DNA of 64,000 nt, from the NCBI GenBank assembly GCA_030390025.1, contig CM059431.1, positions 155,188,001 through 155,252,000 on the forward strand. The letters are read 5' to 3'. A program made the translations under genes and the position numbers. Of this stretch, positions 1 to 64,000 are shown piece after piece; the first letter of the stretch is position 1, and the number at the start of each line of letters is the position of its first letter. The stretch comes from Squalus acanthias (Eukaryota). A model generated the notes under the pieces. It saw only the letters and a list, made by a program, of their open reading frames with translations, had not been told where the DNA came from and did no database searches.

Positions 1-365
1 GCTCAGCTTCCTGAGCCACCACCACCTATCCAGGGGAATCCGTCCCTTGCAGGTGAGACACACATGTTTCCCCTCAGTGACACTGACCCTTGTAGCAACG
101 ACCTGTACCCTGGGGCACGGGATGGAGGCCTCCCCGTATGTGAACCCGGTCTGGCTGGAGTATTCTGTAGAGTTAAACCCTAGCAACCCTGGCCAGCTTC
201 CCTCATGGAAGTAAATAGCGAGCCCCTCCACACCCGGTTTGCCACCCCAGCGGTAACGATCGGCGCTCTCTCTCCCGAGCACCCATAAATGTGGGAGTCC
301 TCCACGTCACCTTCGTCGCCGATGCTCACCCCTACCAGGGCGAGCAGGAGCAGAACCTTTGTCAT
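1..365 (-). pseudogene. env: env-like glycoprotein N-terminus, disrupted
   Basis: ATG at 365 begins MTKVLLLLALVGVSIG (signal-peptide-like) and follows a splice acceptor (gtccctacag|, AG at 380-379). It lies downstream of pol. Stop at 182-180; an adjacent frame continues GFNSTEY... with an N-glycosylation sequon. Confidence 0.55.
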
Positions 366-1084
366 GCCGATTTCTTCTCTGTAGGGACACACAAATCAAA
401 TAGCCCTGTCCCGAGAAGGTTCTCTGGCTTGACAGGTGATCGAGTCTCGAAAATTGAAACTTACTTAGGTAAAATAAACTCACTAAAACTAAAACTACCA
501 AAACTGTAAAACACACCTAAAATACACTTTAAACTCTGTACATACGCCGCCCGTCTCTGGACGGCCAGGCTAAATCCAGTATGGCCTCTGTCTTGGCAGC
601 TTCTGAGCAGCCTGTTCTGCTGGGCGTAAGGTGGCCGTTACCGCAGGACCTTGAGAGTCCTTCTTAAAACAACTGAGGGTTTCCCTGAATCGCTGATAAT
701 CCGGGGAGTGTCCCCTCCTGTGCTACATCACACCGCCCCATTTGTTGTGGCTGCTGAGGCACTATCCTGTTCTGTGGGTTCCTCGCAGCCTGTGGCCGCT
801 GCCTGGGGATCCCTTTTCTTGGAATTAACCCTGACTTTGGCTATTCTCTTTCGGGTCGCAGCCCTTGCTGGGCTGAACCATTGAAGCTCTGGCGTCCACG
901 ATAGTTTTGGCTGTGGTGTGCGAGGAGACCTTCTTAGGACTCTCGCTACCGAGGGTGCGTCCGAGTCCCACATAATTGGTGGGGTGGCCCCTCCGGTGCG
1001 GTCTGTGAGTCTGCCACAGCTACATGCTGAGGATCTCTACCTTTAGGGCGTATCGCCTTTGCTGGCTGTTCCCCTTTGGGTTTA

Positions 1085-1368
1085 AACAGCTTACACTGGT
1101 TCATGTGGAATCACTTTGTCCGACGGGGCATCGTTATGGCGTAGACCGTCGGGCCTGACTTGTCGACAACGCTGTACAGCCCCATGTAGAGTGGTTCGAA
1201 ACTCTCTACCCGGGCAAAATTCCTAACCATGACCTGATCCCCTATCTCCCACTCGTGGTGCTTGCGGAGTTATAGCAGCAGTCGGTTACTCCGATGCTGT
1301 TTTCCCATGTTGCTAGCAGCCTGCCAGTGAACCTGTTTAAGGTTTTCAAACAGATTCCTGACGAAGCT
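1085..1368 (-). pseudogene. pol: Integrase C-terminal (GPY/F, SH3-like) region
   Basis: Manual translation WEIGDQVMVRNFARVESFEPLYMGLYSVVDKSGPTVYAITMPRRTK*FHMNQCKLF, with two in-frame stops in the region. Confidence 0.75.
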
Positions 1369-1414
1369 GTAGAAACATAGAAACATAGAAAATAGGTACA
1401 GGAGTAGACCATTC

Positions 1415-3140
1415 TGGGTGGGCGTGTTATGGGTGAGCAGGGTGATGGGAGATGTGCCTGTGAAGCTCAGTGATCTTTTCACAGCCCAGTGAGAGGCGAA
1501 GAGGTGCCTCTCACAGTTGGAATAGCACTTCTCCACATCGGTGAGTATCCTGGAGGAGTAAACCACCGGTCCCAGCCGGCCGTGCCTCACTTGGAGCAGC
1601 ACGGCACTCAGACTGTCCCCGCTGGCTGCCACCTCCAGGAAAAACTTACTCTCCCCATCAATAGCCACTGGAGCCGGTGCGGTCTGCAGATCTTTCTTTA
1701 ACTTGAGAAAGGCTGCCTCGCAACCCTCGTCCAAGGCCCACTCCACGCCCTGTGCAGGAGTCGGAGCAGAGGGGCTGCGGTGTCTGGATAATCCTCAATA
1801 AAATCTCTGCAGTACCCGGTTAGCCCAAGAAAGGATCTCACTCCTGTGACTGTGTTGGGGGCTGGTAACGTCTGCACTGCTTCCCTACTAGCTTTGTCGA
1901 TGGCCCTTTCCCCAGCGCGCACAGTTAGCCCTAGGCATTTTACTTCCTGTTGACCGTTCTGTAACTTTTTGGGGTTTACCTTGAAGCCTTCTTGCCGGAG
2001 CAGCTCCAGCAGTTCAGCCGGTAGTGGACCGTGTTCCACTCCCTCATCGGTGGACAGGAGTAGGTCATCCACATACTGTATCAACTGCCGGGGCTGGCTA
2101 AAGCTCTTCAAACAATTCGCCATGCATTGGTGAAAAATGCTAGGGCTGTTGTGGAAGCCCTGAGGTAGGCAGTTCCAGGTGTACTGTTGGCCTTTAAAAG
2201 TGAAGGCGAACTTGTACTGGTCCTCTCTTCGTAAAGGGATGTACCAAAGCCCGTTGGAAATGTTCAGCACTGTGAAAGTGGTCGCAGATGCTGGGATACT
2301 TCCGATGAGGTCGGCGACGGCTGCTACCGTGGGTGCACAGTCGGGGATGTTACGGTTGAGTACCCGATAGTCCACTGTGGCCCTCGAGGAGTTGTCCGGT
2401 TTTCTAACCGGCCACAGTGGAAAGTTTACATGTGTGGCTATCGGTCTCAATACCCCCTGTGCTACTAAAGAAGCCATGGCCTTTTCCATGTCGGCTTCTG
2501 CATCCCTGGGGAAATTGTACTGCTTCTGTGGTTGGGTCATGGGGTCCCCGCTGACAATAACCTCGACCCCGTTTACCCTCCCATAATCGTGCTTGTGAGT
2601 GGCAAATGCTGCGAGGTGTACTCGCACAAATGCCTGATATGCCATCAGAGTGTTACTGACCATTCGATCGAGGTCGTAACCTTCCTTTGGTTTCAGGGTG
2701 CAAAAGGTCCCCTTGCCCTGTTTCCCTGGGATGACTGCCACTTCACTTTCTCTGCCTGTACATGCTCCCCACAGACAGTGGTTCCTAAGATCCACTCGAA
2801 TCCTTAGGCCTATGATAATGTTGGCCCCCAGGATAACCGTCCCTTCCCATTCCCAGTTCATCAGGACACAGGTCCTCTTGGTGTGGAGTGCTCCTAAATG
2901 AATAGACAGCGGGATGGAGAACGAGCCAGCCTGCTCGTTACCTGCAAACCCCACTAAACTGTACGGGACCCAATTAGACAGAGGTGAGGCGGCGGAGTTC
3001 CCTGAATAGACTATGGTGCTGAAAGTTCCAGTATCTAACAGATAATTCACTTTCACCTTCTCTACTTCCATCTTAACGAGTGGTCTCTTCCAGGCGTCGT
3101 ACTCCAAGAGACACAGGTAGACAGGCTGCGCTGGTTCCAG
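1415..3140 (-). pseudogene. pol: Protease - reverse transcriptase - degenerate RNase H/tether
   Basis: ORF 1698..3107 has YLLDTG, WPVRKPD, VDYRVLN, FAFTF, LPQGFHNSP, QYVDDLL, RSFLGLTGYCR. After a frameshift near 1750, ORF 1270..1746 carries FFLEVAAS...VVYSSRILT...ERHL. Confidence 0.92.
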
Positions 3141-3805
3141 TCATGAGTCTGATTTGCGGGGTGTTGGGGGGCAATGGGGTTAAAGCACCAGTGGCGGTGG
3201 CAACTTTCCCCGGGCCGTTGACTAGAGCTCGGATTACGGCCATGACCGAGTCTAGCTTGGGGGAAGTGGTCGGTGCTTCGCTGCTTGGGGCAGGTGCTGG
3301 GGAGTTCTTCCCTACGTTATACTTCCACGGAATCCTACAGTCTTTTCTCCAATGCCAACTCTTCCCGCAACCGAAGCAGTTACGATTCGTGTCAGAAGGG
3401 TTACCCCCTTCCTGGTGCCAGTCTTTCCTTTTACTAGGCCTTATTTCGTGGACCTTTCCCTCAGGTGGGTGCTCTTCTGTTCCTCTACCATTCCGGTAAG
3501 CCAGGGCCAGTGGTCTGACCACTGTCTCCTCGGTGACCCGGGGGTCGTTCGGGTCAAACCGCAGCTCAGATTGGCCCTGATCCGTGGCAAGCTGTTTGCC
3601 ACTAGGCTTCGGAGCAAGTGGGCCATCTCATTCTGATTCAGGTGAGCCCGGTCGAGAACCCAATTACAGGCACTCCTGTACACAGGCCACAGTCGGTCTG
3701 CGAATGCCTGTGGGGTCTCCCCTACTAGCTGGGTTGTCTTCTCCACCCAGGAGAAGGGACTACCATCATTCATTCCCATGGCCTGCAGAACTTCCTCCCG
3801 GATAG
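3073..3805 (-). pseudogene. gag: gag C-terminal half (capsid and nucleocapsid), frameshifted
   Basis: ORF 3441..3779 (QLVGETPQAFADRL, capsid-like) and ORF 3073..3522 with the CX2CX4HX4C knuckle CFGCGKSWHWRKDC. Confidence 0.85.
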
Positions 3806-3811
3806 CAGCGT

Positions 3812-5783
3812 ATCACTAAGTGGTATGCCAGAACATTTGGAATTTTTTAGAAACCAGCAAAGGATGACTAAAAAATAATAAAAAGGTGGAAAATAGATTA
3901 TGAGAGTAAACTAACAAGAAATATAAAAACAAACAGTAAAGCTTCTCCAAGTATATATAAGGAAGAGAGTTGCTAAAAAAAAGTGTTGGTCCCTTAGAGG
4001 CTGAGACTGGGAATTAATAATGGAAACAAGGACATGGCATGGACATTCAACAAATATTTTGCATCTGTCTTCACGGCAGAATACACTAAAAGAATCCCAT
4101 TAATAATAGATAATCAAGGGGCAAAGGTGAGGGAGGAACTTAAAACAATCACTATCACTAGAAAAAAAGTACTAGGCAAACTAATTGGACAAAAGGCTAA
4201 CAAATCCGTTGGGCCTGATGGCTGCATTCTAGGGTCTTAAAAGAAGTGGCTGCAGAAATAGTGAATGCATTGGTTGTAATCTTCCAAGGTTCCCAGATTC
4301 TGGAAAGGTTCCAGCGCAATGGAAAACCGCTAATGTAACGCCCCTTTTCAAGAAAGGAGCGAGACAGAAATCAGGAAACTATAGGCCAGTTAGTGTAACA
4401 TCTGTCATTGGGAAAATGCTGGATTCCATTATTAAGGGAGTAGCAGCACGACTGTTAGAAAATCATAGTACAATCAAGCAGAGTGTACATGGTTTTATGA
4501 AAGGGAAATCGTGATTGAAAAATTTATTTGAGTTGTTTGTGGATGTAACGATCAGGGTGGATCAATGGGAATCAGTAGATGCAGCGTAATTGGATTTCCA
4601 AAAGGCATTCGCTAAGGTACCAAATAAAAGGTTACTGCACAAGATAAGAGCTCACGGTGTTGGGGGTAATATATTAGCATGGATAGAGGATTGGCTAACT
4701 AACAGAAAACAGAGAGTGGGGATAAATGGGTCATTTTCAGGTTGGCAAACTGTAACTAGTGGGGTGCCACAGGGATCAGTGTTGGGGCCTCAATTATTTA
4801 CAATTTATTTCAATGACTTGGATGAATTGACCGAGTGTACTGTAGACAGGTTTGCTGAGGATACAAAGATAGGTGAGAAAACAAGTTGTGTGGAGGGCAT
4901 CAAGTGTCTGCAAATCGATATAGATAGGTTAAATGAGTGGGCACAAAAATTGGCAGATGGAGTATAATTTGGGAAAATGTGAGGTTATCCACTTTGGTAG
5001 TAAGAATGGAAAAGCAAAATATTATTTAAATGGAGCGAGACTGCAGAATGCTGCGATACAAATGGATCTGGTTGTCCTCGTACATGAAACACAAACAACT
5101 TCGCATGCAGGTATAGCAAGTAATTAGGAAGGCAAATGGAATGTTGGCCTTTATTGCAAGGGAGATGGAGAATAAAAGTAGGGAAATCTTGCTACAACTT
5201 TACAGGGCGTTGGTGAGACCACACCTGTACTACTGCGTACAGTTTTAAGTCTCCTTATTTAAGGAGGGATCTTCTTGCATTGGAGGCAGTTCAGAGAAGG
5301 TTCACGAGATTGATTCCTGTGAAAGAAGGGTTGTCTTATGAGGAAAGGTTGAGCAGGTTGGGCCTATTCTCATTGGAGTTTCGAAGAATGAGAGGTGATC
5401 TTATTGAAACATAAGATTCTGAGGGGGTTTAACAGGGTAGATGCTGAAAGGATGTTTCCCCTAGCGGGGGACTCTAGAACTAGGGCGCATAGTTTAAGGA
5501 TAAGGGGTCGCCCATTCAAGACGGAGATGAGGAGGAATTTCTTCTCTCAGAGGTTCGTGAATCTTTGAAATTCTCTACCTCAGAGAGCTGTGGAGGCGGA
5601 GTCATTGAATATATTTAAGGTGGAGATAATTGAGCTACAGGAGAGTCAAGGGTTATGGGAAACTGGCAGGAACGTGGAGCTGAGCCAAAGATCAGATCGG
5701 CCATTATCTTATTGAATGGCGGAGCAGGCTCGAGGGTCCAAATGACCTACGCCTGCTCCTATTTCTTATGTTCTTATGTTCTT
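3812..5783 (+). mobile_element. CR1 LINE, 5'-truncated, decayed ORF2
   Basis: RT fragments (DFQKAF, GVPQGSVLGP, FAEDTK) and a 3' tail of ttcttatg repeats. Confidence 0.9.
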
Positions 5784-5984
5784 ACCTGCTGCTGGAATAC
5801 TTAGAATTGCTTTGATGTATCTTATTTGGTGGATGGCGATTTAGCTATGTAGCAGGATGGAAAAGGAAGCAGAAAAGATCATCAGGCATGGGACAGATGG
5901 AAAGGAAAGCAGGACGAGAATCAGATATAGACCAAGAGGGTGGATGGAAATGAGATAGATCGGGCACGGAGCGTAGAAAATAAT

Positions 5985-8690
5985 CATAGAATCATACAGC
6001 ACAGAAGGAGTTCATTCGGACCATCACTCCTATTTCGGCTCTTTGAAAGAGCTGTCTAATAAAGTGCCATGCCCCAGATATTTCCGCGTAACCCTGCAAA
6101 TGAGTTCTCTTCAAGTACATGTCCAATTGTCTGTTAAAAGTTCCTATGGAATCTGCTTCCAACACCCTTTCAAGTAATGCATTCCAGCTCTTAACAATTT
6201 CCTTTATGAAATATTTTAAATGTATGACCTCTAGTTACCTACAGACATGCCAGAGCAAATATTTTCTCTCTACCTGCTCTATCAAAACCCCTCATGATTT
6301 CGAATACCTCTAGTAGGTTGCTCCTTACCATTCTCTGCTCTAAGGAGAACCATCCAACCTTCTCTAATCTCCACATAACTGAAGTCGCTCATCAGTGGTA
6401 TCATCCTGGTATGCCCCTGTTTGTACACTCTCCAGGCCTTTGACATCCTTCCTAAAGTTTGCTCCCCAGAATTGTACAAAATACAAAATATTCCAGCTGA
6501 GGCCAAACCACAGACTTAGAAAGGTTTAGCATGGCTTCCTTGATTGTGTATTCAATGCCTTTATTTACAAAGCCAGGTATCCCATACGCTTTTTAAACAC
6601 CTGCTCAATTTGCCCTGCCACATGCAAATATCTGTGAATATGCAACACAGGTCCCTCTGCTCTTGCACCTCCTCAAATAAATACCATTTCGATTATACTG
6701 CCTCGCCATTTTGTTTCTCCCAAAGTGCATCACTTCAAAGTTAAATGTATGACATTAAATAGCATCTGTCATGTGTCTGCCCATTTCACCAGTCTGTTTA
6801 CATGCTCCTGAAGTCCACTTCTATCATGTTAACTATTTACTACGTTTCCCAGTTTTGTATCGGCCGCAATTTATATATTAACAGAAAAGCAATGGTCCTA
6901 ATTTCGACACTTGTCGGACCCCACTGCATACTTATCTCCAGTCAGAAAATAAACATTATTTCAATAATAATCTCCGCCTCCTATCCCTCAGCTAATTTGG
7001 TACCCAAGTTACCACCCTCCGTGTAATACTGACTGCTCCTATTTTCCGTATAAGTCTGATACGGGGTACTTCAACAAATGCCTTTAGAAAGTCCATATAT
7101 ACAACATCTACTCTACTAACTTCATCAGCCCTCTGTGATAATTCATTAAAGAACTTAATCAAGTTAGTCAGAAACGATTTGCTTTTAACAAATCCGTGCT
7201 GGCTGTCCCTTATAAACCCATGCTTCCCGAAGTGAGAATGAATGTCCTTTCCCCCGGTCTTTAGTTGTATTCCCACCACTGAAGTTGACTGACTGACCTG
7301 ATTTACCCTTCTCACATTTTTGAACAAGGATGCAACGTTTTTGCAATCCGATAACCATCTGGCACCTCTCCAATTTAAAGATTACGGTTAGTGCTTTTGC
7401 TAACTCACTCCTAGGTCCCGTCAACAAGCTGGGATGTATCCCATCTCGACCCACTGAATTTCTGATTTTAAGTGATGCCACCGCATTTCTACCTACCTTT
7501 ATCCTATCCAATAGCAAGACAGCTCGCTCCTCTGCTCCACCATTATCTTATTCCTCCTCTTTTGTGAAGACAGATGCAAAGTACTCATTCAGAGCACCTT
7601 CTGATTCCTGAGGAAATTTCCCATTCTGCCCCAAATGGGCCCCACCATTCTTTAAACTAATCTTTTACTTTTTATATGTTTAGAAAAGTGTTTGGGTTTC
7701 CTTTTATGTTACCTGCTAATCATTTCTAATATGATCTCATTGCACTTTTGAAATCCATTTTCATACACCCTGCACTATCTGTAATGTACCTGGTTTTCGA
7801 TTGCATTATGTACCTGATATTTGTCATAAACATCCTTTTCCTGTTTTATATTAAACATAGAAACTAGGAGCTGGAGTAGGCCATTCGGCCCGTCGAGCCT
7901 GCTCCACCATTCAATACGATCATGGCTGATCATCCAAATCCAGTACCCTGTCCCTGCTTTCTCACACAGAATCCCCATCGAGCCTACACCGACACATCTC
8001 CCACCCTATCCCCGTAACCCCACGTATTTAATTCCCCCTAACATATCCCTTCCTATCCTATCCCCGTAACCCCACATATTTAATCCCCCCCCTAACACTA
8101 AGGGTCAATTTATCATAGCCAAATCAACCTAACCCGCACATTTTTGGACTGTGAGAGGAAACCGGAGCACCCGGAGGAAACCCACGCAGACACGGGGAGA
8201 ATGCGCAAACTCCACACAGACAGTCACCCGAGGCCAGATTCGAACCCGGGTCACTGGCGCTGTGAGGCACCAGTGCTAACCATTATGCCACCGTGTTGCT
8301 CTATTGCTTTTGTCATCCATGGAACTCTAGCTTTGAAAGCTCATGCTTTCTTCTTTGTGGGAAGATGCTTGGTTTGTACCCGAACACTCTCTGCCTTAAA
8401 AGATTGACATTGCTTATTTAATGTTTCTTCAGCCAGTTTTTGTTTCCAGTGCACCTGTGCCAGTTGCCTCCTCAAATCAATGACATTGGCTCTCTTCCAA
8501 ATGGTTTTTTTCACTGTTGATTTTTCTTTGACACATCCCATAACTTCTGAAAAACGTAATTATTTGTCATATAATCTTCCATTTATAAACAATCCGATCT
8601 TGTCCTACTTCATTCCCAAGAACTGTTTCCTTCCTCGTTGGGCTAGAAACATCTCGATTAAGAAAGTGCTCCTGTACTCATTTTTGTAAT
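5985..8690 (-). mobile_element. Older CR1 LINE fragments, interrupted by a short CR1 3' end (about 7853-7965) and a V-SINE
   Basis: Minus-strand ORFs with SQHGFVKSKSFLTNL and VDVVYMDF; tail atcatagaatcatacag at the left end. Confidence 0.8.
7968..8297 (-). mobile_element. tRNA-derived V-SINE (HE1-like)
   Basis: The reverse complement has an A box (TGGCATAATGG), a B box (GGTTCGAATC) and the V-domain core gtggagtttgcgcattctccccgtgtctgcgtgggtttcctccgggtgctccggtttcc. Confidence 0.9.
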
Positions 8691-9934
8691 TCTTCAGAGT
8701 TCAGCTTGAAGAAGAGGAGGAAAGGAAGGGCAAAGGGCCAATTAGAATTGCTGCAGGTGGGGGACTGAATAAATGCTTGGGGAGAGTGTTAGGGACGGAG
8801 GAATATTGTAGAGCTGCAGGCGTTTACAGGTGCAATGTGACATTCAGGCATTGAGCAGGTGGAATCAAAATACATCTGCGGAAGGGAAGTTACGGCAGAA
8901 TAAGACATAGAGCTGATGGGAATGGAAACCGGGGAAGAAAGAAAAATGGATCCGGCTGCGAATGGAAGCAAACATTAAAACTAAGGAGCTGAATAAGCGA
9001 GAGCAACAGACAGGTAAAAGGCATTGATTTCAGGCACGATGCAGTGGGAGCCGGAAACAGACTGGGAGCAGCAGCACAGAGAAGCAGGAAAGGAAAGAGA
9101 CACAGAGGAATCACAAGATGTAACATGAACTTTTAACATTCATATTAAATAAAAATTCTGGTTCGCAATTTAATTTAATGTTCAGAGTTTCTCACTCTCA
9201 CAATAAATTGAATCCGTTGGCAAACAGTTAAAAGAAAGATTAAATTAAAATGGGATATTACATCACCAGCACTACAAGTTAACAAGCCGATGAAGCGGAG
9301 TTTAACCCACACATTTGCTCAGTAGTTCCAGTACGTGAAACTTGGAGCCTGAAAACCATGAATTCGACCAACCTGATAAAGGCCCAAACTGTTACTCATT
9401 AACTAGAGACTATTTGCCGGAGATTATAATCATCGATCTTTGTCCCTCGCTATCTCTTCCCTTTCATAGTCCTTTAATACGTATTTTTATGGTGAGTAAT
9501 TAAATTAGATCCCGGCTACAGAACCCGGTTTCACTTTGGGGTCTTCTGAACAGCAGATGGAAGAGCTAGGATAATATGTATTCATTGTTACCACACAGAG
9601 GAGTAATGACTTTGCCTAAAAGTTGAATTCTTTCAATTTGCATCAGACCATTTGTGATTCAGATCGAGATTTGCACCAGGAATCAGCCCGATGAGGGATT
9701 TTAATGATCAGGCTGATCTTGACTGAAGGTTGTGTTCATGACTGTGTTGTGTAACTGACCTTCAACCAGGGTGTGTTCATTAACCGCCAGAACCCACAAC
9801 GCTAATTAACCCAGAAGCTCTGGAACTGCACAAAGGAACCGCAGCACAAGGTAAGGACGTCGAATATTCTGAGCACAATTATGGTGTTTTAATTCAACGA
9901 AATTGCCGTTTATTTGTGAAGTAGTGCAAAGAAA

Positions 9935-10670
9935 ATTGGACCGGATTTTGCGCTCAGCGGCGAACGATCGGCGCTCACTGTTCATTTTGCTTACAGCGGC
10001 CCACAACATTTTAGCCGGCTCTTCCTCTGCGGCTTGCGGTAATTAGAAATCCATTTGAGCGCGGCTTTCCTTCCAGGGGACCTGGGACCTCTGTGGACAG
10101 GGCGAGGAACAGCGTGTCTCCTCAACCAATCATATCGATAAATCCTTACTGAGACACACAGAGTTTAAACCAGGAAATGAAAATTAGAACATTTAATTGA
10201 ATTTAAAATCATGTGCAGAAACCGAAATAAAGAGAAAGAGAGAGAAAATAAGTTCCAATTAAGAGAGAGATAAAAGAAACAGAAAGAGAAATTGAGAGTT
10301 TTTTTTAAAATCTCCAACAATAATTAAAATGTGAAAGGAATGCGACTCCACACTTGTGAAAGTAAATTTTCAATGCCAGTGATGTTGTTTGGTATCAATT
10401 AAGACTTACTACTCCGTGAAAGATTCTCTTACACTTAAGTGAACATGCCTTAACTTTTCTGGCGTGTTTATTGTTTATCTTGTGTGCAAGTACCATTCAT
10501 ATTGAATCTATCTGCGGTTTACCGGTGTAGCGAAGCTTGTGGTGGAGTCGGCGAAACCATTCAGCAACTTCCCTATTTCCACGTGTGTGGACTCTGCAGG
10601 TTGGTGTCCGATTTACTCCATAATAATGATGAGTGCTGATAGTCTCACTGCTATTCTTACCGGAAAATCA
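9935..10670. mobile_element. Decayed non-autonomous DNA transposon (MITE-like)
   Basis: Starts near ggaccggattttgc and ends near ccggaaaatc, which is partly complementary. GC-rich ends and an AT-rich middle resemble the element at 37730-38473. Confidence 0.4.
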
Positions 10671-10869
10671 TTTGTAATGTTAACCTAACAATAGTGGATC
10701 AGGTATCAATTATTTTTGACCAAAAATTAATGTATTGACAGTTGAGTCAATTAACAGAATAAAACTTGCAAATGCAATCTCACACGCTAAATGTCTGCTG
10801 CTGTAAAATAGTATTCAAGTATATTTGTCGTTTATAACAGGTTTAGAATCAAAGCGTTAGAATTCGATA

Positions 10870-11445
10870 TCATAGAATCATGCAGAATGAGGCCATTCGG
10901 CTCATCGAGCCTGTGTCGGCTCTTTGAAAGAACAATCCATTTAGTCCCACTCATCTGCACTCTCGATATAGTCCTGCGATGTTCTTCCCTTTGAGTATTT
11001 ATCCAATTCGTTTTGAAATGTTCTACTGAACCTGCTTCCATCACATTTCAGGCAGTGCATTCCAGATCATAATGAAAGAAACTCCTCATTTCACTTCTGG
11101 CTCTTTTGCCAATTACATTAAATCTATGTCCTTTGATTGCCGACCTTGCTGCCAGTGTAAATAGATTCTCCTCAATTATTCTATCAAAAAAGTGATTATT
11201 TTGAACGCCTCTATTAAATCTACCCGTAATATTCTCTGCTCTAAGGAGAACAATCGCAGCTTCTCTAGTCTCCCCATATAACCTAAGCCCCGAATATCAT
11301 TACAGCAACTGATCTCTGCACACTCCTCAAGGCCTTAACAGCAGTCCAAAAGTATGGTGCCCAGAATTGGAAATAATACTCCACCTGAGGCCTAACCGGC
11401 GATGGCTAAAGGTTTATCATAACTTCCCTGGTTCTGTTCTCTATG
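10870..11445 (-). mobile_element. CR1 3' fragment
   Basis: Tail atcatagaatcat and CR1 3' ORF2/UTR sequence. Confidence 0.8.
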
Positions 11446-14300
11446 GGTAAAACTGTGGCAGATGTGGGAAAGTGATGCCATACACTTTGGAACCAAGAAA
11501 TATAGATCAGATTATTTCCTACATTGCGTGAATCTAGGAACTGTGGATGAACAGAGAGGTTTAGGGCCCAAATACAGACATCACTAAAAGCTAGTGGCCA
11601 GATATAAAAAGATAATTAACAGGCAAATGGAATGTTCCCCTTTATCAGGGTGACTCAACCGTGGCTAACAAGGCAAACTAGGGACAGCATAAGATTCAAA
11701 TAGAGGGCATATAAATTGGTCAGAAAAAGCGGTAACCCTGAGGATTGGGAGCAGTTTAGGATTCAGCAAAGGAGGACAAAGGGATTAATTAAGAAGGGGA
11801 AAATAGAATGTGAAAGTAAGCTGGCTGGGAACATAAACACTGACTGTAACAGCTTTTATAGATATGTGAAGAGAAAAAGATTAGTGAAATCAAGTGTAGG
11901 TCCCTTGAAGTCAGAAGCGGGGTCAGTTATAATGGGGAACAAAGACATGGCGGACCAATCAAATGCATATTTTGGTTCTGTCTTCAAAAAGGAGGACACA
12001 AATAACCTCCCAGAGATGTTGGAGAACATGCGATCTGATGAAAGGTAGGAACTGAAAGAAATCAGTATTTGCAGGTTAATGGCGTTAGGGAAATTGACGG
12101 GATTGAAGGCCGATAAATCCCCAGGGCCTGATAATCTACATCCTAGGGTACTTAAGAAAGTGGCCCTATAAATAATAGATGCATTGCTGATCATCTTCCA
12201 ACATTCGATGGAATCTGGAACTGTACCCATGGATTGGAGGGTAGCTAATGTTACCCCACTATACAAAAAGAGTGGTCGAGAGAAAGCAGGGAATTACAGA
12301 CCGGTAAGCCTGACATCGGTAGTGGGGAAAATGCTAGAGTCCATTATAAAGAATGTAATATCTGAGCACTTGAAAAACAGTGACAGGATTTGACAAAGTC
12401 AACATGGATTTACAAAAGGTAAATCGTGCTTGACTAATCTACTGGAATTTTTTGAGGATGTAACTGGGAAAATAGATAAGGGAGAACCAGTAGATGTGGT
12501 GTATTTGGACTTTCAAAAGGCTTTTGATAAGGTCCCGCATAAGAGATTAGCGTGTAAAGTTAAGGCACATGGGATTGGGGGCAAGGTATTGACTTGGATA
12601 GATAACTGGTTGGCCGACAGAAAGCAGAGAGTAGGAATTAATCGGTCTTTTTCCGAGTGGAAAGCAGTGACTAGTGGGGTACCGCAGGGATCCGTCCTTG
12701 GACCCCAGCTATTCACAATATACATTAATGATCTAGATAAGGGAACTAAATGTAATATCTCCAAGTTTGCAGATGACACAAAGCTGGGTGGGAGTGTGTG
12801 CTGCGAGGAGGATACCGAGAAACTCCAGGATGATTTGGACAGGTTGGGTGAGTGGGCAGAAGCGTGGCCGATGCAATATAACGAGCATAAATGCGAGGTT
12901 ATCCACTTTGGTGTCAAAACAGAAAGGCAGACAATTATCTGAATGGCAATAGATTGGGAGAAGGGGAAATATAGCGAGACCTGGGTGTCCTTGTGCTCCA
13001 GTCGCTGAAAGTAAGCATGCAGGTGCAGCAGGCGGTGAAGAAGGCACCTGTTATGTTGGCCTTCATTGCGAAAGGGTTTGAGTATAGGGACAGGGATGTC
13101 CTGCTGTAGTTGTACAGGGCCTTGGTGAGAGCACACCTTGAGTATTGTGTGCAGTTTTGGTCGCCTTATCTGAGGAAGGATGTTCTTGCCATGGAAGGAG
13201 TTCAGCGAAGATTCACAAGGCTGATACCTGGGTTGGCAGGGGTGACATATGAGGAGAGATTGGGTCGATTGGGTATAAAAGAATGAGATGGGATCTCATC
13301 GATACATATAAAATTCTGACATGTCTGGACAAACTTGATGCGGGAAGAATGTTCCCGATGGTCGGAGAGTCCAGAACCAGGGGTCATAATCTAAGGATCA
13401 CGGGTAAGCCATTTAGGACATAAATGAGGAAGGATTTATTTACCCAGAGAGTGGGGAACCTCTGGAATTCTCTACCACAGAAGGTAGTTGAGGCCAAATC
13501 ATTAAATATATTCAAGAATGCGTTAGATATATTTCTTAAAGCTAAAGTTATCAAGGAATATGGGGAGAAGGCAGGTACAGGGTACAGAGTTTGGATGATC
13601 AGCCATGATCTCATCGAATGGTGGAGCAGGCACGAGGGGCCGAATGGCTTACTCTTGCTCCTATTTTCTATGTTTCTATATCTCAAGAGCTCTGGAATAC
13701 ATAGGGTTGGAAGTTATGATATAGTTCTACAGAGCTCTGGTTAGACCCTATGTTATTGTGTTCAGTGCTGGGAACCGCACCTCAATAGGATATAGTGGCC
13801 TTGCAGGGGATGCAGTGCAGATTCACCAGATTGATACTGGGGCTAAAATATTGCAACATGAGGACAGATTGCATGGACTAGCTTTGTATTCTCTGGTGTT
13901 TAGAAGATTAAGTGGTGATCCAATTGATGTGTTTAAGATGATTAACTGATTTGAAAGATAAGCTCGACATAGACTATTTCCTCTGGTGGAGGAGTCCAGA
14001 ACAGGGGGGCAGAACCTTAAAATTAGAGCTAGGTCGTTCAGCATGATGTCAGGAAATGCTTCTTCACACAAAGTGTTGTGGAAAGACTGGAACTCTCTCC
14101 CCAAAAAGATGCTAATGTTAGGTCATTTGTAATTTTCAAAACATAAATTGTAAGATGTTTGTTAGGTAAGGTTATTAAAGGATATGGAACTGGAACCAAG
14201 GAGGGCGAAATATACTTGATATACGGATCAACAATGCTCTAACTGAATGGCGGGGAAGGCCCGAGTAGAGGAATGGCTTCCTCGTACTGCTATGTTATAC
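11446..14300 (+). mobile_element. Older CR1 3' fragment split by a younger CR1 insertion (about 11649-13680)
   Basis: The outer copy reads continuously across ...ctttatc | tcaagagc.... The inner copy has RT ORFs 11716-12942 (YLDFQKAFDKVPH, FADDTKL) and the tail tttctatgtttctat. Confidence 0.85.
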
Positions 14301-14807
14301 ACATCTCCCGATTTACTTTTCTCGGTGTACTTCTTTTGCGTCCCACAGAAGTCGATTTTCACCCCATATCTTTATTGTACTCTAAAATAGCAATCTGTAA
14401 ATTGGTAATTCTCCTAATTCATCTACCGTTATAACATATCTTCCAGCCATTGCTGATGTCAGCAGTTCACTTTTCTATTGGCTTTCTATCCCATCGAAGA
14501 CCTATCCCTGTTATTCTCCGATCCGGTTCAAATTTTATTACATTTACAAATTTCGTGTCATTTGCAAACTGAAAATTGATGCTCTGTATACCTAAGTCCA
14601 GCTCAGTAATATGTATCAAAAAGTGCAGTGGTCCTATTATCGGCCGTTGGAGGATATTTATACATTCCTCCTGTCTGAAAAACAATCATTTACCTGATCT
14701 CGCTGCTCTCTGTACGTTAGCTGATTGCCTGCCCGTTTTCGACTGTTACTTTAATCGCATGGTTTACAATTTTGATACGAAGTCTATTATGTGCTACTTT
14801 GTCTAAC

Positions 14808-15945
14808 GACATAAGAACATTAGAACATAAGACGTAGGTGCAGGAGTAGGTCATTTGGCCCCTCGGGCCTGCTCCGCCATTCAATAATATCATGGCTGAT
14901 CTGATCTTGGCCTCAACTCCAATTCCCTGCCCGCTCCCCATAACCCTTGATACCTTACCATTTAAAAATCTGTCTATCTCCACCTTAAATATATTCAATG
15001 ACTCAGACTCCAGAGCTCTCTGGGGGGGAGAATTCCAAAGATTCACGTCCCTCTGAGAGAAGAAATTCCTCCTCATTTCCTTTTTAAATGGGTGACCCCA
15101 TTTTCTGAATTTATGCCCCCTGGTTTTAGATTCTCCCACGAGGGGAACATCCTCTCTGCATCAACCCTGTCAAGCCCCTTCAGAATCGTATATGTTTCAG
15201 TAAGATCCGCTCTCATTCTTCTAAACTCGAATGAGTATAGGCCCAACCCACTCAACCTTTCTTCATAAGACAACCCCTTCATCTCCGGAATCAACCTCGT
15301 GAACCTTCTCTGAACTTCCTCCAGTGCAAGTATATCCTTCCCTATATAAGGAGACGAAAACTATGCACGACTCCAGGTGTGGTTTCACCAACGCCCTGTA
15401 AAGTTGTAACAGGTCTTCCCTACTTTCATACTCCATTTCCTTTGCAATAAAGGCCAACATTCCATTTGCCTTCCTAATTACTTGCTGTACATGCACGCTA
15501 TATTTTTATGATTCATCTACAAGGACCTCCAGATTCCTTTGTACCTCAGCATTTTGTAATCTCTCCCCTTTTAAATAATAATTTTTTCTTGTATTTTTCC
15601 TACCAAAGTGGATAACCTCGCATGTTCCCACTTATGCTCCATCTGCCAGTTTTGTGTCCACTCACTTAGCCTATCTATATCCCTTTGGTGATTCTTTGCG
15701 TCCTCCACACGATTTACTTTCCCACCTATCTTTGTATCATCAGCAAATTTGGCTCATTACACTCGGTCCCTTCATCCAAGACATTAATATAGATTGTAAA
15801 TAGGCCACAGAACTGATCCCTGCGGCACCCCACTAGTTACAGTTTGCAAACCTGAAAATGACCAATTTATCCCGACTCTGTTTTCTGTTAGTTAGCCAAT
15901 CCTCTATCCGTGCTAATACATTAACCCCAACCCCGTGAGCTCTTC
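14808..15945 (-). mobile_element. CR1 LINE 3' portion
   Basis: Tail acataagaacattagaacataag and C-terminal ORF2 fragments. Confidence 0.88.
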
Positions 15946-15993
15946 CACATCAACCACAGTGAACCTCATAAATCATAAAATGAATAAAAATAA

Positions 15994-16065
15994 TTTCCTG
16001 ACTGTGTTTCGAACTCGAATTTAGGCTGTGAAAGAGCCGAATCCTAACCATGAGACCACGAGGAA
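15994..16065 (-). pseudogene. tRNA-Glu(TTC)-like pseudogene
   Basis: Reverse complement TTCCTCGTGGTCTCATGGTTAGGATTCGGCTCTTTCACAGCCTAAATTCGAGTTCGAAACACAGTCAGGAAA (72 nt) aligns with the vertebrate tRNA-Glu consensus. Anticodon loop CTTTCAC; T-stem mispaired; a T5 run lies just downstream. Confidence 0.75.
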
Positions 16066-18010
16066 ACGTTTGCCTTCTGTCATTCTTTAAGAGTTGTTTT
16101 CTATCATAAAATGGTTACAGCATGGAAGAAGGCCATTCGGCTCGTCAAGCCCATGCCGGCTCTCTGCAAGAGCACTTCAGCTTGACCCACACCACCGCCC
16201 GTTCTCCATAGCCCTGCAAATTTATTTCCTTCAGATACTTATCCAACTCCCTTTTGAAAGCCATGATTGAATGTGCCCCCACCACCTGTTCAGGCACTGC
16301 ATTCCAGATCCTAAACACTCGCTGCTTAAAGACATTTTTTTCTTACGTCGCCTTTGGTTCTTTTGCCAATCACCTTAATTCGGTGTTCTCTGGTTCTCGA
16401 CCCTTCCGCCAATGGGAACAGTTTCTCTCTATCTTCTCTGTCCAGATTCCTCATGATTTTGAACACCTCAATACGATCTCCTCTCAGCCTTCTCTGCTCT
16501 AAGGAGAACAAACCCAGCTTCTCCAGTCTATCCACGTAATTAAAGTCCCTCATAGAGTCATAGAGTTATACAGCACGGATAGAGGCCCTTCGGCCCATCG
16601 TGTCCGCGCCGGCCATCAAGCCCTGTCTAATCTAATCCCAAATTCCAGCATTTGGTCCGTAGCCTTGTATGCTATGGCATTTCAAGTGCTCATCCAAATG
16701 CTTCTTGAATGTTGTGAGTGTTCCTGTTTCCACAACCCTTTCAGGCAGTGAGTTCCAGACTCCAACCACCCTCTGGGTGAAAAAGTTCTTTCTCAAATCC
16801 CTTCTATACCTCCCGCCCATTACCTTGAATCTATGCCCCCTTGTTATAGACCCCTATACTAAGGGAAAAAGCTCCTTAGTATACATCCTATCTATGCCCC
16901 TCATAATTTTGTACACCTCAATCATTTCTAAACCCCAGCCTCCTCTACTCCAAGGAAAACAAACCCAATCTGCCCAGTCTCTCTTCATAGCTGAAGCACT
17001 CCAGTCCGGGTAACATTCTGCTGAATCTCCTCTGCACGCTCTCCAAAGCTATCACATCCTTCCTGTAGTGTGGCGACCAGAACTGCACACAGTATTCCAG
17101 ATGTGGCCTAACCAGTGTTTTATACAGCTCCATCATAACTTCCTTGCACTTATATTCTATGCCTCGGACAATGAATGCAAGTATCCCATATGCCTTTTTT
17201 ACCAACTTATCCACCTGTTCCGCCGCCTTCAGGGATCTGTGTACTTGCACACCAAGATCCCTCTGACCCTCCGTCTAGCCTAGGGTCTTACCATTCATTG
17301 TGTATTCCCTTGTCTTGTTAATCCCTTCAAAGTGCATCACCTCGCACTTTTCCGGATTAAATTCCATTTGCCACTGTTCCGCCCATCTGACAAACCCATC
17401 TATATCGTCCTGCAGACTGAGGCTACCCTCCTCGCTGTTTACCACCCTACCAATTTTTGTATCATCCGCGAACTTACTGATCATAACTTTTACATTCATA
17501 TCCAAGTCGTTAATGTAGACCACAAACAGCAAGGGACCCAGCACCGATTCCTGTGGTACCCCACTGGCCACAGGCTTCCAGTCACATAAACAACCTTCGA
17601 CCATCACCCTCTGCCTTCTGCCACTGAGCCAGTTTTGTATCCAATGTGCCAAGGCACGCTGGATTCCATGGGCTCTTACCTTCTTGACCAGTCTCCTGTG
17701 GGGGACTTTATCGAAGGCCTTACTGAAATCCATGTATACCACATCCACTGCGTTACCCTCATCCACACACCAAGTTACCCCCTCAAAAAATTGAATCAAA
17801 TTAGTCAGACATGATCTTCCCTTGACAAAGCCATGTTGGCTAACCCTGATTAATCGTTGCCTCTCCAAGTGGAGACTGATTTTGTCCCTCAGAATTTTTT
17901 CCAATAATTTTCCTACCACTGATGTTAGGCTCACTGGCCTGTAGTTCCCCGGTTTATCCCTACTCCCTTTCTTGAATAATGGTACTACATTAGCGGTTAT
18001 CCAGTCCTCC

Positions 18011-18110
18011 GAAAGCTTGTGATTTAAAATAAAACTGTTGGACTATAACCTGGTGTTGTGCGACCTCTCAATTTTGTCCACCCCAGTCCAACACCGGCAT
18101 CTCCGCATCA
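18011..18110. mobile_element. Short (~100 bp) repeat inserted into CR1 ORF2; resembles a common shark short repeat / Penelope-type terminus
   Basis: gaaagcttgtg...ttggactataacctggtgttgtg...ccagtccaacaccggcatctcc interrupts the CR1 sequence ccagtcctccg | catcccctgtggcc. Confidence 0.65.
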
Positions 18111-20834
18111 CATCCCCTGTGGCCAGAGAGGTTCTGAATATATGTGTTAGAGCCCCCGCATTTTCCTCCTTTGCCTCACACAGCAGCCTGGGATACATTT
18201 CGTCCGGACCTGGGGATTTATCCATTTTCAGACCTGCTAAAACCGCCAATACCTCCTCCCTCTCGATGTTAAAATGTTCGAGTATATCACAGTCCCTCTG
18301 CCCTAATTTTATGTCTGCATCGTCCTTCTCCATAGTGAAAACAGATGCAAAAATTTCATTTAGAACCCCACGTACATCTTCCGGTTCCACACACAGATTA
18401 CCACTTTTGTCCCCAATGGGCCCTATTTTTTTCTCTAGTTATCCTCTTACCCTTAATATACTTATAAATTATCTTAGGATTTTCCTTTATTTTGCTCCTT
18501 AGTGTTATTTCATGGCCCCTCTTTGATCTCCTTATTTCTTTTTTAAGAATCCCCCTGCACTTTTTGTACTCCTCTAGTGCTTCCTCCGTCTTTAGCATTT
18601 TGTATCTGCCAAAAGCCCTCCTTTTTTTCCTGATCCACTCTCGTATATCCACTGACATCCAAGGTTCCCTGCGGTTTTTAGAACCACCCTTGACCTTTAC
18701 GAGAACATGCTGCCATTGTATGATCTCAATCTCCCTTCTGAAAGAATCCCTTTGCCCGGAAGCGGATTTTCCTACAAGCAGCTGATCCCAGTCCCTTTTG
18801 GCCAGATCCTGCCTTATCCTATTAAAATCGGCCTTCCCCCAATTTAGACCCTTTATTTCCGGCCCATCCCTGTCCTTTTCCATAACCACCTTAAATCTCA
18901 GCGTATTATGGCCACTGTCACCAAATTGCTCACCTACTAGCACTTCTTCCAGTTGGCCGGCCACATTCCCTAGAATTAGATCCAGTACCGCCCCCTCTCT
19001 TGTAGGACTTTCTACATGCTGGCTCAAAAAGCTCTCCGTGATGCACTTTAAGAATTTTGAACCCTCTAAGCCTTTCACACTCTAACTGTCCCAGTTAATA
19101 TTGGGGAAGTTGAAATCCCCCATTGTTATTACCCTATCATTTGCACATTTCTCTGAGATTTGCCTACATTTGTTCCGCTATCTCCCCCTGACTGTTTGGG
19201 GGCCTATAGTACGCTCCCAGCAAAGTGCTTGCCCCCTTTTTGTTTTTAAGCTCCACCCATATATCCTCATTGGAGGAACCTGCTAATATATCGTCCCTCC
19301 TTATGGCAGTAATTGATTCCTTAATTAATATTGCGACACCCCCTCCTCTTATTCATCCCCTTCTGTCTCGCCTGAAGATTCTGTACCCCGGAATATTGAG
19401 CTGCCAGTCTTGCCCCTCCCTCAACCATGTCTCCGTGATAGCAACAATATCATACTCCCATGTGTTTATCAACACCTTCAGTTCATCCACCTTATTTGCT
19501 AGACTCCTTGCATTAAAATAGATGCCTTCCAGACTTGCTCTTACATGTTTGCCCTGTCTTCCAAGCTGAATTGTTTTTTTCTCTATATTTGACTGTACAT
19601 CACCCCCTATTGTAGCTCCACTCTGAATCCCATCCCCCTGCCAAGTTATTTAACCACCCCCCCCCGCCCCCAACAGTGCTAGCAAACCTCCCGGCAAGGA
19701 TATTTGTCCCGCTCTGGTTCAGGTGCAAACCGTCCGACTTGTACAAGTCCCACCTTCCCCAGAAGCAGGCCCAGTGATACAGGAAACTAAAACCCTCCCT
19801 CCTGCACCAACTCTTTAGCAACGCATTCATCTGTTCTATCCTCCTATTCCTTTACTCACTAGCACGTGGTACTGGGAGTAATCCAGCGATTACAACCTTT
19901 GCGGTCCTGCTCTTTAATCTGCTGCCTTGCTCCCTAAATTCTTGATGCAGGACCTCATCCCCCTTCCTACCTATGTCGTTGGTCCCAATGTGAACCACGA
20001 CCTCTGCCTGCTCCCCCTCCCCCTTAAGGATGCCCTGTAGCCGCTCAGTGACATCCATGACCCTGGCCCCAGGGAGGCAACGAACCATCCTGGAGTCACT
20101 TTTACGGCCACAGAAACGCCTATCTGTTCCCCTTATGATATAATCCACTACCACTATTGCTCTCCCACGTTTTTTCCTCCCTTTCTGAGCAGCAGAAGCA
20201 ACCCTGGTGCCAGGAAGTTGGCTACTGCCTCTCTCCCCTGGTGAGTCATCCCCCTCAACAGTATCCAAATCGGTATACCTGTTTGAAAGGGGGATGACCG
20301 CAGGGGTTCACGGTACTCCCTGCCTGCCTCTGCTGCTCCGCCTGATGGTCACCCATTTCCCTTCTGCCTGTGCAGCCCTACCCTGCGGCGTGATCAACTC
20401 GTTAAACGTGCTATCCACGACCCTCTTAGCATCGCGTATGCTCCAAAACTCATCCACCCGCAGCTCGAGCGCCGCAATGCGGTCTACAAGTAGCTGCAGC
20501 TGGATGCATTTCTCGCACACGTGGTCCTCAGGGAAACTGGCAGCGTCCCTGAATTCCCACAAGGAGCAAGAGGAGCATAACACGGGGCTGATCTCACCTG
20601 TCATGACCTACTCCCTTAATTAAATTAAAAATGTATTCAATACCCCAGTTACAGATATACTCTAGGGTGCTTTATTTACCAACTGTCCCCACTACACCAC
20701 AGAGACACTAGAAATTTAACACCACAGAATTTAAGCTTAAAAAGAGAGAAATACTCACCAACCAATCACTTACCTGTTTTTTGGTGAGGTCACACTTCGA
20801 TTACTTTTTCCCTCCGAGTTCGGAGACTTGTACC

Positions 20835-21247
20835 CCTTACCTGGTCTCTGGAGCCTTTTATAGACCCACTGCCGCCGCTGAAACTCCCGCCGACGCTCTG
20901 AGGCCTTACCTGGTCTCTGGAGCCTTTTACAGGCAAACTGCCGCCGCTGAAACTCCCGCCGACTCTCTGAGGCCTTACCTGGTCTCTGGAGCCTTTTATA
21001 GGCCCACTGCCGCCGCTGAAACTCCCGCCGACGCTCTGAGGCCTTACCTGGTCTCTGGAGCCTTTTATAGACCCACTGCCGCCGCTGAAACTCCCGCCGA
21101 CGCTCTGAGGCCTTAGCAAGTCTCTAGAGTTTTGTATAGGCCCACTGCCGCCGGTGAAACTCCTGCCGACGCTCTGAGGCCTTATCTGGTCTCTGGAGCC
21201 TTTTATAGGCCCATTGCCGCCGCTGAAACTCCCGCCGACGCTCTGAG
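20835..21247 (-). repeat. Six 69-bp tandem monomers in the CR1 5' UTR
   Basis: Unit ccttacctggtctctggagccttttataggcccactgccgccgctgaaactcccgccgacgctctgagg, period 69. Confidence 0.95.
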
Positions 21248-21489
21248 CGTCCCTAGAATCATTCTCGTAAATCTTTTCTGCACCCTCTCTAAGGCCATCA
21301 CATCCTTCCTAAAGTACGGTGGCCAGAACTGGACACAATACCCCAGTTGAGGCCGAACCAGTGTTTAATACAGGTTCATCATAAATTCCATGCTTTTGTA
21401 CTCGATACCTCAATTCATGAAGACCAGGATCCGGTAAGCATTTTACCTGCTTTTTCAACCTGTTCTGCCACCTTCAACGATTGGTGCCA

Positions 21490-22512
21490 GGATACCCATC
21501 CATGACCCCACTACCAAACATCATCTACCGTTTCCAAGACTGTCACTGACCACATCTCCTCTGGAGATCTTCCTTCCATGGCCACCAACATCATAGTTCC
21601 CCAACCCCGCACATCACGTTTCTACCTCCTTCCTAAGATTCACAACCCATCGTTACAGCCTGTTTTTGCCCCACGGAACTTATCTCTTCCTATCTCGACT
21701 CTATTTTTTCTCCCCTTGTCCAGTCTCTTCCCACCTATATCCGCAACTCTTCCGACGCCCTCCACCACTTTAGCAGTTTCCAGTTTCCTGGCCCCAACCG
21801 TCTCCATTTCATTATGGACGTCCAATCCCTCTACATCTCCATCCCCCACCAGGATGGCCTGAGGGCGTTCTGCTTCTTCCTTGAACAAAAGCCGAACCAG
21901 TCACTTTCCACCAACACCCTCCTTCGCCTGGCTGAACGTGTTCTCAAATTGAAAACCTTCTCCATTGACTCCACTCACTTCCTCCAAATTAAAGTTGATG
22001 CGATGGGAACCCGCATGGGTCCTAGCTATGCCTGCCTTTTCGTGGGATATGTGGAACATTCGTTGTTCCAGTACTACACAGGTCTCCTCCCTCACCTCTT
22101 TTTCCGGTGCATTGATGACTGTATTGGTGATGTTTCCTGCTCTCGCCCTGAACTAGAACATTTCACTCACTTTGCTTCCAATTTCCACCATTACCTCAAC
22201 TTCACATGCTCCATCTCCGAGTCCTCCCTTCCCTTCCTCGACATCGCTGTATTCATCTATGGGGATAAGGTATCGACAAACATTCACTATAAGCCCACTG
22301 ACTCCCACCCCGCTTCCTGTAAGTACTCTATACCATTCTCCCAGTTTCTCCCTCTCCACCGCATCTGCTCTAACGATGCCACCTTCGAAAGAAATGTTTC
22401 CGACATGTCTTCCTTTTTCCTCAACCGAGGATTCCCCTCTATTGTAGTTGACAAAGCTCTTGAATGTGTCCGTTCTATTTCTCGCACTTCTGCTCTCACT
22501 CGTTCCCCTCCA
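21490..22512 (+). mobile_element. Penelope-like element RT fragment
   Basis: RFYLLPKIH, MDVQSLYISIPH, AMGTRMGPSYACLF, FRCIDD, LPFLD, HYKPTDSH. Confidence 0.9.
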
Positions 22513-24475
22513 GATACAAAGGACTAAAAAAAGTGGAAGCCCTAGAGGAGTACAGAAAGTGCAGGGAGGTACATTAAAAATAAATTAGGAGAGCGAAGAG
22601 GGTGCATTAAAAAACACTGGCAGGCAAAAAAAGTGAAAAGCCGAAGTTGTTTTGTAAGTACATTAAGGGCAAGAGGATAACCAGGGAAAGAGTAGGGCCA
22701 ATTAGGGATGAAAGTGGCAATCTGTGTGTAGAGCTCGGAGACGTAGGTGAATTTTTAAATGAATATTTTGCAGCTGTGTTCACTATGGAGAAGGACGATG
22801 TAGGCATAGAAATCAGGCAGGCGGATTGTGATATACTTGAACAAATTAGCATTGAGTGGGTGGAGGTACGAGCGGTTTTAGCTGACATAAAAGTGGATAA
22901 ATCCCCAGGCCCAAGACGAGGTGTATCCCAGGCTGCTGTGTGAGGAAAGCGAGGAGATTGCAGGGGCTCTGACACAAATTTTCTGAACCTATCTGGCCAC
23001 AGAGGTCGTGCCAGAGGACTGGATGACAGCTAACGTAGTACCATTATTCAAGAAGGGTAGTAGGGATAAACCAGGGAATTACAGGCCATTGTGCCTAACA
23101 TCAGTCATAGGGAAATTATTGGAAAAAATTCTGAGGGACAGAATTAGTATCCACTTGGAGAGGCAAGGATTAGTCAAGTATAGTCTGCATGGCTTTGTCA
23201 GGGTGAGATCATGTCTGACCAATTTGATTGAATTTTTCGAGGGTGTGATTAGGTGTGTGGATGAGGGTAGTGCAGTTGATGTAGTCTACATGTACTTCGG
23301 TAAGGCTTTTGTCAAGGTTACGCATGGGAGACTGGTCAAGAAGGTAATAACCCATGAGATCCAGGGCAATTTGGCACATTGGATCCAAAATTGGCTTAAT
23401 GGCAGAAGGCAGAGGGTGATGGTCGAAGGTTGTTTTTGTGACTGGAAACCCGTGTCCAGTGGTATACCGCAGGGATCGTTGCTGGGTCTCTTGCTGTTTG
23501 TAGTGTACATTGATGATTTAGATATGAATGTAGGAGGTATGATCAGTAAGTTCGCAGATGACACGAACATTGGTGGAGTGGTTAATAGCGCGCAGGGAAG
23601 CCTCAGGCTACAGGACGATATAGACGGGTTGCTCAGATGTGCAGAACAGTGGCAAATGAAATTTAAGACGGAAAAGTGTGAGGTGATGCATTTTGGTAGG
23701 ACTAACAAGGCAAGGGAATACACAATGAATGGTAGGACCCTAGGAAGGACAGAGCATCAGAGGGACATTGGTGTGCATGTACATAGATCCCTGAAGGCAG
23801 CTGGACAGGTAGATAAGGAGGTTAAGAAGGCATATGGGATACTTGCCTTCATTAGCCGAGGCATGGAATATAAGAGCAGGGAAGTTATGATGGAGCTGTA
23901 CAACACGCTAGTTCGTCCACAGCTGGAATACTGAGTGCAGTTCTGGTCGCCACACTATAGAAAGGATGTGATTGCATTGTAGAGGGTGCAGAGGAGATTC
24001 ACCAGGATGTCACCTGGGCTTGAGCGCTTCAGCTATGAAGAGAGACTGGACAGGCTGGGGTTGTTTTCCTTATAGCAGAGAAGGCTGAGTGGGGACCAGA
24101 TTGAGGTGTACAAAATTATGAGGGGCATAGATGTGATCAATAGAACTGAACTTTTCCCCTTCGTAGAGAGGTCAATCACCAGGGGGCATAGTTTCAAGCT
24201 AAGCGGCAGGAGTTTTAGAGAGGATTTGAGGAAAAACCTTTTCACCCTGAGCGTGGTTGGAATCTGGAACTCACTGCCTGAAAGGGTGGCAGAGGCAAGA
24301 ACCCTCACAACATTCAAGTAGCATATAGATGAGCATTTGGAACGCCATACCATACAAGGCTACGGAAAAAGTGCTGGAAAATTGGATTAGAATAGATAGG
24401 GCTTGATGGCCGGCGCGGACACGATGGGCCGTAGGGCCTCTTTCTGTGATCTATTACTCTATGACTCTATGACTC
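22513..24475 (+). mobile_element. CR1 LINE, 5'-truncated
   Basis: ORF 23008..23934 RT; tail ctctatgactctatgact. Confidence 0.92.
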
Positions 24476-26132
24476 AATGACACGCCCACAAAATTTGTCA
24501 CATCTAAGCCACACCCACAGAAACTTCCTACGCTCCCTTCCATTGAAATTATATTTTAAAAACTTTTAATTAATCTGGTACTTGGACTTATTTCATATAT
24601 CAGCATTTTTTGTACGATTATGTAACACAATACCAATAATATTTTGGCATCTGATTTCCACTTGAATGAAACAAATGATAATTTGAGGTCAATCGAAACA
24701 TTCTCGTCTTTTGACCGTCGGGGGTAACAATAATTCAAATATTTACTAAATTGAAATAGATAGTTTATCTGTTCAAACTTCTGTTGAGGTTATAACAGCT
24801 TCTATCGCTTGGGATTTTTATTAAACTTTAAGTTATTTATATTTCATACAAAGAATCGTGTCCCTTTTCTTATTTGCTCTAAGGAACATTGAAGAGCGTT
24901 GCAGAGTGTTTTGCCAGCCCAAAGAATTGCTTGTGCTTTACTTCACCATCCCGGCTTTCAAATTCCGGATCTGTAAATAGTTTATGTAAATCAGGAAAGT
25001 TTTTTTTTCTTCTGCTAAGGCTAGCATTTAATATCCTGTCAAATGTCCATTAGTGAAAAAAATATTTAAATGTCGCAGTAACTTTCCGATTGATTGGGAT
25101 TCAACAGCACAGAAAGGCGTTGGCAATGCTCCTTTTGATTTACTATACACCATGCCCCTAGCACACCAGCTGTGGGGCAGCTTTAAATGTATTTAATAAA
25201 CTAATTAAATAGTAAAATGGTTTTATTTCATACATTTGGAGGAAGTTAAAATGATCTTTATCGGATGCCCAGTTCTTGATCATACATTTGGAGTGCAGAA
25301 ATCATTGATCATTTTAAATATAACTGTCATATTTTATATTATTATTAATGTTTCTAAATGTTGCCACTGGGGACATTATTTTATTGTAAAGTGATACCAG
25401 AACGATTATCAATCATAACAGAGGCACTGTGAAATCGGTGGAGCGACCACACTCAGCCTATCCTCTCTGCTGTAAAAAAATCTCTTTAATTCTTAGGTTA
25501 TTTCAAGTGGTATGTGTTCGGTACATGTAGTATGTTTCTGTGGGTGTTATTCTGGTAACAATATCACTTCAATTATATTTAAACTCACGGAACAATTTGA
25601 ATATTGTGCACGTTTTAGGGTTAAAGTTGTATTGCTTGCAACTATATTGGCTGATTGTTCTCAATATTCAACACAAATGGAACCCTTTCACAGTGAAACA
25701 GGCTCCTGCAACTGATTACACTAACTGTAAAATTTCCATACGTAATTGCCGGGCAGTTAGCGGGCAATTAGCCCAAACTATGACAGTATGAGTATTTCCC
25801 CGTCGGTGCAAATCATCTGTCAAGGCATCGCAAGTTCGGTATTTAGCGCTTATTGAAGCGCATGTGGAAACTACGAACTTGTGGTCATTTTCAAAGGCGT
25901 TATGACGGTGTACTCTCAGTGTACGCCGTCATGCCCACCGATAAATTTGGCCCATCAATTGGGAAAAAGCAGCTTCTGGAGCTTAGCATCGCCACCTGGT
26001 GGCAAAAGTGAGCAACTTCAACAGTCAATTTGTTCCGATTAGCATTGGAAAAGGAAAATCGTAACGAATCAAAGCCCAGAAGCAGGACTAAGTGGCGATG
26101 TCGGAACATGTATAGTCTTGAATATATTGCAG

Positions 26133-26339
26133 GTTGTCCAGTGTTATGTGTCGCGGTCATTTGGTGAACTATCAGAAGAACACCCAGTGCACAGTCAGCC
26201 CAACCGTGGCACACATTCTGCTCCGATAAATCTCTTGTGCATACGTTATATACACGTTATTCAGGCAAAGTGCAGACATCCACAAAGTTAAGGTCACCTG
26301 ACAAAGAAAAACGTTGAAAACAGTAGAGGATATCAAAAT
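26133..26339 (+). pseudogene. Possible decayed cysteine-rich extracellular exon (TNFR-CRD-like, speculative)
   Basis: Acceptor atattgcag| and donor-like |gtaaac. Joining frames gives CPVLC..TQCTVS..RGTHSAPINLLCIRY.TRYSGKVQ..SPDKE, which requires frameshifts and lost cysteines. Confidence 0.2.
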
Positions 26340-26374
26340 GTAAACTGAATAATGAGGTAGACAAACGATAAATG

Positions 26375-28115
26375 GAAGAACATAACATAAGAACATGAGA
26401 CGTCGGAGCAGGAGTAGCTCATTTGGCCCCTCGAGCCTGCACCGATATTCAATAAGATCATGGCTGATCTGATCTTGGCATCAACTCCACTTCCCTGCCC
26501 GCTCCCCATAACCATTGACACCCTTACCTTTCAAAAATCTGTCTGTCTCCACCTTAAATATTGTCAATGACCCAGCCTTCACATCTCTCTGTGGAAGAGC
26601 ATTCCAAAGATTCACGACTCTCTGAAAGAAGAAATTCCTCCTCATTTCCGTTTTAAAAGGGTGCCCCCTTTTTCTGAAATTATGCCCCCAGTTCTAGATT
26701 CCAGCATTCCATTTTCCTTCCTAATTACGTGCTGTACCTGCACGCTAGCTTTTTGTGATTCATGTACAAGGACCCCCAGATCCCTCTGTAACTCAACATT
26801 TTGTAATCTCTACCCATTTAAATATTTTTTTAAAAAATTTTCCTACGAAAGTGGATAACCTCGCATTTTCCCACATTATACTCCATCTGCCAGATTCCTG
26901 CCCACTCACTTAGCCTATCTATATCTCTTTGGAAATTATTTCCCTCCTCCGCACAACTTGCTTTCCCAACTATCTTTGTATCATCAGCAAATTTGGTTGC
27001 ATTACACTCAGACCCTTCATCCAAGTCATTAATATAGATTGTAAATAGTTCAGGCCCAAGCACTGATCCCTGCGGCACCCCACTCGTTACAGTTTGCCAA
27101 CCTGAAAATGACCCATTTATCCCAACTCTCTGTTTTCTGTTTTTTAGCCAATCATCTATCCATGCTAATTTATTACCTCCAACCCCGTGAGCTCTATTCT
27201 TTTGTAGGAACCTTTTATGTGGCACCTTTCGAATGCCTTATGAAAATCCAAATACACATCTGGTGGTTCGCCTTTATCCACCCTGCTCGTTATATCCTCA
27301 AAGAACTCCAGCAAATTTGTCAAAAATGATTTCCCTTTCATAAAACCATGCTGACTCTGCTTGACTATATTACGATTTTCAAAATGTCCTGTTACCATTT
27401 CCTTAATGATGGACTCCAGCATTTTCACAATGACAGATATTAGGTAACTGGTCTATAGTTGCCTGCTTTCTGGCTCATTCCTTTCTTAAATAGGGGCGTT
27501 ACATTTGCGGTTTTCCAGTCCGCTGTGACCTCTCCAGAACCAAGGGAATTTTGGTAGATTACAACCAATGCATCCACTATGTCTGCAGCCACCTCTTTTA
27601 AGACTCTAGCATGCGGGCTATTGGGACAAGGGGGGCTGTCCAAATTTAGTTCCATTAATTTGCCTAGTACTTTCTAGTGATATTGAATGTTTGAAGTCCC
27701 CCCTAGCCCAATTGCCCCTTGATTATCCATTATTGGAATGCTTTTAGTGTCTTCTACCGTGAAGACAGATACAAAATATTTGTTCAATGTTTCTGCCATT
27801 CATCTATTTCCCATTATTAATTCCCCAGACTCTTCCTCTGGGGGACTAACGTTACTTTAGGTACTCTCTTCCTTTTTATATAGCTGTAGAAGTTCTTACT
27901 GTCTGTTTTTATATTTCTTGCTAGCTTACTCTCATAAGCTATCTTCTCTCACTTTATCATTTTTTAGTCATCCTTTGCTGGTTTTTAAACATTTCCAATC
28001 CTTGGCCTTCCACTATTCTTCGCAACATTATATGCGTTTATTCTCAAGTTGACACCATCCTTTATTTTCTTACATATTCCCGGATGGTTCATCTTTCTCT
28101 TAGAGTCTTTTTTTG
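26375..28115 (-). mobile_element. CR1 LINE with internal deletion
   Basis: Minus-strand RT fragments 26830-27655; tail aacataacataagaacat. Confidence 0.88.
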
Positions 28116-28220
28116 TCTGAGTGTTATGAAATAACAGCAACTTTTCGAATTGTTTGAGACTATTTGGACTGTCAATGAATACTTGAAAAACAAATCTCAA
28201 ACATATTCTATAATTTACAG

Positions 28221-28349
28221 AGATTGACGATACTGCAATAATGGTCGAACAAGACAAGATAATCGTCACGGTTGCAGTGTCTGTTGCAATACTGCTGGGA
28301 GCAGTAGGAGCTCGGGAGACGTGTTTTTGGCATAACTGGAAAAATTGCG
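28221..28349 (+). CDS. Candidate transmembrane exon of a single-pass membrane protein (gene or pseudogene)
   Basis: tttacag|...|gtaag, 129 nt, phase 1-1, no stop: (E)IDDTAIMVEQDKIIVTVAVSVAILLGAVGARETCFWHNWKNC, with an 18-aa hydrophobic stretch. Confidence 0.5.
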
Positions 28350-29572
28350 GTAAGATTGCACCGCCGACAGTAAAGATGCAGGAAATACAAATAGTGAAAT
28401 AACCAGTTGCATTTTTGGTGGAGAAAAAGAAATACACCACACACTTTGTTATTCTCTCCCTAAATGATCCACCTCTACGTCCCCTGGTAATTATGAAACT
28501 TATGCTCAAAAACCTACTTTTTTGACTGCACTTCATCTGCATCTTCTTGAACCCTTATTATCATTTTCGTTGTCCCGGATGTGTGCGTTCTTGCATCTGT
28601 AAAACTTCCTTTAGGCGCCTTGGAATATATATTTTACACGTTAAAGACGCCGTACAAATGCAAGTTGTTGATGATGAGGTTTTGTCTTTATTAATAAAGA
28701 AACCTCTCACGTCTTTCTTCCTCCCGACTCCCGCAAATCCCTGTGAGTTTTATAGTGATGTACGTTCAGTTCTTTAATTATACCAGCTACAGTCATGTAT
28801 TGGCTAAATTATTGATGACTGCGTGATTATTTTCTATTCATATCGCAAACTGCTTTCCCAAAATTATTTCCTTATTACTCGGTTTAATGATATCCACAAA
28901 AATTAGTGTGATTGCAATTGAGTTCACAATATTTCCATTTCACTTGTTAACCCGATCACCGTTTCCTTTCGCTGTTCAATGGTATAGAAACATAGAAAAT
29001 AGGTACAGGAGTAGACCATTCGGTCCTTCGAGCCTGCACCGCCATTCAATGCGTTCATGGCTGAACATGCTACCCCAGTACCCCATTCCTGCTTTCTCGC
29101 CATACCCCTATGTCTTGTACTTTTGTGCACCCGCTTGATCTTGGAGTTGAGGGAAATAAATGAATGTAACATTCATCAATCGATGGGTTTCGAGTCGTTT
29201 ACTCCCCCGTAAACAGCCAACGCCGTATCCCTGACAATAAAAGGAAGAGAACTCTTTTATTATCTGATAAGTTAATTTCAGGTAAATCACAGCAGGATGC
29301 TGGTTAAGTAAGCAACGTCAAGAGGAAGTATCTTTCTCGGCGGGGGGAATAGAAGGTATAACGAAATACATGTGAACCATAAGGAGTTAGTTAAGCATGG
29401 GGAGGCAGAATTAACAAAAAATGAAGTAGGCAGATGCCCGGATGAAGTAGAGTACGATGCGAGAAAAGTATGGAGTGCGAAATGTGAATTACATACGATT
29501 ACATAGGAGATACCTCAAAGAACAGGCGATTCCGCCCAACCAGACCATGCCGGCGTTTGTGCTCCACTCAAG

Positions 29573-32335
29573 CTGTGGAGATGCAAGTTGTTGTTTTGAC
29601 TTATGCGACTTTTTTCTTTGTTATACTAGGTATCAAACAGCAGATAACTGAGTTTTACAAGTTCTCAAACTTAGTTCTAAATTAATTCCGAAAAATAACT
29701 TCAACTATATTTTGGAGAAATTACTGATCCGAGAATGAAACTACATTTCCCCAGTGGGGAAAGGAAAGGACACTGACTGAGAGTTTGATTGGACGCACGT
29801 GTGTGAACACACATAGCGAGACACGCGCACAAGTGGAGAATTGTGATCGTAAAACAGCAGTTAAATCTACCACTTGTATATTAATGGACAATTCTGAAAT
29901 TGTCATACCCCTAAATATATTCCAGAAATCAATGCTGTGCATCATTTCACTGTTTAACGTTACATGATTCATAATATTATTCATAAGTGTTAATATTAGT
30001 GGAACAGTGGTAAGTGACCTCACCTCCTGCAGTGCTGATTCCTCAGGTGCAGACACCATGAGAGATATGGTCAATATATTCAAATAGAAGCACCAAACAG
30101 GACACATCTCCAGTAACACACGGACAATGCCACAGCCCATAGAGAGCAGAGGGATCACATCCAGACATATATTGTGTGTGGATAGATATCATAGTCATAA
30201 ACTACCAGAATTTAATATCAAAATTCAGCAAATCCAAAATATTAAACAAAAATCGGTGAATAAATATAATATTATACCGCCAGAGTGTAAAACCCAGTGA
30301 AGGATCATTCAATTCAGCAGTAATCACAAGCTCCATATTTCCCTGCAGAATATTCTCTACCTCAGGAATAAGGCTGGTTTTGGCGTGCACCGTGAGTAAA
30401 GCTTACAAACGGGCACTCTCAGTGCGGAGTCCCGGCCGACGGGAGCACATCTGGAACTCGGTTGTGGAGATCAACAACAAATTGTATTTATATAGCGCGT
30501 CGATAGGAGTAAAACGTCCCAAATGCGCTTCACAGGTGTATTATAAGACACAAACTTGATACCGAGCCAGTTAAGGAGAAATTAGGATAGATCATTAAAA
30601 GCTTGGTCAAAGAGGTAGGTTTTAAGGAGCGACTTAAAGAAGCAAAGTGAAGTGGAGAGTCGGAGAGCTTTAGGGAGGGATTTCCAGAGCTTAGGGCCCA
30701 TGCAACAGATGGTACGGCCACCAATGCTTGAGCGATTATTATCAGGGATGCTCAAGAGGTCAGAATTATAGGAGCGCATTTTTCTCGCGTGGGGGGGGGG
30801 GGATTTTTATTCGTTTACGGGATGTGGGCGTCGCTGGAAAGGCCAGCATTTATTGCCCATCCCTTTTTGCCCTTGAGAAGGTGCTGGTGACCTGCCTTCT
30901 TGAAAAGCTGCAGTCCGTGTGGTGAAGATACTCCCATAGTGCTGTTATTTACAGAGTTCCAGGATTTTGATCCAGCGACGATGAAGGATCAGCGATATAC
31001 TTCTAAGTCAGGATGGTGTGTGACTTGAAGGGGAACCTGGAGGTGGTGGTGTTCCCATGCGCCTGCTGTCCTTGTCCTTCTAGGTGGTAGAGGTCGCGGG
31101 TTTGGGAGGGGCTGCAAAAATATCCTTGGCGAGTTGCTGCAGTGCATCTTCTCGATGATACACACTGCAGCCACAGTACGCCAGTGGCGGAGGGAGTGAA
31201 TGTTTAACGTGGTGGATGGGGTGCCAATCAAGCGGGCTGCTTTGTCCTGGATTGTGTCGAGGTTCTTGAGTGTTGCTGGAGCTGCACTTATCGAGGCAAA
31301 TGGAGAATATTCCATCACACTCCTTACTTGTGACTTGTAGATGATGAAAAGGTGTTGGGGAGTCAGAGGTGATACACTCGCGGCAGAATACCTAGCCTCT
31401 GACCTGCGCTTGTTGCCACAGTTTTTATGTGGCTGATCTAGTTAAGTTTCTGGTCAACGGTTACCCCCAGGGTATTGATGGTTGGAGATTCGGCGTTGAA
31501 TGTCAAGGGGAGGTGATTAGACTCTCACTTGTTGGAGATAGTCATTGCCGGGCACTTCTGTGGCACGAATGTGCCTGCCAATTATCAGCACAAGCCTGAA
31601 CGTCGTCCAGGTCTTGTTGCATGCGGGCATGGACTGCTAAATTATATTAGGAATTGTGAATGGCACTGAACACTGTGCAGTCATCAGCGAACATCCCCAT
31701 TTCTCACCTGATGTTGGAGGGAAGGTAATTGATGAAGCAGCTGAAGATGGTTGGGTCTAGGACACGGCCCTGAGGAACTCCTGCAGCGATGTCCTGGGGC
31801 TGTGATGATTGAGCTTCAATCACCAGAACCATCTTCCTTTGCGCTAGGTATGACTCCAGCAATGGAGCGTTTCCCCCCGAATCCCATTGACTTCAGTTTT
31901 ACTAGGACTCCTTGATGCCAGACTCGGTCAAATGCTGCCTTGATGTCAAGGGCAGTTACTCTCACCTCACCTCTGGAATTCAGCTCATTTGTCCATGTTT
32001 GAAACAAGGCTGTGATGAGTTCGGGAGGCCAGTGGTCTTGGCGGATTCCGAACAGGGCAACAGTGAGCAGGTTATTGGTGAGTTAGTGCCGCTTGATAGC
32101 AATATCGATGACACATTCAATCACATGGCTGATGATTGAGAGTAGACTGATCGGGCGGTAACTGGCTGGGTTGGATTTGCCCGGCTTTTTGTGGACAGGA
32201 CATACCTGGGCAGTTTACTAGTCGGATAGATGCCAGTGTTATAGCTGTACTGGAACAGCTTGGCTAGAGGCGCGTCTAGTTCTGGAGCACAAGTCTTCAG
32301 CACGATAGCCGGGATGTTGTCGGGGCCCATAGCCT
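29573..32335 (+). repeat. Segmental duplication block X, copy 1 (paralogous to about 54921-57660)
   Basis: Unique sequence, an L2 tail, a G-run and a LINE fragment occur in the same order with the same junctions in both copies. Confidence 0.9.
30805..32335 (-). mobile_element. Non-LTR retrotransposon (CR1/Crack-like clade) 3' portion
   Basis: ALDIKAAFDRVWHQG and MEYSP...LDTIQDKAARLIG on the minus strand. Confidence 0.8.
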
Positions 32336-32336
32336 T

Positions 32337-32635
32337 AATCCACATCTGAGACTAGAGAGCGGAATTTAAAAAACTGTTGGAGCTGAAACAGAATATGTAT
32401 GAAATATTGAAAAATTACTAGTAGGAAAATGGAAGGCTGTTTTCGAGTGTGAGAGATGAGGTGACTAGTTGTTAAAAATGCAAGTTAAAATAGTATCAAC
32501 ATTACAAAGATTTGGATTGAGGATTGACTATTATGCCTGTAAATGTACAAATCATTCCAAAGATATTTGGAAAGTCAGAAGCATGAGAGATGTGATTTAG
32601 TATCGATAGCACAGGGCCTGGGATTTCACTGGACT
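32337..32635 (+). repeat. Duplication block Z/W, copy 1 (paralogous to 43612-43780 plus 47214-47348)
   Basis: catctgagact...tcaacatt followed directly by caaag...ggcctgggatttcac; copy 2 is split by a CR1 insertion. Confidence 0.85.
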
Positions 32636-33014
32636 CAGAGATATATTCCTGGTCATAACATTTTGAGGAGGAGAAAAATAAGTGTGAACGACATAATCAA
32701 TAAAGTGTTCCAGGACAGCGCTGGAAGAACAATAAAACACTTTTATTTCTATAGCATCTTTAACGTAGTAAAACGTCCTAAGGCGCTTCACTGGAGCGTT
32801 AACAAACAAAATGTGATACCGAGCCACATAAGGAGTTATTCGGACAGGTGACCAAAAGCTTCGTCAGAGAGGGAGGTTTTAAGGAGCGTCTCAAAGGGGG
32901 AGAGAGATGTTTTGAACAAAAGGATCTTCCTGAGCGCTATATTAAGGTTGAATCCGTGCATTTTAAATAAAATAGTGAAAAGGCACTATTACACATATTG
33001 AATAATTCGTATAA

Positions 33015-34470
33015 TAAAGGTGTCATGCCAGAGGACTCGCGGTGGCTAACGTTATACCTATATTTAAGAAGGGGGATAGAAGATATCTAGGAAACTAAAG
33101 ACCAGTCAGCTTAAATCAGTAGTAGGAACAATAATGGAATCTGTACTAAAAGAGAAAATAGAAAAAAATCTAGAAAGCAAAAATATAATAATGAATAATC
33201 AACATGGATTTCAATGGGAAATTCTTGCTTGACCAGCTTCATTGAATTCTTTGACGATGGAACAGAGAGAGTAGACAGAGGTAATGTGGTAGATGTAATA
33301 TCTGTGGATTTCTAAAAGGTCTTTGATAAGGTACCACATAATAAACTAATGAATAAGGTGAGAGCATGAATGGTCAGGGGACAAGTAGCAGAATGGATAG
33401 CTTGGTGGCTGCAGGACAGAAATCAGAGAGTAGGGGTAAAGGGTAGCTATTCAGAGTTGCAGAAGGTGGATAGTGCTGCTCCACAAGGATCAGTGCTGGG
33501 ACCACTGTTGTTCACTATTTACTTTAACGATTTAGACTTTTGAATCAAAAACAAAATTACTCAATTCGTGGAAAACCTAAAATAATGATGGATAGTCAAT
33601 ACTGAGGAGGACTTCAATAATTTACAGGAAGCCATTAATAAACTTGCAGAATAGGCATGTCATTGGCAAATAAATATCAACATAGATAAGTGTGTTTTAT
33701 CACATTTTGGTTAGAAAAGTAAGAAGGTCACATATTACTTAGAAATAAGAATCTTTATGGGGTAGTGGAGCAAAGTGATCTCGGATTAAAAATACACAAA
33801 TCATTAAAAGTTACAACGCAGGTTAGTAAAGGCATAACTAGAGCAAAACAAGCACTGGGTTTTCTTTGTAGAGGGATAGAATTGAAAAGTAGGGAAGTTA
33901 TGAGAAACTTGTATCGAACCTTGGTTAGACCAGACTTGGAGTACTGTGTACAGTTCTGGTCGCCGTATTATAGAAAAAGCATACAGAGGCAATGGAGTAG
34001 GTGCAAAAAGGATTTACAAGGATGATGCCTAAACTGCCTGGTTCTACATCTCAGGAAAGTTTGAACAGGCTTGGTCTCTTTTCTCGTGAAAAGAGAGGAT
34101 TTAGGAGTGACATATTACAAGTCTTTAAAATTCTGAAAGGTTTTGATACAGTAGACAAAGTGCTTCCACTTGTGGTGAAGAGCAAAACTAGAGGCCATCA
34201 ATATAAGATAGTCACCAAGAAATGAAATAGGGAATTCAGCAGAAACATCTTTAGCCACAGAGTGCTGAGAATGTGAAATTCGCTACCACAGGGAGTGGTT
34301 GAAGCGAATAGTATAGATGCATTTAAGGGGAGGCTTGATAAGCCTATGAGGGAGAAGGGAATACAGGGTTATGCTGATAGTTGGATGAGGAAGGATGGGA
34401 GGAGGCTGGAGTGGAAAATAAATGGACTGGTTGGGCCGAATGGCCTGTTTCTGTGCTTTATATTGTTTGT
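33015..34470 (+). mobile_element. Old CR1 fragment; 33270-34080 is probably paralogous to 48260-49068
   Basis: Degenerate RT and CR1 3' UTR. Shares idiosyncratic changes (for example agaaaaagcata) with 48260-49068. Confidence 0.8.
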
Positions 34471-35209
34471 TATTCAAAGTAATCCATATGTACAAAGGTA
34501 AGCATTAAGAAGGGAAAGAGCAAAGTTCCCACTAATATTTTTTAGGTGCGGCTCCCTTTAATGAGCTGCGCGTACCATTCACAATTTCGCGCATGTGCCA
34601 AATCTACCATAGAAAAGCCAGTAAGCGGCCTGAGCAGGATCTCCAGAGAACTGCGCGGTCGTGCAGCTTAGCGGGAACGTTGCAGTGGAGGTGAGATAGA
34701 GGGGGAGCTGGGGGAAACTCGTGGAGGGTGAAGGTTTTGAAGATAAAAAATAGTTCCTTTGATAGAGGAAGTGAAAATGTTGAAGTAATGGAGGAGGATG
34801 TGTGTCCACAGTTAGAGATCACATTACAGAAGGAATTGGATCAGAGAAAAATAGCTGAGGTGGATAAGTCACTGGACCGAGAGATAATGCACCTCAGGCT
34901 GTTAAAGGAAAAATCAGTGGGGAGATAAAAGGAACTTTGAGCACAATTTTTCTATCCTCATATAATATCGGAAATGTACAGGTGGACTGAAGAGCCCAAA
35001 CAATGTCTCTGTTAAAAAGCGGATAGAGGATCTGCGGGTAACTGAAGACCAATTCATCTGTTGTTTGTGAGAAAGATATTGGAACCTGTAATTCCAGGTT
35101 GAATTAATGAACATTTAGAGATAAAGCCGAGGCTGGAACAGATTAACTGTAGACAAGTTGTATTTGACGAATTTGATGCACCTTTTCTGAGACGTGTCTG
35201 TATAGATCT

Positions 35210-35632
35210 GCTATTGAAAGCATCAATCACCCATGTGCATTCTGACCTACATTGGCTCACGATCCGGCAACACCTCGATTTAAAAATTCTCATCATTGTT
35301 TTCAAATCCCTCCATGTCTCGCCACTCCCAATCTGTGTCACCTCCTCCAACTCTAAACCGTCCAGATCTCTGCGATCCCGTAATTCTGGCCACTTGCGCA
35401 TCCCCGAATTTAATCACTCCGCCATTGGTGGCCATGCCTTCTACTGCCCTAAAGTCTGGAATTCCATCTCTCTCCTTATGACGCTCCTTAAAACCTACCT
35501 CTGTGGCCAGGCTATTGGTCACCTGTCCTAATATGTGGCTCGGTGTTAAATTTTGTTTGATAGCGCTCCTGCGATGTTCCTTGGAACATCTTATTACGTT
35601 AAAAAAGCTATATAAATGAAAACTGTTGTTGT
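35210..35632 (+). mobile_element. L2-type LINE 3' end
   Basis: ITHVHSDLHWL...LKILIIVFKSLH; tail ...tataaatgaaaactgttgttg. Confidence 0.75.
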
Positions 35633-35869
35633 GGAGACTGTAATCTTGCCTCATCAACCGGATAAGTCGGGTATTTGGCTATTCTACCCAGACAGGACCT
35701 TTGCTGTAGGCCATCTCATTCGGAATCAGTCCCTGGATCCTGCAGATAATTTACAGCACATTCATCTTGTCCGCAACCTTTTGCCAGGAAAGCTACAGTG
35801 CCATCATGTGGGCTCGGTGCCCTAGAATATTGAGCCCGACCTCTTGTGACAGACATGGTGTGCTGTCAT

Positions 35870-37237
35870 CCTTGGGGTGGGGCTGGGTCCGCAGATTGTC
35901 AGTGTCGGGCTGGGTGAGTGCAGTGTTATGTTGTGTGAGTAGGGTTACGTTGTTGGGTTGGGTCAGTGGAGTATCGGTGATGGGTTAGGTAGTGAGGTGT
36001 CACTTTATGGCTGCGTCAGTGGGGTGTCGGTGTTGGCCTGGGTCAGTGAGGGTGTAGGTGTTGGTCTGGGTCAGGGGGGTGTCGGTGTTGGGCTTGGTCA
36101 GTGAGGGTGTCGAAGCTAGGTCAGTGGGGTGTCGGTGTTGGGCTGTGTCAGTGAGGTGTCGGTGTTGGTCTGGGTCAGTGGGGTTTCACTGTATGGCTGC
36201 ATCAGTGGGGTGTCGTTGTTGGGCTGTGTCAGTGAGGTGTCGGTTTTGGGCTGGGTCAGTTATGTGTCTGTGTTGGGCTGGGTCAGTGGGGTGTCGGGGT
36301 TGCGCTGGGTCAATGATGGTGTCGGTTTTGGTCTGGGTCAGTGAGGTGTCGGTGTTGGCCTGGGTCAGTGAGGGTGTCGGTGTTTTGGTCTGGGTCAGTG
36401 GGGTGTCGGCGTTGGGCTGGGTCAGTGAGGGTGTCGAAGCTAGGTCAGTGGGGTGTCGGTGTTGGGCTGGGTCAGTGAGGGTGTCGAAGCTAGGTCAGTG
36501 GGGTGTTGGTGTTGGGCTGGGTATGTGTGGTTTCGGTGTTGGGCTGGGTCAGTGGGTTGTCGGGTTGTGGCCGGGTCAGTGTGTTTCGGTGATGTGCTGG
36601 GTCAGTGTGGTATCGTTGTAGGGCTGGGTCAGAGAGGATGTCGGTTTTGGCCTGGGTAAGTGGTGTGTCGGTTTAGGACTGGGTCAGAGAGGGTGTCGGT
36701 GTTGGGCTCTGTCACGGGGTGTCGGTATAGGACTGGGTCAGTGGGATGTCGGTGTAGGACTGGGTCAGTGAGGGTGTCGGTGTTGGGCTGTGTCAGTGAG
36801 GTGTCGGTATAGGACTGGGTCAGTGGGGTGTCGATGTAGGACTGGGTCAGTGAGGCTGTCGGTGTTGCGTCAGTGAGGGTGTCGGTCTAGGTCTGATCAG
36901 TGGGGTGCCGGTGTTGGAATGGTTCAGTGGGGTGCCGGTGTTGGTCTGGGACAGTGGGGTGTTAGAGTGGGGAATGGGTCAGTGGGGTGTCGTTGTTTGA
37001 CTGGGTCAGTAGCGTGTCGGTGTTGGGTCAGTGAGGGTGCCGGTGTTGGGTTGGGTCAGTGGGGTCTCGGTGTTGGCCTCGGTGAGTGGGTTGTCGTTGA
37101 CTAGCTGGGTCAGTGAGGATGTCGAGGCTGGTCAGTGAGGGTATTGTGGCTGGTCAGAGAGGGTGTTGGGGTTGGGTCAGAGAGGATGTTGGGGTTGGGG
37201 CAGTGAGTGTGTCGCGGCTGGGTCAGTGAGGGTGTCC
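35870..37237 (+). repeat. GT-rich minisatellite, unit about 29-30 bp
   Basis: Many degenerate copies of gggctgggtcagtg(a/g)gggtgtcggtgtt. Confidence 0.92.
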
Positions 37238-39200
37238 TACGATGCCACCATCCATACCAGTGCTTCTGACATGTCTTCCTTTTTCCTCAACGAGGATTCC
37301 CCTCTATATTAGTTGACACGGCCCTTGACCATGTCCGTTCTATCTCCCGCACTTCTCCCCTCATCCCTGCCCCTCCCTCCCGGAACCACGACAGAGTTCC
37401 CCTTGTCCTCACCTTTCACCCCACCAGCCTCGACATTCAACGGATCATCCTTCGCCACTTCCGCCAGCTCCAGCGTGATGCCACCACCAAATGCTTCTTC
37501 CCCTCACGTCCACTTTCAGCATTCCGTAGGGACCGCTCCCTCCGCGACACCCTAGTACAATCCTCTATCACCCCCAACACCACTTCCTCTTCGCCCGGCA
37601 CCTTCCCGTGCAAGCGCAGGAGATGCAACACTTGCTCTTATACCTCCATCCTTCCCACTGTCCAGGGCCCGAAACAGCCCTTCCATGTGAAAGAGCGATT
37701 TACTTGTACTCCTTGCAATTTAGTATTTTGGGCCGAAAATTGATCCCGGGACGCGAGAGTACGCACTGCATACTCTCGCGTATTCCCACTCCAATTGTCG
37801 GTTTTCTGCATGCCCTGCGCATGCGCTGAAAACCGGCAATTGCTCTTCCGAAAAGGGGGCGGGGCCTGGCTGCATCGCGTGCGCGCTACAGGCTGCGCGC
37901 ACGCTGTGCACTTCATGCTTTGGACGCGCAGGTAAGTCGGGAAGATTTTGGAAATGTAAAAAGGAGGAGTAAGACCCGCTTTTAAGAAGGTAAGTAGTGA
38001 ATTAAGTATTTTTTTGAATTTTTTTTTACAGGTATATCTTTTTTATAGACTTTAAAGACAGGTAAGTTTATTTTTATAACTTTTTAAAAGATTTTACATT
38101 TTTTCAAAAATTTAATTTTTTATTTAAAATGGTTAATTTAATTAACTATACTTATTTTATTAATGTGATGGTTTTTTTTTTAAATTTAATTGAGGTTTAG
38201 CTGTTATTTTGGGGGGGTGTAAGATTCATAAGTCTCACAGCCATGCTGTGAGACTTATGAATGGAAGATGATGTGCTGCCATTGGCTCTAACTGAGTCAC
38301 GTGATCCCACAGCTCGCACGAATTAACTACGCCGCTGGGATCCGCAAGCCCAGCACAGCTGATGTCTGGAACATCAATTTCGTGCGAGCTGGATAAGAAA
38401 AAGCATAAGCGAGATGAGACATCGCGGAAAAGGCTTACCCCCGCGGGAACAGAGCGAGATCAATTTCTGGGCCAATGTATTCGCTGCTCACGATGTGGTC
38501 TCCTCTACATTGGGGAGACCAAGATCAGCTTGGGTGACCGCTTTGCGGAACACCTGCGTTCATTCCGTAAGAGGGACCCCGAGCTTCCGGTCGCCTGTCA
38601 CTTTAACTCACCGCTTCACACCCACTCAGACCTCACCGTCCTCGGCCTCTGGCATTGTTTCACGGAAGCTCAGCGTAAGCTTGAGGAACAGCACCTCATC
38701 TTTCGATTCGGACTTTACAGCCTTCTGGACTCAAAATAGTGTTCAACAATTTCAGGTTATAACCTCGGCCCCTATTATATATATATATATATATATTTTT
38801 TTTTATCCACACTCTTTGTCTGTGTATTTTTTTTTCTTTTCCCCCACATGGGAGCTGTCTTTCATTCTGCCAGCGCAATTTACACTTCATCGAGAGCCAA
38901 CGTTTGTTTCTTAACCTGTCCCATTACCATCTCCTTTTGCCTTGAATATCTCTTAATGTCTCTTAACCTCTTCCGCCTTATATCCTATCACAGACCTTCC
39001 CTTTTGTTCTTTCATCCCCTCACCCCTTTCCCAACCTCAACACTTGCTTAAAAAAATTGGTTTCGTGTCCTGCTTTTTTCCAGTTCTGACGAAAGGTCAT
39101 CGACCTTAAACCTTAATTCTGTTTCTCTCTTCACAGATGCTGCCTGACCTGCTGAGGTTCTCCAGCACTTTCTTTCTTTATTTCAGATTTCCAGCATCTT
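37238..39200 (+). mobile_element. Penelope-like element 3' part (GIY-YIG endonuclease), split by a MITE
   Basis: CIRCSRCGLLYIGETKISLGDRFAEH...RKLEEQHLIFR; terminus ctgacgaaaggtcatcgacc...gatgctgcctgacctgctgag. Confidence 0.88.
37730..38473. mobile_element. Non-autonomous TIR DNA transposon (MITE, PIF/Harbinger-like)
   Basis: Imperfect TIRs gggccgaaaattgatcccg / cgagatcaatttctgggcc. It interrupts Penelope coding sequence (tttagtat | gtattcgctgc). Confidence 0.75.
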
Positions 39201-39284
39201 CAGTATTTTATTTTTGTCTCACAATACTTCTGTGCAGTGCCTTGGGATGTTTTAGAACGTTAAAGGCGCTATACAAATAAAAGT

Positions 39285-42200
39285 TGTTGTTATAAGAAAA
39301 TAAATTGACACCGTGACACATAAGGTGAAATTAGCGCAGATGACTAAAAGATTGGTCAAACAGGTAGGTTTTAAGGAGCGATATAAAGGAGTGAATTAGA
39401 GGTAGAGAGGCGGAGAGTTTTAATGAGGGATTTCCACAGCTTAGAGCCTTGGCAACTGAAGGCACGGCCACCAAGAGTTGAGCGAATATAATCAGGGATT
39501 CGCAAGTGGGCTGAATTATAGGTGCGCATCTATCTTGGGGTGGAGCTGGGAGGCTGGAAGAGTTTCGAGGTAGGGAGGTGCGAGGCCATGGAGGGAATTG
39601 AAATGAAGGGTGAGAATATTGAAATCGAGGCGTTGCTTAACCGGGATCCAATGTCTCTTCTTCTTATGCAGTCCCTCGGAACCGAGGATGACTTGCTTCG
39701 ACACTAAAAATTAGTTCCCAGGTGACTGATGAGTCCAATGCGGTACCTGCAGTCTCTGTCATCGGTGGGGCAGACGGTGGTTGAAGGACCGGGTGGGTGG
39801 TGTGCTTGGTTTGACCTGCGCTCCTTCCGCTGTTTGCACTTGGCATCCGCTTGCTCCCGGCGAAGAGGCTCGAGGTGACCGGCGCCTTCCCGAGTGCTTC
39901 TTTTCCACTTTGTCTGGTCTTGGGCCAGGAATTCCCAGGTGTCGGTGGGGATGATGCACTTTTTCAAGGAGGCTTTGCGGGTGTTCTCGAAGCTTTTCCT
40001 CTGACTTTCTGGGTTTCTCTTGCTGTGTCGGAGCTCCGAGTACAGCTCTTGTTTTGGGAGTCTCGTATCGGGCATGCGGACGTGTGGCCCGTCCGTCGGA
40101 ACTGATCCAGCATGGTGAAATCTTCGATGCTGGGGATGTTGGCCTGAGCGAGAACACTGATGTTGGTGCGCATATCCAGCCAATAGATTTGCAGGATCTT
40201 GCGGAGGCAGCGTTGGTGTTACCTCTCCAGATCTTTGAGGTGCTTGCTGTACTTGGTCCATGACTCCGAAGCATACAGGAGGGCGGGTATCACTACTGCT
40301 CTGTTGACCATTAGCTTGGTGCTGGGTTTGCGGGCCTGGTCTTCAAACACTCTCTTCCTCAGGCGAACGAAGGCTGCACTGGCACACTGAAGGCAGTGTT
40401 AGACTTCGTCATCAACGCCCTTGTTGACAGTAGGTTCACGAGGTTTGGAATGCTGTCCACGTTATCCAAGGTCTGCGAGCACAGGGGTGATGAGTGAATG
40501 GGACTTGGTGCGAGTTAGGACACTGGCACCCGAGTTTAGAGTGACCTCTAATTTACGTAGGATAGAATGTGGGTGGCCAGCCAGGACTGTTTTGGAACAG
40601 TCAAGTCTAGAGGTAACAAAGGCATGGATGCGGGTTTCAGGAGCAGATGTTCTGATGCAGGTTTGCAGACAAGCGATGGTGGAGGTGGAAATAGGCGGTC
40701 TTAGTTAAACCGCGGATACTTTGTCGGAAGCTCCTTTCAGGCTCAAATCTGAATCCAAGATTGCAAAAAGTGTGGTCCCACCTCAGACAGATGTTAGGGC
40801 GAGGGATGGAGTCAGCGACGGGGAATGAAAAAAATGGCTTCCCAATATTTATCTGGAGAAAATTTCTGCTCATCCAGAACTGGATGTCGGACAAGCTGTC
40901 TGACAATTTAGAGACAGTGAAGGGGTCGAGAGAAGTGGTAGTGAGCTGGAGCTGCGTGTCGTCAGCGTAAACGTGGAAACTGAAGCTTTGTTTTCCGCTG
41001 ATGTTGTCAAGGGGCAGCATGTAGATGAAAAATAGGAAGGGGTCAAGCATAGATTATTGGTGGAAACCAGAGGTAGTGATGCGCGAGTGAGAAGAGAAGT
41101 CATTGCAGGTGATTCTCTGTCTATGATAAATAAGAATGGAACCAGACGAGTGCAGTCACAAACAGCTGAACGACGGGGGAAAGGCGTTGGAGGAGTGTGG
41201 AGTGGTCAAGCGTGTCAAAGGGTGCTGAGAAGTCGAGTAGGCCGAGGAGGCATAATTTGTCTTTTTCGCAGTCACAAAGGATGTCATTTGTGACCTTGAT
41301 GAGAGCCGTTTCATTACTGTGGCAGGGGCGGAAACCCGATTGGAGGCACTCAAATATGGAGTTCCAGGAAGGATGGGAATGGCTTTGGAAGGCAACAACA
41401 TTTTCAAGGAATTTGGAGCGAAAAAGGAAGTTGTAGTTGGGGCGTAAATTTGCAAGGACGGAGCAGTCGAGAGTTATTTATTTGAGGAGAGTGGTGATGA
41501 CGGCAGATTTGAAGGAGAGAGGGACAGTACCTGAGGTGAGAGAGTCATTAATAATGTCAGCTAACATGTGAGCCAAAAAAGGAAATGTGTGTTCAGCAGT
41601 TAGCTGGGAATAGGATCGAGCGAGAAGGAACTGTGTCTCATAGACACGGTGAGTGAGAGAGAGGTCAGGGGAGGAGACCAGAGAGAAGCTGGAGAAAGAT
41701 GCGAGTTCATGGCTAGGGCAGAGGGAACGTTATTGAATATTTTCCCGGTTGGATAGGGGAAGGATGATAAGTGGCAGAGGCAGCTGATCGGATGGTCTGA
41801 ATCTTAGTGACAAATACATTTATGAGCCTCTCGCAATTGTTGTTGGAGGTGAGGGTAGAGGAGACAGGAGAGAGAGGTTTGAGAAGATGGTTAGCAGTGG
41901 AGAATAGAAGCAGGGGTTTCTCTTTGCATTCCAGAATGATTTTGGAATAGTGAGCAATTTGTGCAGACGAGAGCAGGACCCAATAATGCTTTCTGCAGTC
42001 CAACGAGAACTGGCGGCAAATGGTTAAACCCATTGACCGCCATATCATTTCAATTCTGCGTCTCTTGGATTAATGGGAGCGATATGAGGGCGTTACCAAT
42101 TGGAAAAGCCAGGGTGAGAAAATGTGATTGATTTAATAGGGAGCCTGGCTTCGAAGGTGGTGGTGTGGGTGTGGTTGAGCTGATCGGGAGCTGTAGAAAG

Positions 42201-42290
42201 TATGTGGTGAAAGGAGGGCCAAAAGCCTGATAGCTGGGATTTCGTAAATGCAGTTTTTAATATAGTTGGGAGAGAAATTTTTCGACACAG
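39285..42290 (-). mobile_element. L2-type LINE, split by an RTE insertion
   Basis: MLDPFLFFIYMLPL...FHVYADDTQL on the minus strand; L2 3' region at about 39285-39655. Confidence 0.85.
39660..40455 (-). mobile_element. RTE (BovB-like) LINE 3' fragment
   Basis: RTNISVLAQANIPSIE...HVRMPDTRLPKQELYSEL...KASLKKC...LAQDQTKWKRS, a typical RTE C-terminus. Confidence 0.8.
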
Positions 42291-42749
42291 AATGAACTAA
42301 GTTTGAGGGGAAAGGGGGATGTGGAAGGATTGTGATAGGGATTTGGGAAAGCAGTATATCCGAAAGAGCAGAGATGAAAGGAGGTATGACGAATGGAGAG
42401 AGCGATCAGGTAGGTTTAGAGAGAAAAGGAAAAAAGAGGAGAAAAATGTGGAAATAGAAGTGAACGGCTCGGGCTGGAGCGGCATACAAAATACACACTC
42501 AAGATCAGCAGGACTCACTGGATTTCACTGGGCAGCTGTCTGTGTCACACCTGATCTGGAGTGGTGATGGTAACAGTCGGGAAATGCTGGTAACTAGAGC
42601 TAATAGTTTGCTGTACTGATGGGTGAGGAGGGCCTTGATATCATGTTTAATAAGGCAACGTTCTGCTTCTCATCTTAATATTTCTGCCTAACCGTCCTAT
42701 TAATATATTTATTAAAGAGCATCAGAACCTGGGAGCGCCTGTCACCGGC

Positions 42750-42813
42750 ATGGCCGAAGTTCGAAACACGGAAAAGGATCCAACAATTTCAGGAATAATG
42801 AGAAATAACAGAG
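42750..42813 (+). CDS. Candidate first coding exon of an NLR (NACHT-LRR)-like gene
   Basis: ggcATGG strong Kozak context; MAEVRNTEKDPTISGIMRNNR+G; phase-1 donor GAG|gtaggt; upstream AT/pyrimidine tract with AG acceptors at 42717 and 42725. Confidence 0.6.
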
Positions 42814-43089
42814 GTAGGTTCACATAACTCATTAAAATATAATTTCTGCAACGACAGAGGGTGCAGATCTCGTGCCGAACCTGCAGCTCACACAGGAAGA
42901 GGGAACAGGACATGAGCTGAGTAAAAAATGGGAAGTGAGTGACCCTCTCGAGGGGCACCGCAGTCACAGGTGCAGGGAGCCCTGAGTATTGGAACGGACC
43001 AATACATACCTGTTTTTTGGGGACAGTAAGCTAGATAGAGCTAGTGACTCGAAGGAGGGTTTTCAAGAGCAACAGTGTGCCTCCAGAGA

Positions 43090-43780
43090 GCAGGAGGCCA
43101 CCCCGAGTTGGGCAGAGGTGAGAGGCATTTGGGAACAAAAATAGGATAGCGATAGTGGTGGGAGATTCTATAGTCAGGTGAATAGACAGACTCGTCTTCA
43201 GCCCTGAGCAGGTGCCAATTGGGAATATGCATCCCTGGTGCCAGAGAGAAGAACAATCTGGGAAGGAAAGGAGAGGAGAAATTACCCATGGTCGGAATCA
43301 GTAACACGGATAGAAATACGTTTATAGAGGTAATATTGAGACTGAGGCACTAGATTAAAGACAAGGTCTCAAGCTGGAGATCTCTGGATTGTTTTGCACT
43401 GGGCCGCTTCATGAGGGAAATATGAGGCAGGTCAATGTGAGACTGCTTGGCTGGAGTAAGGGGCAAGAGTTCAAATTCTTGGGGCAGGAAGGTGAGATCA
43501 GGGAAAAGGGAAGGGACGGCCGCGATCTGAACCCACCAACAACAATGGTTTCACAGAATAGTTGAATGAAGCAGTGGGAAGGGTATCAGCTGATATGATT
43601 AGTGTGACAAATATCCGCATCTGAGACTACAGAGTGGAATTAATGAAGCTGTTAGAGCTGAAACAGTATATTTATGAAATACTGAAAAATTTTGAGCAGG
43701 AAAAAGGAAGGTTGTTTTCGAATAGTGATAGATGAAGTCACCTGATGTTAAAAAAAATGAAATAAACAAGTGTCAATATT
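43090..43780 (+). mobile_element. Very old CR1 ORF1 (esterase-like) remnant, including duplication block Z copy 2
   Basis: Degenerate gcgatagtggtgggagattctatagtcagg (AIVVGDSIVR) and ...ccctggtgccag. Confidence 0.6.
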
Positions 43781-46700
43781 CGGTTGCAGTAAAATCAGCG
43801 GGCGCGGCTGGAGAGCACCAGACTTCGGAGGCAGTAAAAGCAGCGGGAGCGGCTGGAGAGCGCCAGACTCCGGGGAAAGGAAAAACAGCGGGAGCGGCTG
43901 GAGAGCGCGATACTTCGGCGGCAGTAAAAGCAGCGGGAGCGGCTGGAGAGCGCAAGACTCCGGGGAAAGTAAATGCAGCGGGAGCGGCTGGCGAGCGCGA
44001 GAATTCGGGGACAGTAAAAGCAGCGGTAGCGGCTAGAGAGCGCGAGACTTCGGCGGCAGAAAAAGCAGCGGGAGCGGCTGGAGAGCGCGAGACTTCGGCG
44101 GCAGTAAAACCAGCGGGAGCGGCTGGGGAGCGCGAGACTTCGGCGGCAGAAAAAGCAGCGGGAGCGGTTGGAGAGCGCAAGACTTCGGCGGCAGAAAAAG
44201 GAGCGGGAGCGGCTGAGATACAAAATACCGGTGAGTGTAAAGGAGTAAAAAGTAATCGAAGTGTCACGTCAACAGTAAGCAGGTAAATGATTGGTTGATG
44301 AGTATTTCTCTATTTCTCGCTTTTTTCCAAACTTGGGCGTCTAAATTTAAGTACCTTGGTGTAGATTAAAAGATATACGTGTTCCAATGTGACGTCGGCG
44401 CAGGGGAAGAAGCTGATTAGTGAATAGTGATTGAGCGTTGTTTTTTCTTCAATTTTAAGTCTATTTTTTTAAGGTAGTTCATAGTTAAGGTAGTTCGGGA
44501 GACCCAGAATCCGAGAGTTTAAATTTGAGGTAAGAGTTTTTTAATTAAGGTTATGGCAGGGTACCTCAGTCCCGTGCGTTGCACGTCCTGCAGCATGTGG
44601 GAATTCCTAGACGCTTCTTGCAGTCAGGATGACCACATGTGCAGTAAGTGCCAGTGGTTTGGCCAACTGGAGATCCGGTTTTCGGAGCTCGAGCATCAGC
44701 TGGAGGCACTGCGGTGTATCCGCGAGCTTAGACTTACATGGATAGCACGTTTTTGGACGTGGTTACGCCGCAGAATTATAAAGTGCAGTCAGAGAGGGAA
44801 TGGTAGTTCACCAGTCAGAAGAAGGGGGGCAGGCCGGTAGTCAGGAGAGCCCCAGAGTGCATCTCACTCAACAACTGTTATTCTGTGTAGGAAATGCGTG
44901 AAATTGACGGTTCCTCTGGGGAGAGCAGCCAGAGCCAAGTTCACGGCACTGTGGGTGGCTCAGCTGCACAAGGGGGGAGAAGTAAAAGTGGAAGTGCAAT
45001 AGTGGTAGGATACTCAATAGTGAGGGGTGCAGACAGTCGTTTCTGCGGCCGAAGAAGTGACTCCAGGATGGTAAGTTGCGTCCGTCGTGCCAGGGTCAAG
45101 AATGTAACTGAACGGCTGCAGGGCATTCTGAAGGGGCCGTGCGAAAAGTCCGAGGTCGTGGTTCATATTTGTACCAACTACATAGTTAGAAAGATAGATG
45201 AGGTCCTGCAACAAGAATTTAGGGAGCTAGGTAGCAGATTAAAAAGCAGGACCGAAAAGGTTGAAATCTCTGGATTACTCCCGGTGCCACGTGCTAGTGA
45301 GTATAGGAATAGGAGGATAGAGCAAATTAATGCAAGGCGAAAGAGTTGGTGCAGGAGGGAGGGCTTTAGTTTCCTGGATCATTGTGTCTGTTTCTGGAAA
45401 GGTGGGCCCTGTAGAAGTCGGACGGGTTGCATCAGGACCAATATCCTTGCGGGGAGGTTTGCTAGTGCTGTTAGGGGGAATTTAAACTAACTTGGCAGTG
45501 GGGTGGGATACGGCGTGGAGCTATAGTAGGGGGTGATGCGCAGCCAAATATAGAGGAAAAAACAAGTCAGTTTGGAAGTCAGAGCAAATATGTAACGGCA
45601 CAAGTGAGTATGGCAAATCTGGCGGGCATTCATTTCAATGCAAGTAGTCTTGCGAGTAAGGCATATAAATTGAAGTTGTTGATGAACACATGGGAGTATG
45701 ATATTGTTGCTATCACGGAGACAAGGTTGAGGGAGTGCCAGGACTGGCATCTCATTATTACGGGGTATAGAATCTTCAGGCGAGACAGATGTGGGTGTAA
45801 AAGAGGAGGGGGTGTCGCAATATTAATCAAGGAGTCAATTACTGCAGTAAGGAGGGATGATATCATAGCAGGTTCCTCTAATGAGGCCATATGGGTAGAA
45901 CTTAAAAACAAAAAGGGGGCAAGCACTTTCCTAGGAGAGTACAATAGGCCCCCAAACATTCAGGGGCGATAGAGGAACAGATATGTAGGCAAATCTCAGA
46001 TAAATGTAGATGTAATAGGGTAATAATAGTAGTTGTTTTCAACTTCCCCAATAGTAACTGGGATAGTCAGAGTGTGAAAGGCTTAGAGGGTGCTGAATTC
46101 TTAAAGTGCATCCACGAGAGCTTTTTGAGCCAACTTGTAGAAATTCCTACAAGAGAGGGGGCGGTACTGGAACTAATTCTAGGGAATGTAGCGGGGCAAG
46201 TGGTAGAAGTGTCAGTAGGAGAGCATTATGGTGACAGTGACCGTAATACGGTGAGATTTAAGGTAGTCATGGAAAAGGACAAAGATGTACCGGAGATAAA
46301 GATTCTAAATTGGGGGAATGCCGATTTTAATTTGAGAAGGGAGGATCTGGCCAAAGTGGACTGGGATCAGCTACTAGTAGGAAAATCCATATCAGAGCAG
46401 TGGGAGTTATTCAGAAAGGAAATAGAGAGAGTACAGTTCCAACATATTCCCGTATAGGTCAAGGGTGGGACCAACAAGGCCAGGGAACCCTGGATGTCAA
46501 GGGATATACAAGAATGGATTTAGGAAAAAAATGGAGCCTTTTGGCAGATACAAAGGACCAAAAACAGTGGAAGCCCTACAGGAGTATATAATGTGCAGAG
46601 GGGTACTTAAGAAAGAAATTAGGAATGCGAATAGGGGTCAATAAAGAACACTGGTGTGCAAACTAAAGGAATATCCCAAGGTGTTTTATAAGAATATTAG

Positions 46701-47213
46701 CTATAGGAAGGACGTGATTGCTTTGGAAAGGGTGCAGAGGAGATTCACCAGGATGTTAATTGGGCCAGAGGGCTTTAGCTATGAAGAGATACTTGACTGG
46801 CTGGGGTTGTTTTCCATAGAGCAGCAAAGGCTGAGGGGGGAACTGATTGAGGTGTACAAAATTAAAAGGGGAATAGATAGGGTATATAGAAAGGAACTTT
46901 TCCCCTTAGAAGCGGGGTCAATAACCAGATGCCATAGTTTCAACGTAAGTGGCAGGGGGTTTAGAGGGGATTTGAGGAAAAAAATATTCACACAGAGGGT
47001 GGTTGGAATCTGGAATTCACTGCCTGAAAGGGTGGCAGAGGCAGGAACCCTCACAACATTCAACAAGCATTTAGATGATCACTTGAAAGGCCATAGCATA
47101 CAAGGCTAGGGACCAAGTGCTGGAAAATGGGATAAGAATAGACAGGGCTTGATGGCGGGCGAAGGCACGATGGCCGAAGGGCATCTTTTTGTGCTGTATA
47201 ACTCTATGACTCT
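43781..47213 (+). mobile_element. CR1 LINE with 5' monomers, ORF1 and APE, but most of RT deleted
   Basis: ORF1 pieces 44553..45490 (CTSCSMWE, VVVHICTN) and endonuclease 45604-46457 (DIVAITET). The sequence jumps near 46698 to the ORF2 C-terminus. Tail actctatgactct. Confidence 0.92.
43786..44220 (+). repeat. About 9.5 copies of a 45-bp monomer in the CR1 5' UTR
   Basis: Unit gcagtaaaagcagcgggagcggctggagagcgcgagacttcggcg. Confidence 0.93.
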
Positions 47214-47347
47214 AATCCAAAGAATTGGATTTAGGATTGACTGTTGTGCCTGTAAATGTACAAGTCATTCCAAAGACACTTGGAAAGTCAGAGGCATGAA
47301 AGATGTGATTTAGTATCTATAGGACAGGGCCTGGGATTTCACAGGAC

Positions 47348-49068
47348 TGCTGATGATACAAAGCTTGCTGGGACAGTAAGTAGTGACGAGAACAAACAGA
47401 GTCTGCAAAGTGATATAGATAGACTGATTGAGTGGGCAGTAGGGTGGCAAATCGATTACAATGTAGGGAAATGTGAGGTTATTCACTTTGTTATGAAGAA
47501 TGGAAAAACAGATTTCTTTTAAAATTGAGAGAAACTTTCAAATATTATTGTATTCAGAGTGATTTGGGGTTCCTCGTGCAAGAAACACAGAAAACTAGCA
47601 TGCAATAAGGAAGGAAAATTATATGTTGGCCTTTATTGCAATGTGTGTGGAGTATAATGATAAGGAAGTCTTGCTACAATTGTACAGGTTCTTGATTAGA
47701 CCACAACTGGAGTACTGTGCACAGTTTTGGTCTCCTTATCTAAGAAAGGATATACTTGCCTTGGAGGCTGTGCATTGAAGGTTCACCAGATTGAATCCTG
47801 GGATGAGAGGACTGTCCTATGATGACAGATTGTGTAGAATGGACCTATAATCTCTGGAGTTCAGAAGCATGAGAGGTGATCTTATTCAAACATACAAGAT
47901 CTAAAGGGGATGGACAGGGTAGATGCTGAGATTTTGTTTCCCCCGCTTGGAGTGTCTAGAAGTATGGGGCATAGTATAAGGATACGTGGTAGGCCATTTA
48001 AGACAGACATGATGACAAACTTCTTCACTCAGAGGGTTGTGAATCTTTGGAACTCTCTGCCCCAGAGGGCTGTGAATGCTGAGTCTTTGAATATATTCAA
48101 GGCTGAGATACATAGATTTTTGGAATCTTGGGGAATCAAGGGATAAAGAGATGGGGCGGGAAAGTAAAACTGCGATCGAGGACAGGCATGACTTAATTGA
48201 ATGACTGAGCATGCCGATAAGGCCGGTAGGCCTACTCCTGCTCTTGTTTCGTATGTACTTTGTAGACAGGGGTAATGTAGTAGTAGTAATATATCTGTAT
48301 TTATAAAATGCCTTTGATATGGTATCACATAATAATCTAATGAATGAGGTGAATGCATGCGGAGTCGTGGAACACGTAGCAGAATGGATAGCGAGGTGGC
48401 TGCAAGAGAGAAATCAGAGAGTAAGGGTAAAGGGTAACTATTCAGAGTGGCAGATGGTGGATAGTGGGGTTCCACAAGGATCAATGCTGGGACCACAGTT
48501 GTTCACAATTTATTTCACTATTTAGAATTTCGAATCAAAAACACATTTTCTAAACTTGTAGACAACATCAAATTGAGAGGGAAAGTCAATACTGAGGAGG
48601 ACTTCAAGAAATTACAAGAATACATGAATAAACTTGCAGAATGGGCATATATTTGGCAAATGAATTTCAACATAGATTAGTGTGATGTATTATATTTAGG
48701 TAAGAAAAGTAAGACGTCACATATTTTTTCGGAAATAAGAATTTATATGGGGCAGAGGAGGAAAGGGATATCGGAGTACCAATACACAAATCATTAAAAG
48801 TTACGATGCAGGTCAATAAGGCCATAACAAAAGCAACCAATCACAGGGGTTAAATTGTAGATGGATAGAATTGGAAAGTAGAGAAGTTATGCTAAACTTT
48901 TATCGAACCTTGGTTAGACCACACTTGGAGTACTGTGTACAAATTCTGGCCATATCATAGAAAAAGCATATAGAGGCACTGGAGTAGGTGCAAGAAAGAT
49001 TTACAGGGATGCTACCAAAACTGCGAGGTTATACCAATCCGGAAAGGTTGAACAGGCAGGGTCTCTTA
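47348..49068 (+). mobile_element. Two adjacent CR1 fragments (47348-48258 and 48260-49068)
   Basis: ADDTKL through to the 3' UTR, then a second degenerate RT fragment. Confidence 0.82.
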
Positions 49069-49084
49069 ACGTTAAAGTGTCATT

Positions 49085-51962
49085 GCCGAGGGGGTGGGGC
49101 TGGGTCGGTGGGTAGACGGGGCTGGGTCGGTGGTGGGACGGGGTTGGTTTGCTGAAAGGGCGGGGCTGGGTCGGTTGGGCGGCGGGGGATTGTTTTCTGA
49201 GGGGGCGGGGCTGGGTCGGTGGGTAGACGGGGCTGGGTCGGTGGTGGGGCGGGGTTGGATTGCTGAAATGGCGGGGTCTGGGTCGTTGGGGGGCCGGGGG
49301 ATTGATTTCTGAGGGGGCGCGGAAGGGTCGGAGGGTAGACGGGGCTGGGTCGGTGGTGGGGCGGGGTTGGATTGCTAAAAAGGGCGGGGCTCGGTCGGTG
49401 GGGAGGCGGGGATTGTTTTCTGAGGGTGCTGGGCTGGGTCGGTTGTTAGAATGATCTGTGTCAGTTTGGGGTGGAGATGTATATCTGTGGTGTCGGAGAT
49501 TGGTGGGGATGGATTGCTGAGGGTTCGGTTGGGGGGTCAGGGGTGAGGTGGGGTTTGCTGATGGATGACTAAGGGGGCGGGGCTGAGTCGGTGTGGGGCA
49601 TGGCTGGGGCGTTGGGGGGTGGGGATTGATTGCTGACGGATCGGGGCTGGGTCGGTGGGTTGTGAGTTTGGGTCGATAGGGGATGGGAATGGATTTCTGA
49701 GGGGGCGTGGTTGGGTCTGTGGGGGAGCGGAGCTCGGTCGGTGGGGCGTGGGCCTGGATTGCTTGGGTCGTGGCTGAGTCGGTGGCTGGAAGGGGTTGGT
49801 CGGTAGGGTCTTGGGATGATTTGCTGTTGGGGAACGTTGGGTTCGGTGAATAGATGGGGCGGCGTCGGTGGGGGCTGGGGATGATTTGTCGAGGGGGCGG
49901 CTCTGGGTCGATGTGGGGGCGGGGATGGGTCGGTGTGGGGGCGGGGATTGGTCGGTGTGGGGGCGGGGATGGGTCGGTCGGGCTTCGGGATGGATTGCTG
50001 TGGGGAAGGGGCTGGGTCGGTGGGTGGACGGTGCTTGGTCGGTGGTGGGGTGGAGATGGGTCGGTGAGGGTGCAGGGATGAGTCGGTGGAGGCTGGGGAT
50101 GATTTGCTGAGGAGGAGGCTCTGGGTCAGTGGGGGGGATGTGATGGATTGCTCTGGGGGCGGGGCTGGGTCAGTGGTGGGTGTGGAGTTTTTGACCGTGG
50201 TTGGTCGGTGTCACTGGTTAGACAGGGCTGGGTCGGAGAGGGTTGGGGATGATTTGCTGAGAGTGCGGGGCTGGGTCGGAGGGGGGTGGTGGAGGATTGC
50301 TGAAGTGACGAGGCTGGGTCGGTGGGGGAGCGGGGCGAGATTGGTGAGCGGGCGTGGCTTGGTCAGTGGATGTTGAGGATGGATTGTTCAGGGGTGGGGC
50401 TCGGTCTGTGGGGGCGGGGCTGTGGCGCTGTGGGGTGCGAATGGATTGCTGAGGGGGCGGGGCTTTGTCGGTGTGGGAGGCGGGGCTGTGTCGGTGGGTG
50501 GTGTGGATGAGTTGCTGACGGGGCGGGGCTGGTACGGTAGGGTGCGGGGCTGGGTCGGGTGCGGTGGGGAGAGTTTGCTCGCGGTGTGTCTGTGTCGGTG
50601 GGGGTCGAGGATTGGTCGGTGAGGGGTGCGAATGGAATCGCTCAAGGGGCAGGGCTGTGTCGTGGAGCAGACGGTGATGGTTCGGTACGGTTTGGGGATG
50701 GATTTCAGAGGGGGCGGTGCTGTGTCGGTGGGTAGACGGGGCTGGGTCGGTGGGTGTTGGTGTTGGATTGCTGGGGGGCGGGGCTGGGTCATTGAGTATG
50801 CGGGGCTGGGTCAATGGGATGTGGGGATCGATTTCTGAAGGGGCGAGGCTGGGTCATTGAGTATGCGGGGCTGGTTCGCTGGTGTGTAGGGATCGGTTGC
50901 TGAGGGGGCGGGGCTGGGTCATTGAGTGTGCAGGGCTGGGTCGGTGGGGTGTGTGGATCGATTTCTGAGGGGGCGGGGATGGGTCATTGAGTATGCGGGG
51001 CTGGGTCAGTGGGGTGTGGGGATCGATTGCTGAGGGTGCGGGGCTGGGTCATTGAGTATGCGTGGCTGGGTCGGTGGGGTGTGTGGATCGATTGCTGAGG
51101 GGGCGGGGCTGGGTCGGTGGTGTGGCGGGGATGTTTCGGGCGGGGGCGGGGATTGATTGCTGAGGTTGCGAGGCTGGTTTGGTTGGTAGACGGGGATGGG
51201 TCGGAGGGAATACTGGACTGGGTCGGTGGTTGTTGGTGTTGGATTGCTGAGGGGGCGGGGCATGTGTCATTGAGTATGCGGGGCTGGGTCAGTGGGCTGT
51301 GGGGATCGATTTCTGAGGGGGCGAAGCTGGGTCATTGATTATTCGGGGCTGGGTCGGTGGGTTGTGGGCATCGATTGCTGAGGGGGCGGGGCTGGGTCGG
51401 TGGTGTGGCGGGGATGTTTTAGGGCGGGGGCGGGGATTGATTGCTGAGGTTGCGGGGCTGGTTTGGTTGATAGACGGGGCTTGGTCGGTGGGAATACTGG
51501 GCTGGGTCACTGGGGGGTGGGATTGATTTGCTGAGGGGTTCGGTGCTGGGTCGGTGGTTAGACGGTTCTGGTCGCTGGGGTTTGGGGATGATTTGATGAG
51601 GGTGCAGAGCTGAGTGGGTTGGTTAGCTGGGTCGGTTGGAGGTGGGGATGTATTGCTGATGGGCGGGGCTAGTTCGCTGGGTAGACGGGGCTGGGTCGGT
51701 GGTGTTGAGGAAGGTTCACTGGAGTGGCAGAGTGATTCTGTTTCAGTGGTTTGTGGGGTATTGAACAGTGGTGTGCGGTGCTGGGTCAGGGGGTGTAGGT
51801 CCTGGTCAGTGGGGTGTGGGGTGGGTCAGTGGGGTGTGGGGCTGGGTCAGTGGGGTTTGGAGTGTTCAGTGGGGTGTGGGGCTGGGTCAGTGGGGCTTCG
51901 ATGTTTGGCTGTGTCAGTGGGATGGATGAACAAAAGCACTTGAACTACACAGGGTCAGTGGG
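49085..51962 (+). repeat. G-rich degenerate minisatellite, about 2.9 kb
   Basis: Repeats of gattgctgagggggcggggctgggtcggtgg; the right end grades into gggctgggtcagtggggtgt. Confidence 0.92.
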
Positions 51963-52404
51963 TGGGCAAGCTCGAGGTTACCGAACCTCACTGCAAAGAA
52001 AAGATGTATTTGAGGATAAGCTAGTTAAGCAAGAGGAAGAAAGGAATTGGAAGATTCTGCTGATAGGGTTAGATAAACAGGGACGGGAGGAGGTTCAGGT
52101 GGAGTATAAACACATGGCATGAACCAGTTGAGACGAATGGACTGTTTCTGAGCTGTACATTCTATGCAATTCTCTGTATTAAAAAAGGGAAGTGACGGCG
52201 CTGCATTTTCTGAAGCAGTTTTGTAAAAGGAGAATTACGGAAGCTTTGCTATAATTCTGTAACCTGCAACACACAAACCCCTCCGCTTCAAATGGGAGAT
52301 TCCAGTTGCCCAGCCAGAACACGTGGAATGTTTTGTCAAAGTAAAATTAGTTTAACAATGCCTGTACCATTAAACGCCAAATGAGACATGTGTATTTCAG
52401 AGTA

Positions 52405-53500
52405 TCCTGGGCAATTTGGCACATTGGATCCAAAATTGGCTTCGTGGCTGGAGTCAGAGCGTGATGGTCGAATGTTGTTTTTGTGACTGGAAGCCTGTGT
52501 CCAGTAGTGTACTGCAGGGATCGGTGCTGGGTCTCTTGCTGTTTGTAGTTTACATTATTGATTTAGATCTGAATGTAGGAGGTATGATCAGTAAGTTTGC
52601 AGATGACACGAAAATTGGTGGGGTGGTAAATAGCGAGGAGGGAAGGCTCAGGCTACAGGACACTATAGACGGGTTGATCAGATGGGCAGAACAGTGGCAA
52701 ATGGAACTTAACCCTGAAAAGAGTGAGGTGATGAATTTTGGGAGGACTAACAAGGCAAGGGAATACACAATGAATGGTAGGACCCGAGGAAGGACAGAGG
52801 ATCAGAGGGACCTTGGTGTGCATGTACATAGATCCCTGAAGGCAGCACGACAGGTTGATAAGGTGGTTAAAAAGGCATATGGGATACTTGCCTTCATTAG
52901 CCGAGGCATAGAATTTAAGAGCAGGGAGGTTATGATGGAGCTGTGCAAAACGCTAGTTAGGCCACAGCTGGAATACTGTGTGCAGTTCTGTTCGCTACAC
53001 TATAGGAAGGATGTGATTGCATTGGAGAGGCTGCAGAGGAGACTTACCAGGATGTTACCTGGGCTGAAGCGCTTCAGCTAGAAACTGGACAGGCTGCGGT
53101 TGTTTTCCTTAGAGCAGATATGACTGAGGGGAGACCTGATTGAGGTGCACAAAATTATGAGGGGCATAGATAGGGTACATTGAAAGGAACATTTCCCCTT
53201 AGTAGAGTGGTCAATAACCAGGGGGCATAGTTTCAAAGTAAGGGGCAGGAGGTTTAGAGGGGATTTGAGGAAAAACATTTTCACCCAGAGTTTGGTTGGA
53301 ATCTGGAACACACTGTTTGAAAGGGTGGCAGAGGGAGGAACCCTCACAACATTCAAGAAACATTTAGATGAGCACCTGAAACGCCATAGCTTAAAAGGCT
53401 ACGGACCAAGTGCTGGAAAATGGGATTCAAATAGACAGGGCATGATGGCCGCGCGGTCCCGAAGGGCCTCTTTCTGTGCTGTATAACTCTATGACTCTGT
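52405..53500 (+). mobile_element. CR1 LINE 3' portion
   Basis: ORF 52416..53081 (FADDTKIGG); tail actctatgactct. Confidence 0.9.
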
Positions 53501-53519
53501 GAGAGAGTTTGATCCAAGG

Positions 53520-54940
53520 GATGCACACAGTTTACCCCGTGGCTGAAGAGTTAGACATGTGTATCTCCATCTCCAGCCTCCCTTTCCCCTCAATGTTTTG
53601 TCGCCTCACGAATCTCTGCCCATCTTTCTCAGAACTTCATATTTGAATCTCTACAATCGGGTTTCTGCTCCTGACACAGCATTGAAATGACAATAATAAA
53701 AGTCAGAAATGAAACGTTCTATGCCTGCGAAAGTGGTAAATTATCCCCCCTCATTTTCCTTGACCTCTGCAGCCTTTACACGGTCCAGCACAACATCCTC
53801 CACCGCCTCTCCTCCGTTGTCCAGCTCAGTTGGACTGCCCCTGCTTGGGTCCACTTTTAACCATCCAGTCGTACCCAGAGAATTTTCATAAAGGGCTTCA
53901 CTTCCCTCTGCCGCACTGTTACCCTGGAGCCTCCCGTAGATCCACTCTCTCCCCCTCCTATTTCTCATCTGCATGCTGCCCATTGGAGACATTATCCGAA
54001 GACAAGTGATCAGCTTTCACATGTACGCCAACACTTATCCGCTCCGCCTCTCCACCACCTCTCCCGCCCCCTCCACTGACTCTGCTTTCTCACGCTGCTT
54101 GTCCGACAGCCAGTCTGAGATATGCTACTCGTTTCTCCAAATAAACATTGGTAAGACCGAAGACATGGTCTTCGACCACCGCCACAAATTGTCTTCCCTT
54201 GTGGTGATTCCGTCCCCGTCCAAGCCAGTGTCTCGGATTGAACCAGAAAGTTTACAACCTCAGCGTTCTATATGACGATAAGCTGAGCTTCCGACCCGAT
54301 ATTCTCTCCATCACAAACACCTCCTGCTTCCACCTCCGTAACATCACCCATCTTTATCCCTGCTTCAGTCCATCTGCTGCTGAAATCCTCATCCTTGCTT
54401 TGATCACCTGTAGACTCGATATTTCTAGTGCTCTCCGGGTCGGCTTTGTCATTTCACTCTCGGTAAACTTGGGTGTATCCAAAATGCTGCTCAACGATCA
54501 CCCCTGTCCTTCCTAACCTACATTGGCTCCCGGTCCCCCAGCACCTCCAAATTAACATTCGCATCCTCGTTTAAATCCCTTCATGGTCCTTTTACTTCCT
54601 GTCTCTGTCACATCCGTCAGCCGTACAAGACCCCACCACCAAGGTCTCTCTATTCCTCCGGCTCTGGGCGCGAGTGCATTTCTCCATCTCCTCAGTCCAT
54701 CTATGGCGACTGTGTCATCGGCTGTCCGGGTTCTCTTATCTGAAATCCCCCACCTAACGCTCTCCAGCTTCTTCCACTCCTACTAAGATGCTCCTAAACC
54801 CGATTTATTTTACCAAAATTTTGGACCACTCCACCTTCTAGCTCCTTTCTTCAGCACCCATATTTTATCTGATTCGGCTCCTGTGAAGCACCTTGGGATG
54901 TTTGTCGATGTTTAAAGCGCTGTGTAAAGGCAAGTTATTT
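53520..54940 (+). mobile_element. Old L2-type LINE
   Basis: MLPIGDIIRRQVISFHMYA, LQINIGKTE, CFHLRNI, and an L2 3' UTR. Confidence 0.78.
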
Positions 54941-57660
54941 TTGTGACTTATGTGTTTATTATACTAGTTATGAAAAATCAGAAAAATGAATATTATAAGA
55001 TTTCAAAATTATTTCTCAATTAATTCCGGAAAATAACTTCAACTATAGTTTCGAGAAATTACTGAGCCGAGACTGAAACTACATTTCCGCAGTTGGGAAA
55101 GGATAGGACGCGGCTAATAGTTTTATTGTACATACGTGTGTGGGCGCACACACACATCGAGATACGCGCACAAGTGAAGAATTGTGATTGTGAAATAGCA
55201 GTCAAATCTACCACTTGTATATTTATGGCCAAATCTGAGATTGTCAGACCCCTAAATATATTCCAGAAATCAATGTTGTGCATCGCCTCACAGTTTAAAG
55301 TTACATGATTATTAACATTATTCATTAATGTTAATATTAGTGGATCAGCGGTAAACGTCCTCAACGTCCTACAGTGCTCATCAGTCAGGTGCTGACACCA
55401 TGAGAGATATGGTCAATATATTCAAATAGAAGCAACAACCAGGGCACATCTCCATGAACACATGGACAATGTCACAGCCCATAGAGATAGAAGACATCAC
55501 ACCCAGCTGTATATTGTGTGTGGAGATATATCATACTCATAAGCTAGCAGAATTTAATGTCAAAGTTCAGCAAATCCGAATTATTAAACAAAATCTGTGA
55601 ATAAATATATTATACCACCAGACTGTAAAACCGTGTGAAGGATCATTTAATTCATCAATGATCACCCGCTCCATATTTCCCAGCTGAATTTTCTCCACCT
55701 CAGAAATAAGGCTGGTTTTCGCCTGCACTGTGTGAGTAAATCTCACCAATGGGCACTCCCAGTGCGGAGTCCTGGCCGACGGCAGCCTATCTGGAACTCC
55801 GTGGTGGAGATCAACAACACCAACGTGTATTTATATAGCGCTTCTAACGTAGTAAAGCGTCCCAACGCGCTTCACAGGAGTATTATATGACAAACAATTG
55901 ACACCAAACCACATGAGGACAAATTAGGGCAGATGACTAAAAGCTTGGTCAAAGAGGAAGGTTTCAAGGAGCGAGGAAGGGTTTAAGGAAGTTAATGGAG
56001 GGAATTCCAGAGCTTAGGGCCTAGGGAAGAGAAGGCAGCGCCAGCTGTGGTTGAGCGAATATATTCAGGGATGCTCAAGAGGGCAGTATTATCGGAGCGT
56101 ATTTATCTCGGAGGTGGGGGTGTGGTGGGGGGCATTTCTTTAATCGTTAATGGGATGTGGGCGTCGCTGGCAAGGACAGAATTTATTGGCCATCCCTAAT
56201 TGACCTTGAGAAGTTGATGATGAGTTGCCTTCTTGAAACGCTGCTGTCGGTGGTGTGGCGAAGGTACTCGCACAGAACTGTTAGGTAGGGAGTTCCAGGA
56301 TTTTGACCCAGCGACGATGAACGAACGGCAATATGTTTCTAAGTTAGGATGGTGTGTGACTTGGAGAGGAACTTGGAGGCAATGGTGTTCCCATGCGCTT
56401 GCAACCCTTGTCCTTCTAGATGGCAGAGGTCGTGGGTTTGGGAGGTGCTGCCGAAGAATTATTGGCGAGTTCCTGCAGTGCATTTTGTAGATGGTACAGA
56501 CTGCAGCCACGGTACGACGGTGGAGGAGGGAGTGAATGTTTAAGTTGATGGATGGGCTGCCAATCAAGCGGGCAACTTTGTCCTGGATTGTGTCGAGCTT
56601 CTTGGGTGTAGTTGGAGCTGCACTCATCCAGGGAAATGGAGAGTATTACATAACAATCCTTACCTGTTCCTTGTAGATGGTGGAAAGGATTTGGGGAGTC
56701 AGGAGGCGATACACTCGCCTTAGAGTACCTAGCCTCTAACCTGCTTTTATTGCCACAATATTTATGTGGCTGGTCCAGTTAAGTTTCTGGTCAATTGTGA
56801 TCCCAGGATGTTGATGGTGGGGGATTCGGCGATGGTAATGTCGTTGAATGTCAATGGAGGTGGTTCGACTCTGGCTTGTTGGAGATAGTCATTGCCTGGC
56901 ACTTCTGTGGAGCGAACCTGCCACTTATCAGCTCAGGTCTTGTTGCATGCTAGCCTGGACAACTTCATTACCTGAGGAGTTGTGAATGGCGCTGATCATG
57001 GTACATTCATCAGCGAATATACCCATTTCTGACTTTATGTTGGAGTGAAGTTCATTGATGAAGCAGCTGAGAATGGTTGGTCCTCGGTCTCTGCCCTGAG
57101 TAACTCCTGCAGCGATGTCGTGGGGCTGTGATGATTGACCTTCAAATACCACAACCATCTTCCTTTGTGCTTGGTATGTCTCCAACCAGTGGAGTGTTTT
57201 CCCCCCGATTCCCATTGACTTCAGTTTGAGTAAGTGTCCTTGATGCCACACTCGGTCAAATACTGCCTTGATGTGAAGGGCAGTCATTCTCACCTCACCT
57301 CTGGAATTTAGCTCATTTTTCCATGTTTGGACAAAGGCTATAATGAGATTGGGAGGCGAGTGGTCTTTGCGGAACGCAAACTGGGCATCAGTGAGCAGGT
57401 TATTGGTGATTAAGTGCTGCTTGATAGCACGGTAGAAGATGCCTAGCTGACTGCTCATGATTGACAGTAGACTGATGGGGCAGTAATTGGCAAGTTTGAT
57501 TTGTCCTGCTTTTTGTGGACAGGACACACTTGCGCAGTTTTCCAGTCGTACAGATGCCAGTGTTGTAGCTGTACTGGAACAGTTTACCTGGAGGCATGGC
57601 TAGTTCTGGAGCACAAGTCTTCAGCACGATAGCTGGGATGTTGTCGGGGCCTGTTGCCTT
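54921..57660 (+). repeat. Segmental duplication block X, copy 2 (includes a minus-strand CR1/Crack-like LINE at about 56140-57660)
   Basis: Colinear with 29573-32335. Confidence 0.9.
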
Positions 57661-57669
57661 TGCTGAAAG

Positions 57670-60110
57670 CGATTGGAGGTAGGGAGGTGCAAAGCTATCT
57701 AGGGAATTGAAAACAAGGTTGAGAATTTTGAAATCGAGGCGTTTTTTTTACCGGGAGCCAATGTAGGTCAGCGAGGACAGGGGTGATGGGTGAACATTAA
57801 TGTTGCGACTTTGGACACAAGCACCCGAGATTTGGATGATGTGAAGTTTACTTAGGATAGAACGTGAGAGACCTGCCAGGAGTGCGTTGGAATATTCAAG
57901 TCTAGAGGTACCAAGGCATGGATGAAGGTTTCAGCAGCAGATGAGCTGAGGGAGGGGTGAAGGTGGGTGATGTTATGGGGGTGGAAATAGGCGGTCTTTG
58001 TTATGCCGCGGATATGTGGTCGGAAACTCATTTCAGGATCAAATATGACACCAAGGTTGCGAACAGTGAGGTATGGGCTCACAGATGTTAGGGAGAGGGA
58101 TGGAGTTGGCAGGGATCAAAAACAATGTCTTCCCAATATTTAACTGGAGAAAATTGGATGTCGGTCAAGCAGTCTGACAATTTAGAGTTAGTGGAGGGTT
58201 CGAGAGAAGAGGGGTGAGGTAGAGCTGGGTATCGTCAGCGTACATTTGCAAGGATGGAGGAGTCGAGGGTTGTTTGTTTTGTGGTGGAGGGGCGGTGATG
58301 ACGGCAGATTGGAAGGAGAGGGGGACAGTACCCGAGGAGAGAGAACCGTTAACAATGTCAGCTTACAAAAGGAGCCAGAAAAGGAAGTTGGGTGATCAGC
58401 AGTTTGGTGGGAATAGGGTCGAGGGAGCAGGAAGTGAGTCTCATGGACAAGATGAGCGCGAAGAGGTCAGGTGGAGAGATCGGAGAGAAGCTGGAGAAAG
58501 TTGCGATTTCAGGGCTATGGCAGGGGGAGCCAAAAGGGAAGGTTTGGCCTGGTGGGCTAGGGAAAGGAAGAGAAGTGGCTGAGGCCACTGATTGCATGCT
58601 CTCAATCTTAGAGTAAAGAAGTTCCTGAGCTCCTCGCACTTGTTGTTGGAGGTGAGGAATGAGGAGACGTGGAAAGGGGCTTAAGAAGTTGGTTCGCAAT
58701 GGAGAATAGAAGCCAGGGTTTAGCTTTGCATTCCAGAATTATTCTGAAATAGTGAGAAATTTTGGCAGAAGAGAGCTGGACCCGATAATGCTTTATCTGG
58801 TTCAGCCAGATCTGGCAGCGAATGACTTAAACAGTTTTCCACCATATCCTTTCAAGTCTGCATCGCTTGGACTCAAGGAAGTGAAGATGAGTGCCGGACC
58901 AGTTTAAACAGCCAGGGTGAGACTACGGCATCGAAGGTGGTGGTGAGTGTATGGTAGAGCAGATTGGTAGGAGCAAAAATGTTGTGGTGGATGGAGTCCA
59001 AGGGCTGGATAGTTGGGATTTCGTAAGTCCATTTGTAAGAGAGTTGGGAGAGAGTTTTTTTTCCTGGGGCAGCATCAGAATGAAGTAGTCTTTGGGGTGA
59101 AGGGGATGTAGATGTAGAGCGATGGAACGAAATGGTCAGAGATCGCTTTACTAGCGATTGACACGATGGGAGTAGCGAGGCCACGGGAGATGGCAAGGTG
59201 GAGGCTGTGTACATGATTATGGTTTGGGGAGTTTACTTGGAGTTAGAGATTAAGGGCAGATAGGAGGACAGTGAATTCAGAGCAGAGAGAGCATGATGAA
59301 TTGCGAGGGAGGTTGAAATCACCGAGGATGAGAAGTCGCTCGGTGCAATTGCTGAGGGAAGAAAGCAGTGACGCTATCTCGGTGAGAAATTATAATGGTA
59401 CTTGGGTGGGCGGGAGAGAACGAGAACTTTAAATGAGCAGTGAGAGATGTGGAATAAGGTGAGATGCTCAAAAGGAGAAAGAACGTGATGGAGGAGTAGG
59501 GTAACAGATCAAGGCGTGATTTGCTGATGAGAACCACACTGTCGCCATCGCAGTCTGGGCATGTCAAGTGGTGAAAGGTATAGCCAGGCGGGGAGGCTTC
59601 ACTTAAGGGTAAGGCTTCTACACGCCTCATCCAATTTTCCATCAGGGCCATGATGTCGATGCTCTCAATCACGATAAGCTCATGGTTGGAAAGGATCTGG
59701 TTCGCAAGAGAATGACCCTGACGGAGGAAAATGGGGAGAGGTTCGGTGATGTCTAACCAACCGCCAGTGTCCACAGTCTCAGCGCTGGGAGGAGGGAGTT
59801 GGACGGGAAGGAGATTGAGAAGATTAGACCCCAGCGGGAGTTCTGGGCGGGAAGTTCGGGGGAAGAGTTGCATAATACAGTTGTCGTTGCTGCTCGTGAG
59901 GAGGCAGCAACGAGTGCCACGGTGGGCCTTTCGGAGGATGTCAAGAGAGGCACAGAGGGAAGCTGTAGACTTATCTAAGATGGACGGCAGCAGGAGAGTA
60001 GGAAGGTCGAAGAGCAATGAATTGTTGGTGCAGGAATTTGGGAGTGCAGTGCATCTGAGATAGGAGAAATGAAAGGAGGAATAATGACAGGAGAGAAGGA
60101 AGGAATGAGT
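57670..60110 (-). mobile_element. L2-type LINE including the endonuclease region, with deletions
   Basis: DIMALMENW...EASPPGYTFHH (APE), SCSLDPIPTKLL, TVRNLGVIFD. Confidence 0.85.
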
Positions 60111-60926
60111 TTGCATTTACTGTCTGCTTTCTTTAAATATCTGTGCATTATTAATTAGCTCTTTCGGCAATCGATCGAGAGTTACAACTATTTCTAATTG
60201 CTCAGCAGCATCTGGTGATTCCAAGCAATAAATGTCGACCTGGATTCTCAGATCACCGACTGCAACCATCATATGTTCATTTTCTGGATATATGTTAACA
60301 TATGAATATTTGCTCGTGATTTATCCACGTTTTTGAGAGGTTTAGACTCGATTCCTTAAACGACATTTGTGCACTGCCAGATGGAAACTCCAGAGCTCGA
60401 CTGCTTCAATTCATTAGTTCAACCACATTTCCACTTATCCTTAATCCCCTTCGTCAGTGATCGACATTCACTTGTTATCCCAGACAATTTGTGAAAGACT
60501 CCTGCTCATCTACAATTCCGTTTGCGGTCTCGAGCGTCTTAGCTCTACAGTCATCTTCAAAAACCTTCTTTTATTTCTTGTCCATCCTCTCCCTTTGCTG
60601 TGGTCCCCAGATTATTGGTTCCTCTGCTCCGGACTCCAACAAAGTAGTTAGCACCACTGCCTGGAATCCGTTGCTATGGGCTTCCAATCTTTACTTCCTA
60701 CTTTCTTTAAACAACCTCCACATGTTGCAAGTACTAGATCGTTTCTCTTAACACTACGAAAATGAGGCAGCTTTAACTCTAAATTCCTGCTCTGTGCGGC
60801 GCCATTGGCCGTCTCACTGTTTGAAAGGCTCTAAAGAAAAGCTGCTGCTCTAAAAGTTAGTTTAAATTATTCATTGCTTCAAAGCAAATATTGTATTTTA
60901 ACCTGTTCTGATTTACACTTTTACAG

Positions 60927-61096
60927 AAAAATCAGATACTAACATGTTACTAATGTTGGCGAGCAACACGGATATCCAGCTTGGAAGAATTATCGGCTGC
61001 TACCGTCAGAGTCTAGAATCGTCAATTGAAGAATTCGTGGAAGCTGTTAGTCAGTCGCTCTTAGATGCAAAAGTCTTTACTGAAACAATTCATAAG
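60927..61096 (+). CDS. Candidate second coding exon of the NLR-like gene: first half of an N-terminal death-fold/CARD-like domain
   Basis: Strong acceptor ctgatttacacttttacag|, phase 1 in, phase 0 out at AAG|gtatgc, 170 nt with no stop: (E)KSDTNMLLMLASNTDIQLGRIIGCYRQSLESSIEEFVEAVSQSLLDAKVFTETIHK. Resembles the shark NLR N-terminal pattern as I recall it (D.QL....FYR.RLE.AIEE.V..VS..L....F....H). Confidence 0.7.
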
Positions 61097-61199
61097 GTAT
61101 GCTACATATATGTTGGAATTGCCGAAATGTCCTCCTAAAATTTCGTCGGGTTGGTGGTAGATTATTCAAGTCGGTCTGGAACGGCATGTCTTTGCTGGT

Positions 61200-61720
61200 G
61201 TAACGGTTGTATTCTCTGGCGACTGTATATTCCCCGCGGAGGTGTGATGGCGCGAGGACTTGATAGCCATGGGGTTGATGGTAACAGCCTTCTCACGACC
61301 CACCATTTTACGTGCTCTTAGGTTACAGCTAATGTCGTCTCAAAGGTCACAGAAGTTGTCGTTTTTAATGCATTAAAGAATAAGAGAACAGCAGCTCATG
61401 GTATAGCCATGAGTTCATCGTGGAAGAATCCTCGACACAAATATCGTCAGCTGCTTCATCAATTATATTTTTACTGTCATACGATCAGAAATTGGGCTGT
61501 ACTCTAATGATTGCAGTGTTCAATTCCATTCCCAATTCCTCAGGTAACTAAACAGTCCATGCACGTATGCAACAAGATCTGGTCAACATGCCAGGTTTGG
61601 TGGATAATTAGCAAGTAACATTTGTGCCACATAAGTGACAGGCAAAAACCATCTGCAGAAAGAGACTCTCTAATCAACTGATAATTCACTGGAAAACGTC
61701 TTGCAGTTAAGCTATTTACC
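61200..61720 (+). mobile_element. Very old CR1/Crack-like RT remnant
   Basis: SCFINYIFTVIRSEIGLYSNDC and atgcaacaagatctggtcaac match the family at 30805-32335. Confidence 0.7.
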
Positions 61721-61799
61721 TTGGCCGTATTTCTGAAGGGATTCGGGTTACTGCTGTTACTGTAATCGGACCTAAATGGCATGCTATCCAAGGAGCAAT

Positions 61800-64000
61800 T
61801 AATCCAAATTTCAGGATTGCAAGGAACACGCCAAGACACAATGGCTCGTATTTTCCGATGCCTACGTGTGAGTACACGCGATGTACATACACGTAGGGAC
61901 ATCGGTAATGCCGGTTTCAGGCATGCGAAGCGAATGCGCTGAAAACCGGCATTTCGGACCTGTCAAGAATCATACATAGATACATACATAGAAGATAGGA
62001 GCAGGAGTAGGCCATCCGGCCCTTCGAGCCTGCTCCGCCATTTAATGAGATCATGGCTGATCCTTCAATTCAGTATCCCGTCCCCGCCTTCTCTCCGTAA
62101 CCCTTAACCCCTTTTGCCTGTAGAAATATATCTAATTCCCTCTTAAATATATTTAATGAGCTGGCGTACACTGCCCTCTGTGGCAATGAGTTCCACAGGT
62201 TCACCACTCTCTGAGTGAAGAAATTCCCCCTCATTTCTGTCCTAAATGGTTTAGCCCTTATCCTTAAATTATGTCCTCTAGTTCTGTTCTCACCCGCCAA
62301 GGGAAACATTCCTTCTGCATCTAATCTGTCTAGACCTGTCAGAATTTTATACACTTCTATGAGGTCCCCTCTCAATCTTCTAAACTCCAGTGTGTACATC
62401 CCTAAACTACATAGTCTCTCCTCATAGGTCAATCCCGCCATTCCTGGTATCAGCCTGGTGAATCGCCGCTGCACCCCCTCCATGGCAAGAACATCTTTCC
62501 TCAGATGAGGCGACCAAAACTGTACACAGTACTCGAGGTGTGGTCTCACCAGTGCCCTGTACAGCTGCAGCAAGGTATCCCTGTTCCTGTATTCCAACCC
62601 TTTTGCTATGAAGGCCAGCATACCGTTTGCCTTCTTGACCGCCTGTTGCACCTGCATGCTCGCCTTCAGTGACTGGTGTACAAGAACACCCAGGTCTCTC
62701 TGTACTTCCCCCTCTCCCAATTTATTGCCATTTAAATAATAATTTGCCCTCCCGTTCCTGCACCCAAGGTGGATAACTTCGCACTTGTCCACATTATAGT
62801 GCATCTGCCATTTATCCGCCCAATCACCCAGTCTGTCCAAATCGCTCTGGAGCTTCCTGGTCTCCTCCTCTGAGCCCACCCCCCCTCCTAGTTTAGTGTC
62901 GTCTGCAAATTTGGAAATGCTGCATTCGACTCCCTGATCCAGGTCATTAATATAAATTGTGAACAGCTGGGGACCCAGGACAGATCCCTGTGGTACCCCA
63001 CTTGTTACTGCCTGCCATTCAGAAAATGAGCCGTTTATTCCAACTCTCTGTTTTCTATCTGACAGCCAGTTCTCTATCCACGTCAATACTTTCCCCTTTA
63101 TCCCATGAGCTTCAATTTTCCATGCTAATCTTTTATGTGGGACCTTATCGAAGGCCTTTTGGAAGTCCAGGTACACCACATCTACTGGCTCTCCCCCATC
63201 TATTTTACCAGTTACTCCCTCAAAAAATTCCAATAGATTAGTCAAGCACGATTTACCCTTTGTAAATCCATGTTGACTCTGTCCTATCCTGTCCCCATTT
63301 GCTAAGTGCTCGGCTATTTCATCCTTAATGATGGACTCCAGCATTTTGCCCACAACTGATGTAAGGCTTACAGGTCTGTAATTACCTGCTTTTTCCCTAC
63401 CCCCCTTTTTGAATAGTGGGGTAACGTTAGCTACCCTCCAATCCATGGGCACTGTTCCCGAGTCTAATGAATTCTGAAAAATCATGCTTAGTGCATCCGC
63501 TATCTCTAGGGCCACCTCCTTCAGTACCCTAGGATGCATGTTATCAGGCCCTGGGGATTTGTCCGCCTTCAATCCCTTTAGCTTCCTTAACACCATATCC
63601 TTAGAGATATTGATTTGCGTCAGTTCCTCCTTTGCCAATGTCCCTATTTTTCCCGATATCCCAGGGAGGTTTTTTGTGTCTTCCTTCGTAAAGACTGACC
63701 CAAAGTATGCATTTAGTTGGTCTGCCATTTCCTTATTTCCCATTATATATTCCCCCGTATCTGACTGCAATGGACCAACTTTGGTTTTCACCAGTCTTTT
63801 CCTCTTGATATACTTATAAAAGCTTATAAAATCATCTTGGCAGATCGGACGCTTGCCCCAGAGAAGGGCCTCTGCGGCTGGAGATTTCCGCTGCAGGACA
63901 ACCGCTCTTGAAAACACTTAAAAATCGTACTCCTGGTAAAAGCAGGCGTAAGGCCTGCTTTCCCCAGCACAAGAATTTAAAAAAGTAAAAAATTATATAT
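61800..64000. mobile_element. MITE-like DNA element split by a young CR1
   Basis: Shares tgcgctgaaaaccggc with the MITE at 37730. The flanks rejoin as ctgtcaag-aatcat-cttggcag. Confidence 0.6.
61974..63829 (-). mobile_element. Young 5'-truncated CR1 LINE with uninterrupted RT ORF and 6-bp TSD
   Basis: ORF 62070..63917 is open throughout (YLDFQKAFDKVPH, GVPQGSVLGP, FADDTKL); its first ~30 aa are flanking DNA. AATCAT occurs at 61968-61973 and 63830-63835. Confidence 0.95.

Follow-up and report, generated by a model that had tools for sequence, protein, structure and literature searches.

A dead endogenous retrovirus, probably of an elasmobranch, with a canonical polymerase and a likely F-type envelope

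The window, by which we mean the whole 64-kb stretch of DNA analysed, carries a decayed retrovirus-like element on its minus strand, and the question is whether this element belongs with the lokiretroviruses, the Ty3/gypsy retrotransposons or the canonical retroviruses. Our preferred reading, which we hold with a probability of about 0.8, is that this is a dead copy, with an internal deletion, of an endogenous retrovirus (ERV), with a canonical pol likely of the grade related to snakehead retrovirus (SnRV; clade Huo/class III) and an Env that is likely F-type (class Ib) with an Ig-like head. The dead RNase H is an ordinary retroviral feature, and SnRV-related ERVs of cartilaginous fish have already been published; the envelope is the point of importance.

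A sequence-only reading had described a gag with a CCHC knuckle, a protease, an RT with YVDD, a degenerate RNase H, an integrase (IN) tail, and a signal-peptide ORF. All of these were recovered in the minus-strand translation, the protease with its DTG site and the signal-peptide ORF from 365, with Pfam matches (Table 1). The motifs of the dead RNase-H fold (FFLEVAAS, CERHL, LLTHNTP) are present in the tether, the last of them reading LLTHHTP in 15 of 19 sister copies. The C-terminal SH3-like segment of IN is also present, but the GPY/F-like motif reported there is GLY in the window, where sister copies have GPY.

Table 1. Features of the window copy and its flank
Feature	Position	Strand	Evidence
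gag 3' half (capsid C-terminal region and nucleocapsid)	3144..3812	-	tblastn with natural gag ORF of sister copy, 82-90% identity
Single CCHC zinc knuckle, CFGCGKSWHWRKDC	3337..3378 (approx.)	-	translation; zf-CCHC E 0.004 in sister copy
UGA stop, context UGA-CUG, abutting pol frame	3141..3143	-	sister copies L031-L033 have gag and pol in the same frame
Aspartic protease (DTG)	2799..3092	-	Pfam RVP E 0.012
Reverse transcriptase, YVDD at 2075-2064	1785..2468	-	Pfam RVT_1 E 6e-27; trees
Tether/connection, RNase-H fold without catalytic residues	1414..1752	-	Pfam RT_RNaseH_2 E 1.6e-17; tblastn; aligns with MLV connection domain
43-bp LINE 3' tail at deletion site	1371..1413	-	blastn gap against sister copies; identical tail in LINE insertions
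C-terminal integrase region (SH3-like, of GPY/F type) plus long pol tail	596..1370	-	Pfam SH3_Tf2-1/MLVIN_C E 0.005-0.009; tblastn
env 5' end: signal peptide and start of Ig-like head	1..365	-	tblastn against natural env ORF, 87-93% identity
Decayed LINE, presumably CR1/L2-type, adjoining truncated gag, outside the retrovirus	3815..5790 (end approximate)	+	ORF fragments

The window copy is a dead ERV copy with an internal deletion and cannot replicate, because the 5' LTR, the primer site, half of gag, the second RNase H and the IN core are missing and frames are shifted. Frameshifts lie in gag (near 3570-3579), between RT and tether (near 1707-1752, leaving the tether out of frame) and in env (near 246), and the integrase and pol tail carries stops and a further frameshift. 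In blastn, sister copies are longer by about 1.63-1.65 kb between window positions 1413 and 1371; this deletion of ~1.6 kb cut off the 3' end of the tether and removed the second RNase H, the IN zinc finger and the IN core, bearing out the earlier suggestion that the second RNase H and IN core are deleted here. The 5' half of gag is absent, and neither the 5' LTR nor the first ~290 codons of gag, as counted on the ORF sampled, had a match anywhere in the 64-kb window. Sister-copy alignments all end at 3814, next to the flanking LINE, whose CR1/L2 label we take from its motifs. Past window base 1, a further ~8.1 kb holds the rest of env and a LINE-interrupted 3' LTR (LTR match 90% in L040).

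The family layout was read from sister copies. A natural 1120-aa pol ORF in one of them has the order PR-RT-tether-RNase H-IN (Pfam RNase_H E 2e-19, rve E 4e-15), and the second RNase H and IN core are kept in all 19 copies, with catalytic motifs in 13-18 of them. The LTR is 1484 bp long with TG...CA ends, a 4-bp target duplication flanks 11 of 16 solo LTRs, and the primer site is complementary to a tRNA called Arg(TCG) by ARAGORN. LTR ends could be aligned in 5 of 7 pairs, and target duplications agreed in one of three pairs inspected. The gag-pol stop is in frame and is a family trait; the UGA is likely a readthrough site. The LTR-PBS-gag-pol-env-PPT-LTR layout, the PR-RT-RH-IN order and the target duplication of the sister copies are those of a canonical retrovirus. 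No smc ORF was found in the family copies read. The family is a high-copy ERV, probably of an elasmobranch host, and is hereafter called the shark family.

Trees were built with references named by eye from the supplementary RT alignment of PMC9040795, under LG+G4 with no mixture and with class II retroviruses, Odin and CGIN1 absent; a first tree of 75 rows under a mixture model came from a quick search only. The SnRV reference was a viral contig (L176, 10,688 nt) named by a 99% match. In the RT tree, from which class II references were likewise missing, the canonical retroviruses including the shark family were supported at 98/98, and in the RT+tether trees they were split from loki+gypsy at 100/100 and 100/99.

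A Ty3/gypsy (errantivirus-like) retrotransposon with an acquired F-type env is suggested by the tether, which matches gypsy-type RT_RNaseH profiles, and by Baculo_F and Gypsy env clusters, which match Env at 0.92 in the ESM Atlas. The trees refute it, holding gypsy apart as a separate 99-100% clade, all 19 sister copies carry a second RNase H of retrovirus type, and we consider it barely credible. Neither a gypsy-nested RT nor a single complete RNase H without env was found, and the original view of a true retrovirus is upheld by the tether, the active-type second RNase H, the env and an RT outside the gypsy clade. The Odin retrotransposon, which has a dual RNase H, no env and an RT sister to loki, was set aside as the shark family has an env; Odin RTs were compared by eye only.

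The link to the lokiretroviruses, whose RT is sister to canonical retroviruses, was proposed by the sequence-only reading and is not supported. A place in a divergent branch of loki, or in its sister lineage, would make the family the first of that kind from cartilaginous fish. It would fit the dual RNase H, the Env, which like that of loki is F-like and bears a basic cleavage site (PMC7947760), and the integrase, which is 42-45% identical to loki, 37% to SnRV and 30-33% to foamy viruses. However, loki forms its own 99-100% clade in every tree with the shark family outside it. A clade with loki was rejected by the AU test on RT+tether (p 0.00016 and 0.0024), though not on RT alone (p 0.088), and the IN tree, in which the family lies outside the loki clade, has no resolution at its base. 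An integrase sister to CGIN1 is a further trait of loki. The RT motif is PQGFHNSP, of SnRV type, versus CPFGYxNSP in most loki and LPFGYVNSP in Odin. This reading is thus largely refuted and quite improbable. Two loki-like points stand, the likely F-type Env and the integrase; the dead tether has no diagnostic value for loki, since it is common to retroviruses (MLV, SnRV and others). Six chondrichthyan genomes are listed in PMC7947760/PMC9040795, and none is marked loki-positive if the asterisk is taken as the presence mark.

A PDB sequence search matched MLV/XMRV RT best, followed closely by Ty3 and foamy RT. Foamy RTs form their own 100/100 clade without the shark family, whose Gag moreover has a CCHC box, and Spumaretrovirinae were therefore rejected. 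The window RT is 48-51% identical to frog and coelacanth ERVs, 46% to SnRV and 31-39% to five loki proteins; for frog, coelacanth and CmiERV-I-like proteins together the range is 45-51%. The family clusters loosely with a CmiERV-I-like protein, and its RT cluster is shared by a protein (P0144) that by eye matches the SnRV-related CmiERV lineage I of elephant shark (PMC4422223). Judged by sequence, the nearest relatives are ERVs of the SnRV-related grade from frog, coelacanth and elephant shark. The near-basal position among retroviruses and the cartilaginous-fish-like host first proposed are both supported.

The family could instead form its own lineage at the base of the canonical retroviruses, outside the SnRV clade, retaining as ancestral features its F-type Env and loki-like integrase. 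No tree resolves the base of the retroviruses, and a clade of the shark family and SnRV appears in the RT tree at low support (62/78), yet is absent from the RT+tether and IN trees; in the RT+tether trees SnRV joins epsilon/gamma viruses (83/96, 86/93). The likeness to SnRV Env could also be shared ancestry, and foamy Envs give a weak signal too. Nevertheless, the SnRV clade was not rejected (AU p 0.33), the gag-pol readthrough layout and probably the Arg primer are shared with SnRV, and published trees join the related CmiERV lineage I to SnRV (PMC4422223). We consider a separate lineage unlikely. It overlaps our preferred reading, the sole difference being where the boundary of the SnRV-related grade is drawn.

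SnRV resembles the shark family in having one CCHC and an in-frame gag-pol stop, and its RT is 46% identical; the primer site of SnRV is probably also of tRNA-Arg type. An in-frame stop and CCHC are shared with gamma/epsilon viruses, and hence are not exclusive to SnRV-related ERVs. The SnRV stop is UAG versus UGA in the shark family, the SnRV integrase is more distant, and a longer Env with a large insert, an accessory ORF and a pol insert also set SnRV apart from it. Clade Huo ERVs (Xu et al. 2018, PMC6001957) and CmiERV-I (Han 2015, PMC4422223) share the RT neighbourhood, CCHC gag, in-frame gag-pol stop and cartilaginous-fish host, and CmiERV-I has by eye the same degenerate tether motifs (FHLEVAG...CERHLL; PMC4422223). 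CmiERV-I differs from the shark family in its gamma-type Env (ISD, CX6CC by eye) and primer site (PMC4422223), and the shark family in its 1.48-kb LTRs and far higher copy number.

The family Env is 780 aa long, with a signal peptide, RQRR at 327-330, an ectodomain of ~400 residues downstream of this furin site, heptad-rich helices, and a TM at about 732-755. Gamma-type motifs (ISD, CX6CC, short TM subunit) were not found in it, and the TLV_coat profile, which matched a control env at E 1e-11, gave no match. Its top ESM Atlas match was Fusion glycoprotein F0 (0.92, 197/256 features), against a background in which shuffled proteins score 0.9 in 4-10 of 100 cases. Env aligns collinearly with that of SnRV along about 330 residues (z 7.7, 0/200 shuffles; foamy Envs z 2.4-3.8), and the family HMM scores SnRV Env at 2.5 bits, with 1 of 1000 shuffles higher. 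Profile-profile comparison was not significant for either SnRV Env (E 0.068) or 12 foamy Envs (E 0.058, misplaced by 26 columns). From the collinearity we regard Env as homologous to SnRV Env, whose N-terminus has by eye a similar Cys/Trp Ig-like pattern. The Ig-like head of the shark family gave weak matches (Ig_3 E 0.004-0.2; Atlas 0.87-0.89; Foldseek E 0.006-0.02).

Env probably belongs to the F-type (class Ib) fusion proteins, those of the measles/RSV kind, with an Ig-like head, and SnRV appears to carry an F-type Env as well. We infer the F fold, as both structure models failed: AlphaFold2 models from 11- and 27-row alignments had pLDDT 30.6 and 32.7 and were unusable, and Foldseek found no counterpart of the Env models in PDB or BFVD at E<=0.001. 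Env matched neither the Pfam PF00523 profile nor any PDB sequence; a PF00523 scan of the genome gave no match, and its control was silent too. Env homologues from named sources came from skate and sawshark only, a protein search with the Env core returned three chondrichthyan proteins only, and relatives of the frog element, sought in metagenomes as a route to more distant envs, were not found there. No F-type or Ig-headed Env was found for SnRV-related or shark retroviruses in the published literature, covered mostly outside subscription journals.

Under our preferred reading of an SnRV-related ERV with an F-type Env, transcription would start from the 1.48-kb LTR, Gag-Pol would be produced via readthrough of the single UGA, and tRNA-Arg(UCG) would prime the minus strand. 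The dead tether would position RT while the second RNase H cuts RNA, a short G-rich tract would prime the plus strand, and integration would leave the 4-bp duplication. Furin would cleave Env at RQRR, the Ig-like domain at the N-terminus may attach to the host cell, and refolding like that of paramyxovirus F may follow in the long C-terminal subunit.

Wang and Han left open four scenarios for the origin of retroviral env (PMC7947760), and Fernandez et al. took the F-like fold to separate foamy viruses from orthoretroviruses. If our reading is right, the shark family has a non-foamy, non-loki F-type Env homologous to that of a cultivable exogenous virus, SnRV, which would favour an F-type ancestral envelope. 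We propose, at a little under even odds, that SnRV and the basal aquatic canonical grade share a homologous F-type (class Ib) Env with an N-terminal Ig-like head, that the ancestral retroviral Env was F-type, as foamy and loki Envs also are, and that gamma-type Env was a later replacement with more than one entry (e.g. CmiERV-I). Homology to SnRV Env makes the question of envelope origin testable via structure determination.

Foamy viruses share the 4-bp target duplication with the shark family, which differs from them in the CCHC box of Gag and in having pol in frame with gag. Loki shares the tether with a second RNase H (PMC7947760), and a similar integrase. Loki Env resembles Mononegavirales F, with similarity to PF00523, and has coiled coils and a TM besides its signal peptide and basic cleavage site, but no Ig-like head, which the shark family likely has, is described in the accessible text of PMC7947760. 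Foamy Env is F-type class Ib by published structure (PMC11468914); its binding module lies between the subunits, whereas in the shark family the signal peptide of Env is short and the putative binding module is at the N-terminus.

Three-frame translation and Pfam comparison resolved a minus-strand endogenous retrovirus (ERV) running from 3812 to 1 of the window, and recovered all the parts listed in the sequence-only reading, which had described the element correctly. That reading also held that the second RNase H (the active-type domain downstream) and the integrase core are deleted here. At 1413/1371, the window copy carries a 43-bp LINE tail instead of the ~1.63–1.65 kb present in most sister copies of the same genome. 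No 5' LTR was found within the 64-kb window; env and a LINE-interrupted 3' LTR, 90% identical to a sister LTR, extend past window base 1. The element is likely a dead copy of a canonical shark ERV family, of the grade of snakehead retrovirus (SnRV). The young CR1-type LINE listed below is 98–99% identical to LINEs inserted within or next to two ERV copies that neighbour this one on its contig.

Features of the window and of the natural env frame (residue numbers)
Feature	Position	Strand or frame	Basis
gag 3' half, one CCHC knuckle	first part reading down from 3812	minus	translation, Pfam
UGA	between gag 3' half and pol frame	minus	translation
PR-RT frame, 480 codons, DTG and YVDD	downstream of UGA	minus	translation, Pfam
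RNase-H-fold segment (FFLEVAAS, CERHL, LLTHNTP)	frame differs from PR-RT	minus	translation, Pfam
Integrase C-terminal segment	after RNase-H-fold segment	minus	translation, Pfam
Signal-peptide ORF	from 365	minus	translation
Young CR1-type LINE, 615-codon open frame	61985–63917		
G+C-rich minisatellite arrays, periods 22–69 bp	20835–21247, 35951–37235, 43779–44215, 49088–51895		
Env head, Cys/Trp-rich	after signal peptide	natural env frame	
Env stalk, Pro/Thr	after head	natural env frame	
Env segment, ~90 residues	before RQRR	natural env frame	
RQRR	327–330	natural env frame	
Env C-terminal part, ~400 residues	long helices, Cys-rich beta region, then TM	natural env frame	

A genome search with the tether (the RNase-H-fold connection domain after RT, without catalytic residues) gave 40 scored matches at 92–100% from 2452 first-look candidates, and the candidate totals for LTR and env were 4977 and 10088; the family is large, though these totals are not copy numbers. 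Sister copies were sampled by taking 10 kb around each of the 19 top non-self matches among 39 listed. All 19 align to the window on either side of the 1413/1371 gap. The extra sequence encodes the second RNase H, which the sequence-only reading had proposed to seek in other genomic copies, and, from integrase, its zinc finger and core; this region is covered to at least 95% in 19/19. Catalytic motifs were IYVDG (17/19), SAQQAEL (17/19), TIC.DS (18/19) and.ADELA (13/19), and a natural pol ORF scored above the Pfam cut-off for RVT_1, RT_RNaseH_2, RNase_H, Integrase_H2C2 and rve. The dead tether motifs were found in 18/19, 17/19 and 15/19 copies, indicating that the tether is dead family-wide and not by decay of the window copy. 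In seven copies on different contigs (L031, L032, L033, L035, L036, L037, L038), a LINE interrupts env at apparently the same site (~8760–8890, element orientation), suggesting that amplification started from a copy already bearing the insertion.

The dead RNase H had been read as part of a lokiretrovirus-like architecture. The family tether aligns with the MLV connection domain, and the tethers of SnRV and of frog, coelacanth and turtle-type ERVs are equally degenerate. According to Wang and Han (PMC7947760), tether decay predates the split of lokiretroviruses and retroviruses. A degenerate tether is an ordinary feature among retroviruses and is not a lokiretrovirus marker.

Tree references were assigned by visual comparison with the RT alignment that supplements PMC9040795 (SnRV, five to seven lokiretroviruses, and WDSV-like, gamma-like and ERV-L-like proteins). 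These were joined by true foamy viruses and by SnRV, taken from viral contigs, and by one foamy-like ERV of the same genome; row sets differed between trees, and none had class II, Odin or CGIN1 rows. The nearest database proteins were a relative at 82–85%, then frog and coelacanth proteins. RT trees (230 columns) placed the family among canonical retroviruses; SH-aLRT was 99 in the quick search with 75 rows, and the careful tree of 47 rows gave 98/98. Constraining the family with lokiretroviruses cost 28 lnL on RT alone and was not rejected (AU p = 0.088). RT+tether trees (408–411 columns) separated lokiretroviruses and gypsy from all others (100/100 and 100/99), and rejected the same constraint (AU p = 0.00016 and 0.0024). 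The interpretation that an RT phylogeny was to check, a basal, lokiretrovirus-like lineage outside Ty3/gypsy, is supported for the split from gypsy and, on RT+tether, not supported for the lokiretrovirus link.

Nearest to the family in the RT+tether trees were frog ERVs (95/88 in one tree, 84–86 in the other). A clade of the family with SnRV was not recovered with support, yet was not rejected (p = 0.33); the retrovirus base is weakly supported. P0144, a database protein within the family's loose RT cluster, matches by eye the elephant-shark CmiERV lineage I, which Han (PMC4422223) groups with SnRV. Lokiretroviruses once more formed their own clade in the integrase tree; identity of the family integrase was 42–45% to lokiretroviruses, 37% to SnRV and 30–33% to foamy viruses. 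Blanco-Melo and colleagues (10.1101/2023.10.17.562709) assign the majority of cartilaginous-fish ERV RTs to clade III.

The family LTRs are ~1484 bp, bounded by TG...CA, with a short G-rich tract in front. Among 30 loci examined, both ends were recognisable in 24, including 16 solo LTRs with a target duplication of 4 bp (11/16), 3 bp (2/16) or none (3/16). K2P between LTRs of one element was 0.04–0.14 in the five of seven pairs that aligned. The primer site 3' of the 5' LTR, seen in seven copies, is complementary to the 3' end of a tRNA gene with two exact genomic occurrences, called Arg(TCG) by ARAGORN. Two fetched stretches (L126, L127) hold small tRNA clusters with Ser-GCT and Arg-TCG, L126 additionally Lys-CTT; their Arg and Lys genes are 91–92 nt long, which suggests introns. 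L101 and L111, with a purine tract before the LTR and a primer site after it, are tandem proviruses. Two LTR pairs only ~3.3 kb apart (L119–L122) mark elements with internal deletions; where the two ends could be compared, their 4-bp duplications agree.

UGA at the gag end directly precedes pol in the window and 11/19 sister copies (8/19 gave no pattern match), and gag and pol are in frame across it wherever both ORFs are open. The SnRV junction has the same layout, but with UAG; a review (PMC13517186) describes this stop as readthrough and reports UGA readthrough in other aquatic retroviruses.

With the tether ordinary, the envelope is the part of interest in this family. The natural open env frame has 780 residues and begins with a signal peptide; no gamma-type motifs were found in the family Env. 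ESM Atlas placed Fusion glycoprotein F0 top (0.92; 11/30 matches); clusters of Baculo_F and Gypsy env scored equally. The Env core is collinear with SnRV Env (mean score 91 vs 53 ± 5, 0/200 shuffles); controls gave z of 2.4–3.8 for three foamy Envs, −0.2 for a gamma-type env and 1.0 for reversed SnRV. HMM and profile-profile comparisons were weak or not significant and two predicted structures both failed, so the F-type (paramyxovirus-like, class Ib) fold is one that we infer.

The head looks Ig-like, with Pfam Ig_3 at E 0.004–0.2 and Atlas leads of 0.87–0.89. In the first model, a single part reached intermediate confidence (pLDDT 50–58); Foldseek matched it to Ig domains of antibodies, nanobodies and receptors (E 0.006–0.02). 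An Ig-like fragment likewise lies downstream of pol in a frog relative. A putative role of the head in cell binding is favoured by the presence of an IgV-like binding domain in gamma-type Envs (10.1101/2024.03.17.585361) and by the remark that F scaffolds tolerate N-terminal binding modules (PMC11468914). SnRV-related ERVs of cartilaginous fish and F-like Envs of lokiretroviruses and foamy viruses are already in print; within our literature coverage, we found no description, for SnRV or the grade related to it, of an Env that is F-type and Ig-headed.

Named Env homologues (53–81% identity) came only from a skate and a sawshark, in favour of an elasmobranch host. Sawshark gene models P0056, P0058 and P0062 (zinc-finger, Niban-like, cadherin-like) contain env pieces, which may be annotation artefacts or exonised ERV sequence. 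The Squalus acanthias genome holds several env subfamilies (L128–L157), 68–95% identical to the studied env, many with long open frames. It also contains foamy-like ERVs (L071–L081) with 11 Foamy_virus_ENV matches; RT was located upstream in 3/6 stretches and groups with foamy viruses at 100/100.

Follow-up and report, generated by a model that had tools for sequence, protein, structure and literature searches.

A tandem array of five predicted CARDs behind an NLR-type start exon in Squalus acanthias, possibly a young cassette drifting without purifying selection

What kind of gene begins with two short exons that lie 18 kb apart, across repeat-filled sequence, in a 64,000-nucleotide stretch of the Squalus acanthias genome (contig CM059431.1; hereafter the window)? 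A preliminary description of the window had read them as the N-terminus of a divergent shark NLR. We followed the exons within the window and beyond it, where extended positions continue the window's own numbering.

Two exons and their join

The exons placed at 42750-42813 and 60927-61096 in the preliminary description, their splice sites and their in-frame join were all found as described when checked against the sequence. The 64 nt of the first exon (E1, Table 1) that begin with the ATG, in the context CCGGCATGG, end in phase 1 before the donor GTAGGT, and the second exon (E2) has a pyrimidine-rich AG acceptor and the donor GTATGC. The predicted join is open and gives 78 residues, identical to the peptide described earlier. 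Three same-species sequence runs aligned to 42500-61400 consisted of contigs that resembled DNA and covered repeats very deeply; none of the 15 joints listed out of 200 linked 42813 to 60927, which speaks neither for nor against the join. The assumption that the ATG exon opens the gene failed, because it has its own acceptor AG at 42716-17 and two exons lie upstream of it (9770 and 28221). The ATG exon is a 96-nt internal exon, its being the first exon is ruled out, and a multiple-of-three parse was obtained in 27 of 30 E1-like copies. An ATG-GT micro-exon at 42619 was rejected, conservation being absent.

Homologues of both exons are present, with their order kept, in the canonical NACHT-LRR gene at C7:157.73 Mb (81% nucleotide identity for exon 1; 32% amino-acid identity, E 0.002, for exon 2). 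Across a 12-22 kb intron, this order recurs in each of the four sister arrays whose 5′ end was examined, with exon 1 truncated in one, and the Mustelus model XP_078058250.1 has a start homologous to E1, its annotated protein opening with the same exon pair. Of 142 candidates scored in its own genome, 114 matched the E2 peptide at E<=0.001, and 112 of these 114 lie in C7:153.7-159.3 Mb. Judged by these alignments, E1 is a real homologue of a start exon of shark NLRs, and E2 of a predicted CARD's first half. Although 13 further crude acceptor-like sites lie inside the intron, a coincidental join of unrelated fragments is hardly credible, because homology and order recur in canonical genes and sister arrays and annotated proteins start with the pair. 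Also within the intron, an ORF of a 45-bp repeat at 43732 had no Pfam match; we take it to be the 5′ end of a LINE.

Table 1. Coordinates of exons, intron and promoter-like elements in the window
Feature	Position	Strand	Description
E0, non-coding exon	9770..9850	+	81 nt; family-wide 5′-UTR-type exon, without ATG
Upstream transmembrane-type exon	28221..28349	+	129 nt, phase 1-1, in-frame ATG at 28241, donor GTAAGA
Conserved promoter-like element	29742..29900	+	in one canonical NLR ~200 bp upstream of the ATG exon
E1, ATG exon (first exon of the preliminary description)	42718..42813	+	96 nt, phase 1-1, ATG at 42750
Intron	42814..60926	+	18,113 nt; LINE reverse-transcriptase remnants, simple repeats, second promoter-like element copy
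Second promoter-like element copy	55039..55241	+	84% identical, inside the intron, own E1 deleted
E2, first half of CARD unit 1	60927..61096	+	170 nt, phase 1 to phase 0

Exons and elements upstream of the ATG exon

The splice sites of E0 are kept across 16 aligned copies (AG in 16/16, GT in 15/16), and the exon lies upstream of the ATG exon in all five canonical NLR loci fetched, which were picked because both hits lay near each other. E0 would act as a 5′-UTR. A profile search between 9.9 kb and extended 374 kb found no second copy; E0 is nonetheless no sure marker of gene boundaries, because one canonical NLR was without it in the 28.7 kb fetched.

The upstream transmembrane (TM)-type exon joins in frame, in silico, to the 42718 exon and also to the 60927 exon, and when read through it meets a stop at 28400. 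It is degenerate, with charged residues at the helix end; its best 19-residue hydropathy (2.27) is the lowest among 11 close copies, and its private changes comprise 8 amino-acid versus 2 silent ones. Neither an Ig-like nor a signal-peptide exon was recognised upstream of it in ORF lists inspected by eye or by tblastn with the N-termini of two models.

The promoter-like element at 29.7 kb, found in two of the six canonical loci seen, is possibly, if uncertainly, an internal promoter; its motifs are presumably ZNF143-like, CCAAT and E-box (putative). The intronic copy recurs at the matching place in three of four sister arrays mapped. As the promoter of the gene, the 29.7-kb element was downgraded once the 9770 exon was found.

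Five tandem CARD units and the sequence behind them

The rest of the domain had been expected beyond position 64000 as a phase-0 exon, and this second half of CARD unit 1 was located at extended position 68535, 4.5 kb past the window. Neither of the continuations foreseen earlier, a NACHT exon next or a stand-alone CARD-like adaptor, was recovered: the two-exon unit occurs five times in tandem behind the upstream exons, with the remaining parts at extended 68535-110128, and behind the first CARD come four further units and a second TM-type exon (extended 112115, after CARD five), with the nearest same-strand NACHT exon at extended 329.7 kb. In order, E0 and the TM exon precede the ATG exon and its five two-exon CARD units; after the second TM exon, nine more ATG-type exons and another eight CARD units lead up to NACHT and LRR. 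The CARD units are ~7-kb genomic duplications, 91-94% identical and with independent insertions, and no convincing linker exon was found inside them. An ordinary one-CARD NLR with its NACHT just past the window, or a single stand-alone CARD, is therefore very improbable: the order and phases of exons 1, 2 and 3 do match canonical NLRs A and B, and reading on past exon 3 would close a single CARD at a stop 47 codons further, but the NACHT is too far off for the former, and against the latter four more open units follow and all five have the same read-through sequence behind them.

The frame from the 42750 ATG through the second TM exon stays open for 684 codons over 12 exons, without a NACHT. 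In this reading a single hydrophobic helix lies near the end (2.71 versus at most 1.29 elsewhere), followed by a 26-residue tail, and AATAAA signals stand ~630 and ~710 nt past the stop. Tail-anchor features (one TM helix near the C-terminus, a short tail, no N-terminal hydrophobic segment) fit this reading in silico, and they are lost if splicing takes the donor of the second TM exon or brings in the upstream TM exon. That donor is strong and in phase 1, basic residues follow the helix, and the in-frame ATG of the TM exon is conserved in 17 of 18 copies. The junction from CARD intron to TM exon is common to all five arrays mapped.

Eight further CARDs and an intact NACHT-LRR part lie 205-275 kb past exon 2. 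The NACHT exon at extended 329.7 kb is intact (Pfam, 114.5 bits) and reachable in frame in silico, and the three LRR-region exons after it are all open; two neighbouring NACHT exons are broken. A chain of 13 CARDs (5+8) is open over 1,608 codons, and its phase-1 end fits, in silico, the phase-1 AG at the NACHT exon.

Selection and possible decay in the five-unit array

All ten CARD exons of the array are without stop or indel, and the 684-codon model likewise showed no frame-breaking stop or indel in any of its 12 exons. Across 28+28 close exons, counted after five intron-only fragments (exon-2 set) and five exon-3 copies under 88% identity had been dropped, N/S was 0.94 (0.60-1.49), with two stops, one frameshift and four splice-dinucleotide changes. 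The five-CARD array accounts for two of these four: in unit 1 a donor reads GG, and in unit 3 an acceptor reads TG. Since both damaged sites have an in-frame alternative within 27 nt and the CARD exons hold neither stops nor indels, the full 684-codon frame survives. The intactness of the ten exons is a weak argument against decay, because the expected number of stops was just 1.2.

Private changes in the five CARD units number 22 replacement versus 3 silent, a ratio at which an omega of 0.43 is rejected (P 0.0003); neutrality (P 0.06) or an omega above 1 would fit it. Purifying selection at omega 0.43-0.57 is rejected for these units, whose own omega is 2.7 (interval 0.8-14). dN/dS was 1.52 (0.72-4.98) in the five-CARD array; for the eight CARDs linked to NACHT it was 0.43 (0.29-0.64). 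Diversifying selection, too, produces a surplus of replacement changes. Replacement variants are rarer in exons than variants in the flanks (0.31 versus 0.45 per site, P 0.003), and silent variants likewise (0.33). Two sister arrays carry several lesions, the nine-unit sister array has none in these exons, and the NACHT-linked array has one changed acceptor (1/32 sites). The five-CARD copy is likely no longer under purifying selection. The pseudogene option raised in the preliminary description stays live: the neutral-compatible pattern and the two mutated splice sites speak for it, whereas the open frame, free of stops and indels, speaks against it.

A predicted CARD-type fold

Fold comparisons were made on models of homologues. 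The AlphaFold2 model of XP_078390056.1, whose repeat 2 is 56% and 50% identical to the window's two CARD exons, matches CARDs best (Z 12.3, rmsd 2.0, 96 aligned), with death domains from Z 8.0 down; a Z under ~13 may reflect no more than a widespread arrangement of helices, but CARDs aligned over the whole domain make up nearly all of the top rows. A second homologue model aligned to the ARC CARD with TM 0.82 and rmsd 1.2, at weak E-values, and Foldseek returned nothing at E<=0.001. PF00619 was matched by 3 of 14 homologues, one above the cut-off (30.3 versus 23.9), and the half-domain exons had no Pfam match. Single exons gave nothing usable in Pfam, PDB-sequence and Atlas searches, and an annexin at E 0.09 was rejected as chance. 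The domain of the five-unit array is thus predicted to adopt a six-helix death fold of CARD type, and on two predicted homologue models the earlier suggestion of a helical death-fold or CARD-like domain is borne out in its CARD form.

Cluster, clade and chondrichthyan relatives

The array is one among those that make up ~110 CARD units in 5.5 Mb of its own genome; across this genome, at least 95 of 481 NACHT candidates were scored. It belongs to a tandem-CARD clade with 100/100 support. The copy does differ from canonical ones, as had been noted; judged by this grouping, its divergent look reflects membership of a distinct clade and not decay of a canonical copy. Homologous N-terminal modules in canonical NLRs of the same genome and in shark and ray RefSeq models uphold its assignment as a chondrichthyan NLR-type N-terminus. 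The best blocks between both CARD exons and shark or ray gene models show 45-58% identity. Of 45 protein matches, the 18 whose names were checked are without exception chondrichthyan; five (P0008, P0010, P0011, P0041, P0045) were left aside because repeats seem to drive their short alignments. Neither exon 2 nor the TM exon nor the Mustelus TM-CARD region brought up further relatives in word-based protein searches, which is weak evidence.

Three automatic models share tandem CARDs with the array: XP_078390056.1 (Cetorhinus maximus; RefSeq) has two same-clade CARDs and then a TM helix, XP_078087540.1 (Mustelus asterias) has TM, three same-clade CARDs, NACHT and LRR, and GCB66031.1 (Scyliorhinus torazame) has ~3.5 CARDs without NACHT. 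The second TM exon resembles the Cetorhinus helix weakly (block-shuffle P 0.001-0.025), and a profile search gave no match.

The Cetorhinus arrangement would suit a working NACHT-less gene that runs from the ATG exon through five CARDs into the second TM exon and encodes a 684-residue membrane-tethered poly-CARD protein of MAVS/CARD19-like build, nucleating or soaking up CARD filaments at a membrane and under diversifying selection. The open frame with its near-terminal helix, the AATAAA signals downstream and the CARD-to-TM junction alike in five arrays point the same way. We consider such a gene rather unlikely, since the phase-1 donor, in-frame ATG and basic residues of the second TM exon would be less expected in a last exon than in a first or internal one, the frame depends on rescue of two splice sites, and the helix similarity is weak and to an automatic model.

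A single 324-kb gene is unlikely. Here E0 would head a transcript that skips the second TM exon and links all 13 CARDs to NACHT-LRR, the first TM exon serving as an optional signal anchor, to give a membrane-fixed NLR with its own CARD filament seed. The search that found no second E0 before the NACHT-LRR end loses force as E0 is unsure as a boundary marker, and the TM-CARD-NACHT order, seen at C2044 of the same genome and in the Mustelus model, was not extended by a search with the Mustelus TM-CARD region, which returned only itself among 7,999 candidates scored. The phase-matched 13-CARD chain and the open NACHT and LRR-region exons are compatible with this gene, but it must skip a TM exon with good splice sites and pass several internal promoter-like elements and nine ATG-type exons, and the contrast in constraint between five and eight CARDs is sharp.

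Proposed origin, meaning and likeness to known systems

The reading that we favour, at just short of an even chance, is a five-CARD cassette that is young, arose by tandem duplication and unequal crossing-over, and drifts without purifying selection. Every module would be phase-1 symmetric, and intronic crossing-over could therefore add or swap CARD units and anchors with the frame intact. A transcript would run from the shared 5′ exon, splice over the 18-kb intron and chain five CARDs, and its simplest end would be the second TM exon, giving 684 codons without a NACHT. By analogy, homotypic contacts between CARDs, an established death-fold behaviour, might let the product serve as a CARD scaffold or decoy tethered to a membrane. 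The five-CARD copy itself would likely be dispensable raw material of a birth-and-death cluster, heading towards a pseudogene, and the eight-CARD NACHT-LRR part downstream would be a constrained receptor.

More tentatively, we propose that membrane-anchored poly-CARD proteins were built in sharks by phase-1 exon shuffling. The locus would then encode either a five-CARD membrane scaffold lacking a sensor domain or an NLR of 13 CARDs whose signal anchor is optional; a single polypeptide would carry its own CARD filament seed, and alternative splicing would set CARD number and location. To our knowledge, characterised vertebrate sensors carry one or two CARDs, and in the shark NLR and CARD literature covered (mostly title-level and open-access) we found no paper on this build. 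If true, a cluster that exchanges start exons, anchors and ~110 CARD units as in-frame cassettes would reveal how inflammasome-type signalling is re-engineered in cartilaginous fishes. It would also serve as a natural experiment on chains of linked CARDs, which might lower the filament nucleation threshold or act as decoys. Even if the copy decays, a relaxed five-CARD array next to a constrained eight-CARD one would display birth-and-death turnover at the level of domains.

The closest likenesses are the three shark models above, which share tandem CARDs, a TM helix ending in Cys-Cys and one clade; they are unreviewed and named 'uncharacterized', 'hypothetical' or 'NLRP3-like', and the present locus departs from them by its larger number of CARDs (five, or as many as 13), by TM exons flanking the array on either side and by additional ATG-type linker exons. 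In the whale shark, an expanded NLRP-related NLR family with suggested birth-and-death turnover is described, and cartilaginous fishes are given as without clear NLRP orthologues (PMC8455134). This is a comparable chondrichthyan NLR expansion by description; the passages on whale shark NLRs in that source are silent on tandem CARDs, on membrane anchors and on the N-terminal domain.

MAVS and CARD19/BinCARD, the only integral mitochondrial CARD proteins named in the relevant passages of PMC8997538, combine a CARD with a transmembrane helix and no NACHT, as in the 684-codon reading. They have one CARD each, and their likeness to the homologue model is one of fold (MAVS CARD Z 8.6, BinCARD Z 10.8). 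NOD2 and RIG-I/MDA5 are innate sensors whose N-terminus likewise consists of tandem CARDs; they have two, fixed in number, whereas here five stand in a variable exon array. CARD-only proteins such as ICEBERG, a decoy, also arose without a NACHT by duplication in an immune gene cluster. ICEBERG is a single soluble CARD derived from caspase-1, in contrast to the NLR-derived, multi-CARD array with TM exons described here, and its structure was among the matches to a homologue model.

Structure of the CARD array

The two exons proposed in the preliminary description, with their splice sites, phases and in-frame join, were all borne out by the sequence of the window, which spans G000:C7:155,188,001-155,252,000. 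Exon 1 carries its own AG acceptor and pyrimidine tract at 42716-17 and is therefore a 96-nt phase 1-1 exon. The phase-0 exon sought beyond 64000 to complete the domain begun in exon 2 was found at extended position 68535 (window numbering continued downstream), and this exon pair is present five times as ~7-kb duplications that are 91-94% identical. A canonical NACHT-LRR gene contains homologues of exons 1 and 2 in conserved order. Interpretation of the locus as an NLR-like N-terminus with a CARD-like domain was partly right, but four further CARD units and a transmembrane-type (TM) exon precede any same-strand NACHT. The order 3′ of the second TM exon is nine exon-1-like exons, eight CARD units, a NACHT exon and three LRR-region exons. 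Of the nine diverged ATG-exon copies, which are consecutive, seven can be read as open exons with lengths divisible by three (two of the seven without ATG); the eighth has no acceptor and the ninth a frameshift. Possible roles for these copies are alternative starts or linkers that keep the frame.

Coding and non-coding exons of the locus
Feature	Position	Length	Remarks
Non-coding exon	9770-9850	81 nt	AG in 16/16 copies, GT in 15/16
First TM exon copy	28221-28349		inside window, upstream of ATG exon
Exon 1 (ATG exon)	42718-42813	96 nt	ATG at 42750
Exon 2	60927-61096		first half of CARD unit 1
Second TM exon	extended 112115	129 nt	after CARD unit five; hydrophobic helix, then basic residues
Nine ATG-exon copies	extended 120,482-206,323		G000:C7 (this contig):155.308-155.394 Mb
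NACHT exon	extended 329.7 kb		open

Sister arrays mapped at both ends have the layout non-coding exon, TM, exon 1, CARDs, TM, exon-1 copies, CARD, NACHT; they are recent duplicates (~95% identity), so the shared layout is not independent support. TM-CARD-NACHT order is present on another contig of the same genome, C2044. Diverged TM exons of 228 nt and phase 1-1 (L163-L168; G000:C2044:261,753-286,650) have a tail with an I-x-Y-x-x-L sequence, which we take to be ITIM-like. Two 228-nt TM exons on C2044 are followed by one CARD and an open NACHT, and TM and CARD alternate at C7:156.64-156.67 Mb.

Domain identity and homologues

Single exons gave no Pfam match and no useful PDB match. In its own genome, exon 2 had 114 matches among 142 scored candidates, with 112 of the 114 within 5.5 Mb of C7 and stops in 9, and the exon-1 region had 40 scored matches among 143 candidates. 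Searching with a profile built from nine copies of exon 3, the second-half exon, gave 45 proteins; all 18 homologues looked up were shark, ray or chimaera models, from which the source of the window is taken to be a cartilaginous fish. The best were tandem-domain models of three sharks: Scyliorhinus torazame; Mustelus asterias, with TM, three domains, NACHT and LRR; and Cetorhinus maximus, with two domains and then TM. These cluster with this array in the tree with 100/100 support, apart from canonical NLRs. The predicted model of the Cetorhinus protein matched CARD structures with Z up to 12.3 and death domains with Z of 8.0 or lower, and that of a canonical relative agrees with the CARD fold; Pfam CARD was reached by 1 and approached by 2 of 14 homologues. 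By homology to these modelled relatives, the repeated domain is predicted to be a CARD, and by sequence homology the locus is assigned to the chondrichthyan NLR locus family; its product may or may not be an NLR. The TM exon showed weak likeness to the Mustelus and Cetorhinus helices. The CARD module also matched P0047 (XP_042202419.1) of the chimaera Callorhinchus milii; if orthologous, the module is older than the shark-chimaera split.

Constraint and possible products

The dN/dS was 0.43 (0.29-0.64) for the eight NACHT-linked CARDs and 1.52 (0.72-4.98) for these five. Private changes in the five units numbered 22 replacement versus 3 silent, which rejects omega 0.43 and 0.57 and fits omega of at least 1. 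Deeper comparisons were purifying (0.54 versus the eight, 0.57 versus the canonical NLR B), indicating that the domain was long constrained and that relaxation or diversification of this subfamily is recent. Across 28+28 close exons, N/S was 0.94, and these exons contained 2 stops, a single frameshift and 4 splice changes. We tentatively lean towards this copy being relaxed raw material; counted against decay are the absence of stops and indels from its exons and a nine-unit sister array without lesions.

In silico, the 42750 ATG, five CARDs and second TM exon form an open frame of 684 codons, which requires a unit 1 donor at +172 (the +199 donor being GG) and a unit 3 AG nine bases downstream of the usual acceptor (TG). 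The upstream TM exon would splice in frame to both the 42718 and 60927 exons. A working NACHT-less, membrane-anchored poly-CARD protein from the 684-codon frame seems rather doubtful. A 13-CARD chain is likewise open in silico, over 1,608 codons, and its end phase fits the NACHT exon; a 13-CARD NLR appears unlikely, and simpler readings share the remaining probability.

Order, phases, frames, duplication structure and substitution pattern are the observed part of the mechanism. Through phase-1 symmetric modules, unequal crossing-over would add CARDs and anchors with the frame kept. The simplest transcript would encode a membrane-tethered five-CARD chain, which might act as scaffold or decoy via homotypic CARD contacts, a general death-fold behaviour. 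If expressed, the product would resemble MAVS or CARD19 in build (PMC8997538), or alternatively a NOD-type NLR, but with many CARDs. Whale shark has an expanded NLRP-related family, and the parts covered of that account (PMC8455134) do not describe this build; a table footnote in PMC3879445 gives a predicted N-terminal TM signal for sponge NLR models. Among the papers listed by literature searches, none concerned shark poly-CARD arrays.

Upstream exons and possible promoter elements

The upstream TM exon retains an in-frame ATG in 17/18 copies. The non-coding exon lies 5′ of the ATG exon in 5/5 canonical loci fetched, which were chosen for that closeness. No further copy was found between the window copy and extended 374 kb; others lie at extended -14.6 kb, 374 kb and 377 kb (G000:C7:155,160,000-155,175,000; 155,559,000-155,570,000), the latter two preceding the next CARD/NACHT gene. 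A putative promoter-like element lies at 29.7 kb, with further copies at 55 kb and downstream. A block 5′ of the non-coding exon (8900-9450), conserved in canonical NLR loci, could contain the actual first exon as well as the promoter; conserved GTAAAAGG near 9014 is a possible donor. The palindromic CGCCACCTGGTGGC (25990-26005), which lies some 2 kb 5′ of the TM exon, resembles a CTCF site.

Repeats and mobile elements

An LTR-retroelement-like remnant at 1270-3812 (- strand) is split into several frames; a 480-codon frame matches reverse transcriptase (Pfam RVT_1), and those beside it resemble gag and RNase H pieces. Tandem repeats of 69 bp (20835-21247) and 45 bp (43779-44215) precede LINE ORF1-like frames on either strand, and we take them to be likely LINE 5′ ends, not coding repeats. 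Long G/T-rich minisatellites with periods of 22-130 bp and strong GC skew occupy 35951-37235 and 49088-51895.
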